64,000 nt of DNA. Origin: Cetorhinus maximus. Taxonomy: Eukaryota. Both the position numbers and the translations under genes were made by a program. The notes under the pieces were generated by a model. The model saw only the letters and a list, made by a program, of their open reading frames with translations, made no database searches and was not told where the DNA came from. Within the stretch, counting starts at the first letter, position 1. Every line of letters begins with the position of its first letter. Of this stretch, positions 1 to 64,000 are shown piece by piece. The stretch is taken from the NCBI RefSeq assembly GCF_964194155.1, contig NC_135899.1:52390001-52454000 (forward strand). The letters run 5' to 3'.

Positions 1-280
1 TGATCAGGAATCTCCTCTTCACTCTCTCTCCAATGCCTTCACATCCTTCAAGTATGGCACCCAGAACTGGACACAGTACTCCAGATGAGGCCTAACTACT
101 GTCTTGTGCAAGTTCAATATGAACTCCTTACTCTTGTACTCAATGTCCCAATAATTAAAGCCTAAGATACCATTTGCTTTACTAACTGGTCTCTCATCAA
201 GCCCTGCCATCTTCAATTATGTATGCACTGAGGTCCCTCTGTTCCTGCATCTCCTTTAGAGGCTCTCCCTTTATTTATTA
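1..280 (-). mobile_element. CR1-clade LINE fragment (RT C-terminal region)
   Basis: Minus ORF 19-216 reads KANGILG...LHKTVVRPHLEYCVQFWVPYLK-DVKALER, a typical CR1 ORF2 motif. Confidence 0.9.
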
Positions 281-1420
281 TCAGCGATAATAATAATTGG
301 CCAGCAATGTCAATGGAAACAGCAATACAAGTAACTAAAAGCTTGGTCAATGAATTAAGTTTTAAGGAGAGTCGTAGAGAGGAGAGTGTTGAAAACACAG
401 GGAGGGGCTTGGGGAAACATAGACTTGGTGGGCAAGAGAAAGAGGGCAGTTGAACAGATGGCTTCAATCTGAGATAAACAAATCCACAAGCTCCTTGCAT
501 GTTGCTGGTGGGAGGCTGGAGGGTCTGGGAGTTTAAGGAGATTGCTAGCGGGGAAAAGCCATAAGTAATCTTTGTAGTGCAGGATAATCTGCAGTGAGCA
601 TAGCTTCGCTGCCCATCGTGAGCAATTCCTACGCCCATTTCCCTCACCACTTGACCTTCCAAACAAACAAGCACTTCTGCCTCACTCCACTTGCAAGGAA
701 CCCACCACCAAACATCATTCCACCGCCCTGCCCACCTCAAGAGATTCAAATTACTATTAGCAAACTCCAGGCTACAATCACACTGGTGGGAACTGACAGA
801 AACCAAGTACCGGGTGCCCTCTGGCAACGGCAGAGCACGAGGTGGCCATCCACACAAACTACAAAGGACATTTGTTTCCAAGAAAGAGTATCAACAACCT
901 TTCTTCCCATGGGCAATCACATAGTGGAACAAGCTACCAAAGGAAAACAGAGCCTCATCACTTGAAACCTTCAAGACACATTTTTAGATCATTTTTATTG
1001 ATACTTTTTCCAGGTCCATGGCTACCATGTTGGTGGATTCAGTTATAGCCTTAAAAAGAGTGTTGGATAAGTATTTGGTGCAGAAACAAAAAGTTCTGGG
1101 ATACGGGGGTGGGGTTGGGAGTTAGGAGTCAGGACATTGCTCTTTGAAGGGTTGTAGGTTGACTGCCCTCCTGCTGTGCTGTAGGTTTCTATTCTATATC
1201 AGTAGGTCATGATAGTTCAGCAGATTAAAGGATGTTAGCCCGTGATGGCGACACAGCCAAAGCAGAAAGGAAAGACCCACACACTCCGACCAGCTCCCAG
1301 GATTAGACAAGTTCCTTCAGTGCGACGGAAAACCTATAACTCAACCCGGTAAACACCATGTACCAGATTGTGAACATTAAAGCACGAAGGGACCCCCGCC
1401 CGCCTCCCGCATTAACTCAC

Positions 1421-1475
1421 CAGCTCCGCTTCTCCTTCCAACAACTCCGCGCCACAACTGTTTAATTTTCAAATC
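1421..1475 (-). other. Putative non-coding first exon (proximal) of a minus-strand gene, probably CDCA8
   Basis: Donor GCTG|GTGAGT (intron starts at 1420) lies ~50 bp from a CHR element in a CpG-rich region. Gene identity is inferred only from human C1orf109-CDCA8 head-to-head synteny. Confidence 0.55.
1468..1473 (-). promoter_or_regulatory. CHR element (TTTGAA) of a cell-cycle promoter
   Basis: Minus strand reads GGGATTTGAAAATT directly next to the CCAAT boxes. CHR plus NF-Y is the established G2/M (DREAM/MMB) promoter architecture. Confidence 0.65.
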
Positions 1476-1484
1476 CCTTGGCTC

Positions 1485-1990
1485 AACCAATCAGAAACAC
1501 TACCAATCCGCAGCCAATCACAAAGCGGCTACCGCAGTGACAGCCAATTACGCCCCAGCTTATGTAGCGGACGGCTAATCAGACCCAGGCTTCCTCAGCG
1601 GCCAGTCAATCACAACCCTTCTGGCTCACCGGACGGCCAATCTCGATTCGGCGGCCTCAGTGGACGGCCAATCACAGCCCGTGAGCGTCAGTGGGCGGCC
1701 AATTACGCCCCGGTTCTCAGTAGGCGGCCAATCACAACCCGCTTGCCTCACTGGCTAGCCAATCACGGACCGGCTCTCTCAGTAGACGGCCAATCACGAC
1801 CCGGCTACTTCACCGACCGGCTAATCAGGAACTGACCGGCTGCCACAGAGGACGACTAATCACAGCTCTGCATCAGTGAACGACCAATCAAGAACCGGCC
1901 GTCTTAGTGGGCGACCAATCAGCGTCCGGCTGCCTAAGTTTACGGCCAATCACAGCCCGGTTGTCTCAGTGGACGGCCAATCACAGCTCG
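1485..1990. repeat. Tandem CCAAT-box array, ~31-bp period, ~16 units plus 2 closely spaced boxes
   Basis: (C/T)CAAT or CTAAT at ~1514, 1544, 1576, 1607, 1638, 1669, 1699, 1728, 1759, 1790, 1821, 1856, 1884, 1915, 1946, 1977. Unit resembles GCCAATCACAGCCCGGTTGTCTCAGTGGACG. Confidence 0.9.
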
Positions 1991-2489
1991 ATTGAATACC
2001 TAAGTCTAAAGCACAGAAATTCTCAAACCTGAACTTCCTTTGAGGCGCCTCTTAAAACTTATTGTTTTTGACCAAGTTTTTATCTGCCCTTTGTGCCTCT
2101 TTCAGTGTCATTTTTTCACAGAAGGTGCCATTCAGTTATCATCAGAATTTAGTCCTGCTTCCCAGCTTCATCCTCCTACTCCTACAAATGAATTAAAATA
2201 CATGTCCAATATGTACCTATGGAATCTGGCTCACTGCCCTCTCATGTAAGTGTGTTCCAGACCTTAATAATCATATAATTGCTTTGGCGCAGAAGGAGGC
2301 CATTTGGTCCATTGTGTTTGTACTGGCCCTCCGAATGAGCAATTCCGTTAGTGCCATTCTCCTGCCTTCTCCCCATAACCTTGCACATTCTTCCATTTCA
2401 GATAACAGTTTACTTTCCTTTTGAATGCTTCAATAGAATCTGCCTCCACCACGCTCTCAGGCAGTGCGTTCCAGGCCTTATAACCACTC

Positions 2490-3310
2490 AATGCGTGAAC
2501 AAAATGATAAAAGCAAAATACTTCCTGATTGGACGCCTTCAACTAGCTTCTCTAGTTGTTTTCATATGCCTGCAGTTGTGCCAGTATATTTGGTTGTTCA
2601 CATCCACCGCGTATGATCAATGTGACAACTGCTATACACGTGTCCCAAGTTTCCATGTGGGCTCATTCCTGTTGAGAACATTGAAAGTTTGTATTCTGAA
2701 TGGCTCTCCAATGCTCAACTCTGGAAATTATTTGACAGTTTTGTCAAAATGTAATTTGGATTTCTGCTTTTTCACCTTGAGTATTTCATTCACTCTTCTG
2801 ACTTCAGTAGCTGTTTTGTTGTTGGAAGAGTAGTTTGGGTGTGGTGTGACATTAGTCTTTGGACTGAACTACTTTCCATGCCTTCAATCAGTGTGTTTTT
2901 CTACTCGAGGATTGCCCTGTATACATCTGTGCTAGATTTGCTTGATTTCTACATGATTCCTTTGGCGATTTTCACTGCCACCTCAAACTTTCCATTTGAC
3001 TGGGGATAGCGTAGAGATGATGTATAGTATTGAATTTCCCAATCCTTTGTGAAGCGGTTGAATTCTTCACTCATGAGCTGAGGGCCTTGTCACTCATCAG
3101 AATATCTGGAATGCCATAACAATTGAAGTGTGTTTTCAGGCATTATACAATCTCACCAGGAGACGTTGAAGCCAGCTAATCTAACTCCCAGTAGTCAGAA
3201 TAGTAGTCTATGGTGATAAGATAATCAGTTCCTTCTAGAGTAAACAGGTCTACTCACAACTTCATCCATGGTCTGTCTGGGATGTCATGCTTCATCAACG
3301 ACTCTCTAGC
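2490..3310 (-). mobile_element. Degenerate Gypsy/Ty3 integrase fragment
   Basis: Manual translation: HDIPDRPWMKL*VDLFTLEGTDYLITIDYYSDYWE...GPQLMSEEFNRFTKDWEIQYYTSSLRYPQSNGKFEVAVKIAK, with stops and frameshifts. Confidence 0.8.
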
Positions 3311-3311
3311 T

Positions 3312-4095
3312 TTTTTTCTAATTCATTTTTGGGATGTGGGCATTGCTGGCTAGGCCAACATTTATTGTACATCCCTAATTACCTTTGAGAAAGTGGCGGT
3401 GAGCTGCCTTCTTGAACCCCTGCAGTCCCTGTAGTGTAGGTGCACTCACAGTACTGTTAGGGAGGGAGTTCCAGGATTCTGACCCAGCGGCAGTGAAGGA
3501 ACAGCGATATATTTCCAAGTCAGGTTCATGAGTGACTTGGAGGGGATCTTCCAGGTGGAGGTGTTCCCATGTGTCTGTTGCCCTTGTCCTTCTAGATGGT
3601 AGTGGTCATGGGTTTGGAAGGTGCTATCTAAGGAGCGTTGGTGAGTTTCTGCAGTGCATCTTGTAGATGGTACACACTGCTGCCACTGTTCGTCAGTGGT
3701 GGAGGAAGTAAATGTTTGTGGAAGGGGTGCCAATCAGGCGGGCTGCTTTGTCCTGGCTGGTGTCAAGCTTCTTGAGTGTTGTTGGAGCTGCACTCATCCA
3801 GGCAAACGGAGAGTATTCCATCACATTCCTGACTTGTGCCTTGTAGATGGTGGACAGGCTTTGGGGAGTCAGGAGGTGAGTTCCTCGCTGCAAGATTCCT
3901 AACCTCTTGCCTTTGTAGGCACAGTATTTATATGGCTAGTCCAGTTCAGTTTCTGGTCAATGGTAACCCCCAGGATGTTGATAATGCGGGCTTCAGCAAT
4001 AGTAATGCCATTGAATGTCAAGGGGTGATGGTTAGATTCTCTCTTGTTGGAGATGGTCGTTGCCTGGCATTTGTGTAGTGCGAATGTTACTTGCT
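3312..4095 (-). mobile_element. CR1-clade LINE 3' end (same family at 16495-16970, 24350-25155, 33380-33890, 61205-61605)
   Basis: IYKAQVRNVMEYSPFAWMSAAPTTLKKLDTSQDKAARLI, and a shared 3' tail ending cccacatccc...gaataaaaaa in several copies. Confidence 0.85.
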
Positions 4096-5030
4096 AGGCC
4101 CTGCTTGCTAATTTTCTATCTAGCTCCCTAAATTCAGAGTGCAGGACCACATCCCTCTTTCTACCTATGTCATTGGTACCGATGTGAACCCTGACTGCTG
4201 GCTGTTCACCCTCCCCCTCAGAGTGCTCTAAATCATCCTCATTGTGAAAAAATCCTCTTGTTCTTTAGCAAATCTTAAAGTGACCTCTGATTACCAACCC
4301 ATCTGCCAGTTTCTGTCTGCTTGTTCCATCAAACCTCTTCATAATTTTGAATACCTCTATTAGGTCTCTCCTTAAACTTCTTTGCTGTGGGAACATGGCA
4401 TCAGGAGCGGGACTTTAGCACCTCAAGCCATTCAATGAGATCATGACTGATCTGCAACAGGATTCCAAATCCACATACCCTTAATGCCTTTGATTAACAG
4501 ATTAATAATTAACAATTGCCATTTGCGAAAGGAAGTTCCAAATTTTTATCACCCTTTGCATATGCAAGTGTTTCCCAATTTCACTCCTGAAAGCTCTAAT
4601 TTTTAGGCTCTGCCTCCTCATCTTAGCCTAGAGGTTTGCAAACTGTGGCTTCGCGGGTGCATGCAGCTCATTAAGGACTCATGTCTAGTCCCCAGTATTC
4701 ATCAATCAAACCCATTTTGATGATAATTAAATGACACTTGTTTTTTTATTAAAATTTTATTAACATACTTGTGAGAATTCAATTACCAACTTTTTTGTAA
4801 ACACCTTTAAAATGTTAATGAAATATTTCTGTCTTGTTTTTCATTATTATTAGCATTTGAGTGACAGTATTGTGGCTTTTAAGATATTGTGTTTTTAACC
4901 CCTAAATTTTGAAAAGGGTTATTGTTATGAAGATAAAAACAAAAAGCTAAAAGCTACTGCGGATGCTGGAAATCCAAAACAAAATTTATATTTATATTTA
5001 TATTGCAAAAACTGCCCTTGGTAAGCTCAC

Positions 5031-5152
5031 CTCATTCCATGTCATCGGCTCAGTTCTAAACAGCGAGCTCGTAAACTCAACAGAGAGACGTTTTTTATAA
5101 TCCTGTGGTTTGTCTTCAGATATACGGAACAAAACTGCTGCAGCATAGGTAG
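5031..5152 (-). pseudogene. CTNNB1: Captured beta-catenin exon, copy 1 (two substitutions)
   Basis: 122-nt exon, ag|CTACC...GAG|gtgagc, reading (A)[40 protein letters not shown]. Confidence 0.93.
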
Positions 5153-6005
5153 CTTTATAAATACAAATTAGACTTCATTACGGTTTATACTTCTATCCCA
5201 TTTGGCATATTCAACACAAGCTCCAAGTGTCATGCATGCACACTTGGGAACAATCTGAACAAACACAAAGAAATCAGAGACAATGTACATCTCATGTAAT
5301 AGGGAACAGCCAAAAATGAAAAGGCAGCCAATCTGAACCATAAAAACAAATGTTGGTAGGTCAAAAGTACTTCAGATGCTGGAAAGCTGAAATAAAAACA
5401 GCACGCCTGCCACACATGTGCAGAAAGAAATAGAGTTAAGGTTTCAGATTTTGATAGAAGGTCATTGACCTGAAACATCAACTCTGTTTCTCTCCCCACA
5501 GGTGCTGCCAGACCTGCTGAGTATTTCCTGCACCTTTTTTTTTATTGCCTTAAGTGGGTACCATTCCCAGCTTGGTCTATTGATGGCCACATTGTACTGT
5601 GCTCATACTGGCATCGGTCAGAGATTAAATGGCCTGAAATCTAATGTGGTCCATCTAGGAACTTTGTTCCAATAACAGATTCACGTTAGGTCTATGGAAT
5701 TCTTGATGCTTTTTCACACACACAGAAATGTTAGATTGGCTCAACAGGTTTCAATCATTCTCTCTCAGACAGGCTTTGTACAGACATCAACTACCAAGCC
5801 TCATTAACCATGCACCCATTACTCAACAAACCAAGTTTGCCATTTCATTATACTCACATATATTTGCCATTTCATATATCCCTCCGCAAGCATTTCTGTG
5901 CACTCTCTCATACAACACACTAGAACTCTATGGGAAAATCTTAAATCAATACATAAATATTGAATTTCAGCTGAAATTTTTTAAAACAAAGCTAAATGTT
6001 CTTCA

Positions 6006-6188
<183 letters not shown>

Positions 6189-7629
6189 TCATTACGGTTT
6201 ATACTTCTATCCCGTTTGGCATATTCAATTTAAATCTCAATTTCAATATTTTAATTAAATCGGTTATACTTCTATCCCGTTTGGCATATTTCAATTTAAA
6301 TCTCCATTTATATTTCTCCCTTCTTCTAACTATGCTTCAGTTCTGCCGAAGGGCCATGAAGGCTCAAAACGTTAACTGATTTCTTCTCCGCCGATGCTGC
6401 CAGACCTGCTGAGTTTTTCCAGGTAATTTTGTTTTTGTTATTGTTATGAAGGTTGCCAATTATTGTTCTGGACTCTCCAATATTTTGTATCTATTTTATC
6501 TGTTCCCCTTAATATCTTGAAAACGTTAATCAAATCACCCTTTAACTTTCAAAATTCAAGGGAATACAACCCTAAATTGTGTAATCTCCCATTGTAATCT
6601 AACCTTTGGTGTCCAGATATCATTCTGGTAAATCTATGCAGCACCTCCTCCAAGGCAATACATCCTTCCTAAGATGTGGCGCTCAGAACTGCTCACACTA
6701 CTCCAGGTGTGGTCTAGCCAAGGATTTTTTTTAGGATGCAGCCTTCTAACCCCTTATTTTCTAGTACTCTTAGATATAAAGACTAGAATGCCATTATCCC
6801 TTTGATTATTTTCTGTAGCTGTTCATACTTTTTGAATGATTTCTGTACACGGGCTCCCAAGTCACCTTGGACCTCCACTGTTTCTAGCAGAATGCACTTT
6901 GTTCTGTCCTTTTTAGATCCAGAGTAGATGACCTCACATCTGCTTACACTGAATTGATTTAATCTATTAATAGCTCTGTACTTTCATGTTTTAATCTACA
7001 AGGTACATAATTCCACCCATCTTAGTGTCATTAGCAAACTTGGATATGTGGCTTTCTGTCCCACCATCTCAATCGTTAATATGGTAAATAGTTGAGGCCT
7101 TAACATAGATCCTTAATGTATACCACTAGTCATGTCATACCAATTAGTATACCTGCCCATTACCCCTACTCTCTGTTTTTTGCCACTCAGCCAATTTTCT
7201 AATCTGGTCAATAATTTGCCTCAATTCCATGTGCATCACATTTAGTTAAGTTTCTTATGAGGGATTTTACCAAATGCCTTCTGGGAACCCAGCAAAATAA
7301 CATCCATCGGCATTCCACCATGCACTACTTTAATCACCTCTTCAAAGAAATTCAATCAGGTTCATCAGGTGTGACCTATCCTTTACAAATCTATGCTGGC
7401 TGTCTCTGATCAACTGAATTTTCAAGGCATTCAATTACCCTATCCTTAATTATAGACTGTAGATATTTCCTGACAACAGATGTTGGGCTAACTGCTCTAT
7501 AATTCCCCGGTTTCCTGCTTTCAGCTTTCTTAAATAGCACAGTGGTGTGCAATTTTCCAATCTAAAGTAAGAATTTGAGCATCAAGACAACTTTGAAAGA
7601 TTATAGTGAGGACATCTGCAATGTCTCAT

Positions 7630-8200
7630 GGTATGGACAGGAGTGTGATTAATTTAAACAGCATAAATTCCTCTTCTTGCCACTTGCCTATAAATAGAAA
7701 AGTGTTTTGATTTGCTCCCCCCCGCCCCCCTGCCAATTTAAGCAATGGCTTTTTCCCAACCCCTCTGTTTTGGTGTGATCCAATTTTTATTATTAACCCC
7801 ACAGCAAACTTGAAAGAGGATGAACTCAAAGGGTTAGTTTATTTGCACACACTCAACGTGGTAGGAAGATCACAGCATTGCCTCCTTTGCCTTTGTACAG
7901 TAAAGGAGGGATAGAGAAAAGAAATATTAACAGTGCAGAGAGCACAGAGAAAAGAAGTATTGTTTCACATGGGTGCAGAGTCCAGAATCAAAGTCCAAAG
8001 AAGTATTCCTTCATGGAGGTCGGTGAGCAGAAAACTGATGCTGGATAATTCACTTTTCTGGTGGTGGTGAATTCACACGATGAGATAGGCATGCAGAGAT
8101 GAATAAGGCTTATAGGCGATGGTACAGAAGTTCCAGCAGAAACAGTGTAGATGCGGCCAGGTATTCAAGCTGGGTATTCAAGTAGTATGTCATAAATGAT
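7630..8200 (-). mobile_element. LTR-like repeat fragment (same family as 52959-53910)
   Basis: Collinear similarity: ggacaggag...taatttaaa...tgtgatcc...aagggtt..tttattt..cacactcaa...agtccagaatcaa...tggtacagaagttc. Confidence 0.6.
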
Positions 8201-8209
8201 CAGCTGTCC

Positions 8210-8601
8210 TTTTTTACTAACAGGCAGCTTGATGTTTATTCTTGATCATGCACAACTTAGAATTATCAGAAAGAAAAGCATGATTTTCTTTAAAAAATTA
8301 AAAAATAAGTTCAGGATTAAGATCATCAGGTTTTAAGTTACAGCCCAAAAGGAACATGAGAGAAGCAGATTTGTTGCTGACATACAGCAGGTTGTGGATG
8401 GGGAAGGTAAATGTAGTGTGATTATAGCCAAGCCCTGCATATTCAATGCACAATCTTCAAGCTTGCTCATGTTTGTGTGCCAAAAGCAGGAGACAAACCG
8501 AATAATGATTTCACTCGAGTCTCAAGAGGTCTACATCAAAAATCAAAGTAGCATTAGGTAGAATGACGCCAGGGTGGCCAGCAGCTCCATAAGCATAGTC
8601 A
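8210..8601 (-). pseudogene. 5'-truncated processed FKBP1A/FKBP1B-type retrocopy
   Basis: [29 protein letters not shown] (8601-8511), then a ~270-nt 3'UTR, AATAAA (~8235-8240) and a short A6 tail at ~8210-8215. Confidence 0.85.
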
Positions 8602-8981
8602 GTTCTTTTCTGTGAGGCTGCTTGTAGGATGGTAAACAGCAGACTGACTGCCGTTTGCGATTGTCCCGGAATTTGGCTTGATCTCCCGTGGACTTCCCGA
8701 GACTCCATTTGTCCTGGATCTCTCCAGACAGCGAGGGAGAAAACTGCTCAAGGTCTCCCCTTGTCGCTGCCCAATCATTGTTGGTGTATGTGCACTATGC
8801 TGCCACCAGAGCTAGCACAGGGCTCATGAGCAGACACAGGGTGTAGCAGCACTAGTGGCTGGCACCACTGTTCTCCCAGCTTCAACAGATGGATGGTTGG
8901 CATTGCAGTTGGGTGAGTTTGAGTGGGAGGGTGGGTTCGGCAGGCTCCATCTCGCCCGAGTGGAAGGGACAGCAACACTAT

Positions 8982-10129
8982 GGGTAGAATTTTCCACTCG
9001 GCATGTGGGCGCGCACCAAACACGTGAAATAGCGTACGATAACATTGGATGAGCGTCCTGATGCCATTGCGCACTCACGTGATATTTCGATCGGTGGGTG
9101 TGCGCAAGAGTCAGCAGCGTGCCCGCCGACAATTAAGGGCCTGTTAAGACCGTTAATGGAGCAATTAACAGCAATTTTTCGCTGCCTGTCCAAAGTTACA
9201 GTTGGCGGGCGGGTGAATCAGCCAGGCGGCCTTTGCATTTTTGAAGAAACCTCAAACAAGGGCGGGATGAAGTTTCTGAGATTAATTCAAAAAAAGATTA
9301 AAGTGTTTGGACAGAATGTTCAGCGTCCGTATGTTGAGGTGCCTCATTCTGAGACCTGCACATTTTTTGAGGATTTTAAATTCTGATTTTATCGATTTTA
9401 AATTCGTCAGCTCTGTGAGGCAGCTCTCTGTCTTCAGGGAGCTTTCCTTCCGCACTCTCATGCTGACTTCAGCGTTCGCCCTCCTCCCGCCCCGGCAGTA
9501 TTTTATTTGTAGACCCAATTATAAAATTTATGCCATCAATACACAGGCTCCACCAACTTCCTTGATCTTCTCTTCAGCCTTCCTGCTGAAGAACTTTGCC
9601 TTGACAATGACTGGCTGTTTTGGTAGTCTTCCTTTGCCCAGGACTTTATAGTAACCAGCATGCACAACATCAATAACAGGTGCTGGTCCTTCAGGTTTCT
9701 TGGCATAGTTTAATCTGGTCTGTTCACTGACCAGCGTCCACAGCTTATCCAGATTTATGGTCGGACAGAACAACTGATTCTTCTTTAGATGATAATGTCT
9801 CATACCAACTTTTCCAAAGTAACCTGGATGATATTTATCAAAGTTGATTCTGTGATGATGCATACCACCAGCATTGCCACGACCACCAGGATGCTTCCTG
9901 TGTTTGCCAATACGGCCATGACCATGGCTAACGTGTCCTCTTAACTTCCTGGTTTTTCTCAATCTGGATGGCATCTTGGCTGATGACGCAAAAGAGCTCC
10001 CGCCCCGGCAGGGCTGAGCCTTTCAGCGTGCCTTTCACGCTGGCTGGGCGGCCGTTAATTGGCCATCCAGTGTGAAACCGCGGTCAGCGGCTTGTTCCCC
10101 AGTCGCCCGCCGGCCCTAAAATTCTACAC
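8982..10129. mobile_element. Non-autonomous Harbinger/PIF-type MITE hosting the RPL27A retrocopy
   Basis: TIRs GGGTAGAATTTT and AAAATTCTACAC, 3-bp flanks tat/tgt. Same family as 13038, 22674, 23426, 37517 and 56253. Confidence 0.75.
9499..9996 (-). pseudogene. RPL27A: Processed RPL27A (uL15) retrocopy with intact 148-aa ORF (9528-9974)
   Basis: [37 protein letters not shown]..., no introns, 5'TOP CTCTTTT start, 15-bp TSD CTCCCGCCCCGGCAG at 9484-9498 and 9997-10011. Confidence 0.95.
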
Positions 10130-10556
10130 TGTAGTTCCAGCATCCCCTCCTGTTCCTTTGGTCCCTGGTAGCGCCCAGCCCCAGGGCTGCTTTGGTCTGT
10201 CACCAGCCTCCACCTTCCACTCTCCAGGTGAAGGGTCCCTCAATTCCACCCCCCCTCCTCCCCGTTGGTCACCCTGGTTATGTCCTGGAACGCGGTGCCT
10301 GAAAGACAGACCAGGGGAAACAAATTCAATCACTTTCAAAAGGGAATTGGATAAGTACTTGAACTGGATAAATTTTGCAGGGTTACGGGGGAATGCGACT
10401 AAATGAATAAACTGCACCAAAGAGCTAGCACAGGCACGCTGGGCCGAATGGCCTCAGTGCGGAGTGGGTGGCCCTGTCCCGATGCCCCTGGAGAGGAGGG
10501 GGGGTGGCGGGGTAGGGGAGTGGGTCCGGTGAAAGTGACGCACGATCATTACTGAC

Positions 10557-10612
10557 CGCTCAGCTTCTCACTGACAATCGCCGGCCCACGCCACTACAGT
10601 TTAAAATTCAAG
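10557..10612 (-). other. Putative distal non-coding first exon plus CHR variant, paralogous to 1421-1475
   Basis: Donor GCG|GTCAGT (intron starts at 10556), CTTGAA/TTTAAA at 10600-10612, and visible similarity to the proximal cassette. Confidence 0.5.
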
Positions 10613-10621
10613 TACAGCAAA

Positions 10622-10865
10622 TGAGCCAATCACAGTACAGCCGGTACATGTATCCGCCAATCACAGTGCGGCCGGCTGAGGAGACCGCTAGTCACAATGC
10701 AGGCGGTTGAGGAGGCAGCCAATCACAGTGCGGCCGGTTGAGGAGACAGCTAATCATAGTGCGGGCGGTTGAGAAGACAGCCAATCACAGTGCGTCCGAC
10801 TGAGGAGACAGCCAATTACAATGTGGCCAAATGAGGAGCTAGCCAATCACAGTGCAGCCTGCTGA
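10622..10865. repeat. Second CCAAT array, 8 units at an exact 31-bp period
   Basis: GCCAAT, GCTAAT or GCTAGT at 10625, 10656, 10687, 10718, 10749, 10780, 10811, 10842. Confidence 0.9.
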
Positions 10866-11049
10866 CGGGACTGTCATTTACCATGCGCTTTTCCCAGGGC
10901 AGGGCCACAAGGTTCAATATTGAAAAGCTAAAATATTTTTTGAGAATTTAAGAGGAACAAAAAAAGCCGAAGAGTCAAACCTACCATCCTATTCTCAGTT
11001 TCGATTTAGATATTGGTGCGATAGAAATTGAAATTTTACTGTGGGCAAG

Positions 11050-11102
11050 GCATTATGGGACTTGTAGTCCTGAAGTGGTGCGGCGGCGGCAGCGCGCATG
11101 CG
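11050..11102. promoter_or_regulatory. ZNF143 (SBS/ACTACA) and NRF1 sites of the AIRIM promoter
   Basis: Reverse complement GACTACAAGTCCCATAATGC at 11050-11069 and GCGCGCATGCG at 11092-11102, in a CpG-rich stretch. Confidence 0.8.
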
Positions 11103-11142
11103 GGAATCCTGCGCTCCGCGGAATCGGATCCAATTTCGGGCG
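11100..11142 (+). other. AIRIM: Putative non-coding exon 1 of AIRIM
   Basis: Donor GCG|GTGAGA at 11143 (alternative CAG|GTACCG at 11165) just downstream of the promoter motifs. The start is approximate. Confidence 0.5.
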
Positions 11143-11587
11143 GTGAGAGTGTGTGGTGGTGCAGGTACCGTGTTCCAAACAGGCATTTGGGGTGAAGGCC
11201 CATCACTGCAGTTAAAGTCACCGTGGTTGTCACGTGAGCCGGTTGGAACTGGCCAGGGTTAAGCCTGTGTAGGAAAGGGACGGAGCCTGTATGACCTTCT
11301 CCCATCTGGGTTTCTCAGGTTCAATGCAGTGGGATATCTTAACTCGTTTAGCAACCCCAGGCAGGACACCTTACAGACTGTCAATGTGCAAGTACAGTAC
11401 AACTGAAAAACTCGAGGAAGTCTTTCAGAGTGTTAGTAGTAAGGGAATGGGGCTCTGTAGGACCAAATCGTGATTGCATTCTCAGTGCACTTTGTTGCTG
11501 ACAGCAAATTGCATTTATATAGCTTCCAGGAAAACGGCCAAAGGCACTTCACAGGATCATCATCAGTCAGAGGTTGATAATGAACCA

Positions 11588-11815
11588 GAATTATCTGGAA
11601 AAACTCAGCAGGTCTGGCAGCATCGGCGGAGAAGAAAAGAGTTGACGTTTCGAGTCCTCATGACCCTTCAGCAGAAGTTCTGTTGAAGGGTCGTGAGGAC
11701 TCGAAACGTCAACTCTTCTTCTCCGCCTATGCTGCCAGACCTGCTGAGTTTTTCCAGGTAACTCTGTTTTTGTTTTGGATTTCCAGCATCCACAGTAGTT
11801 TTTTGTTTTTATTAT
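11588..11815. mobile_element. Palindromic Penelope-like pLTR remnant with two hammerhead-like motifs
   Basis: Inverted arms centred at ~11677, flanked by an imperfect duplication AGAGGTTGATA(A/C)TGA(A/G)CCA at 11569-11587 and 11816-11834. Confidence 0.8.
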
Positions 11816-11834
11816 AGAGGTTGATACTGAGCCA

Positions 11835-12600
11835 CGGATCGAGATTTTTACATAGAAGACTTAAAACTCAGAGATAGGCTTTAAGCAGGAGAGGGAGGCA
11901 GAGAGGTTTAAGGAGGAATCCCAGATCTTGGGACCAAAACTGTTGCAGAAAGTGATGATTGGGGAGGCTGAAGTTGGAGATATGCTGAGTTCTTGAAGGA
12001 TTATAGTGCTGGAAAAGGTTACAGAGTTAATGAGGTTAAGGCAATGGAGGGACTTGAACATGAGGATCAGCATTTAAAGTTTGATATGTTGATGGACTGG
12101 ATGTAGGTCACTGAACACTGAGTGCAAATTAGGATATGGTTAGCAGAGTTTATGGAGGCTGGGAGGCTGGCAGGAGAGCATTGAAATGGTCCAGTCTGGA
12201 GGTAATCAAAATGTGTTTGAGGGTTTCAATAACAGACAGGGGTTGAGCCAGATGATATTATAGAGTTGTAAGTAGGTGGCGTTGGTGACGCAGTAGTTAT
12301 GAGGTAGGGAGCTCAGTTTGGCATCAGGCCACAGGTGTGAACAGTTCAGTTTGGTCTGAGACAGTGACTAAGGAAGGTGAAGGAGTCAATGAGTGAGTGG
12401 TGTTTGTGGTGGCAGTTGAAGAGGATTGCTTCGGTCTTCCCAGTGTTTAATTGGAGCAAATTGCAACTCATCCAAGATGGGATATCAGGCAAGTAGACTG
12501 AGAACTCCAAGGCAGTGGGAGGTTGAGGGAGACTGTGGTGAGGTAGAGCTAGATTTCATCAACATACATGTAGAACCTGCGGTGCTAAGCTGGGATTGCT
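11835..12600 (-). mobile_element. Old L2-type LINE fragment
   Basis: Degenerate ILMFKSLH-L...GPKIWDSS L2 3' region, continuous with the tail at ~11505-11570. Confidence 0.55.
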
Positions 12601-13969
12601 CTTTTATAGAGCTGGCATAGTGAGCCAAATAGCCTCCTGTGTTGTAATCATATAACGTACTGCTGCCTGTGAACTGGTAAAAAGATTTAAACCCATCACG
12701 CATACTATCTGCAGAGTCAGAACATGCTCCAGAGCTAGACTGCAAAATTTGTTTTGCAGACAGTCTAACTGCAACCTCGACTGCAATGATTTGGTGCGAT
12801 TGTTTATCTCTGATTGTAAAATTGGATGTGGAGCATGACAAATGGCAAGGGTAGGATCACTGTGGCTTTGGTTCTGTTCTGATGACCAGCCTAACAGAAA
12901 GAAAACTTTGAGGGTGAAGCCTGGAGTGCGAGGGTGCTGAGGGTACAAGGTACATGAATCCAGCAGCTTTAGATTTTCACGAATCACTTCTATTACTTAA
13001 CACAAAATATTTTGTTTAATTTGAATATAAAGATTATGGGCAGAATTTTTCCGTTGGCGATTTGGGGGCGGGGCCCACTTGCTGACACGAAAATAACGCG
13101 GGATGACGTCGGGAGGCACCCCTGACGTCATCCCGGTCCATTTAAATATTCAGGAAGGCGGTGGGACAGCGAAACCAGCTGTCTGCCCGCCGACCTGTCA
13201 ATGGCCAATTGAGGCCATTGACAGGGTAGTTAAATCAATTAAAGGCCCTGCCCAACCAACCTTAAGGCTGGCGGGCAGGCCTGGAGCCCCAGCGGGCTTC
13301 AGAAAAAACATGAAACCTCATCCACCGGCGGGATGAGATTTCATGAAGGTTTTAAAAATCTTTAATAAAATTTCTGTGATATTTATTAACATTTCCCATC
13401 TCGTGTGACATTGTCTTATAGAAGTGGATTGATGCTCTACCACCTTGCCACTTTTTATCTGTGCTCAAGGTTAAATGTGCAGTCTTGTGCATGTGAAAAT
13501 GGGCACTGTTTAACAAGTTATTAATGGTACGGTGTCTGTGGTATGGTGAGCATATGGTGATTGGGTCACTGCAGTAGAAAAGAAAGGAGCATGGATCAGT
13601 TCACCCTTTATTCAAATAAAATATATGCTATAGTGCCCGTCCCCCTCATTAATTTGATTATCAGTCAGCAAACACTCATGATTAGATCACAATTGCTAAT
13701 GTGAATGGGAGTTTTGGACACTGCCTTAACTTTTTTCTTTCTACCAAGATCCCAACATTGAATAAGCAAAGTAAACTAAAAACATGACAAAGCTACCATC
13801 ATAAATCTGTATCGTTTAAGAAAATTTAAATCCTAAGAAAGTGATTTCAAGAATGTCAGGGTAAATTTTTCATTATGGATACTCTTGGTGAAGGAGCAAT
13901 GCAGAGTGGGATATCTAACTGACTTTACAATGGCTGTTCCTGCCTCAACATCCATCTTTTGACCCTTAT

Positions 13970-15195
13970 TGAATTAAAGTCTATGGCACAAAACAGGTCA
14001 TTCAGCCCAACTGGCCTATGTTTCACATGAGCCTCCTCCCACCCCTCTTATCTGATAATATCAGCATATTCTTCTATTCCTTTCTCCCTCATATGCATAT
14101 CTAAATTCTCCTCAAATGTGTTTATGCTATTCGCCTCAACTACTTGTGGCGGCAGCTTCCAGTTCTTCCCATTCTTTGGATAGAGAAGTTCCCCCTGAAT
14201 TCCCTTTTGGATTTATTAGGGACTCTCATATTTATGGCCCTTAGTTCTGGTCTTCCCACAAGTGAAAGCAGCTTCTCTGTGTCTACCCTATTAAACCCTT
14301 TCATAATATATTGTGTCACCCCCTCACTGTTCTCTCCAGAGAAGAGAGTCACAGGCTTTTCAGTCTTCATAAGTGTACCCTCCCATTTCTATCATTTTGA
14401 ATCTTTTTTGCCCCCATTCTGGTTCCTCCATATCCTTTTCTTGTAACCTGGCAACCAGATGCACAGTACTCGGCAAGTGTGGTCTAACCAAGATTGCTAC
14501 AAGTTTAACATAACGTCTCTGTTTTTGAATACAGTGCCTGATTATCTCTTTTATTTCCATATTTACCTCTGTGCCTACTTTTAGTGACTTGTGGGTTCGT
14601 ACTTCTAAATCCCTTTGCTCCCCTACTCCATTTAGACTCATTCCAGCAATATGTAACCTCCTTATACCTAAGAAAATATATACTTGCAATATAGGGAGCG
14701 CAATTAATAACCATCAAACTAATTCCTGGGATGGAGGCATTGTCCTATGAGGAAAGATTAAATAGATTGTGCCTTTATTCTCTGGCATTTAGAAGAATGA
14801 GAAGTGACCTCATTCAAACATGCAAAATTCCTACAGGGCTCGACAGGGTAGATGCAGGAAGGATGTTTCCCCTGGTTGCGGGGGGCGGTGGGGGGGGCGC
14901 GGGGGCTAGGACATGGAACACAGTCTCAGAAGAAGGGCAGGCCATTTAGGACTGAGATGATGAGGAATTTCTTCACTCAGAGGGTGGTGAATCTTTGGCA
15001 TTCTTTGCCCCAGAGGGCTGGGGAAACCCAGTCATTGAGTATGTTCAAGACTGAGATCAATGGAGTTCTACATATTAAGAACATCAAGAGATACAGGAAT
15101 AATGCAGGAAAATGGTTTTCAAGTAGATCAGACATCATTGAATGGCTGAGCAGGCATGAAGGGCTGAATGGCCTCCTCCTATTATGTTCTTATTA
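13970..15195. mobile_element. Two CR1 fragments in opposite orientations (minus 13970-14715, plus 14715-15195)
   Basis: LSYEERLNRLCLYSLAFRRMRSDLI...RNFFTQRVVNLWHSLPQ on +, and EQRDLEV...LVRPHL on -. Confidence 0.85.
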
Positions 15196-15341
15196 ATATA
15201 TTTTTAAAACTAAATTTTAATAATTTGATCACGTACAAATGAAGCATGCCCTTTATCTGTTTCATTTCACAGGATTTTTTTTTATTGTTTGGATTTATTA
15301 TCTTGTGATTCTTTATTACTGTAGGTTTCTATAACAAACTA

Positions 15342-15613
15342 ATGGCTCAGAGACAAGCGGTGCTGGCTGTTCATCAAGCCCTCAAGAAATGTTTCCAGGT
15401 CATTGAGCAGCAACAAAATTCATGGGAAAGTACACTGACAGAATGCCTCCCCCTCCTGAGCTCACTGAGTAACCTGGCGGAGCAACTCCAGGCATGCAAC
15501 AACGTGGTGCTTAAGAATACTCCCTTTCAAGAATTCCCTGATCTGCAACTCCGTCTGAAGTACAAACTCACCCAGGCTATCGAAATCAATTTGGAAAAGC
15601 TTGGTGAAAAAAT
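15342..15613 (+). CDS. AIRIM: AIRIM / C1orf109 (AFG2-interacting ribosome maturation factor), coding exon 1
   Basis: MAQRQAVLAVHQALKKCFQVIEQQQNSWESTLTECLPLLSSLSNLAEQLQA...LEKLGEK matches C1orf109. Acceptor ag at 15323-24, donor AT|gtaggc. Confidence 0.93.
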
Positions 15614-18389
15614 GTAGGCTCTGACATCATTCATCTATTGATAATTAAGCCTAAAGTGCCATCTTGGGACATTAATTTGTACAAGCATTGACTTATTGCT
15701 GAAATCAGGCTAGATCTAATGTTAGATAAATTTATGGGCATTTCATTTTTGTGGGAAAGCTGATGGCTTCTGCAGGAAAGCTGGCCTAAAAGGGGGTTAG
15801 TGGGCCCAAAATTCTGCAGAACAAGAACAAAATTACTGCTGTTTTCCTGGGCTCCCAGTTGTTGAATCTTGCGTTCGTCAAATTGACATGTTGGCTTTGG
15901 AGAATAGAAGACTTGCCAGTTCAGGCATTCTCTGAGTTGAATAATCCCAGGTCATGTATTGCACAGTTAAGTGCTGAGTAAAGCCGCCTCTACTTTGTGG
16001 CAGTGATGTGCCTATTTCTCCACTTCAGAAGAGTGCATTTCTTACTTGCCACGTGCTTACTGCACCCCTACACCACCCCCAGATATCTTGTCAATTTGAT
16101 GCGTATTAATATCCAGTTTGGGTGATTTTGTGAGGTGACAACTCCCTCCCCCCAATGCTGTTTAAGAAATGGCTTGTGATAGCACAGAGAGAAGCGTCAC
16201 TGGACATGGCCTCAGGTCAGAAATGGGGCTCAGTCCCTAGCCAGCATTCCCCACTAAGGAGGCTCTGCACTAATAGTCCGATGTCATTAAACCATTCCTT
16301 CTAATGTCTCCAAGCAAGAATGATGTAATTCGTAATTTTATTTTAAAGTAAACAAGAACGAAAAGATCTCCAGGTGACCACAATATAAAGAGAGTTTTGA
16401 CAGTGAGCCACAATTTCAGTGTAGTTCTACTGCCTTAAAAAAAACCATAGAAAAGCTAAAAAAAAAACCACTGAAAAGCTGAAATTTCCCTTGGGCAGCT
16501 CCAACAACACTTGAGATGCTACACCATCCAAGACAAAGCAGCCTGCTTGATTGGCACCCCTTCCACAAACATTCACTCCCTCCACCTCCAACAATGAACA
16601 GTGGCAGCAGTGTATACCAGCTACACGATGCACTGCAGAAACTCAGCAAGGCTCCTTAGGCAGCACCTTCCAAACCCACGACCCCTACCATCTAGAAGGA
16701 CAAGTGTAGCAGACTCATGGGACCACCGCCACCTGGAAGTTCCCCTCCAAGCCACTCACCATCCTGACTTAGAAATATATCGCTGTTACTTCACTGTCAT
16801 TGGTCAAAATCCTGGAACTCCCTCCCCAGTGGCACTGTGGGTGTACCTACACCACATGACAGCAGCAGTTCAAGAAGGCAGCTCACCACCACCTTCTCAA
16901 AGACAATTAGGATGGGCAATAAATGTTGGCCTAACCAACAAAGTCCACATCCCGTAAATGAATAAAAAAACATACATTTGTTATTATGTTCTCAAATTTG
17001 ATTCATTTATTTTATTCACATTTTTGTCTCCTTGAGGATAATTATGACTTTGGCTGATGGTGTCATTTTTGAAAATCAAGGGAGATGTAAAATGGGCATC
17101 TGATCTAATACTATCTCCCATTTTACCGCCCTCCCTCCCCCACACTCCCCCTTCATGTTTTATAGGGCACTGCCTCATGCCAGTAGGCACATATAGGGCA
17201 CAGGAGCTGGGCACTCTTCAATATTTGGCCCAAGTGAGGTTAGATAATCAGTTTTGGTGTGTTATTCAGCTTGTCTTCAATGTACACTGATTAAGATTCA
17301 CTGGATAAGGAATGGGAGCCTTGTTTACTTTCTTCCCTCTCCAGCAATGTGATGCTGAGGCCAGTTACAGGGTGCCCACTGACATGACAGAGAGGTCAGC
17401 TAGCTCCATACAGTTTGAGAATTTGAATGGGAGTGTGTCTTTTGTTTTGTACGGGAGTGCTGTCCCCTGATCATATTGGTGAAACTTCATCTTGAAACCT
17501 TGTGCACTTTAGTTACAAATTCATAGTTATTGTAAATTTCACCTGGCTTGCCGAACTATCCCCACTCCAAATAATGTGGTGTTATTAACTTTGGTTTGGT
17601 TTGGATTAACTGTTGCCTTCTTGTTAATTCTCTTGTTGTTTAATCTCTGAAAGATCATCCATACAATTCAAAGGTTCAGAAGAGGAATGGAAGGTAAAAG
17701 CGAAGAAAATAAAACATATTCTAATATTAAGACATCTTATTGAGAAGTAACCTCCATTTACCTGGTACCTTATATCTCTGGGACATCCATATCAAATAAG
17801 TTACATTTGAACTGCAGTGGTGGTCAACCAAATGGATGCGCTAGGCTTCACAAATCACAAATTATATGACAAGCAGTCTGTTTTTGGTGGTTGGCTTGGG
17901 AACTAGTAAAACTCACTGTTCTTCAAATTGTCTGTAAGATATTAAATCAAACTCAGTTGAACATCCAATCTAAAAGACAGCACCCTATGAAAGTGCAGCA
18001 TTCCCTTAGTTTCAGCCTAGACGGTGTTCAAATACTGAAGTGGGCCTTGAACCCACAACCTTCTGACTTTGAGGTAAAAGTGCCAACAACTGAACCAAGC
18101 TGATTTGCCTGTCAGAACTACTAGGATAAATTATTTAACTATGTAAATTCGCTGTTTTTGTGCACAATGTTGAGCTGAATTGGAAATCCATGATTTTTAT
18201 AAGTGACTCCAGAAGACTAAAATGAACTTGCAGTGCCGTGGAATCAGGCTTAAACTGTGGTAGTTGTTACATTTCTAATTGAGATTTCACAGAGAGCCAG
18301 GGAGGAATATCCCATGTGGCTGTAATTTGAATTTGTTTGGTAATTAATCTTGATTGAACTAATGCTGTTCTTTTCCAACATCTGTCAAG

Positions 18390-18569
18390 GAGTGCTTTGC
18401 AAAGGGTACGGGACACAACGAATAACCAAGTGACAGTGTGCTTCCAAATGTATGAACAACATGCTGATGCCATTGGTTTGACTGCAGTCCTTGAGCGCTC
18501 ATGTCTCTGTCCTTCTGTGGCAGACATGTTGGAATGGCTTCAAAATATCCAGCGGTTTTACAGAAGCCA
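18390..18569 (+). CDS. AIRIM: AIRIM coding exon 2
   Basis: aag|G AGT..., reading SALQRVRDTTNNQVTVCFQMYEQHADAIGLTAVLERSCLCPSVADMLEWLQNIQRFYRSQ. Ends at U12 donor GTATCCTT. Confidence 0.93.
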
Positions 18570-18968
18570 GTATCCTTAACGTTGGCCCTTGTGCCTACAG
18601 GGCATCCCTCCTGGCTGGTGTCACTCTGCGGTAACTTCACAGGAAATGTAGGATCAGTGATGTGGCAATTCTATGCTGTTCCTTAAGATAGAAGGGTTGG
18701 CATCCTAAAACAGGTGTAATTGCAGAGGATTGAATGCGTGTTGTGAGGGGAAAGGGTGGTGGGGGAGTGGCGGTGGTAGGGGTTGGTGGGTGGTGTAGGG
18801 TTAGGTGGGAGGTGCAGGCAAGTGGGATGATGGTGGGAGCAGAGGGAATGAACATACGAATTAGGAGCAGGAGTAGGCCACTTGGCCCTTTGAGCCTGCT
18901 CTGCCATTCAATAAGATCATGGCTGATCTGATTATAACCTCAACCCTACATTCCCACCTACCCCTGAT

Positions 18969-21398
18969 TCTCAGCACGGACTATAAAATATTCGCTAGAG
19001 CCATGTCTTCTCGGCTCGGCACCGTGCTGGACCAAATGATCCACCCTGACCAGTCCTACACCGTCCCGGACCGTACAATTTATGATAACATCCATCTGGT
19101 CCGGAACATAATCCACCATTCCCAGAGGGCTGGTCTGTCGAGCGCCTTCCTGTCCCTTGATCAGGAGAAGGCGTTCGACAGGGTGGATCACGAATATTTA
19201 CTCGGGACTCTGCGAGCATTCGGTTTCGGGACGCACTTTGTCACCTGGATCCGACTTCTGTACACCGCCGCGGAGTGTCTAGTGAAGGTTAACGGGTCCC
19301 TGACGGCACCCCTTCGCTTTGGGAGAGTGGTACGTCAGGGCTGCCCCCTGTCTGGCCAGTTGTATTCTATTCGCGTGGAGCCTTTCCTGCGCCTCTTGCG
19401 GAAGAGGTTGTCGGGATTGGTTCTGCGCGGGCCGGGCATCGGGGTGGTCCTTTCGGCATACGCCGATGACGTGCTCCTAATGTTTAATGACCCGGCTGAC
19501 CTGCAGAGGATGCGCGAGTGCCAGGAGGTCTACTCTGCGGCTTCTTCTGCCGGGATCAACTGGGAGAAATGTTCTGGACTCCTGGTCGGCCCATGGCAGA
19601 TGGATCCCCTACCCAAGGAGCTCAGGCCTTTCACCTGGAGCAGGACCAGCATCCTCTACCTGGGGGTCCATTTCTGCCCTGCCGAGGAATCCTGGCCGGC
19701 CAACTGGCAGGAACTGGAGACGAAAGTCACCGCTCGCCTGCGGCGCTGGACAGGACTGCTCCGAGTGCTGTCTTACCGGGGTCGAGTTCTCGTCATAAAC
19801 CAGCTGATCGCCGCCATGTTGTGGTATCGGCTGGTCACTTTGACCTCTCCCCCGGACTTTGTCGTAAAAATCCAGAGAATGCTAGTTGACTTCTTCTGGG
19901 ACAAAAGATTGCACTGGGTCGCTGCTGAGGTTCTGAGTCTCCCGCTTAGGGAGGGCGGTCAGGTGCTAGTGTGCCTACGCACGCAGGTGGCAACTTTCCG
20001 TCTTCAGACCCTGCAGCGATACCTTTACGTCGAGCCTCCTCCGAGATGGTGTGCCCTGGCGACGTATTTCTTCCGCCAGGTGCACGGCCTGAATTATGAC
20101 ATGCAGCTCCTGTTTATAGAGCAGAGGGGCCTCGGTGGCTCCTTCCAGGTGTTGCCCGTCTTTTACCAGGACCTGATCAAAGTCTGGAACGTGGTCGCCT
20201 CGCGACGCAGCTCTCCCCCGTCAGGAGTAGCGGCTATCGTCAGAGAGCTGCTGCTCAGGAATCCGCCCCTCCGTCCCTTTCAGTGGCTGGCGGAGAGGAG
20301 GACTGTGGCTGCCGGGGTGACCAGGATCGGGGACGTACTGGGTGGCGGAGGACTGGGCTGGATGCTCCCACAGGAGTTGGCGCGCCGCGCGTCAGTGAGT
20401 GTCCAGGTCGCAGCCGATGCCATCCAAGACCTAAGAACGGTCGTGCTCGGACCCGAAGTCATTTTAGGTCTCGAGGTGGCCCAGGTGCGCGGTGATCTTC
20501 CGGCTGAACGTTCCCCTGTTCGGACGGAATTCCACATTGGCCCCAAGCCCCGAACCCTCCCTCGGGTGCCGGTGCCCCGCAATAATATGAGCCGCCTCGG
20601 GGACATGCCCTCCGTGCCATTTGGCACGGTGCGGAGGGGTTTTCTGTACGGTCTGCTGCTGCACACCTTCCATTTTCTCCCCCTGGTCCACCGCCCGGAC
20701 ACGCCCTGGCGTGCCTTGTTGCCGTCCGGCGGTGGAGGCCCCCGATGGGAGGCCCTCTACGGAGGAGTTCTCCCTCTTTCTATCGGGGACCTGGGTTGGA
20801 GGGTGTTGCATGCAGCAGTCCCCTACAATAGGAGGATGTTCAGGTTCACGGACTCCCAGGACACTTGCCCTTTTTGCGGTCTTGTGGAGTCCGTGGACCA
20901 TGCATATATAGGGTGTCTTAGGCTGCACTCCCTTTTTAGTTATTTAAAAAATCTTTTATTACTATTTTGTTTGCACTTCAGTCCCACGCTCCTGATCTAC
21001 GGACACCCGGTGCGGAAGGGGGTCGGGAAGGAGGAGGACCTCCTCGTGAACCTGCTCCTGGGCCTGGCCAAGTTGACCATCAACAGGTCCAGGCAGCAGG
21101 CGATCGACGGGGGAGTCCCGCCCGATCGTTTGTCCCTCTTCCGCGGCTACGTTCGTGGCCGGGTGTCCCTGGAAAGGGAGTACGCGGTGTCTGCCGGCAC
21201 CATCGAGGCCTTCTGTGCCCGGTGGGCACCGCGGGGACTGGGGTGTTTTGTTGACCCCTTTAATCACACCTTAGTTTGATGTTTGTAAGGTTCCTTTAAA
21301 GTTTTTCCTTGATTTTACAGCTGACCTGACTTAGGGGCTGTGCTTGATTTCTCCCTTGTTTTTGTTAATTTAGTTTATTGTTTTGACTCGAAAAGAGT
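18969..21398 (+). mobile_element. 5'-truncated Tx1-clade (L1 group) non-LTR retrotransposon with uninterrupted ORF2 remainder
   Basis: RT motifs SLDQEKAFDRV, RQGCPLSG, YADD and C-terminal CPFCGLVESVDHAYIGC zinc knuckle. TSD TACCCCTGAT at 18959-18968 and 21399-21408. Confidence 0.93.
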
Positions 21399-22673
21399 TA
21401 CCCCTGATAACCTTTCACCCCCTTGTTAATCAAGAACCTATTTAGTTCTGCCTTAAAAATATTCAAAGACTCTGCTTCCACTGCCTTTTGCGGAAGAGAG
21501 TTCCAAAAACTCACAACCCTCACAGAAAACAAGTCTCATCTCTGTCTTAAATGAGCGACCCCTTGTTTTTGAACAGCGAACCCTAGTTTTAGATTCTCCC
21601 AGAAGAGGAAACATCCCCTCCACATCTACCCTATCAAGACCCCTCGGGATCTTAAAGGTTTCAATCAAGTCACCTCTTACTCTTCTAAACTCCTGTGGAT
21701 ACAAACCTAACCTAACCTGCCCAACCTTTCCTCATAAGACAACCCGCCCTTCTCTGAACTGCTTCTAATCCATTTACATCTTTCCTTAAATAAGGAGACC
21801 AATAGTGTACACAGTACTCCAGATGTGGTCCCACAAATGCCCTGTGCAAGTGAAGTATAACCTCCCCACTTTTGTCATTAATTCCCCACCGAATGAATGA
21901 TAACATTCTATTAGCTTTCCTAATATCTTGCTGTACCTGCATACCAGTCTTTTGCGATTCATCCACCAGGACACCCAGATCCCTCTGCACCTCAGAGCTC
22001 CACAATCTATCACCATTTAGATAATATGCTTTTTTGTTCTTCCGGACAAAATGGACAATTTCACATTTTCCCACATTATACTTAATTTGCCGGATCTTTA
22101 CCCTCTCACTTAACCTATCTGTGTCCCTTTGTAGTCTCTTCAAGTCTTCTTCACAACTTACTTTCCTACTGTTATGGCACAGCTGATGGCAAATGCTGAG
22201 CTGCTCAAATCCCAAAGGGCAACTTGAAACAACTGCCACAACTTTCTATAAATTTCGAAATGTGCGCCTTGAATTCAGTAATAGTAAGACCACCAAGTCT
22301 TACAGGTTTCTTACGAAACTAAATTAAATCTTTATTAATAGAAGAAATGATTATAATTACATGCATAAATCTACAAATTACTACTATGATAACTTCTAAA
22401 TCTCCTAATTAATCTAACTCCCAGTTACACTTTTATTAAGGCAACAGTAAGACACGCAGATTTTAAAAGACCCAGGCAAAGAAACACGATACCCTGAACA
22501 ATTCAATTCAAAGTGAGTTTTCCTAACTTCAGTTCTTTGTAGGAAGCAGCTTGAGGCTTTGATGCTGGAGGTTTTCACACTTGTTAGATCTTAAAATGCC
22601 TATTCTTACACACAGCCTTCTCTCCTTTATACATATTTTCCCCTTTGAATGCAAATTCCCATTGTTTCACTAT

Positions 22674-23338
22674 GGGCATCATTTGCCACCCGTCGGGGAG
22701 CGGAGGGCGGGTTGTGCGGGTGCAGGCGAAGGTGGGCGGATTTCAGATCGGCAGCCCCACTCAGGGGTGTGCTGCCATTTTATGTGGGCGGGCCAATTAA
22801 AGCCCACCCAGCGTGACGTCTGTCCGGAAGCGCTGTGCACTCGCTGTCCAGGCGGGGAGGTGGTGGGGAGGGGAATTCCCTGAGGCAAAGTGCTGCCTCA
22901 GGGAGCTCGGCTCAAGTTTGAAAATTTTATTGAAGGGGGACAAAATATTCCTGACATATCCCCTCATGTGACACTGTCACATGAGCAAGGACATGTCAAA
23001 TACTTAAAATTTTATATACATTTAAAATATACATATACATTTTAAATCCCTCATGAAACCTCATCCCACCTGTGGATGAGGTTTAATGTTTTTTCTGAAG
23101 GCTGCTTGTGCTCTTTGTATGCCCACTAACCTTAAGGTTGGAAGGGCAGGTCCATTAACTGGGTTAATTACTCTTTAAAGGCCTTAAGTGGCCATTGACA
23201 GTTGGCTGCGCGCCCGCCGAACTGAAAATCTAAATGATGTGCAGTGACGTCAGGACGCACACCCGATGTCACTGCGTGTCATTTTACATGTCGGCGAGCG
23301 GGCCCCACCTCCCACCCACCGATAGAAAAATGCTGCCC
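22674..23338. mobile_element. Harbinger-type MITE
   Basis: GGGCA.../...TGCCC termini, TAT TSD. Confidence 0.8.
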
Positions 23339-23425
23339 TATGTCTTTGGACCTTACCTTTCTAACAATAAAAAATCTATCATAGTACCAATTTTACCAGT
23401 AATCTTTGGGAAAAATAAACATACT

Positions 23426-24110
23426 GGGCAGAATTTTCTGCCTGTCGGGCGGGCAAGCCCGACCCAATCTCCGGTGGGCGGGGAACCAATCCCCGCTGGA
23501 GAAGCGGGCCCTGCCGCCATTTTATGTGGGCAGGCCAATTAATGCCCGCCCAGCGTGACGCCCACCAGCGCTTCCTGCGAGGGCAGCGGTGGGGGGATTC
23601 CCCAAAAGCGAGAGTGCGCTCTTTCGCGCATGTGCACATCTCCCTGAGGCTAAGCGCTGCCTCAGGGAGATCGCTGACAGTTCTAAAAACATTAAAAATA
23701 GAAAAAAATCCTTAACATGTCCCCCTCATGTGACAATGTCACATGAGATGGGACATGTTCATAATTTACACTAAAACTTTAATAAACTTTTTAAATCCCT
23801 ACGTGAAACCTCATCCCACCGCTGGATGAGGATTCATGTTTTATCTAGTTGCCGCCGGGGCTCCTGGCCGACCCGCCAGCCTTAAGGTTGGACAGGCAGG
23901 TCCTTTAATTGTTTTAATGATCCTGTCAATGGCCTCAGTTGGCCATTAACAGGTGGGCGGGCCCACAGCTGGTTTTGCTGCGCCCCTGCCTTCCTGAAAA
24001 TTTTAATGGGGCGCAGTGACGTCGGGGGTTCCGCCCGGTGTCATCCCGCGTCATTTTACGCGTTGGCGAGCGGGCCCCGCCCCCTGCTCACCGACAGCAA
24101 AATGCAGCCC
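23426..24110. mobile_element. Harbinger-type MITE
   Basis: GGGCAGAATTTT and AAAATGCAGCCC termini, ACT TSD. Confidence 0.85.
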
Positions 24111-26064
24111 ACTGTTTCTTAAATTCTGGCTAGGTGAAACATTTCACCCCACCTTTGAATTCAGGCTACTCTAGTTTATTTAAAATGCAAATATTCCCTT
24201 TACACCTATGTTTACCTACTAACATTTCAAACCTAGCTTACTTCTGTTACATCAAAGCCTTCAGACCAACTGCCTTTAATTCAATTAAATAGACACAGAC
24301 ATAGACCCATAGACACAGACCCCACTATTACTCTACAATAAATTCCAATATCCAGGCTTGGGCTGACAAGTGGCAAGTAACATTCGTGCCACACAAGTGT
24401 CAGGCAATGACCATCTCCAACAAGAGAGAATCTAACCACCGCCCCTTGACATTCAATGGCATTGCAATCATTAAACCCCCACTATCAACATCCTGGTGGT
24501 TACCATTGACCAGAAACTGAAATGTACTAGCTATATGAATACTGTGGCTACAAGAGCAGGTCAGAGGCCAGGAATCCTCCGACAAGTAACTCGCCTCCTG
24601 ACTCTCTAAGCCTGTCCATTATCTACAAGGTACAAGTCAGGAGCGTGGTGGAATACTCCCCACTTGCCTGGATGAGTGCAGCTCCCACAACACTCAGGAA
24701 GCTGACACCATCCCGGACACAGCAGCCCACTTGATTGGCGCCACATGCACAAACATTCACTCCCTCCACCACCAACTCACAGTAGCAGCATGTGTACCAT
24801 CTACAAGATGCACTGCAGGAATTCACTAAGGCTCCTTAGCCAGCACCTTTCAAACTCATGATCGCTACCATCTAGAAGGACAAGGGCAGCAGATAGATGG
24901 GAACACCAACACCTGGAAGTTCCCCTCCAAGTCACTCACCATCCTGACTTGGAAATATATCGCTGTTCCTTCACTATCGCTGGGTCAAAATCCTGGAACT
25001 CCCTTCCTAACAGCACTGTGGGAATACCTACACCACATGGACTGCAGCGGTTCAAGAAGGCAGCTCGCCATCACCTTCTCAAGGGCAATTAGGGATGGGC
25101 AATAAATGCTAGCTCAGCCAGTGAAGCTCACATCCTGTGAATGAATAAAAAAGAATAACATGAAAATTATTATATCTTCCTGACACCTATCTTTGTGTCG
25201 TCAGCAAATTTAGCAAGTGTACCTTCGGTCCCTGCATCCAAGTTATTTATATGAATTGTAAAAAGTTGAGGCCCCAATACTGATTCCTGTGGCACACCAC
25301 CCGTTACATCTTGCCAACTAGAAAAAGATCCATTTATGCCTACTCTGTTTCCCGTTAGCTAGCCAATCTCCTATCCATGCCAATATGTTACCCCCTATAC
25401 AATGAGCTTTTATTTTCCGCAATAACCTTTGATGTGGCACCTTATCAAATGCCTCTGGAAATCTAAGTACCATACATCAATTCCACTTCTTCCACAGCAC
25501 TCCAAAGAACTCCAATAAATTGGTTAAACTTGATTTCCCTTTCACAAAACCATGTTACACATCTAAACGTTGGGATGGAAGTGTGAACACTCCAGGACGA
25601 CAACTGGAGTCCTATGTTTGTCAGAGGATTCCCAATTAGTAGTTTAAAAGGGCTCACATCAGAATCAGGGCCCTCTGGCCTTGCAGCAGTAGGGCTGAGT
25701 GAACGTGCTGCAGCCACAGTGACTATGGTAACAGGGCTCTGGATTACTGCCCCTCCGCCCACATTTTCAAGGCACTGCCCTGTTTTTGCCAGGAGGGAGG
25801 CCTGAAAATGAACCCCTCTTTTCTGAAATTCCTTCCCTTGCCATGTCTCTCCCCACCTCCAATCACCTTATTGCCGCGCTTTCAGCCGTCTCCCTTGATT
25901 TTCCATAATATCCATACCGGACCTCCAATTGTTGGTATGTGTTAATAGAGTAAAGATGCTATATAATTGTAAGTTCTTGATTGTAGAAGATTAAGTGAAA
26001 GATCCATCTGACCCTTGAACTGCTTGTCACTCTATCACTGTGCTTTGATTAACAACCATGCAAG

Positions 26065-26183
26065 ATATCTATCGAGGAAACTCTTACTTCAGAGTATCAA
26101 CCCTGATAATCTGCCAAATCTTCGAGCTCTCCCCCAATCCTGGAGCAGTGTGTTGGAACAGATGGATCAGGACTTGGTTCGAG
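26065..26183 (+). CDS. AIRIM: AIRIM coding exon 3
   Basis: caag|A TAT CTA..., reading YLSRKLLLQSINPDNLPNLRALPQSWSSVLEQMDQDLVR, donor G|gtaatt. Not called by the ORF track. Confidence 0.9.
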
Positions 26184-26429
26184 GTAATTTGTAGTCACTT
26201 TTTCATTCTCCTGTTCACACCTTGCCTGGACCATTTCCTCCAGCAGATTAAAACAATAGCAATTTGGGCGGGTTACTGCTTCTGGAAGCTGTGGAACTAT
26301 AAGCCAGTTAGCACCTTTTGAGAGGCAAAGGAAGACAAGAAGCAGAGTTGGAAGAAGAGACAGGAGGGGAAACAAAAGTATAAATCTGAAACCTTGAGTC
26401 TGTACCACAGAGTAATGCTTTTACTTCAG

Positions 26430-27665
26430 CCATTTGAAGAAGGATGTCATTGAAAAAAAATCTGGAAATCAAATAACTGCAGGCCGGTCAGTGATGGGTA
26501 AGGTTTTAGAATTAGTAAACAGGGACAAAAAAAAATCAATAGACACTTGGAGAAGTTTGAATTAATTAAGCAGAGCCAGCACAGACTTTTAAAAGGCAAT
26601 TATGCTGGATTAATCTAATTGTATTTTTTGATGAGGTAACAGAGAAGATCGATGAAGGGAATGGAATGGATGTTATCTGTGTGGATTTTGAAAAATGTTT
26701 GATAAAGTACCACTTAAAAAGCTCGTTAACAAAATTGAGGTTCATGGAAAAGGACGGTTATTGTCAGCTTGGATAAAAAAATGGCAGAAGGACACATAAC
26801 AGTGAATCATGGTAAATGGTTGTCTTTTGACTGGAGGGTGGTAGACAGTGGTGTTCCCCAAGGGTGAATGTTAGGACCACTACTTTTGTTGATATATCTA
26901 AATGGCTTGGATATTAGAATATAGGGTAAAATTTAAAGCTTCTGAAGATACCAAACTTAAAGGTGTGGAATACAGTGGCGATGATATCAATCATCTACAA
27001 AAGGACATAGGCTAGCAGAATGGGTAGACAAGTGGCAGATGGAATTTAATGCAGAGGAATGTGAGGTGATGCATTTTGGCAGATGGAATAAGGAGAGGCA
27101 ATATAGACTTAATGGCATAATTCTAAAGAGTGTGCAGGGTCAGAAGGAACTGGGGTTCATGTGCATAGATCTTTTATGTGAGAACATATTGAGAGGTTGT
27201 TAGCAAAGCATATGGGACCTTGGGCTTCATAAATAGAGATATTGGAAATAAAAAGTTAAAAATGGAAGTTATGTTGGACCTGCATAAAGCTCTAGTTAAG
27301 ACACAACTAGAGTATTGCATCCAGTTCTGGTCACCACACTTAAGGAAGGATGTGAGGATCCTTGAGAGGGTGCAGAGCAGATTAACCAGAATGGAAGACC
27401 AAGAAAAGCTGTTCCCAAAAGCTGATGATAGAAGGACTAGGGGACTCAGATTTAAGGGCAAGAGATGCAAGGGGAATGTGAGGAAGAGCTTTTTTACACT
27501 GCAAGTGTAAACTTGCTGCCTCTGATGGTGATGAAAATGGAAATAATCAATGATTTCAAAAGGAAATTGGATAGGTAGTTGAAGGAAATAAATTGGCAGG
27601 GCTACAGGGACCAGCATGGGCCTAATGACCTCCTCCTGTGCCATAATGACTCTCTGACTCTATCC
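26430..27665 (+). mobile_element. Degenerate CR1 LINE
   Basis: LHKALVKTQLEYCIQFWSPHLRKDVRILERVQ plus upstream RT remnants. Confidence 0.85.
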
Positions 27666-28061
27666 AAAGCTGGTATCAGTAAAATAGACCATGAAGTTGT
27701 TAGATTATTGTAAAAAAAAAACAATCCGACTAATATGCTTTAGGAAGGAAGCATGTCATCCTTATCCAGGATTGGCCCATATGTGACTCCAATTCCACAA
27801 CAATATGATTAATGATTAACTCTTAACTGTCCTCTGAAGTGGTCCAGCAAGCCACTCAGTTAGAACAGTAGGGATTGGCAATAAATGACACCCTTGCCAA
27901 TGATGCCCACACCCTGAAAATGAAAACAAAATCAGTAGCACAAACCATATTATTAAATTTGAATTGCTAGAACTTGCTTTTATACTTGTAAGCATGAAAG
28001 TTTTGCTTGTCTGTGGTACTCAAAGGATCACTGATGTTGCATCTTTGTTTTAATGGTGCAG

Positions 28062-28111
28062 ATACTCTACTAAAATTGACATACTTCGTGGAAACTCACC
28101 AAGGCTCCTAG
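28062..28111 (+). CDS. AIRIM: AIRIM last coding exon
   Basis: gcag|AT ACT..., reading DTLLKLTYFVETHQGS*. Exon lengths 272+180+119+50 = 621 nt = 206 aa plus stop, in frame. Confidence 0.88.
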
Positions 28112-28493
28112 CATGGCCGCACACTTTGCTGGAACTGCCAGGATTTCGATTTCTACTTGAAGCCATATGTTCTGAAAAGGGACAATTCACCAACATCCCA
28201 ATGTGGAAGGTAGTTCAGGGGTGATTTCCCCTACCCTGTGCATACTGTGAATGTGGCCGAAACTAATCCTCAAGAACGGGCTTAGTTTGTATTTTTACCT
28301 CATTTTCAGCCTCTGGAAAGGAAAGCCTCATTCCTTTGCTGATAACACCAGGCTTTGATAAGGTTTTAGGATATAGGGGGATGTAAGCTTGCCCATTCAA
28401 CCTTGAAGGCGGCAAGTCAATGTGGCTCTGAGATATGGAGATATGTACAAAAGGGGCCACTTCTGCAGTTGTTCTGTAAGTAACTCACTAGTA

Positions 28494-29900
28494 TGTTACC
28501 TCATTGTGTCTAAAATCCCGTGGTGCCTTTGTCTGTCAAATGAGGCTAAGCAGAGTCACATGATGTTAGATGCTGAAGTCCTTTATTGGTTACAGTTTAA
28601 AAGGATAACATACTATTAGGTTAATCGATTATTATAGTTTGATTGTGTGTAAACTAAGCTAAAACTAATCATTAAACATAAATTTCCATACACATTCCCC
28701 ACCTTGAGGCTAAAATGCTTAGGCATTTGATGCCTCACATAACAATTCTATCATTGTTTTTCAGAGCAGCCCAGCTCAAATCAATGGTGTGCCTCCGAAG
28801 CCTCTGGGTGAGGTGTCTCAGGTAGCAGAGAATCCGTATTATCCTGGTAATTGTCACTATTTGTACTAGGACAAATATTGTGGACAGCGTTCTTAACCAT
28901 GGATGTTGGCCTACATTTAAAATAATTTCCCACCAGTGTCAGGCTCCTAATTCTCTTAATTCCTCATTCTTTTTCCTCATTGTTTTGTTGCATCTTTATC
29001 AAGTGATTCTGAGATGTAGTAGTTCTTTCTACTATGGACCTCAAATTTAAGGATAGAGGGCGTATAGGGTGTCCTAACTGAACTATCGCTTTTAGTGCTT
29101 CCTCTTGCGTCCCAAAATTAACTCGGAGTTTGGTGATGTTATGTACAGGTACTGGAAACAGAATACTATCCCCAATACATCTGATCTGTATAGGTTTAAA
29201 ACAGAATGTGGGTTTCAAAATAGGACACCATTTTGCTCCATGCTTCATTCGCAGGGTGTTAGTTGTGACACAGTAAATTCACATTTGTAAATATAAATAC
29301 TTAGCATGTTCCTCTTCCCACTGTTGAATGTTCATCTCACAATTTGGTGAATCTTGACCTAAGGTAAACCCACAAACTGGTTTCCCAGAGTCCCTAACAT
29401 CACAACGGCAGATGTAAATGTCTTGTCTTCTGAGCAACACTCAAGATTGGACTATCTCAAGTGTCGTTGCATTGTATTAATATAGCTGGGTGGGATGCAT
29501 AAGAGACATAAATGTGTTGCTTCAGAATTCCTATAGATTCTACTCTGAATATCTCCCATCAGGTTTCCTCCTGTGGGTGTGGTAACCAAAGGGCCACAGG
29601 TACCAAGCCCCAGTGTGCCTGACTTCCCTTTACTAAATACAAAAGCCTATTTGTCAAGCTCTCTTAATGTCACTGTAACCCGTGAACCATTTACTAATCC
29701 TGCTACCATTTATAAAAGATTGTATTAGACCATTTTCTACGATATTAAGTTCATTCATTAATTCTTATGAGGATCAAATGTCATTTCAAACTTGAGTGAG
29801 TCATTGAAAGAAAGATCCCAATTTCCACAGGACAAGTCCTTACTCCTTCACCCCTTGTCCCATTATTGTTCTTGATCACTCTTGCTTTTCTCTAGCCCTT
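28494..29900 (-). mobile_element. Degraded retrovirus-like element: env remnant, PPT and 3' LTR
   Basis: LTR TG(28694)...CA(28494) with AATAAA, PPT AGGTGGGGAA at 28695-28704, and an upstream Cys-rich frame ending in WWEIILNVGQHPWLR plus a hydrophobic stretch. Confidence 0.6.
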
Positions 29901-30332
29901 GAGTGGGGTGATCTGCACAAAAAAAATCAAATTTTATTTTTGTAAGATTTCAGTTTCCTGTTCCCATAACTTGTGTTAAATTTCATTTTCCACTGTAACT
30001 TGAATGTGACCTCTAAATAATATCAGCTTAGATTTATGCTCCTTTCAGTCTGACACTCTAACCTTACTTGCGACTTGGTGGGACTTAGGGAAACAGATAG
30101 ATTTACTTTATGGTCAGACACACAAGCAGCTGGTGTGTCATCTCACTGATGCCTTCTCTCTTTTCAGCATGGACCAGTACCTGTTGCCTGTATGGTTAAA
30201 GTTGCAAATGAACAAAATTGGAATTTAAGTTCAAATGGCACCTAGAACTTACAATATCCCTTTTCAATTAAAGTATGGGTGACACCATGTTCTAACATAT
30301 TGGAGCTCCAGCCCGCTGCAGCAGTGGTCTGC

Positions 30333-31865
30333 CAGCCATTTACAGTAAATTGATTATTTTCAAAGCATAAATGCTAGCAGCCTCTTTTAAGTGGTTTCTA
30401 CTTGGTTTGCAATCAGAACAAATTCACTGAAGAATGGTTGCCTCCTTGACCTAATGTCCCTGCAATTTGCTAGTGATGATTGTGTATTCTAGCCAGATTA
30501 ATTGCTGCAATAAATAAAACAGTGATTACCATAATCCTATATATATGTAGTAAAAATCATACAGAATTATCATTTAAAATGTGATTTGAAATAGATTTAT
30601 TTATAAACCAGAATAAATATATTAAACTTGGTATCTCAACCGTATTGCTCTGGTAAGGCTGTGTCCAGCAGAATGTGAGGGAACAATGGAGTGGAAAGTT
30701 GCCTCACACTGTGCCCCTGAGAGATTAAAGTGGCATAGAAAGATGTGGAAGCAAAGGTCCTGAAAATACTGGCGGAGCCTGGCAGTGGGAGTGGGGGCTT
30801 GGGGGAGGGAGGGGGTCAGGAGTTACAAATCAAATTGGAGAGGAACTCACACCTGCCCCATTGCCTGTGACCCTAATCTATCCAAAACCATGTGATGGGT
30901 GTCGACACTGTTGATGCTGCAACTAGGGCACCCGTCTGAGTGGGGTAAGTGGATTCAATGTGGCATGTGGCCACAACATAAAAGGACCCTGGCAATCTTA
31001 AGTTCAGTTTCTTTATGCCACCAACTTTGGCAATACAACAGATTACTCTAGTTAAAAGCAGCATTTGAAATTTTAAATTCCTCAACCCCCTGCTCCCAAA
31101 GCTCGAGGAACACCCAACATCAAGGATGCACAAGCATCCCTGCGCCACAACATTGCTCAGGGCCTTAATGAGGAAAATGGTAAACTGCTCATTCACATTA
31201 CATTGTGATACACCTGTCCATTGTGGCTGGACACTTTATACACAGACCCATCAAAGTGGCAAGATTTCTTGGGCGGGGGGGAGGGGGTGGGTGAGGGATT
31301 AAGAGTGGGGTCATGTAAAGGGAGAGAATCCTTTTGTGGCTTCAGGCTCTGCCCCAAACACCCCCTTTCTCTGCCATTGCAATTTGGAAAACCAAACCTC
31401 TGACTTTAGGAATATTGGAGGCAATGTCCCTGGTGTAGTGGAGAAAACAGGAGATACAAGTGAATTGCACAAAATTGTTGCATGGTGCAGTGTATATACG
31501 TCACAAGGAAGAAGAGAAAAAAAGCAAGTTAGTCTGCAATAAAATTAAATTATGTATCATAAAAGGGTTTAATATATTTAGTGAAATAGATTTATAAATA
31601 AATCTATTTTAAATCACATTTTAAATGATAATTCTGTATGTTTTTTACTACATAGGTATAGGATTATGGTAATCACTGTTTTATTTATTGCAGTAATTAA
31701 TCTGGCTAGAATACACAATCATCACTAGCAAATTGTGGGGACATTAGGTCAAGGCAGCAACCATTCTTCAGTGAATTTGTTTTGATTGCAAACCAAGTAT
31801 AAACCACTTAAAAGAGGCTGCTAGCATTTATGTTTTTAAAATAATCAATTTACTGTAACTGGATG
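30333..31865. repeat. Inverted repeat pair 1 (arms 30333-30627 and 31567-31865)
   Basis: tacagtaaattgattatttt...attaaac is the reverse complement of gtttaat...aaaataatcaatttactgta, with scattered mismatches. Confidence 0.92.
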
Positions 31866-33157
31866 TGTGCCTAGGTGAGTCTTAGGAAGTCAGTTCTTTG
31901 ATTTGACAGCATTTTGAAGGATGCTTTGTTGACTGACGTAAATGTTGGACTGGAAAAAGACCAGCTGGCCATGAGACAGACGGTCCCTACCCCACCCGGA
32001 GCCAGGTAATCTCCTGGGAGAGGTGAAAAACCAGTTAAAAATCCAGGCCAATTAGAGTGGAGGGAGTTGGCGGGGAGGGGTGGGACAGGGGGTGGTTAGA
32101 GGTGGGTGGAGAATTTGTTAAGTTTCTCTCTGCCCCTTTTAGGCGATTTAAAACCAGCCCAGGAGGATCACCTTGACCTTGATTTATATTGCAGGATACC
32201 TAGTTCTTGTACAATGTAATCTCGGTCCCAGCCAGAAATGGAGCCAGCTGTCTGCTGAAGCAAGGTGTATAATAAATCAGTATTCACTGCATCACAGGTT
32301 AAATGGAAAGGAGAGGGGATATATTTGTAATTTACCTGGTACACCTCTCTAGTTCTTCTGGGTCCATTGAGATAGAGATCAGCAATTGGAGACTCCCTGA
32401 CAATAAGCCAAAGCTTGTATGTGTGTGTTGTAGGTTTAGACCAGAGTTATTAGAAGTCTCATCCATTATTTTTAATCCAAGAAGGAAATTTAATTAAAAA
32501 ATGCTGTGTTCAGGTGAAATCTGTGACACTGATTTTCTACCAATTTAATTTTTGCCTTTTAATAAACCTGAATCTAGTTTACAGCCTGATTCACATTGCC
32601 TGGTATTTATTCCCCTGTTTCTTGAAGACTAGTAGAGGGCTCTGCCAATTGCAAGCTGTCAGAAATGATCCCTGGTACAAGGCACACCATCTGAAATCTA
32701 GTGACATTCTAGATATCACAATATTGGGATCATACCTGGCATGTGAGAATTTTGGGAAAATGTGACCTCAAGCTGCAAACCTTCCTTTTACAGAAATGCG
32801 TCAGAGTATCACATTCTATCCACTGGTTTGTGTTTTGTTGTGCTTTCTGAGGAACGCCAATAACATTGGACAAGACCAACTATCACTGTTGATTTGCTTT
32901 TCCAGCAGAAGTAATAGCTGCATCTGGGGGAACCGTCAACCATGGGCAAAGGGTTACAAGTGTAGCTACCAAGATGAACCAATTGCCCCATAATAAAGAA
33001 AATGCACTGACCAGTTAACAAGTGTACCTGTCATCCAAGAGATTCATTTGGATTGTGTGAAGGAATATCATTCCACAATCTCCTTCCCAATCTGTTAGAT
33101 TGAATGTTTTTCCCCACCTCTCCCTGCACACTGTCTCTCCAACTCTGATGACTCATG

Positions 33158-34374
33158 GGGCTGGATTTCATGGGGCCCTGTTTCCCACCCACTATCCTGA
33201 CTAAAAAGCTGGTCGGGAGCTTGCCCACAAAAAGCCAGCTGCCCTGCAGCCATTTTATGCTTGGTGGGGCGCTAGTTCGCTCAGGGTGAGATTTCTTTCC
33301 CCCATTTAGGAAGGAAGTCCTGCCGTAGCTGTTGGCCAATCGGATTGGCCAGTAGCTCTGTAGTCCCAACATCACCAGGTATTTTTAATTCTTTCACAGG
33401 GTGTGGGCGTTATTGGTTAGGCGGCCATTTATTGCCCTTGAAAAGGTGGAGTGAGCTGCCTTCTTGAACCGCGGCAGTCCATCTGTGTAGGTGCACACAC
33501 AGTGCTGCTAGGGAGGGAGTTCCAGGATTTTTACCCAGTGACAGTGAAGGAATGACGGTGATATATTTCCAAGTCAGGATGGCGTGTGGCTTGGAGGGGA
33601 ACTTGCAGTTCATGGTGTCCCCATGCATCTGCTGCACTGGCCCTAGATGGTAGAGGTCACGGGTTTGGAAGGTGCTGTCGAAGGAGCCTTGGTGAGCTGC
33701 TGCAGTGCGTCTTGTAGATTGTACACACTTTTGCCACTGTGCATTGGTGGGGGAGGGAGTGAATGTTTAAGGTGGTAGATGGAGTGCCACTTATCAGCCC
33801 AAGCCTAAAAGTTGTCCAGGTCTTGCTGCATGTGGACAGTGCTTCAGCATCTGAGGAGTCATGAATGGTGCTGAACATTGTGCAGTTCGAGCGGCCACTG
33901 CTGGGATTACAGCCAGTTTCTGAAGAAGGAGAGGCTATGGAGGCTGGACTGAAGATAAATTTGAGGTATCAGCAGGGCCTATCTGGCACACTGCAGTGAA
34001 GGGAGTAAAGGGTGTGGAGGCTTGGTTTGAGTGGCCAGGGAGGAAGGTAAAAGGGGAAGCGTGATCTTGGGGGGCAGGGGGTGAGGTGCCTCAGATGGTT
34101 ACATCCAACCCCTAAAGGAGGTCCCGCACCTCTTGCCCGACACCAGCCTTCACAGTAAAGGCAGCCAGACTGCCTGCTTGGCGTGAGCTTCCCCATGATG
34201 TGGGCAAAATAGCGGCAGAAGCAGGATGAGGCCCTTAAGTGGCCATTAATGGAAAGGAAATAAAATGGGAGACAGTTGAGGGATGAGTAAGAAAGAGGCG
34301 GTAAGGCCATGCGCTGAATTTTATGAGCTCACTCACCTTCAAACTCGCCAGCAGGGGAGTGTAAAATGCAGCCC
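33158..34374. mobile_element. Harbinger-type MITE with nested CR1 fragment
   Basis: GGGCTGGATTT and AAAATGCAGCCC termini, ATG TSD, CR1 at 33380-33890. Confidence 0.7.
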
Positions 34375-35619
34375 ATGGTTGTCCCTAGATGTTAGCATGC
34401 CAGATTAAGAACAAGAGGAGGCTATTCAGGCCCACTCCACCCTTCAATTAAATCAGAGTTGTTCTCTACCTCAGCTCCCTTTATTCACCTTTGTCCCGTA
34501 TCCCTCAACACTTTTACCTGACAAAAACGTATCTATCTCAATCTTGAAAGCTTTTTAATTGCTCCCCACCTGCCCTTCTAAACAAGAGGGCAGCCAGGTA
34601 ATGCTTCTAATAGATGGCCAGTCAATTAACAAGCTGCTGGCTGGGCCCCATCCTATTTCTGTAATCTGCTCCAGCTCTACAACCCTCTGAGAACTCTGCA
34701 CTCCTTCAACTCTGACCTCTCCTCCAATCTCCCTCCTACCGCTGCTCCTTCTTCTCACAACTGGCATCTGTGCCTGCAACCATCTAGGCACGAGGCCTCT
34801 GGAAGCCCTTTTCTAAACTCCTCCACCTCACCTCCCTTGAGGAGTTCTTTGACCACCTGACCTGATATCTCCTTTAGATCGATATCAATTTTTGTCTAGT
34901 CATGCTCCTGTGAAGTGCCATGGGAACTTTTATGACATTAAAGGCGCTATGAAATTGTAATTTGTTGTAGTTGGACAAACATAGGCTGAGTTTCTTCATT
35001 CTGTAAGTTTTTGTATGTCCCATGCCTATCCTCAGCAGCTTACTGCCTTCCCTATCCCACCTCCAAACATGTTGATTAAGTTCAGAAAATGACTGAAAAG
35101 TGAGCTATCACTGAACACATAACCAGTGAACACTTACACCAGGAAACAACAATAGCTTTAACAATGCGGAAGCCAAGAGATTCACTAAAGGCACAGAGAA
35201 TCCATTGTGTACAAGATTGATTTAGAACGTACAAGGCATTTGCTGAGAAAATTTTAAAACGTGGCATTTTGTGTTACACAATATGTGCAGGGTAGCAAAT
35301 ATCAGACTCGAAGAATTTGCTTAAGAAAAATGAGAAATAAAAAGATAGGCTGCAAATTCTGGTGAAGTGGCAATTGAGTTGGATTGCCACTCTGCTCGCA
35401 GTTACTAACCTGGAAGCCCAGACGCCCCTATCTCGCCCGACCTGCTGACTCTAATGGGGCGAGATCCATTCAGCACAGGGTGTTCTCACGGCCTTCTGTC
35501 CAGGGCTGCAGCGTCAGGGGGAAGGAGGACACGCCTCCTTTTAAAAGGCACTAGCTGCCATAACGCAGGTAAGTTTAAAGGTCTAGCCACTGAGCAGCCA
35601 GGGAGAAAGTAGGTTTATA

Positions 35620-38600
35620 AGGTTGGGTGGGGGGTGATATGGTTGGGAGGGTTGCAGGGTAGCCAGGGTGGGGGCAGTGGGGTGTAATCGGGGGTGTGGG
35701 GAGTGCAGTCGGGTTGAGGGTGTAGTCGGGGGAGTGGGGAGGGCAGTCAGGGGAGTGGGGATGTAGTCGTGGGTTGGGGAGGGCAGTTGGGGGGTATTGG
35801 TGTGTAGTTGGGGGGTGGGAGGGGTAGTTGGGGGTGGGGAGGGCTGTCGGGGGTGAGGGCAGCAATGGGGTGGGGTGAAGTTAGGGGGTGGTGAAGGCAG
35901 TCGGTGGGTGGAGAGGGCTGTTGGGATGAGGTTGCAGTCTGGGGGATGGGGAGGGCAGTCAGGGTGGATGTGTAGTTGGGAGTGTGGGGAACGCAGTTGG
36001 TGGGGTGGGGAGCGTAGGGTTGTAGTAAGGGGTTGTAGAAGATCCCCTAGGAAACAGTGACCATAACGTGGTACAATTTAGCATTCAGTTTGAGTGAGAA
36101 ACTTAGGTCGGAAACAAATGTGCTGAACTTAAGTAAGGGTAATCACAAGGAAATGAGGGCAGAGTTGGCTGGAGTGGACTGGGAAAGGAGCTTAGCAGAA
36201 AAGGCAGTTGATGAACAATGGCAGACGTTTAAGAAAATAGTTCATGACTCTCAACAAAGATATATCCCAGTGAGGAAGAAGGATACTAGGAAGAGGGTAA
36301 ACCAACCATGGTTAACCAAGGAAGTTAAGGATAGTATCAAATTGAAAGAAAAAACATACAATGTGGCAGAGATTAGTGGTAAGCCAGAGGATTGGGAAAG
36401 TTTTAAAAACCAACAAAAGATGACCAAACAGACAATAAAGAGGGAGAAAATAAACTTTGAGGGCAAACTAGCAAGCAATATAAAAATGGACAGTAAAAGC
36501 TTCTTTAAATATATAAAAAGGAAGGGAGAGGCCAAAGTGAACATAGGCCCCTTAGAGAATGAAGCTGGGGAAATAATAATGGGGAACGAGGAAATTTCAG
36601 AGGCATTGAATAAATACTTTGTATCAGTCTTCATGGTAGAAGACACTAATAGCATTCCAAAAATACTAAATAATCAAGGGGCAAAAGTGGGGGGATGTGG
36701 GGGAGGAAATAAATACAATAACTATCACTAGAGAAAAAGTACTAGGGAAACTAATGGGGCTAAAGGCCGATAAGTCCCCTCGACCTGATGGGTTGCACCC
36801 TAGGATATTGAAGGAAGTAGCTGCAGAGATAATGGATGCACTGGAAGTAATCTTTCAAGAATTCTTAGATTCTGGAAAACTCCCAGAGGATTGGAAAACT
36901 GCGAATGTAACACCTTTATTCAAAAATGGAGGGAGACAAAAAAACAAGTAACTAAAGACCAGTTAGCTTAATGTCTGTCATTGGGAAAATGTTAGGGTCT
37001 ATTATAAAGAATGCAATGACAGATCATTTAGAAATGCATAATATAATCAAGCAGAGTCAGCATGGCTTCATGAAGAGCAAATGTATTAGAATTCTTTGAG
37101 GAGGTAACAAGCAGGATAGATAAAGGGGAACCAGTAGATGTAATATATTTGGATTTCCAAAAGGCATTTGATAAGATACTGCACATATGGCTACTTAAAA
37201 AGACAAGAGCCCATGGTGTTGGGGGTAATATATTAGCATGGACAGAGGATTGGCTAACTAATAGAAGACAGAGAGTTGGGATAAGGCATTTTCAGGATGT
37301 CAATCTGTACCAAGTGGACTGCCAGAGGGATCAGTGCTGGGGCCACAATTATTTACAATATAAATGACTTGGATGAAGGAAATGAATGTACTATCACCAA
37401 GTTTGCGGATGACACAAAAATAGGTAGGAAGGCAAGTGGTGAGGACGACATAAAGAGTCTACAGAGGGATATAGACGGATTTAGGAAGTGGGCAAAAACT
37501 TGGCAAATGGAATATAGGCCAGGATTTTTTAGTCGGTGTATGGGGGCTAGCCTGACATGCCGTGCGTAAAATGACACGCGCTGACATCGGGTGTGCGTCC
37601 CGACGTCATCATACCGTTTTGCGATGTTTCTTTTGGTGGGTGCGCGCCAGCCGATAATTACAAGGCCTGTTAAGGCCATTAAGGAACTAATTAATTCCAA
37701 TTTGACGCTGCCCTTCCAACCTAATGGTTGGTGGGCAGGCGAAAAGGCCAAGTGGCCTTTACGTTTTTAGGAAACCTCATCCATGAGCGGGATGAGGTTT
37801 CCTAAAGCTTTAACAAATTGAGTTAAAACATTTTCTGAAATATAAAAACATGTCCCATCTCATGTGACACAGTCACATGACGGGACATGTTTCATTAATT
37901 TTTTATTCCATTAATTTATTAATTTCAAAGGTGCCTCAATCTCCCTGAGGCAGCTCCGTGTGCGGAAGAGCACTGGCTCTGGCTCTCCCTCCTCCCCCCG
38001 CCTGCACAGGTAGCGCTACCGCTCGCATTTTACACTGGGCAGGCCTTAATTGGCCTGCCCGCATGAAATGGCAGTGTGGAGCCTTAGGAGCTTTGGTCTC
38101 CTTATCTAAGGAAAGATATACTGGCATTGGAGGCAGCCCAGAAAAGGTTCAGTAGGTTGATCCTGGGTATGGAGGGATTTTCTTATGAGGAGAGGTTGGG
38201 TTGGTTGGACCTGTACTCATTGAAGTTTAGAAGAATGAGAGGCAAACTTAATGAAACAGATAAGATTCTTAGGGGGCTTGACAGGGTAGATGCTGAGAGG
38301 TTGTTTCCCCTTCTGGGAGAGTCTAGGATCGGAGGGCATAATCTCAGAGTAAGGGATCGCCCATTTAAGACAGAGGTGAGGAGGAATTTCATCTCTGAGG
38401 GTGGTGAATCTGTGGAATTCTTTACCACAGAGGGCTGGAGAGGCTGGGTCGTTAAGTATATTCAAGGCTGAGTATTTTAATCAGTAAGGGAATTAAGGGC
38501 TATGGGGAAAAGGCAGGAAAGTGGAGTTGAGGATTATCAGGTCAGTCATGATCTCATTGAATGGCGGAGCAGGCTCGATGGGCCGAATGGCCTACTTCTA

Positions 38601-39475
38601 CTACGTCTTTTGGCCTTATACTCCGTTGAGGGTGTGGTGGGGAGGAAATTTGGGGGAGTGGATTTGTAGTCGAGGGAGTGGGGAGGGCAGTTGGGGGAAT
38701 GGGGTTGTAGTCCGGGTGGTGGTGAGGGCAGTCGGGGGCATTGGGGAGGGCAGTGGGGGGTGGTGTGTAGTTGGGTGGTGGGAGCAGTAGGGGGCCAGGG
38801 CTGTAGTCAGGGGCTAGGGAAGGCAGTTGGGATAGGAGTGTGGTTGGGCTGGGGAAGGCAATCTTGGGGTGAGGGTGTAGTTGGGGTATTGGGGAGAGCA
38901 GTGAGGGGGTTGGGAGGGCAGTCCGGGTGGGGGTTTACTTGGGGGGTGAGGAGGGCCATCTGGGGGGTGGGGGTGTAGTTGGGCTGGGGAGGGCTGTTGG
39001 GGAGTGGGGGTGTAGTCGGGACGTTGGAGGGCAGTCGGCGGGATGGGAGGGTTGCCGGGGTTTTAGTCAGGTGAGGAGGGCAGTCAGCGGGTGAGGATGT
39101 TTTTGGGGGGTATAGTCGGGGTTGGGAGCATAGTCGGGGGGTGAGGAGGGCAGTCAAGGGTGGGGTGTGGTTGAGGTATGGGGAGGGTAGTTGGGGGATG
39201 AGGGTGTAGTTGGGGTGTAGTCTGGGGGGGTGGAGGTGTAGTCAGGAGGTAGGGAACACAGTCGGGTTGTGAGGAGGGCAGATGGGGCTGGGTGTATAGT
39301 TGGGGGAGGGGGTCCCACGAGTGTTCGGTGTTTGGGGCTGTGCTCAGGGAGGAGGGGGTTCTGTGGGGGATTGGTGTGGTGGGTGTCAGGGGCTAATGGG
39401 TGGAGTCCTGTAGCTTGTAAGGGGATTGCAGGTGTGTGGGGGGGGCTGCAATCCCGAGGTAGGGACAGTATGGGT
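35620..39475 (+). repeat. G-rich minisatellite (35620-36035 and 38625-39475) split by a CR1 insertion
   Basis: Degenerate units such as GGGTGTAGTCGGGGGTGGGGAGGGCAGT on both sides of the CR1. Confidence 0.85.
36038..38620 (+). mobile_element. Long CR1 ORF2 remnant with a nested MITE (37517-~38085)
   Basis: ORFs 36057-36731, 36697-36951 (DKSPRPDGLHPRILKE...PEDWKTANVTPLFK), [17 protein letters not shown] and the CR1 3' tail. Confidence 0.92.
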
Positions 39476-39744
39476 TAGAGCTATAGTTATCCTCAAGCTT
39501 GTAGTGGTTTTAATTCTTCTAACTTTTTCTGGGTAACTATTACTGTAACCCAGTCAGAATCATCTGAAGTTTGCGATTTAAATCGCATGATTGGATGTTT
39601 TGCAGTTAAGGGAAATTGGCCATCGGAGGTTTGCCCTTGTCCTAGGTGGTAGAGGTTGCGGGTTTGGAAGATGCTGTCGAAGGAGCCTTGGCGAGTAGTG
39701 ACATTGTTCACATTCTGTACTAGAACAAAACTTGCATCTAAATG

Positions 39745-40150
39745 TCAACTGTATCTCACTGGCAGGACTCTTGTCTCCAATACGATGGTTGGGGATTCAA
39801 GTCCTCTTCCAGAGATTTCAGCATAAAAGCAAGGTTGACACTTCAGTGTGGTTCTGAGGGAGTTTTGGCAGAGGTGCCTTCTTTTGGATGAAATGTTAAA
39901 CTAAGACCCCCTCTGCTCTGGCGACCTGTCAGAGATACCTTGACAGTAAGAGCAGGGGGGGTTCTTCATGGTGTCGTGGTCAATGTTGATCCTTCCACCA
40001 TGTTGGAATACAGATTATCTAGTCATTATTGTATTGCTGTTCATGTGACATTGCCCTCACACGACACTGGTTCCCTTTAAAAATATATAATTCGCTGTAA
40101 AGTGCTTTGGGACAGCCTGAGGTTACAAATAATGCTATATAAATTGCTGT
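39745..40150 (+). mobile_element. tRNA-headed SINE with L2-type tail (other copies ~17790-18105, 41075-41410, 42780-43320, 47020-48085, 58695-59060)
   Basis: B-box-like ggattcaagtcc, a shared central domain and tail ...gtaaagtgctttggga...ctatataaat. Resembles Deu-type shark SINEs. Confidence 0.65.
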
Positions 40151-40813
40151 AAAAATGTTATTAAAAATTGCTACATAAATGCAGGACTTCCTGTCTGTTT
40201 AAGCAGTGCTTTTACAAATGCAAACCAGTCAGAATTGTCCTAGGGTCTTGGAATTTAAGTTTAATCTGGGGACTGCTGCGAGCAACTCAGGAGAAAATTC
40301 AAAGGGTATTAAAAAAATTGTTTCTTCATTTTCTTTGATTACTTCCTGTACTGAGTTATAAAACTATTGAATGTCAAGAATTGGGGGCAGAGGAGGCTGC
40401 TGACATTCAAGAATCATCTAATCAAGTAAGGAAGAGTTTGTACCATTCAGCATGGGAAGACTGTTGGGCAAACAGTCTCACAATACAGAAGCAGTGGATG
40501 AATGGAGAGAGATGGTAGAGTGGGGTGCCATCAGCATATGGGCGGAAGCCAACTTTGTGTATTTGGATATCACCAAGGGGGCAGCATGCAGTTGAACAGA
40601 GCATGAGCCAAAGGTAATGGTTCAGAGGCTAGGGAGAAGCTAATCTTGAAGGCGAACACTCAACATAGCCAATAATGTACAGCAACAAACAGCAAGGCAT
40701 GTAACTGCTGAGGAAACAATGCTCAAACTGTAGAGTGCTCTGGTCAGACTCAATGCATTGCAAAAATGGGCTCGGGGGCAGCACTCATCTTTAGAATGGG
40801 ATGTCATCTTGTC

Positions 40814-42459
40814 TAATGATAGCTAAACTGCTGAATAGATATTGTTACTATTTTATAACACCCTGCACTCAGAATTTGTCTTGCACAAATATATCCAAAA
40901 TGAACAGCCACAATTCCTTCTAGGCATTGTAATTCAAATGACAGACATTCAAGTGTAAAGTTGTTGTGACTGATGGGGCAGTTTGCCAAGAGAGCGGGAA
41001 ATCTGATTCAAAGCCACGCTGACTGTTCCAAGCACTGATCAAACATTCCTTACCACATTTGGGTGTAACCCTGAAGACTTGAATACAAAATCTAGGGTGA
41101 CACTGTTGCAATACTGAGGGAGTGATGCACAGCTGAAAGTCCCATTTTTTGGATGAAACATTAAACCATCTGTCCACTCGGGTGGATGTAGAAGATTCCA
41201 TGGCACTGGAAGATGATCAGGGGAGTTTTCCCTCATTTTCTGGCCAATATTTAACCAGCATCATTAAAATGGAGTATCTGGTCATTATCACACTGCTATT
41301 TGTGGGACCTTGCTGTGCAAATTGGCAGCCATTTTCCTTCAGTACAACAGTGATTGCACTTCAAAAGTACTTCACTGGCTGTAAAGCTGAAGTCCCAAGG
41401 TTATGAAGGGCAAACTATATTAACAACAAAGGCAAATTTAGAGCTAATGCCAGTATGCTCTACACAAAGAAAGGTGATTAACATATGGAACAACTTCTGA
41501 GTAGTGGAATCATTTAAAAAACAATTGTGTGGAACTGAAGGTTCTTGGTGGATGGCTAAGCCAAGATGGGTCAACCATCCTTCCTTCCTAATCCATATTT
41601 ATCTTGAGATAAATCATTAAATATAGATCACTCTGGAGGACTGCTCTCAGTCTACTCTCCTGAACACAATAGTTCCACACTGCTCTCTCACGGGCAGAAT
41701 TTTATGGCCATGTTGTGGTGGGGGCAGGGCTGTAAAATGTGGTGAGCCGTTCAAAACTCCATTGACTTCAGCAGGGACTGAAGGTGGGTGGGGGGTGGGC
41801 AGTCAAATTCCTGGTCTTCTACTCCCCTCTCCCCAATCTATGAGTGTATTTTTGAATACCATCCAACTTTGAATCACAATACTTAAGTCACTTGGAAAAT
41901 AAAGGGAAGTTCCCCTGCAACAATTGATTTAAATAATTTAGTTTGCTGACTGCACGGTGGTTGGACATGTCAGGAGAGATTTTCCTCTAATTGCGCTTGG
42001 GCACAGAAGTTCCCTTGAACGCAACACTTGAAGGGCAATTGGGGGGTGGGGTTGGATGAGGAGGTTTAGGGTCACACACCAACATGGAGCCCACCACACT
42101 TCCTGCCCTTTAATCTAACCGATACAATAGCGGACAGCCTTCCGTACAGTGATGCAATCCTCGCCATCTAATTCTCCTCAGGTATTGTGTCCGGGTAGAT
42201 CCTTACACCCAAGTGGTAAGGAATGCTTGCTCAGTGCTCGGGACAGTCAGCGTGCCTTCGAATCAGATTTCCCGCTCTCTTGGCAAACTTCCCCATCAGT
42301 CACCACAATGACTTTGCACTTGAATGTCTTGTCATTTGAATTACAATGCCCGGGAGGAATTGCAACTGCTCATTTTGGATATATTTGTGAGGGGTAAATT
42401 CTGAGTGCAGGGTGTTATAAAATAGTAACAATATCTATTCAGCAGTTTAGCTATCATTA
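40814..42459. repeat. Inverted repeat pair 2 (arms 40814-41068 and 42203-42459)
   Basis: taatgatagctaaactgctgaatagatattgttac...gggtgtaa is the reverse complement of ttacaccc...gtaacaatatctattcagcagtttagctatcatta. Confidence 0.92.
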
Positions 42460-43679
42460 ACACCCCACTTGATTGATGCCAAGTCAAATTCAACTGCAGC
42501 CACAGTAGGCTATTTGTATTCATATCATTACATTGTCATTAGCTTTTCATTTGGTTTTCTTTTTGAGACACTCCTTGCAGTGTTCTGACAGGAAATGAAT
42601 AGTTACCTCTGGTGTTATTATTTATTTTTGAAGGCTTGTGGAAACTGTCTTCCAAGAAGTTGAGTTTATACATTTATCATACTGAGCTCTGGTCACTGTT
42701 GGGAAAATAGAATCCAGCTTTTGTGTTGCAGCAAAAGAAACAAACAAGATCTCAGTGGGAATTGACTTGGGTGGGCAAGAAAAAGAACTTGCATTTACAT
42801 AGCGCCTTTCACAATCTATGAACCTCCCAATGGCTTTACAAAAATGTGCAACCCGCTACAACAAGGAGAAGTCAAGACAAATAGCATTTATGGTGACACT
42901 AGACAAGCATGTGAGGGCGTAAAAAGGATATATTGATGGGGGTTGATGAAGAAGGGTAGGAGGAGGTGCGAGGGAGCATGATCATCAGCATAGATCTGTT
43001 CAGCTGAATGGCCTGCTTCTGTGCTGTAAATACTTAGTATTACAACCAGAGAAGTTTTTTTTTAAATGTAGTCATTGTTGTGAGGCAGGGAAACACAGCA
43101 GCTAACTTGGACACAGTAAGGTCTACAAAAAGCAATAAGATAAACGAACAGGTGATCTGGTTTAGGCATTTGTAATGGGACAAATTTAAGCCAGGACATT
43201 GGTAGCTGCCCCTGCTCTATGAATAATGCTGCAATATCTTTTCGGTTTAACCCCCTAACCAAAATACAGAACCTCCAACAATGTCCCACATGCCTTCAGT
43301 ACTGCACTGGAGTGTTAGCCTGTGCTCAAGCAAAAGAAATACTGCAGATGCTAGAAATCTGAAATAAAAACAGAAAATACTGTAAATACTCAGCAAGTCA
43401 AGCAGCATCTGTGGAGAGAGAAACAAAGTTAACTTTTTAGATTTGCCAAACCCTTATCCTGCTACCCTACCCTCATCCCAAGCCTCTCTGTTCTGTATTT
43501 CTGCTTTCAGCTACCCAAGAACTGCCACCTAGCCAGTCAGTGCAGCCTTATTATGAATGCCCAAGAGCTACACTTAACCTCATAACAAGAAGTACTGTGT
43601 TGACCTGACAATTGCAGTTCAGACACTAGCACCATGTGAACTTAAAAGGATAGTACAGCATGGGGATCGATACATTATG

Positions 43680-44400
43680 AGTCACTGGACATGAGTGGGC
43701 TGCAGCCTGGCCAGAGGGAAAGGATAGTTTGTGTACCAGCCCGCTGAAGGGCAAGGTCCCAGATTAGTTCTCTTGTAGAGGGCTCTGATGAGCACTTTGA
43801 TGAGGCGATGTACAGGAGATTGCTGATGGGCCTGCACACAGAGATCATGGTGCATTGGCAGGCCTGCCAGACAGGCTGCTGTCACTGTCATGGAGTATGG
43901 AGGAGTCCAGCTCCATCTTGTCACAGGGTTTTGTGCAAAACTTGGTGTCCATCCTTTCCAGCATGGAAGTGGTGGCCAACTCTATGGTAGCATTTGCAGA
44001 CCCAACCATGAAGCAATGCCTGGTGGCTGATGCCTCAGCTTCCATTATAGCACAAGAAGAAGACACCCAATGTCTGAGTGCTGTAGTGAAAGCTCAGACT
44101 GAGATTTCTGCTTGGTGCTATGCAAGACCAGCTTGGTGCCATTGAAGGCCAGATTGCTGCCACCATGTTTACACATATCAGTACTCAGCAGCAGTGACTC
44201 CATGGAGCACAATCCCATTGTCGTATCTCAGGATGACAGTAATCATGCTCCTAATGCTGCCAGCACGCCAGTCCCCCCGCTGTTATCTTTCAAAAGCCAG
44301 CTCAGACTACTGCTACCCATGCTGAGGTGACACAGTATGAAGCTGGGCCCACAAGGGCCAGAGCTGCTCAAGGTCACCCTGCAAGGCCATCCAGCAAAAT
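43680..44400 (+). mobile_element. Degenerate Harbinger accessory-gene (coiled-coil) fragment
   Basis: SMEESSSILSQGFVQNLVSILSSMEVVANSM resembles the 57014-57235 peptide. Confidence 0.45.
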
Positions 44401-45164
44401 TGCTGATCGCTAGTTTTCATTCACATTTGCTGTGTGTTGAATGGTACTTTCCATATCTTTTCAATTGTGATTCATCGTTATATGAATACAAAATTTCAGC
44501 AAATCAGGTGCATGTCTGACACATTTGCAGGAGCTACACAATATGATGAATTCTGACAGACAAAAGATCTGCTTGGCACAAAAACTTATATATAGATATA
44601 TATAGATAGATAGATATGTAGCCTCTATTTACAAAACCAAGGATGTTGTATGTTTTTTTAATAACTTGGTCGACTTGTCCACTCAACTTCAAAACACTTG
44701 TGTATATGAACCTCCAGGTGTTATAATCCAATTCAGCACCTGCTACAAAAGAGAGAAAAGATTGGATGTTTTTTCTATGCAAAGTGCTCGACCCCAAGAC
44801 CCCACATCTGGAAGATATAAAATGCTACTTTTTCAGAGATATCCATACTTCTCCATAGTATTTTTGGCTTGTTGAACTTTCTGTCTCATACCATAAAGGA
44901 AACTTGCAAACTCCCCAGTGTTGATCAATTGATCTTAAAGCAAGCGTGCTGTCCACATTGGCATGTGTCCTGACCCAGAGCCAATAAAGTAGCATATAGT
45001 CATTGTAGGCTACACAGATTCTATGCTATCCAAATCTGAGACACTAGAGTTAGGAACGTAGAAACACAGGAGGGCCATTTAGGCCCTCGAGCTTGCTCTG
45101 CTATCAATTAACTCAGGACTGATATGTCTCTTAACTCCATTCACTCATCTGTATCCCTTAATAG

Positions 45165-46606
45165 TGTCACAATGATGGAAATTGTGACTGAGTGAGATCT
45201 AACTATAACTTCACCAGTCAACCAAAAACCTATTTAACTGTTTAAAGAGGACCTTCTTTTTAAAAATATAAGAAAAGACACTGACCAAAGATGGCTATCA
45301 CCATCTGATGCCTGGTTGTAAGTTGACCACTTTTCTGGAAAGTTCCTATATGGAACTGAAAAGGCTGTGGGGTGACCTGATTGAGGTATACAAGATTATG
45401 AGGAGCCTAGATAGAATAGACAGGGATGCCCCATTTCCCCTAGCGGAGAGGTCAATTACCAGGGGGCACACATTTAAGGTGATTGGTAGAAGGATTAGAG
45501 GGACATGAGGAAAAACCTCTTCACCCAGATGGTGGTGGGTGTTTGGAATTTGTTGCCTGGTTTGGTTGGTGGAGGCAGAAACCCTCAACTCATTTAAAAG
45601 GCACCTGGATCTGCACCTAAAGTGCTTTAACCTACAAGGCTTCAGACTGGGTGCAGGAAGATGGGATTAGAATGGGCAGCTAGAGTTTTTTTCTTCTTTT
45701 TCGGCTGGCGCAGACATGATGGGCTGAATGGCCTCTTTCTGTGCTGCAACTTTTCTATGGGCACGATTGTGCAGTCCCACCAAAAGTCAATGGCTGCCAA
45801 ATCTCCTGTGTCAGGTCCGCCATGACTGGGTTGGAAAATCCTGGCTTGTGGTTCCGCTAACTTGAAATGTGTCAAAAGTTCCTGAGATGAAAGATCAAAA
45901 ATGCGATTACTTTTTCTACAACAATGACTGCAAGACCTGTTAATCAAATTTGTTCTTGAAATATACAGACAGGAGGCTTAAGAATTGATTTTGCTCAGCC
46001 AGAAATAGAGAGCAAATCAAAGTCACCTGGAAACACTGCTGAAGGGATCAGTAAGGAATCTCTCTCTCCCAAGCTAAAATTAACTCCAGCAAGGTGCAGT
46101 TACCTGAACTTCAATTCAACTCCAAGATTTTAAAGTAAACCTGTTAACTTCAAATGACCACAGCATGCAACCGACTATACCTCACTGACAAGCAAAGAAT
46201 TTAACCGTTTCTTCTTTTAACTTTTATTTGGACTTTAANNNNNNNNNNNNNNNNNNNNNNNNNNNNNNNNNNNNNNNNNNNNNNNNNNNNNNNNNNNNNN
46301 NNNNNNNNNNNNNNNNNNNNNNNNNNNNNNNNNNNNNNNNNNNNNNNNNNNNNNNNNNNNNNNNNNNNNNNNNNNNNNNNNNNNNNNNNNNNNNNNNNNN
46401 NNNAATTCTCTCAACTTTATCAAGTAATAAACTTACTCTTTCTTTGGCTCCAGAAAATCTGGTTTGATTAGCTCCTAATTAAAAGGCAAATACTTTTGGA
46501 TTGGAAAATGCATTTACGGGGAAAAGAAATTTTGAACAACCTTGCCACCAACTGAGGGAGCTGAGTAAAGGGAAGCCAGTTTCCTCCTCCCCACCCAGCC
46601 ATAACA
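45165..46606 (+). mobile_element. Solo LTR with 4-bp TSD, spanning an assembly gap and containing a CR1 piece
   Basis: ATAG-TGTCAC...CATAACA-ATAG, AATAAA near 46426, N-run at 46239-46403. Confidence 0.75.
46239..46403. other. Assembly gap (N run)
   Basis: 165 consecutive n. Confidence 1.
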
Positions 46607-47043
46607 ATAGTCTAACTAAACAAAAACCTATCAGTCAACACTTTTGGAATGAATTGCTTCATCCAGCACAATGGAACCCAGAAATAGAAAATGTGTAAGG
46701 AAAATAATCTAGATATACAAGGATATCAAGTTGGTAGTATGCATGCATCTTATTAAATATGCCATATGGAATACTTAATACAGAAAACACTTCCTGTAGT
46801 TCATCCTCAGATTTGAGTACAGAATTTATCTGTTATGCCTTTAGCAGAAAAAGTAGTTTATATTCATACCTTTCCTGAATAAAGTGGGTTTTTTGGGAAG
46901 TTTTTGATCAATGAAGATTTGCTCACCTCTATGCTGCAGCATGGATAAGCAGCAGATGGTGCTATTGCACTATGCTGGCAATACAACAGACTATCAATAA
47001 CAAGCCTGCTAGATCACAACAAAGAAACCTCATTTATATAGCT

Positions 47044-47652
47044 CGGTGGCTCTCAGACTTTTTCACCTGTGGACCATTTAGGCAGGGAAAAAGACCCTGT
47101 GGACCACCTACTTGCTGTATCCCACCCACTTTTGCTTGCCACTGCAAAAAATGCTCATCCGAATTAACACCTTATATAAACCAAAGATTTTTTGCTATTA
47201 AATGTAATGGATTTATGTGCATTATTTTTATATTAAATATCATAAATAAATTATTAATTCATACCAGAAACAAAAGTATGGACATTTTCATATTATAAAC
47301 ATTTACACTACTCGACAACACGTTTATTTCAAACATTCTAATATGTTATAACAGCATCAAAATAATTTTCTTCTGAGAAACTAATGCTTATCTCACATCT
47401 ATATGAATCAAACAAACTCAACAGTAACATAAAGCTTGCTTACAAAAATACATTGTTGTTGCTTGCACTTATGATGACTCAGGCCGTGCACATCGGAGCC
47501 AGTCTGGTTATGTAACATGACGTGAATGGTGAGGATGAGGATTCTGGTCTGTTTTCTGGTATAGCCTCAGCCGTGGTGTTGTGTGTCTTCCGTTTCAGGT
47601 CAGCCTGTGGGCCACCTGGAGGCCCCTCCGGACTGCACTTTGAGAACCATTG
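47044..47652. mobile_element. hAT-type non-autonomous DNA transposon nested in a SINE tail
   Basis: TIRs cggtggctctcaga and tttgagaaccattg, degenerate 8-bp flanks. Confidence 0.65.
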
Positions 47653-49425
47653 CTGTAGTGCTTTTCAGAGCTTCAGGACATCCCAAAGCATTTTGTAACC
47701 AATTAAGCTTTTTTGAAGTGTAGTCAGTGTTATAATGTAGGAAACACCGTACTGTAGCCAATCTGTGCTTTGGAAGGTCCCGCAGACAGCCTAGAGCTAA
47801 TGACCAGATAATTGTTTTTCAGTGATGCTGGCTGAAGGGTAAATGTTGGCGAGGGCATTGGAGAGAAGTCCTCTGCTTGTCTTTAAAATAATGTCATGGG
47901 ATCAGTACGTCCTGAGAGGGCAGGTGGAGTTCAACATCACCTGAAAGATAGCTAACAAATTCAGAATTCTCTCAGTATGACACCGAAGTGTCAGCCTACA
48001 TTATGATCTCAAGTCTCTGGAGTAAGATTTGCACCCAAAACCTGTGACTCAAAGCTGAAAGTGCTATCCACAAAGTGTGAGCTGACACCAAACTGAGTTC
48101 TTTAATAACAATTCTAATGTAGAGGGAAGTGAAAAAAACATTCCTGAAATAAATTTATTTCAGATTTCCAGCATCCACAGTATTTTGCTCTTATCCCTAA
48201 AATAAAGAGTGGTTAATAAAATTAAAGAATCATATGAATGTTTATGGTGAGGAAAGTACTGCAAGTATTCCAAAGTAAAACATGGCTCTGATTAGATTGA
48301 GATTAAACCTCCTGTTCTGCCCCAATCATATTCCTCAATATTAATTCTTGGAGAAGCACCTCCACTTTATCATTTCTTACACCAGTGCTTATAGCCTTGC
48401 CTGGAAATGAATTATCAACAGTTCTGTGGTCGTGGGTGCAAGTCCACACGGGATTAGGTTGAGACTTTTCTCCTGTGGCATAGATATGCTGCCATTTCTT
48501 TTTAAAAAGGAGACAATAGGGAGCGCATTGTAGAAATAAATGGAACTGCATCATTTGAGATTTTCAGTTGAGTTTCACAAATTTAAGCACCAAGGAGAAG
48601 ATGGCATGGAAACTAATGAGGCATTAATCTTTCAGAAAGCTGCACAGTTAAGCTGCATAGGGATTGACTACTGAAGTGAATTTTATTGTTGCCTTTGTGA
48701 TAATTCACATAGTGAAAACAGGTAACAGATGGCTGGGATGGGATGGCTGGAGCGGCTTATACATTGGGCTTGATATTGATCAGAGACAGACAGACACTAA
48801 ACACATGCTGCTGGCATGTGTGCCAATTCCCTGGCTCCCTCCTGCCCCGGGCCATTTTTGCAGAGGTGGGATGCGGGTAGTCGATTGGACTTGTTAACGG
48901 CCACTTATAGTCAGTTGGAGGAGGTGGACTGGGATTTTCCAGTCAGTCTTCAGCTTCCCACAGATGGCAGGGGGTAGTTCAGCTGCCTGGAGGTGGCCTC
49001 CCGGTGGTAGATCAGGGACAGAACTCCAGCCAAGCCGAGAGACCCTCCCTGCCTGCCTGGGTGCTGCAGCAGCAGCACGCCACTTCCCATCTCAGCCTCC
49101 CCACCCCTCCCCACCCCACCTCAGTGGTGGCCTAGCTGTAAAACCCATTTTTAAGTTATAAATTTGAAAAGTTGGAGAGAGCGTGCTTCCATGTGAAGTG
49201 TCCTCTCCCTCAATTGCCTTCCATTGCAGCCTCCAACTTCGAGAGCCTGCCCACTGTCCTTAAATGGATGGCAAGCTCAACCTCTGGCCATTAATTGCAG
49301 AGTGACTAACCCCCCAGGATTTTCCAGAACCGTCCGGTAATTTAGCCTCTTGTTCCGTATCCCGGGTCAGGCCTTCCCGGGATGTATTTTCCCCTGATTT
49401 TTCTGTCACGGATTTCAATTGCAGG

Positions 49426-49980
49426 TGTTATTCCTGCACATGTGCCAGGCACGGCAAGGCTGATGGTGTCTGTTCGGGCCTATCCTGCGATTGTTGAATG
49501 ATGGTGTCTGAGCCAGCAACATCGGAATCAGAGTGGGACACGTGGCTGCGGGGTGCGCCCCCACCCCACCTCTGCTGGCCCACTCTCAAGGACCCAGCAA
49601 CACCCTCACCCCACCCTCTTCGCAAAGACTCAGCAGCACCCTCCCTCCCCGATTCTCATAGACTCACCTGCATCCCCAGGCCCACTTTCAAGGACTCAGC
49701 AGCACCCACCATCAGAAGCAACCCCCTTACGGCAGGAGTTTCCTGCAAACTCTGTCCTTTGTGTGAGATTCTGAGTCAAACTGGGGACACTGCATGAATA
49801 AAAATTGTACCTATGAGTGTGCGAACCTAAAGCTCATAAGAAACCCCACAACATGGATGCCAGCGTATTTACTGCTTCAGGCAATGGCAAAGAACCTTGT
49901 GCATTGGGGCTTCATGGTGAGTAAAAACTTGGAAGTTTTCTGAAAGTACCTATGTTCCGAAAGACCTGAATGGCTGGTCA
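49426..49980 (+). mobile_element. Probable 5' LTR, PBS and gag start remnant
   Basis: TGTTA...AATAAA...CAACA (ends 49853), followed immediately by TGGATGCCAGCG. Internal repeats of aagactcagcagcaccc. Confidence 0.5.
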
Positions 49981-52958
49981 GTTCTCCAGAAACCTTTCAA
50001 GTCACCAGCTAGTGCATGGAGAGCTCGTGGCATATTAATGAATCAACAGTCAAAGCAGAGTGGGATTTAAGACATTAATGTTTCCCCACCACTACGTAGA
50101 ATCTGTGTTGATTTGTAAACGCCTCGAGAGAGCTTAATTGTTAGTAATTTGATGGTCTTTTATTAAACAGAATAATATGCTATCACATCAGGGTGGCAGT
50201 CAGACTGATGTGGTGACAAAAAGGAGCATATTTGTGCTTTCGAATTTTGCAAAATTATAAGAAAATGATTATAGATTGAAGCAAAACACAATGGTGTGTT
50301 TTTCAGTGAAGGAGAGTCATTTTGTACATTAGTTATTAAAAGTATAATTATTCAAACGTGATTTACAGACCAGCAGCAGCATTCAGGATCCTTAACTGTA
50401 TTTGAAGACTGCATGGAAATTCGAATGCCCATTGAAATATTATACATTTGTAGGGGAGGGAGATTAATCTCCTGGACACTGGTGCAAGCAACTCCCTCCA
50501 CCACCACCCCCCCACCCCCAATCCTCACCCATTCACCCAGCAGAAAAATCAACAGGACTATTAAATAAAATTGTTTTTTTTTCCTTAATTTTACTTGAAC
50601 ACTTACAATTATTAGCAATAAAAATACCTGAGATGCAAAAAGGAAAGGTGGATTAACTGACAGTTGAGAATCATCAACTCAGGGTACTGCAGGGTACCAG
50701 GCTTTCCAATTGGTTGGAGGAGGTGGAGTGCCATGCGGATGGACATGTCAGCAACCAATGGCGGGAGTGTGGGGGAGGAGTGGTTGGAGGTGACAGATCA
50801 AGTGATGAAAACCATAGAAACATATCCGACTAGAGTTGTCCATCTTAGTAAAAAACTAGACTAGAGTTGTCCATCTTAGTAAAAAAGCATAGATTGGGTC
50901 TCTTTTTGGTTTAGACGCTGGCTATAAAACATGTGCATAAACATCCTTCAGGTCTCTCACTCTAATATTTCTCAACTTGAAAAGCATCAAATGTACACAT
51001 AAGCCAGCAAAAATTTAAACTGCACAGATTTGGCAGCGCACGCATCTACTAGAGCTAACAGTTCTGTTCCTATAAAATATCTATGTGTGCTTATTTCATG
51101 AGTACAGTGATCCCATCTCAGTAATGCCTTCTGACATTAATTAGATCTAAATGAATGCCTCTGGGCCATGCACAGTTAAAATCTTGTGTCTTTGAAATGA
51201 TGCACCCAGGATGTTGGCACTTTTCACCAACCACAGAAATACTCACAAGACACATCCTAGAGTGGGAAGAGAGCACTCTGCTGATAGGTGAGCAATGTCA
51301 TGCTGCTCATGTTAAGCAATGACAGAGACATTGACAGTTACCTACTGTGCAGTGATGTCTCAAGGCTGTGTGTAGAAAATGTCCAGACAAATGACAGCCG
51401 AGGGTACTGTTGTCACTGTGTATGTTTAAACTGCATTGAACAAGGATAAGATTGAAACTTAAATCACAGATCTGTACGTATCCCGAATAAACACACAATG
51501 CAGGTAAAATGCTGCATTAATCTTGTACCAATGAAATCATGCTCGGTTTCATTTCTGGCCCAATTGCAAGAGATCATGTGAAGCTGAGGAGGAATAGGCA
51601 ACAAATCCAAACAAGGGGAATGCTGTAATTCTATCCTTTTGTGTGAGATACGTCACATATAACGGACTTTGATCATGCATGGATAACTAGTTCTAAGTGC
51701 TGGTCTGTGGGGAGAATTTGGGTGGACTGGGATACTGCTGCACTTACAGCCTTCCTTTACATTCCAGTGTCCAAAGACTATCGACAGATCTTCCACTGCC
51801 CGATATCCAGGCTCTGGGTCTCAGGGAGCTGCTGGGATCCTCAGCCATCAGCAAGCCTCAGTCGAACTCATATCGGCAGACAGTGTATGGGTACCAACTC
51901 TCGAGGATCACCCTGGAGTCTAATTTTCTGGACATTGAGATGAGTAAACCATGAGAAAAATCATAGGAAAATCAAAAGCAAAATCAAAAAATCTTCTTTG
52001 AATACTTTCATTTATTAATTACATCAGAAAAAAGGCTGATAGACTCCCAAGAACCATCCAGTTATGTAAGGAACAGTCTATTAATTTTCTCCTTGGCGTG
52101 GGAGGGTAGTGTGCCACAAAGATGGATCTGTCAGGTGACCAACAGCAGGAGTATGTGGGCAGGGCCGTTGGGAGTCAGGGGGTTATAGGATGAAACATCC
52201 AGGATTACGCACAATCAGCATTAGCCATCCCAAACCTGTAGAAGGGCCAGAAGGGCATAGTCTTCAGAAACAAAGCACGTGCTGGAAATAGAGATTGTTC
52301 TGCCTTTTTGTTTCTTGACCCAAAAGAACTGTGGGACACTGCATGTGTAGTGTAGGGCACCACTGAGCACCCTTGTCCTGATCTTTTACCTCTGAAGGCA
52401 AATTAAGCCTTGATTTGACATCTCATCCTCTAACAGCGCAGCACTCCCTTGGGGTTGCACTGAAGTATCAACATGGATTGCATGTTCAAACCCACATGTT
52501 TCTGGCTCAGAAGTGAAAGTGCTAAGTGTTGTGCAACAACAACCAACTCCTGGATCCTGATTTTTCCATCCCAATGCTGAGCAAACCCGCATCAGGCAGC
52601 TGAAAATGGAAGTGGGGGGAAACCGTAAATTTAAAATTTTCAGCCAATTCTCGCTGGCCACCATTTAGATTAACACAGAAAACATGACCTGACGTGCAGT
52701 AAATTGATGTCAGGTTTAGCCTTTTAAATGACTGCTTCAATTTTGCATTTTCCTGAATTGCATATCTTTAGTGAGGCGGGTGAGTTCCTAAAGCCTGTGC
52801 TTTTATTTTTACATTTATTTAAAGCCCAGACATCTGTTAAACCTTTGAAAAACCTAACCAGATGGCTAGCCATCTGTTTGGTCAACTTCAAAAGCTCTAT
52901 TATATTTGGCTCTGGAGGGTTTGTTTGTACAGCTGTGGAATCTCAATATGAATGCTTG

Positions 52959-53910
52959 TGTTACGGACAGGAGGGGGTTTAATTTAAATAGCCCCGATTA
53001 CTCCTCTCACTACCTGTCCATAAACAGGAAGGTGTCTTTGATTTTTGATTTCCCCCTTTATATGTGGTGACATATTTTCCAAACCCCTCAGTTTTAGTGT
53101 GATCCGATTCTCTATTCATAACTGCACAGCAAACTCGATATAAGATGAACTGAAAGGGTTAATTTATTTGTTCACACTCAAACACAAGAAGAGGGTCACA
53201 ACATGGCCTCCTTTTCATTCATACAATAAAGGTGGGATAGAGAACAGAAAGAGGTACAAGGCAAAAGCAACAGACAAAATAAGCATTATTGTTTTACGGG
53301 AGTCCAGAGTCCAGAATCAATGCCTCATGACGTATTCTTTCACAGAATTGGCAGGTTGAAGACAGATGCTAGATAATCCACCTTTCCAGTTGAGATGACT
53401 TCCACTATAGATAGGCACATAGAGATTAATTAGTTTTATAGGCGCTGGTACAGAAGTTCAGAGGTTCCAGTAGAAACAGCATAGATGGGGGCCAGGCATT
53501 CAAACCTGGAACAGAGATCTGGTTCTGCTGCTGCCTGTTAGATGTTAAAATGGCAGTCTTCATTTTGCAGCTCCACAAGGCTTGTTCTACCAGTTCAAAT
53601 AATGCATAACCCTTGTCTGGATTTTTGAGATGGTTGATGTTTCAACCATTAATAAGTTCAAAAGAGGGCTCAGTGTCCTTTTGTCCTTGCAGACTGGTCA
53701 TCTCCATTGACCAGGGCCGGGCCTTAGAAATGTAAAGGGCCTTTACAATTCTTTGGGATTTGATCTCTGCAGTCACAGAGGTATTAGTACATCTTTAGAG
53801 ATAATGAGGTTGCTACTGTTCAGAAGGCCAGAATTTCCTTTTGTGTGAGTCATAGCCCATCATGGCTTCAGTCCGTATAAAAATACAGAATGAGGTCTTA
53901 GCCCCTGACA
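52959..53910 (-). mobile_element. Solo-LTR-like element
   Basis: TGTTA...TGACA termini and similarity to 7630-8200. No clear TSD. Confidence 0.55.
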
Positions 53911-54169
53911 TCTGGCTGAGCTCCAAGCCCTACAAATGGACTGGGATCTTTGTTTGATAGACTGTTTTATGACCATTTAATAGATTCTGTTTCTTTGAAG
54001 TTGTTTTTGAATAGCTGAGTGTTTGACTGACTGTTTTATAAGCTTCTAGGTGGAGAATTTTTTAAAAGTGGAGTTTGACTTGATAATTGTTCATTCATGG
54101 TGACACGATCATTTAAAAGACTTCCCAGTGTTATTATAGGGATCATGAGTTCTGTCCATAGCAGATAGC

Positions 54170-54315
54170 GGATGAGTGTTATGGAGGATGCATGGTGGGT
54201 ATGGAGGGGGCATGGAAGATATGAGGGTACATGAGGGCATGAAGGGAACACGGGGGTATGGAGGGGGCATGGAAGGGGGCATGGAGGAGACATGGGCCAT
54301 GGAGGAGGCATGGTA
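54170..54315 (+). repeat. Short (CATGGAGGGG)-like tandem repeat within a MITE-like element
   Basis: Repeated atggaggggg/catggaag units. Confidence 0.7.
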
Positions 54316-56252
54316 TGTTTGGGGGTGTGGGTGAGGGGGATGAGAAGTGAGGGCTAGGGAGCCTAACAGTCATAAATAGAAGTGGGCCAATGTCCCAGTG
54401 AATGGAGGCGGCCCTTCTAACCTGGAGGTCTCAACTTACACCTGCCTCAGTTCCCATTGGCTGTACAAGGCTGCTGCCCCGACTCCAGCATGACTCGGTC
54501 TCCCCGAGGAAAATAACCTGTGTGCACTTGGCTTGTACAGGAGGCGGGAACATGACATTGTAAAATGACTGACTCATGATTCCTGACTCTAATATAACAA
54601 TTCAGCCCCAGGAGTTCTGTGCTCTCAAACCTTTTCCGAAATATTGAAATTGGAGCTAAGCAGTATGTGGGACCCTCAACCGTGAATTCACAGGCCCTGA
54701 TCCTGTAACTTCAAATGATATAAGCAGAATCATTGGCAATAAGTCCCCTGTTCATCTTCATAATAGTGCCATGGGCTCTTTTATGATCACCTGTGAAAGC
54801 AGACAGGACCTCCGTTTAACACCATCTGGCAGACAGTACTTAAGTGTAGAACCCCTGATCCATGCTGCATTGCAGTGTCAGCCTAAATTTTATGCTCAGC
54901 TCTCTGGACTGGGGCTTGAGCTCATGACCGACTACCTCAAAGGTGAGAATGGCACCACTGGGCCTGGGGCATACACTCAGTTTAATAACATGTCTACCCA
55001 ATCATGTGATAAACATTCCTGATTCAGGTGGACTTCAGCATTGAAGGCTCTACATAATGCACTTTCACACAAACACACTTTGATTGCAGTCTTCAGTTGA
55101 ATACTCAATTGAACCAGATAAGTATCATTTCAATTGTGCCTGATTATGTACAGTGCATAGGTTTAATGTAATTGATTATTGCTAACAGAACCAGGTGTAT
55201 CATAATTCACAGTGACATATAAATCAGGTTTATATGATTGATGTTGCTTTAATGTCTGCATTAACCTATATAAAATAAATTGTTTGGAAAATCAGGGTTG
55301 CGTAGTTTTCAAATACACCATTTTCTATTCAATGCAAACCCACATTGTAGATTGCGATGTTCGCATCAGGATGGAATTCCTGCTGGCTTGTGTGCGTCTC
55401 CATCAGATAGTAATCAAGCTGCCAGCCTGAGCCCTCATTAACTCCTTGCAGAATTTAGGAAAGGAGAAAGCCTGCTTAATGAACAATTGAAACTTCCCAG
55501 AGCTAACTGATGCAGTGAGCAGCAGGAATCTGACCGATAAATTTAATATTATGTATTCCAGAAATGCAGCATCTTTGCCAGCTGAATGCAGGTAAATAGA
55601 ATTGAATGTTGCTTTATCCTGCAGTGTCCATTTGATCTCTCCCTAGTCATCAACACAAAGTTCTCCTGGAGGTCAAAACCTGAAGACTCAGGGATAAATT
55701 GGCCTCATGCCTTGTAGTTCTATTTGATACAACTCCAGTTAAACATTGGCTAATAAATGTACAAACTGCTTGATTCAGACAACAGTGAAGTTCCATTTTG
55801 ATCTGAAGACGTTAACATTGCATCAATTGCTGTTAGCTGTCAGCAGATCCTGAGAACTGCAAAGCTCTCAAGACATGTTTTCAACCCCACTCGCACAATG
55901 CTGAAGCAAACTTTAGCTCATGAAATGTCAGGAGTATCTTCATTAACGTAATATTGCTGGATCTTCCGAGATGTTGCTCTTTGTAACTTGATGTACACTG
56001 CTGATATTTGCATTCCTACACTACCAAATAAGGCAATGGTAATCATGAATTAAAAACCCCTATGCAATTACAGCAGTCAATTTCTTAACATCAATTCTGA
56101 CAAAACTCAGAAATATGTGGTGTATATGTATATTATACATTATGTATATAATATCTACCGATTGATAGAAAAGTTAAAAACTTATTTTTTTATTGCTCCT
56201 ATCATAACATCAAGACATTCCAAAGTGTTTTACAGCCAATGAAATACTTTAG

Positions 56253-58694
56253 GGGCAGAATTTTACGTTGGGCATGCGGGCATGCAGCCAACGTGCCCGA
56301 GTGTAATATGATGCGTGATGACATTGGGCATGTGTCCCGACGTCACCGCGCACCATCGCGATATTTCGGTAGGCGGGCGCACTATGAGGACGGAAGTGCA
56401 CCTGCCATTAAATAACGTGCCAGTTAAAGCCCTTGAGGCACCAATTGTCTGGGAGTTTAAGTAGCCTGTGTGATTTTCAGTGCATCACACGGGCACAATG
56501 GGCAGGCGGGTAGGCCAGATTTTTAAAAACCTCATCCACGGGCAGGATAAGAGGGGTGAGTGGGCTTGCTAATGCAAGTTGTTTGTACTTTAGTTTATAA
56601 CTTACTGCTGCTTGCTTGTGTGAACAGGACAACTTCATTTCGCTTCAGAGCTGCTCTGACAGAAATAACAGGCTTCAGTTCAGGACTCTGGAGGAGTCAA
56701 AACACTGGGGCCTTCCAGGTATCAGAGATCCTTCCCTTACCCTGGGAATGGGGATTGTGATCTCTGCTGGAGGCACGTCCTCTGGGGAGGAAGAGAGGGC
56801 CAGAAGGGGGAGGAGGCCAGGTATCCCTATTCAGCTTCCAGAGGAGCCACCTGTGGGACTTTGGACCTCCCTGCTCGGCATTGATGGATGGGCACCTAGC
56901 TGGGATACTGGGTGCCCAATCCATCTCCCACACTGACACTGACCAGCTGAGGTCATAGTCGCTGTGAGGGTTTGCAGGTCCGAGCGCATCCCCAGGAAGC
57001 CCTGATTGAGATCCTAGAGCAGCCTCTCCATGAGAGTCGCCACTCTCTCCATGGAGGAGGCAGTGCGCTCGGCCATGAGGGTCATTGAATTGCTCATGCT
57101 CTGCATGGACTCCTCCACAACGGAGACCATGGCACGCATTCCCTCATGTATCTCCGCCAGATCCTCCCGCACACCCTGCTGGACATCCAGCATCTGCTGC
57201 CTCAGGGACAACTCCATTGGCCCATCATCAGCCACAGACTGAGCTTGTTCCTGGTCCCCAACAGTCCTCTAACTGCCGGCGCCCAGGGCACTTTCTGCCT
57301 CCGCCTGCACCTCTAGCAAGTGTCAAGTGCCCTCACTGCTGTGCACCAAGATACTATCCACCGATCTAATGCCCACTGAGGTGCTGGTAACTGCGCTGGT
57401 GCCTGCCTGGCTGAGAGGGTGTGATGCAGGTGTGTTTTGATGGTTGCTGTCCTCTGGGGTCAGTGGTGGGCCTTAACGCTCCTCACCCTGATGGGCTGCT
57501 GGTGAGCCTGAAAGGAAGAACAAGGACATGTCATTAGTTGAAGTCATTACACTGTTACTGTGCATGCCTGGCATCCGGATCAGGGTGCCCTCGTCTTTCC
57601 ATTATCAATGGGGATTCCATGTTCAGGGCTCACATCAATAAAGAGACTACAGTGGAATGGTTGCTATTACAGACATTCTGACCTCAGTGTAATGCACCCT
57701 TACCTCCCTGTGGCACCCCAACCTCACCGTGGCCGGTTGACCTAGCTGCATGGTGCCTCTCCTGCTGCAGGGCCTCCTGTTCATATCGACTTAGGATTAG
57801 TAGCGGGGCGGTCCTCTGCCAGTCTGCAACCCCTCGGCATTGTTAAGGGATGTCTTCTCCTGAAAGGATCGAGGAGCATTGATTAGTCCACCCTGTACCT
57901 GCATTGCCATTGCAGCCTGGCCAACCCCACCTGAGGAAGACCTCGCAGGGCTCAGCCGATTCATGACGCTGGAGCCGCAAGGCACCCAGCCCAAGTAGCC
58001 AGGGCTCACCCCCTTGCCCAGATGCTGCCTCATTGATATTTGCCACTCACACCCCAAGACCTCTGAGGTCCAAGGTCAGGGGGGTGGTGGGTGCAGGCAG
58101 CTCCTAACTGCTGTGCTAAGTGACCCATGCTAACACGGTATTCACCCTTACCCATCGCAGGAGATAATTGGGGCGCTTGCGGCACTGCACTCACGTGCGA
58201 CTCACCACATCATGGGGGCTCACCTTGGATGCCACCTCCTCCCAGGCATTTTTGGTGAGGTGGGGGGGGGCTCTTCCTCCCATCCCTGGGGACAAGGATC
58301 TCTCTCTGTGATGCCACCTCCTCCAGGAGGGCAGCAAGACACTCATTGGAAAAACGCAGGGCTGAGTGCCCTGCTGACCTGCCCTCCCGCCTGCCGTGTC
58401 CACCAGGAACGAGCTCCATGACGAGGTGCGTGTGCTACACTGGCAGCTTTTGCATGTCTGCTGTGGTTGCCTTTGAATCGGCCACCAGGTCGCCATTGGA
58501 CCTGGCAGACATTGAGCTCCCGCCCCCACCTGCCCCTTCTCGCTGTTGCTGCTGTCACGTCTTTCACTGGGTGGGCCTTAATTGGCCCGCCCGCCTAAAA
58601 TCGTGGTGTGGAGCCGATTGTGGGTGGTGGTCGGCTTCCCGACCGCCCTTGTCTGCTCTCACCGTGCCCGCATGCCGAATGTAAAATTCTGGCC
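56253..58694 (-). mobile_element. Internally deleted Harbinger transposon with a disrupted Myb/SANT-like gene
   Basis: TIRs GGGCAGAATTTTAC and GTAAAATTCTGGCC. Minus-strand LRFSNECLAALLEEVASQREILVPRDGRK..LTKNAWEEVASKVS (frameshifted), and a coiled-coil segment at 57014-57235. Confidence 0.8.
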
Positions 58695-61600
58695 TCGAAG
58701 TGTGGTCACTGTTGTAATAGAGGATATGTAGCAGCCAATTTGCACACAGCAATGTCCCACAAACAGCAATGAGATAATGACCAGATAATTTTTTTTTAGG
58801 TGTTGAATGAGGGACGAATATCAGAAGGATACCAAGGCAAACACCCTTGCTCTTTTTTGTATAGTGCCATAGGATCCTTTCGTCCAACTGAGGGGATGGA
58901 AACACACAGGGCCTCAGTTTAACATCTCATGCTCAAACAATGCAACACCCCTGCAGGAGTGTGGTGGTGACGTGTCAGCCTAAATTATGCGCTCAAGTTT
59001 CTGGGGTGCACCTTGATCCAACAACCTTCAGCCAAGTGTTTTACCAACTGAGCCACAGAGTGCACTTTAACTAAGAGAAGGGATATTAACCTTTTTATTA
59101 CCACTTGCCGTAACTTTCCTTCCATCTCCATTCCCTATTCTTTATTCAATTCTATAATTTTAATTTTACTTTGCTTTATTTCTGCTGCTATATTATGATC
59201 TAACTTTGTTATATCTATCCCCTATTTTACTTACGTTAAAAGCTTCTTCTGTTCTGTTCCCTGAGGTTGTCACTCTGGACGTCAGGCCCACATTGCTCAG
59301 CATTGGTCTTTAGCTACAAACCAGTTCCAAATTTGTTTTCTTCTCAGGAGTCAGGATGTGAAAGACAGACCTGGCTCTTGTTATGGATGCTGGTGGTTAC
59401 AGATGTTGTATTCATTGAGTAAAGCTGGGCCCGTCTAAACTGATTTAACTTTGGAGGGTCTTTTGCAACTACTAGGGAAGTTTTCACCCACATTAGTCTG
59501 ATTCCAAAAATGAATGATGAACATTTTAAACTCTATTACCCGTTAGTCATGAAGGAGGTGACTTCCTATCTTCTCACCTGGCCTGAGCTTGAAGTTAAAT
59601 ACCAGAAGAGAAAGGACAGCATGCTAATGCAATCCTGTTTCCTGAATCCAGATCTTAGAAGCAAAATGGAGTGTTCCACCAAAACTGATCTCCATTTGAA
59701 AGAGACATTCAACTAGTCAATGTTGGCCAGATTGGATCACAAACCCCAGAGATCAGTGGATAATATCCTCATCAGAGAAGAAGATTTTCAGGTAAAATCA
59801 GCAGAACCAGATGTGCCACTGGTCCCAGCAGGATGCCACAATCATTTCAATGCAACCATGTTATTGGAACTCTGTGTAGGCCTGGCAACCACAAATTTTT
59901 GCACTTTTGTATTTATGAATTTTTGCTTCTGCTTTGCCCACGATTTTACGTCTATAGTGAATATTTAAAGTCATTTTGTATTTAATCTTACTTGGTAGAC
60001 ATTGATCTTAACCCAGCTATGATTGTGCTTTAATTAATCCATAATAACCAGTCTGTTTTCCCATAATTTCCCATAATAATAATCTGTTTTTCCAGACCTT
60101 TTTTTTCATACAGGTCATGCACAGCTGGTATTTAGACTATATCTTTGTTTTCTGTTTTTCAAGCTAGAATACTAAGATAAGTTTTCTTTTGCTTATCAGA
60201 AGTCCTTTTCCTTACTGCATTCAGTGACCCTTGAACTACAGGCCAGGGTGATGATAACCTTATATGGGGTGGTCACTCAGTGTAGTCATCATGAAGTTTG
60301 ATTGTTGGACATAACATTTGATGGGTGGCAGATGGGATGACACCATCAAAAGATACACAAGCAGCTCTGGATATTGTGAAATCTGCATGGCCTTGCAGCG
60401 CCTGTGAGAAGAATTGATAACAACTGAGAATTGTTTTGAGAAAGGACCATACCAGACCTCGGAAAGCTGGAATGGGGCCAGAAATTTGGCTTAAAGGGAC
60501 GCTGCTTTGAGGACTCACTGCTGCAGCTGTAGTGGAATAGCCACCACTGAAGATGGGAGGAAGGGCCAGGAATGGAGTGACTGATCGTAGTGCCCACCTG
60601 TATGGTTACTCAACCACTTGGTAATGTATGCACCATGGAGATGATAACATATGTACCAATTTAGGGTGTTGTCATGGAACAGACCAAATTGGGGTTATTG
60701 TTTGTGTTTTTACAAAAATCTGTTTTTCTTCTTTTCTTCTGATATATATAAAGTGCTTTCTCCTTTCAATAAAGTTACCTTTCTTTCTTTTAACTGATTT
60801 TTCTCTCTTTTTATATAATATCAATTATAATTGTCATATCATTATTATTATTATAATCGTAATTCAATATTCAATAAAACTGTTGTTTTAACACATTACT
60901 TGTCATAGTCGCTCATTCCTGTTACATCCAGAGTATGGCTCCAAACCTAAGTGAGACTCCAAAAGGGACTCTTACGCCCGACTCCCTACATCTACCTATT
61001 GTGAGAGCATAGCACTTCAGTACAACAGTCTATATGGTATAGTAGCCTGGACTCATGTGTTAGCCCACTGTTCCCCCAATCTTATATGTTCCCTTCACCA
61101 AAACAGATTAACAGGTCATTCCCTCCACCACTGAAGGTGGGCAGAGGTATTGTTAGTTTACTTATCTGTAAACCATAACAATTAAACCATAAACATCCAC
61201 CTTAAGCATTCACTCCATTCATCACTGATGCATAATAGCAGCAGTGTATACCATCTACAAAATTCACTGCAGCAACTCACCAATGCTCCTTCGATAGCAC
61301 CTTCCAAACGAGTGACCTCTACCACCTAGAAGGACAAGGGCAGCAGACACATGGGAACACCACCGCCTGCAAGTTCCCCTCCAAGCCACATACCATTCTG
61401 ACTTGGAACTATATCAGCATTCCTTGAATGTCGCTGGGTCAAAATCCTGGAACTCTCTCCCTAACAGCACCATGGGAGTACCTAGACTACATGGACTGCA
61501 GCGGTTCAGGAAGGCGACTGAACACCACCTTCTCAAGGGTAATTAGAGATGGACAATACATGCTGGCTTAGCCAATGATGTCCACATCCCGTGAAAGAAT

Positions 61601-63854
61601 AAAAACATTCTCAAAAACTAATGGATGGATTTCAACAAGACTTGGTACACATGGGTATGGACCATGGAAGGAGTGATTAGTTTTTGGCAAAAATGTGGAT
61701 CTGAATCCTGGAATTTTTGAAAGGATCCCTTAACATTGGGACTTTGGGAGAATTAGCTTTTTTTAAAGCGTATTTTGTGTTGTTTTATTTAGAATGTTGT
61801 TAGTTGCTTTAGAAATTTGTGGATTATCTCAGCTGCTTGGGGTGCAATTTGTCACAGCTGTCAAAATGTGAGCAGAGTTTTCAGAGCAGGTTGTTGAATG
61901 TGGATTGGCCTGAAGCCTCCTTAGTAAGATGGCAGCTTTAAATAAAATTATTTCTTATTTTCAAATATATAGTTACAGAGCATCAACGAGGGAGGAAAAA
62001 GCCTCAAGGAAGATCTGTATAAATATAATAATGAGTTAACACAGGATGGCAGAGGTATGCAATGTAGCGAGTGCCCTTCTAATTTTTCAATAATAAATTG
62101 CTTATATGCTTTTAGTACATGTTTTCATGTTTTTATCTTACAAATAAATGCAGCTTAATGTGAATCAGTGACTGAATATGAACAAAGGAGCTTTAAACTT
62201 AAGGGGAAGCTAGTACATGAATGAGGAAAGAGCAGCATATGCTGTTAGCTTTAGAGAGGTAAGGTGGGAGGAGGCTCATGTAGAGCATAAACATTGGCAT
62301 TGAACAGTTGGGCTGAATATTCTATTCCTGTGCTAGAAATTCTATGTAATCTCACTGCTGTTTGGGGGACCTCAATGCATACAAATTGGCTTCCATGTTT
62401 GCTTACAAAATAACAGGGACTACACCTCGAAATTAACTGATTGACTGTAAACCAATGGTAGGCCATTCAGCCCCTCAGGCTTGCTCCCCATTGTTTTAGT
62501 TTATGGCAGATCTGCACCTTGACACAACTTTCTTACTTATGCTCCACATCCCTTACTGCCCTTACCTAACTGAAATCTACCTGAATCAGCCTTGAAAGTC
62601 TCAGTTTATTTAATATCCACAGCTTTGGTGGGGAAGAGAGTTCCAAATTTTGACCGCCTTTTGCAGGAGAAAATGTTGATTTCACTCATGAATGGCCAAG
62701 CTCTAATTTTAAGATCGTGTCGCCTTCTTCTTGAGGACATGAAAGAGGGTAAACAAATGCAAGCTCTTTACTTATTTTCTTTTATTCATTCATGGGACGT
62801 GGGCATCGCTGACTGGGCCAGCATTTATTGCCCATCCCTAACGGCCCTTGAGAACTGAATGGCTTGCTAGACCATTTATGAGTCAACCATGTTGCTGTGG
62901 GTCTGGAGTCACATGTAGGCCAGACCAGGTAAGGTCGGCAGATTTCCTTCCCTAAAGGACATTAGTGAACCAGATGAGTTTCTTTTTTTAAAGACAATCG
63001 ACAATGGTTTTATGGTCATCATTACCCAGCATTACCCTGGGTCTCTGGAATACCAGCCCAGTGACAATACCACTATGCTGCCACCTCCCCATCTTACCAT
63101 TTTGGCCTGGAAACAGTTAATGATTAAATAGTAGAACAGTATGTTCTTTTTTTCAAAACTTGAATTGATTTGGGAATTCCATTTAATTCAGTTTCACTCA
63201 TCTAGTTAGAGTAATTGTTTCAGGTCTGCTATTCCAGTAAATGTGCACTGATGCACAAGGCCAATAATAATTTCATTGTTTCTACATTTTTATTACAGAA
63301 ATTGATTTAATAAACTCATAAAGAAATGTGACTTCTGGAGGGATTAATATATTCCACTGTCACTGTTTCCGCTTCAATGCTGATAGAAATTCTGTCAGAG
63401 GGGAATAACAAACAGCAGTTGGTAGAGAATTCAGCTAAAAATGTGATGTAGCCTGCGATATGACCCAGTATTTTGAATGTAATCTAATGTATAGTAAATA
63501 CTGCTGGCACTCGTCTTCAAGGCCTGCCTCTATTAGCTGTGTAATTCATGCAAATTAAACTCTTTAACTGTTGCAATGCCGATTAAATTGTAAGCAAATA
63601 ATCTTTCTACAATAAGAAAAACAATTTCTTATAGGTAGAGTCTGAAATGATGATGCTTAAGTATGTTGTTATGTATCACAGGGTACAGCTCTTAAAGGAA
63701 ACTTGATTTTGTTATCCATTTAAACTAGAAAAGATATGAAACCTCCCAAACCACCTAGAAGGATAGGGGCAGTATGTGCATGGGAACACTACCACCTCAG
63801 TTTCCCCACCAAGTCACACCACACTGTCCCGGCTTGGACATATCAGTGTTCCTT

Positions 63855-64000
63855 CGTGAGGAAAGGCATCATCATCCTAATCTACAAGTGGGAGGGTGAG
63901 AGGGAGGGAATCAGATATTGGCAGCCCATTTCACTGCTTAAAGTAGAGTATAAAATTCTTTCTAAGGTCATCATCAAGGGTCAAATCTGCTCTGGAGTTG
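63855..64000 (+). mobile_element. Tx1-clade RT fragment running off the window
   Basis: RKGIIILIYKWEGEREGIRYWQPISLLKVEYKILSKVI. Confidence 0.8.

What the first reader, a model, noticed from the sequence alone, without database searches (positions are those of the whole stretch)
1410..10870. Duplicated promoter/first-exon cassette 9 kb apart
Seen: cattaactcaccagctccgcttctc...cgccacaactgtttaattttcaaat (1410-1474) aligns with cattactgaccgctcagcttctc...cgccactacagtttaaaattcaagt (10547-10613). Both keep a minus-strand GT donor and a CHR-type hexamer (TTTGAA versus CTTGAA/TTTAAA), and both are followed by a 31-bp CCAAT array with a differently homogenised unit. Inference: an old duplication gave one gene (probably CDCA8) two alternative promoters, with the arrays evolving concertedly but keeping the same period.
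Basis: partly seen in the sequence, partly recalled or inferred. Interest (0 to 1): 0.72.

Follow-up and report, generated by a model that had tools for sequence, protein, structure and literature searches.

The report
Duplicated CDCA8 promoter beside AIRIM
The start region of the cell-division gene CDCA8 occurs twice, 9 kb apart, in this shark: the nearer copy is spliced into CDCA8 RNA in two related species, while the farther copy, next to the oppositely facing gene AIRIM, is likely an old duplicate that probably yields little CDCA8 RNA.

Summary
1410-1472 and 10547-10611 align at 48 of 67 columns, above 1000 of 1000 shuffles and best in 264 kb. Both carry a minus-strand donor, a CHR hexamer 19 bp from the first CCAAT box, and a 31-bp CCAAT array (16 and 8 units). 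The gene is CDCA8, whose ATG exon lies 3.6 kb left of the window; AIRIM/C1orf109 faces the other way. Spliced contigs of two related species join the donor at 1420 to that exon. Use of the donor at 10556 is untested. Two young sense-strand inserts, an RPL27A retrocopy with a poly(A) signal and two beta-catenin exon copies, lie in its would-be intron. The shared period is weak evidence: 31 bp is the preferred NF-Y spacing (PMC4982600), and unrelated 31-32-bp CCAAT minisatellites recur in this genome. The scan has noted such arrays at other cartilaginous-fish promoters, but not this duplicated cassette. Units group by array, in star shapes that fit separate expansions as well as concerted evolution. 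Best reading: a tandem duplication; the proximal copy is the main CDCA8 promoter, the distal one secondary.

The parts
1421..1475 (-). CDCA8 non-coding first exon, proximal copy (5' end approximate)
   Evidence: Contigs of runs X1 (organism A) and X3 (organism B) join L027:5320 (= window 1420) to the ATG exon across a GT..AG intron of 5030 nt; the DNA run X18 shows no such joint (mapping checked)
1415..1423 (-). Splice donor CTG|GTGAGT, used
1468..1473 (-). Canonical CHR hexamer TTTGAA
   Evidence: sequence; motif as defined in PMC4176359
1487..2004 (+). CCAAT array 1: two leading boxes, then 16 units of about 31 bp
   Evidence: CCAAT mismatches 4 of 80 against 121 of 352 in the spacers
5004..6228 (-). 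Young insert of genomic beta-catenin-gene DNA holding two copies of a 122-nt exon with both splice sites (5031-5152, 6045-6166)
   Evidence: 99% identical to G000:C3:200.487 Mb; peptide matches beta-catenin; splice sites
9499..9996 (-). Young RPL27A retrocopy, open 148-aa frame (9974-9531), AATAAA at 9507, 15-bp target-site duplication at 9484 and 9997
10551..10559 (-). Candidate splice donor GCG|GTCAGT, use untested
10557..10612 (-). Distal paralogue of the first exon, with CHR variants TTTAAA (10600-10605) and CTTGAA (10607-10612)
   Evidence: variants listed as functional in PMC4176359
10623..10870 (+). CCAAT array 2: 8 units of exactly 31 bp
11050..11165 (+). Candidate non-coding first exon of AIRIM/C1orf109 (CpG-rich, donor CAG|GTACCG); inferred
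   Evidence: not confirmed by RNA
15324..15614 (+). First coding exon of AIRIM/C1orf109; the next coding exon is at 18391-18567
   Evidence: PF15011 over its cut-off in both

Best explanation
Two homologous first-exon-plus-promoter cassettes of CDCA8 lie 9 kb apart, likely from an old tandem duplication; the proximal one is spliced to the CDCA8 ATG exon in two related species, and the distal one, left beside the head-to-head gene AIRIM, is probably a secondary start that yields little CDCA8 mRNA. Shown: homology, gene identities, the proximal splice, the inserts. Inferred mechanism: NF-Y trimers bind the CCAAT boxes three helical turns apart and activate; MuvB complexes at the CHR repress in G0/G1 and activate in G2/M; transcription starts near the CHR and runs left into a 35-55-nt non-coding exon. 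After the duplication each copy likely amplified its own diverged 31-bp box into an array, and mobile DNA filled the gap. The distal copy likely stays unmethylated as part of AIRIM's CpG island and may still fire leftward. Its transcripts would meet the RPL27A poly(A) signal within about 1 kb and two stray ATG-bearing beta-catenin exons before reaching CDCA8.
For: Homology beyond chance and beyond shared motifs; same 19-bp CHR-to-box offset; consensus units share 13 of 22 spacer positions (90 of 100000 shuffles) and 10 of 19 on a stricter count (1157 of 100000). Proximal splice seen in 2 of 3 RNA-type runs laid, from two studies, and not in the DNA run. At least 5243 of the 8556 bases between the cassettes match sequence elsewhere in the fetched DNA, so the gap is largely inserted. 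Both young gene-derived inserts lie in CDCA8 sense. CpG observed/expected is 0.64-0.81 over the distal cassette and 1.13 at the AIRIM exon. In human head-to-head pairs the CHR regulates only one partner (PMC4176359).
Against: The distal copy keeps 16 of 18 donor, CHR and first-box positions against 41 of 68 other columns (Fisher p 0.026), which leans toward selection on it, though drift of that copy alone gives this with p about 0.17. Its array abuts its own CHR exactly as in the used copy and ends about 200 bp short of the AIRIM exon, a geometry that favours leftward firing. The inserts are very young (98-100% to their sources) and may be private to this lineage or animal; sense orientation of 2 of 2 arises by chance one time in four. 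The unrelated C3 array shares 10 of 22 spacer positions with array 2, so unit homology is modest.
Confidence: 0.5

Rival explanations
1. Both cassettes are full alternative CDCA8 promoters used in different tissues or stages (for example germline against soma).
For: The distal copy keeps a GT donor with 6 of 9 consensus positions, two functional CHR variants, the 19-bp offset and 6 of 8 exact boxes; it is CpG-rich; its array is the more uniform of the two (73% against 58%).
Against: No distal junction has been observed; the RPL27A poly(A) signal and two intact stray exons lie in the 14-kb intron it would need; motif retention is compatible with drift (p about 0.17).
Confidence: 0.3
2. The distal cassette is a dead relic; array 2 is a neutral minisatellite that grew from its decayed CCAAT box, like other CCAAT minisatellites in this genome.
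For: CCAAT cores in array 2 are not significantly better kept than spacers (3 of 40 against 32 of 176, p 0.15), unlike array 1 (p 8e-9). CpG-poor CCAAT minisatellites of 5 to 86 units exist elsewhere without a CHR beside them.
Against: CpG density is kept across the cassette; all 7 steps are exactly 31 bp; donor, CHR and offset survive although flanks no longer align.
Confidence: 0.13
3. There was no duplication: two CpG-rich NF-Y/CHR promoters converged on the same motifs and spacing.
For: 31 bp is the preferred CCAAT spacing at human promoters (PMC4982600); the aligned stretch is only 67 columns; flanks do not align.
Against: Similarity persists with motifs blanked (32 of 5000 shuffles); each cassette's best non-self match in 264 kb is the other; spacer consensus identity exceeds shuffles.
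Confidence: 0.07

Closest known systems
[quoted passage not shown]
   Same: CHR hexamer near the start, CCAAT boxes upstream of it, same gene
   Different: 18 and 8 boxes built from tandem units rather than a few (three in CDC25C, PMC4747163), and the whole module present twice
CCAAT direct repeats at 31 bp in NF-Y-bound promoters (PMC4982600, passages)
   Same: 31-bp first-C to first-C spacing, same orientation
   Different: described there as dimers; here long arrays
Human ABO CBF/NF-Y minisatellite (PMC7187371, passages)
   Same: tandem units, each with a CCAAT box, upstream of a gene
   Different: 43-bp unit, one or four copies, about 3.7-3.9 kb upstream, effect disputed; here 31 bp, directly against the CHR
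Mouse Sarsm-Mrps12 bidirectional promoter (PMC1802594, abstract and outline)
   Same: a CCAAT array between head-to-head genes, NF-Y active both ways
   Different: four boxes in under 200 bp, one shared promoter, no duplication, not a tandem repeat
Genes with tandemly duplicated variable first exons, such as UGT1A and clustered protocadherins (recalled; search found nothing)
   Same: duplicated promoter plus first exon upstream of common exons
   Different: there many coding first exons, all used; here two short non-coding ones, only one shown to be used

Membership tests
CHR (DREAM/MuvB) late cell-cycle promoter | A functional CHR hexamer | tested here: met
   TTTGAA (proximal); TTTAAA and CTTGAA (distal); all three named functional in PMC4176359
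CHR (DREAM/MuvB) late cell-cycle promoter | CHR on or close to the transcription start | tested here: inconclusive
   Cover by the spliced contigs reaches about 36 (X1) and 52 (X3) letters into the proximal exon, near the CHR, but contigs cannot show a start; distal copy not examined
CHR (DREAM/MuvB) late cell-cycle promoter | CCAAT boxes upstream of the CHR | tested here: met
   First box 19 bp from the hexamer start in both copies
CHR (DREAM/MuvB) late cell-cycle promoter | The gene is a late cell-cycle gene | tested here: met
   CDCA8 by PF10444 and PF10512; listed in Table 1 of PMC4176359
CHR (DREAM/MuvB) late cell-cycle promoter | DREAM, MMB or FOXM1-MuvB binding and cycle-dependent output | not testable with these tools
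   needs ChIP or reporter assays
Alternative promoters of one gene | A common downstream exon with its own acceptor | tested here: met
   AG acceptor 6 nt before the ATG at C22:52386391
Alternative promoters of one gene | Proximal first exon spliced to the common exon | tested here: met
   joint in X1 and X3, both related species; the own-species run X9 has no cover there
Alternative promoters of one gene | Distal first exon spliced to the common exon | not tested
   no RNA was laid on the distal cassette; open
Local promoter duplication | Similarity above chance and beyond shared motifs | tested here: met
   0 of 1000 shuffles; 32 of 5000 with motifs blanked
Local promoter duplication | Alignable flanks or breakpoints | tested here: not met
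   score 19 beyond the arrays, reached by 497 of 500 shuffles; the intron-side hit is a dispersed repeat
Concertedly evolving tandem arrays | Units more alike within than between arrays, with array-specific columns | tested here: met
   24 of 24 units have their nearest unit in their own array; one change on the tree, support 91/90, bootstrap not settled
Concertedly evolving tandem arrays | Continuing homogenisation (high identity within an array) | tested here: inconclusive
   58% in array 1 and 73% in array 2, star-shaped trees: one expansion and drift fits as well
Concertedly evolving tandem arrays | Species-specific unit variants spread through orthologous arrays | tested here: inconclusive
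   only one low-depth contig (2.8) of organism B, 32 letters shorter inside array 1
ABO-type NF-Y minisatellite enhancer | Tandem units each holding a CCAAT box | tested here: met
ABO-type NF-Y minisatellite enhancer | Distal position, kilobases upstream of the start | tested here: not met
   both arrays begin 14 nt from a CHR; array 1 abuts the used first exon
ABO-type NF-Y minisatellite enhancer | NF-Y binding and enhancer activity shown | not testable with these tools
   needs EMSA, ChIP or reporter assays

The most novel reading that the evidence does not exclude
Duplication split a shared head-to-head promoter in two: CDCA8 took a private cell-cycle promoter 9 kb away from AIRIM, each copy then multiplied its own NF-Y site into a phased ladder, and the distal copy still fires, as a tissue-restricted CDCA8 start or now into the intact RPL27A retrocopy just downstream. 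That would be a natural case of promoter subfunctionalisation without gene duplication.
Probability: 0.3. Interest if true: 0.6.

Novelty: new variant of a known kind. Interest (0 to 1): 0.38.

Why it matters
Every ingredient is known: CHR, NF-Y boxes at 31 bp, CCAAT minisatellites, duplicated first exons. The case is useful as a compact natural experiment. Two paralogous cell-cycle promoters in one locus, with 18 and 8 phased boxes and different neighbours, allow a direct test of whether box number tunes G2/M output and of how a mitotic gene is uncoupled from a head-to-head housekeeping gene. If the distal copy is silent, this is an ordinary promoter with a leftover duplicate.

Tried and rejected
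No listed holder of the CDCA8 3' exons was on record as RNA; 15 of 20 rows were guessed RNA. I laid 4 of the 20. The own-species run X9 has no cover at the first two exons: no evidence either way. In X1 and X3 the depth over the ATG exon is fully accounted for by the one contig that joins the proximal exon; contigs drop rare variants and 914 loose ends were not shown, so this is not counted against the distal exon. DNA searches of the genome with either cassette or array found only themselves, at limited sensitivity: no retrocopy with a 5' UTR. The CDCA8 retrocopy on C15 stops at the ATG exon's edge and shares only two further letters with the proximal exon: uninformative. The 1037-1109 / 10324-10391 similarity was rejected as duplication evidence because the 10324 piece has better matches elsewhere in 264 kb. 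The pattern was swamped by a repeat family (1809 matches); the reversed-pattern controls are not fair controls for spacing, so no enrichment is claimed. The bacterial promoter scan does not apply. No look-alike windows in other genomes. The paper on NF-Y at the human CDCA8 promoter, recalled, was not held under the id I tried and is not used. Literature searches for this arrangement found nothing relevant.
Full report
Setting. The window is G000:C22:52390001-52454000 of a 4-Gb genome; earlier scan notes on this genome call it a shark, which I did not test. One N run (46239-46403) lies far from the finding.

Observation. Leaving the arrays out, a local alignment of 1000-1484 against 10100-10622 returns 1410-1472 with 10547-10611 at 48 of 67 columns, score 48; 0 of 1000 dinucleotide shuffles reach it. 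Scored against 1054 strand-windows over 264 kb, each cassette's best non-self match is the other. Blanking donor, CHR core and the GC block leaves a score reached by 32 of 5000 shuffles, so the likeness is more than shared motifs. The CHR hexamer starts 19 bp before the first CCAAT in both copies, though the 13 letters between them barely match. Flanks do not align: beyond the arrays 497 of 500 shuffles score as well, and the intron-side hit is a dispersed repeat.

The genes. Borealin profiles hit the minus strand 7.3 kb (PF10444) and 30 kb (PF10512) left of the window. A retrocopy on C15 maps four coding exons and matches human Borealin. The ATG exon begins at C22:52386391 with an AG acceptor six letters before the ATG, so CDCA8 needs a non-coding first exon. 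To the right, exons at 15324-15614 and 18391-18567 match PF15011, AIRIM/C1orf109, on the plus strand. A CpG-rich stretch ending in a donor at 11165 is its likely first exon (inferred). The distal cassette is thus at the head-to-head junction. That human CDCA8 and C1orf109 are head to head is recalled; the search found no paper on it.

RNA. I laid 4 of 20 listed runs on L027 (the ATG exon, the intron and the proximal cassette; window = L027 minus 3900). X1 (organism A) has a joint from the ATG exon to 5320, skipping 5030 letters with GT..AG ends, depth 17.7. X3 (organism B, another study) has the same joint, depth 81.3, its diverged exon start shown as 32 letters between. The DNA run X18 covers the intron and has no such joint; X9, the own species, has no cover. 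The runs are RNA by guess only, but an intron-sized skip at canonical ends absent from DNA is spliced RNA. So the donor at 1420 is used in two relatives. No RNA was laid on the distal cassette; its use is open. In organism B's DNA the piece over 1248-1524 differs at 27 of 277 letters, against 140 of 3449 in six intron pieces (p 1e-4). The working first exon region evolves fast, so 70% identity need not mean great age.

Arrays. Array 1 has 16 units (11 of 15 steps of 31 bp; 12 exact boxes) plus two leading boxes; array 2 has 8 units (7 of 7 steps of 31 bp; 6 exact). Mean unit identity is 58% within array 1, 73% within array 2 and 53% between. All 24 units have their nearest neighbour in their own array and the tree splits them in one cut, support 91/90, on 31 columns with an unsettled bootstrap. 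Each side is a star, which fits one expansion from a diverged unit followed by drift as well as continuing conversion. Consensus spacers share 13 of 22 positions (90 of 100000 shuffles), or 10 of 19 on a stricter count (1157 of 100000); the unrelated arrays on C3 and C4 share 4 to 10 of 22 with them. CCAAT cores are protected in array 1 (4 of 80 mismatches against 121 of 352, p 8e-9; units were anchored on the box, which favours this) but not significantly in array 2 (p 0.15). One contig of depth 2.8 in organism B replaces 52 letters of array 1 by 20, about one unit fewer; it may be an error.

The period is not a signature. Human NF-Y promoters peak at 31 bp between tandem boxes (PMC4982600, passages). 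A paired-box pattern gave 420 matches in this genome, 100 listed; I fetched 20 of those 100 and found chains of three or more boxes in 3. A tighter pattern gave 42 matches, all listed; 20 stretches fetched around those not yet seen held two 86-unit arrays of 32 bp at C22:41.53-41.54 Mb and two 4-unit arrays. None of these chains has a CHR hexamer within 80 letters on the side where the CDCA8 cassettes have theirs; one (L032) has TTTAAA 60 letters off on the other side. Earlier scan notes, unchecked, report CCAAT minisatellites at several other cartilaginous-fish promoters. The array is a recurring feature; the duplicated CHR-exon module is what is particular here.

Between the cassettes. At least 5243 of 8556 bases match sequence elsewhere in the fetched DNA. 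Two inserts are very young and lie in CDCA8 sense. An RPL27A retrocopy starts 560 bp past the distal donor; it has an open 148-aa frame, is 98-100% identical to spliced parent exons on C9, and has a 15-bp target-site duplication and AATAAA at 9507. About 1.2 kb of genomic beta-catenin-gene DNA, 99% identical to C3, brings two copies of a 122-nt exon with intact splice sites and 4-5 ATGs each. A transcript from the distal cassette would have to pass all of these. Other AATAAA or ATTAAA hexamers lie there too (14 in all), so one more is not decisive.

Mechanism. Shown: homology, gene identities, proximal splice in relatives, inserts. From established knowledge: NF-Y binds CCAAT in either orientation and can drive both directions (PMC1802594, abstract); CHR sites lie at the start of late cell-cycle genes, CDCA8 among them, and in head-to-head pairs regulate one partner only (PMC4176359, passages and Table 1). 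Inferred: a tandem duplication of exon 1 and its promoter left one copy on the CDCA8 intron and one on the AIRIM side; each amplified its box; insertions pushed them apart. I put 0.5 on the distal copy being kept but minor, 0.3 on a true second promoter, 0.13 on a dead relic and 0.07 on convergence. Against my reading: the distal copy keeps 16 of 18 motif positions against 41 of 68 others (p 0.026), though one-sided drift gives that with p about 0.17, and its geometry mirrors the working copy.

Known systems and novelty. Closest are CHR/NF-Y promoters, the ABO 43-bp NF-Y minisatellite (PMC7187371, passages) and duplicated variable first exons (recalled). PMC2687787 (passages) covers start-site turnover between duplicate genes, not within a locus; PMC4747163 (passages) gives three boxes for CDC25C. 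Other papers were seen as search listings only. Searches found no description of this locus or of a duplicated CHR-array cassette; most subscription papers are not searched. I read no supplements; those of PMC4176359 may place the human CDCA8 CHR. Verdict: real, correctly assigned to CDCA8, half proven as to function; a new variant of known kinds, interest 0.38.

Noticed in passing
window 9499-9996 (-): Full-length RPL27A retrocopy with an open frame, inserted in a dispersed repeat; its pyrimidine-rich 5' UTR ends in CAG five letters before the ATG and could serve as an acceptor for the distal donor (untested)
   Followed up: partly
window 5004-6228, with a 27-bp piece at 6264-6290: Rearranged 1.2-kb copy of genomic (intron-holding) beta-catenin-gene DNA from C3, 99% identical, giving the same exon twice; not a processed copy
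   Followed up: partly
G000:C15:73526.7 kb (L022:1369-1743, -): CDCA8 retrocopy holding only coding exons 1-4, cut at both ends
   Followed up: partly
window 18877-21276 (+): Open frame of 800 codons resembling a LINE reverse transcriptase (recalled likeness), GC- and CpG-rich, inside an AIRIM intron
   Followed up: no
L060:4323-7066 and L061:4162-6910 (G000:C22:41.53-41.54 Mb): Two 86-copy arrays of a 32-bp CCAAT unit 10 kb apart, CpG-poor, flanks not alike; a 41-bp array of 8.7 copies lies between them
   Followed up: partly
L030:4780-5284 (G000:C3:2.966 Mb): 31-bp minisatellite with CCAAT boxes on both strands of each unit
   Followed up: partly
L027:5148-5424 (window 1248-1524): The working first-exon region differs from organism B about twice as much as the intron beside it (9.7% against 2-6%)
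   Followed up: partly
L068 and L069 (G000:C14:91.76 Mb, C9:125.51 Mb): Two similar CpG-rich stretches with a CCAAT pair at 31 bp and a TTTGAA or CTTGAA hexamer 70-80 letters away; possibly paralogous promoters or a repeat
   Followed up: no
window 35669-35964 and 38634-39227: G-rich degenerate tandem repeats related to each other
   Followed up: no
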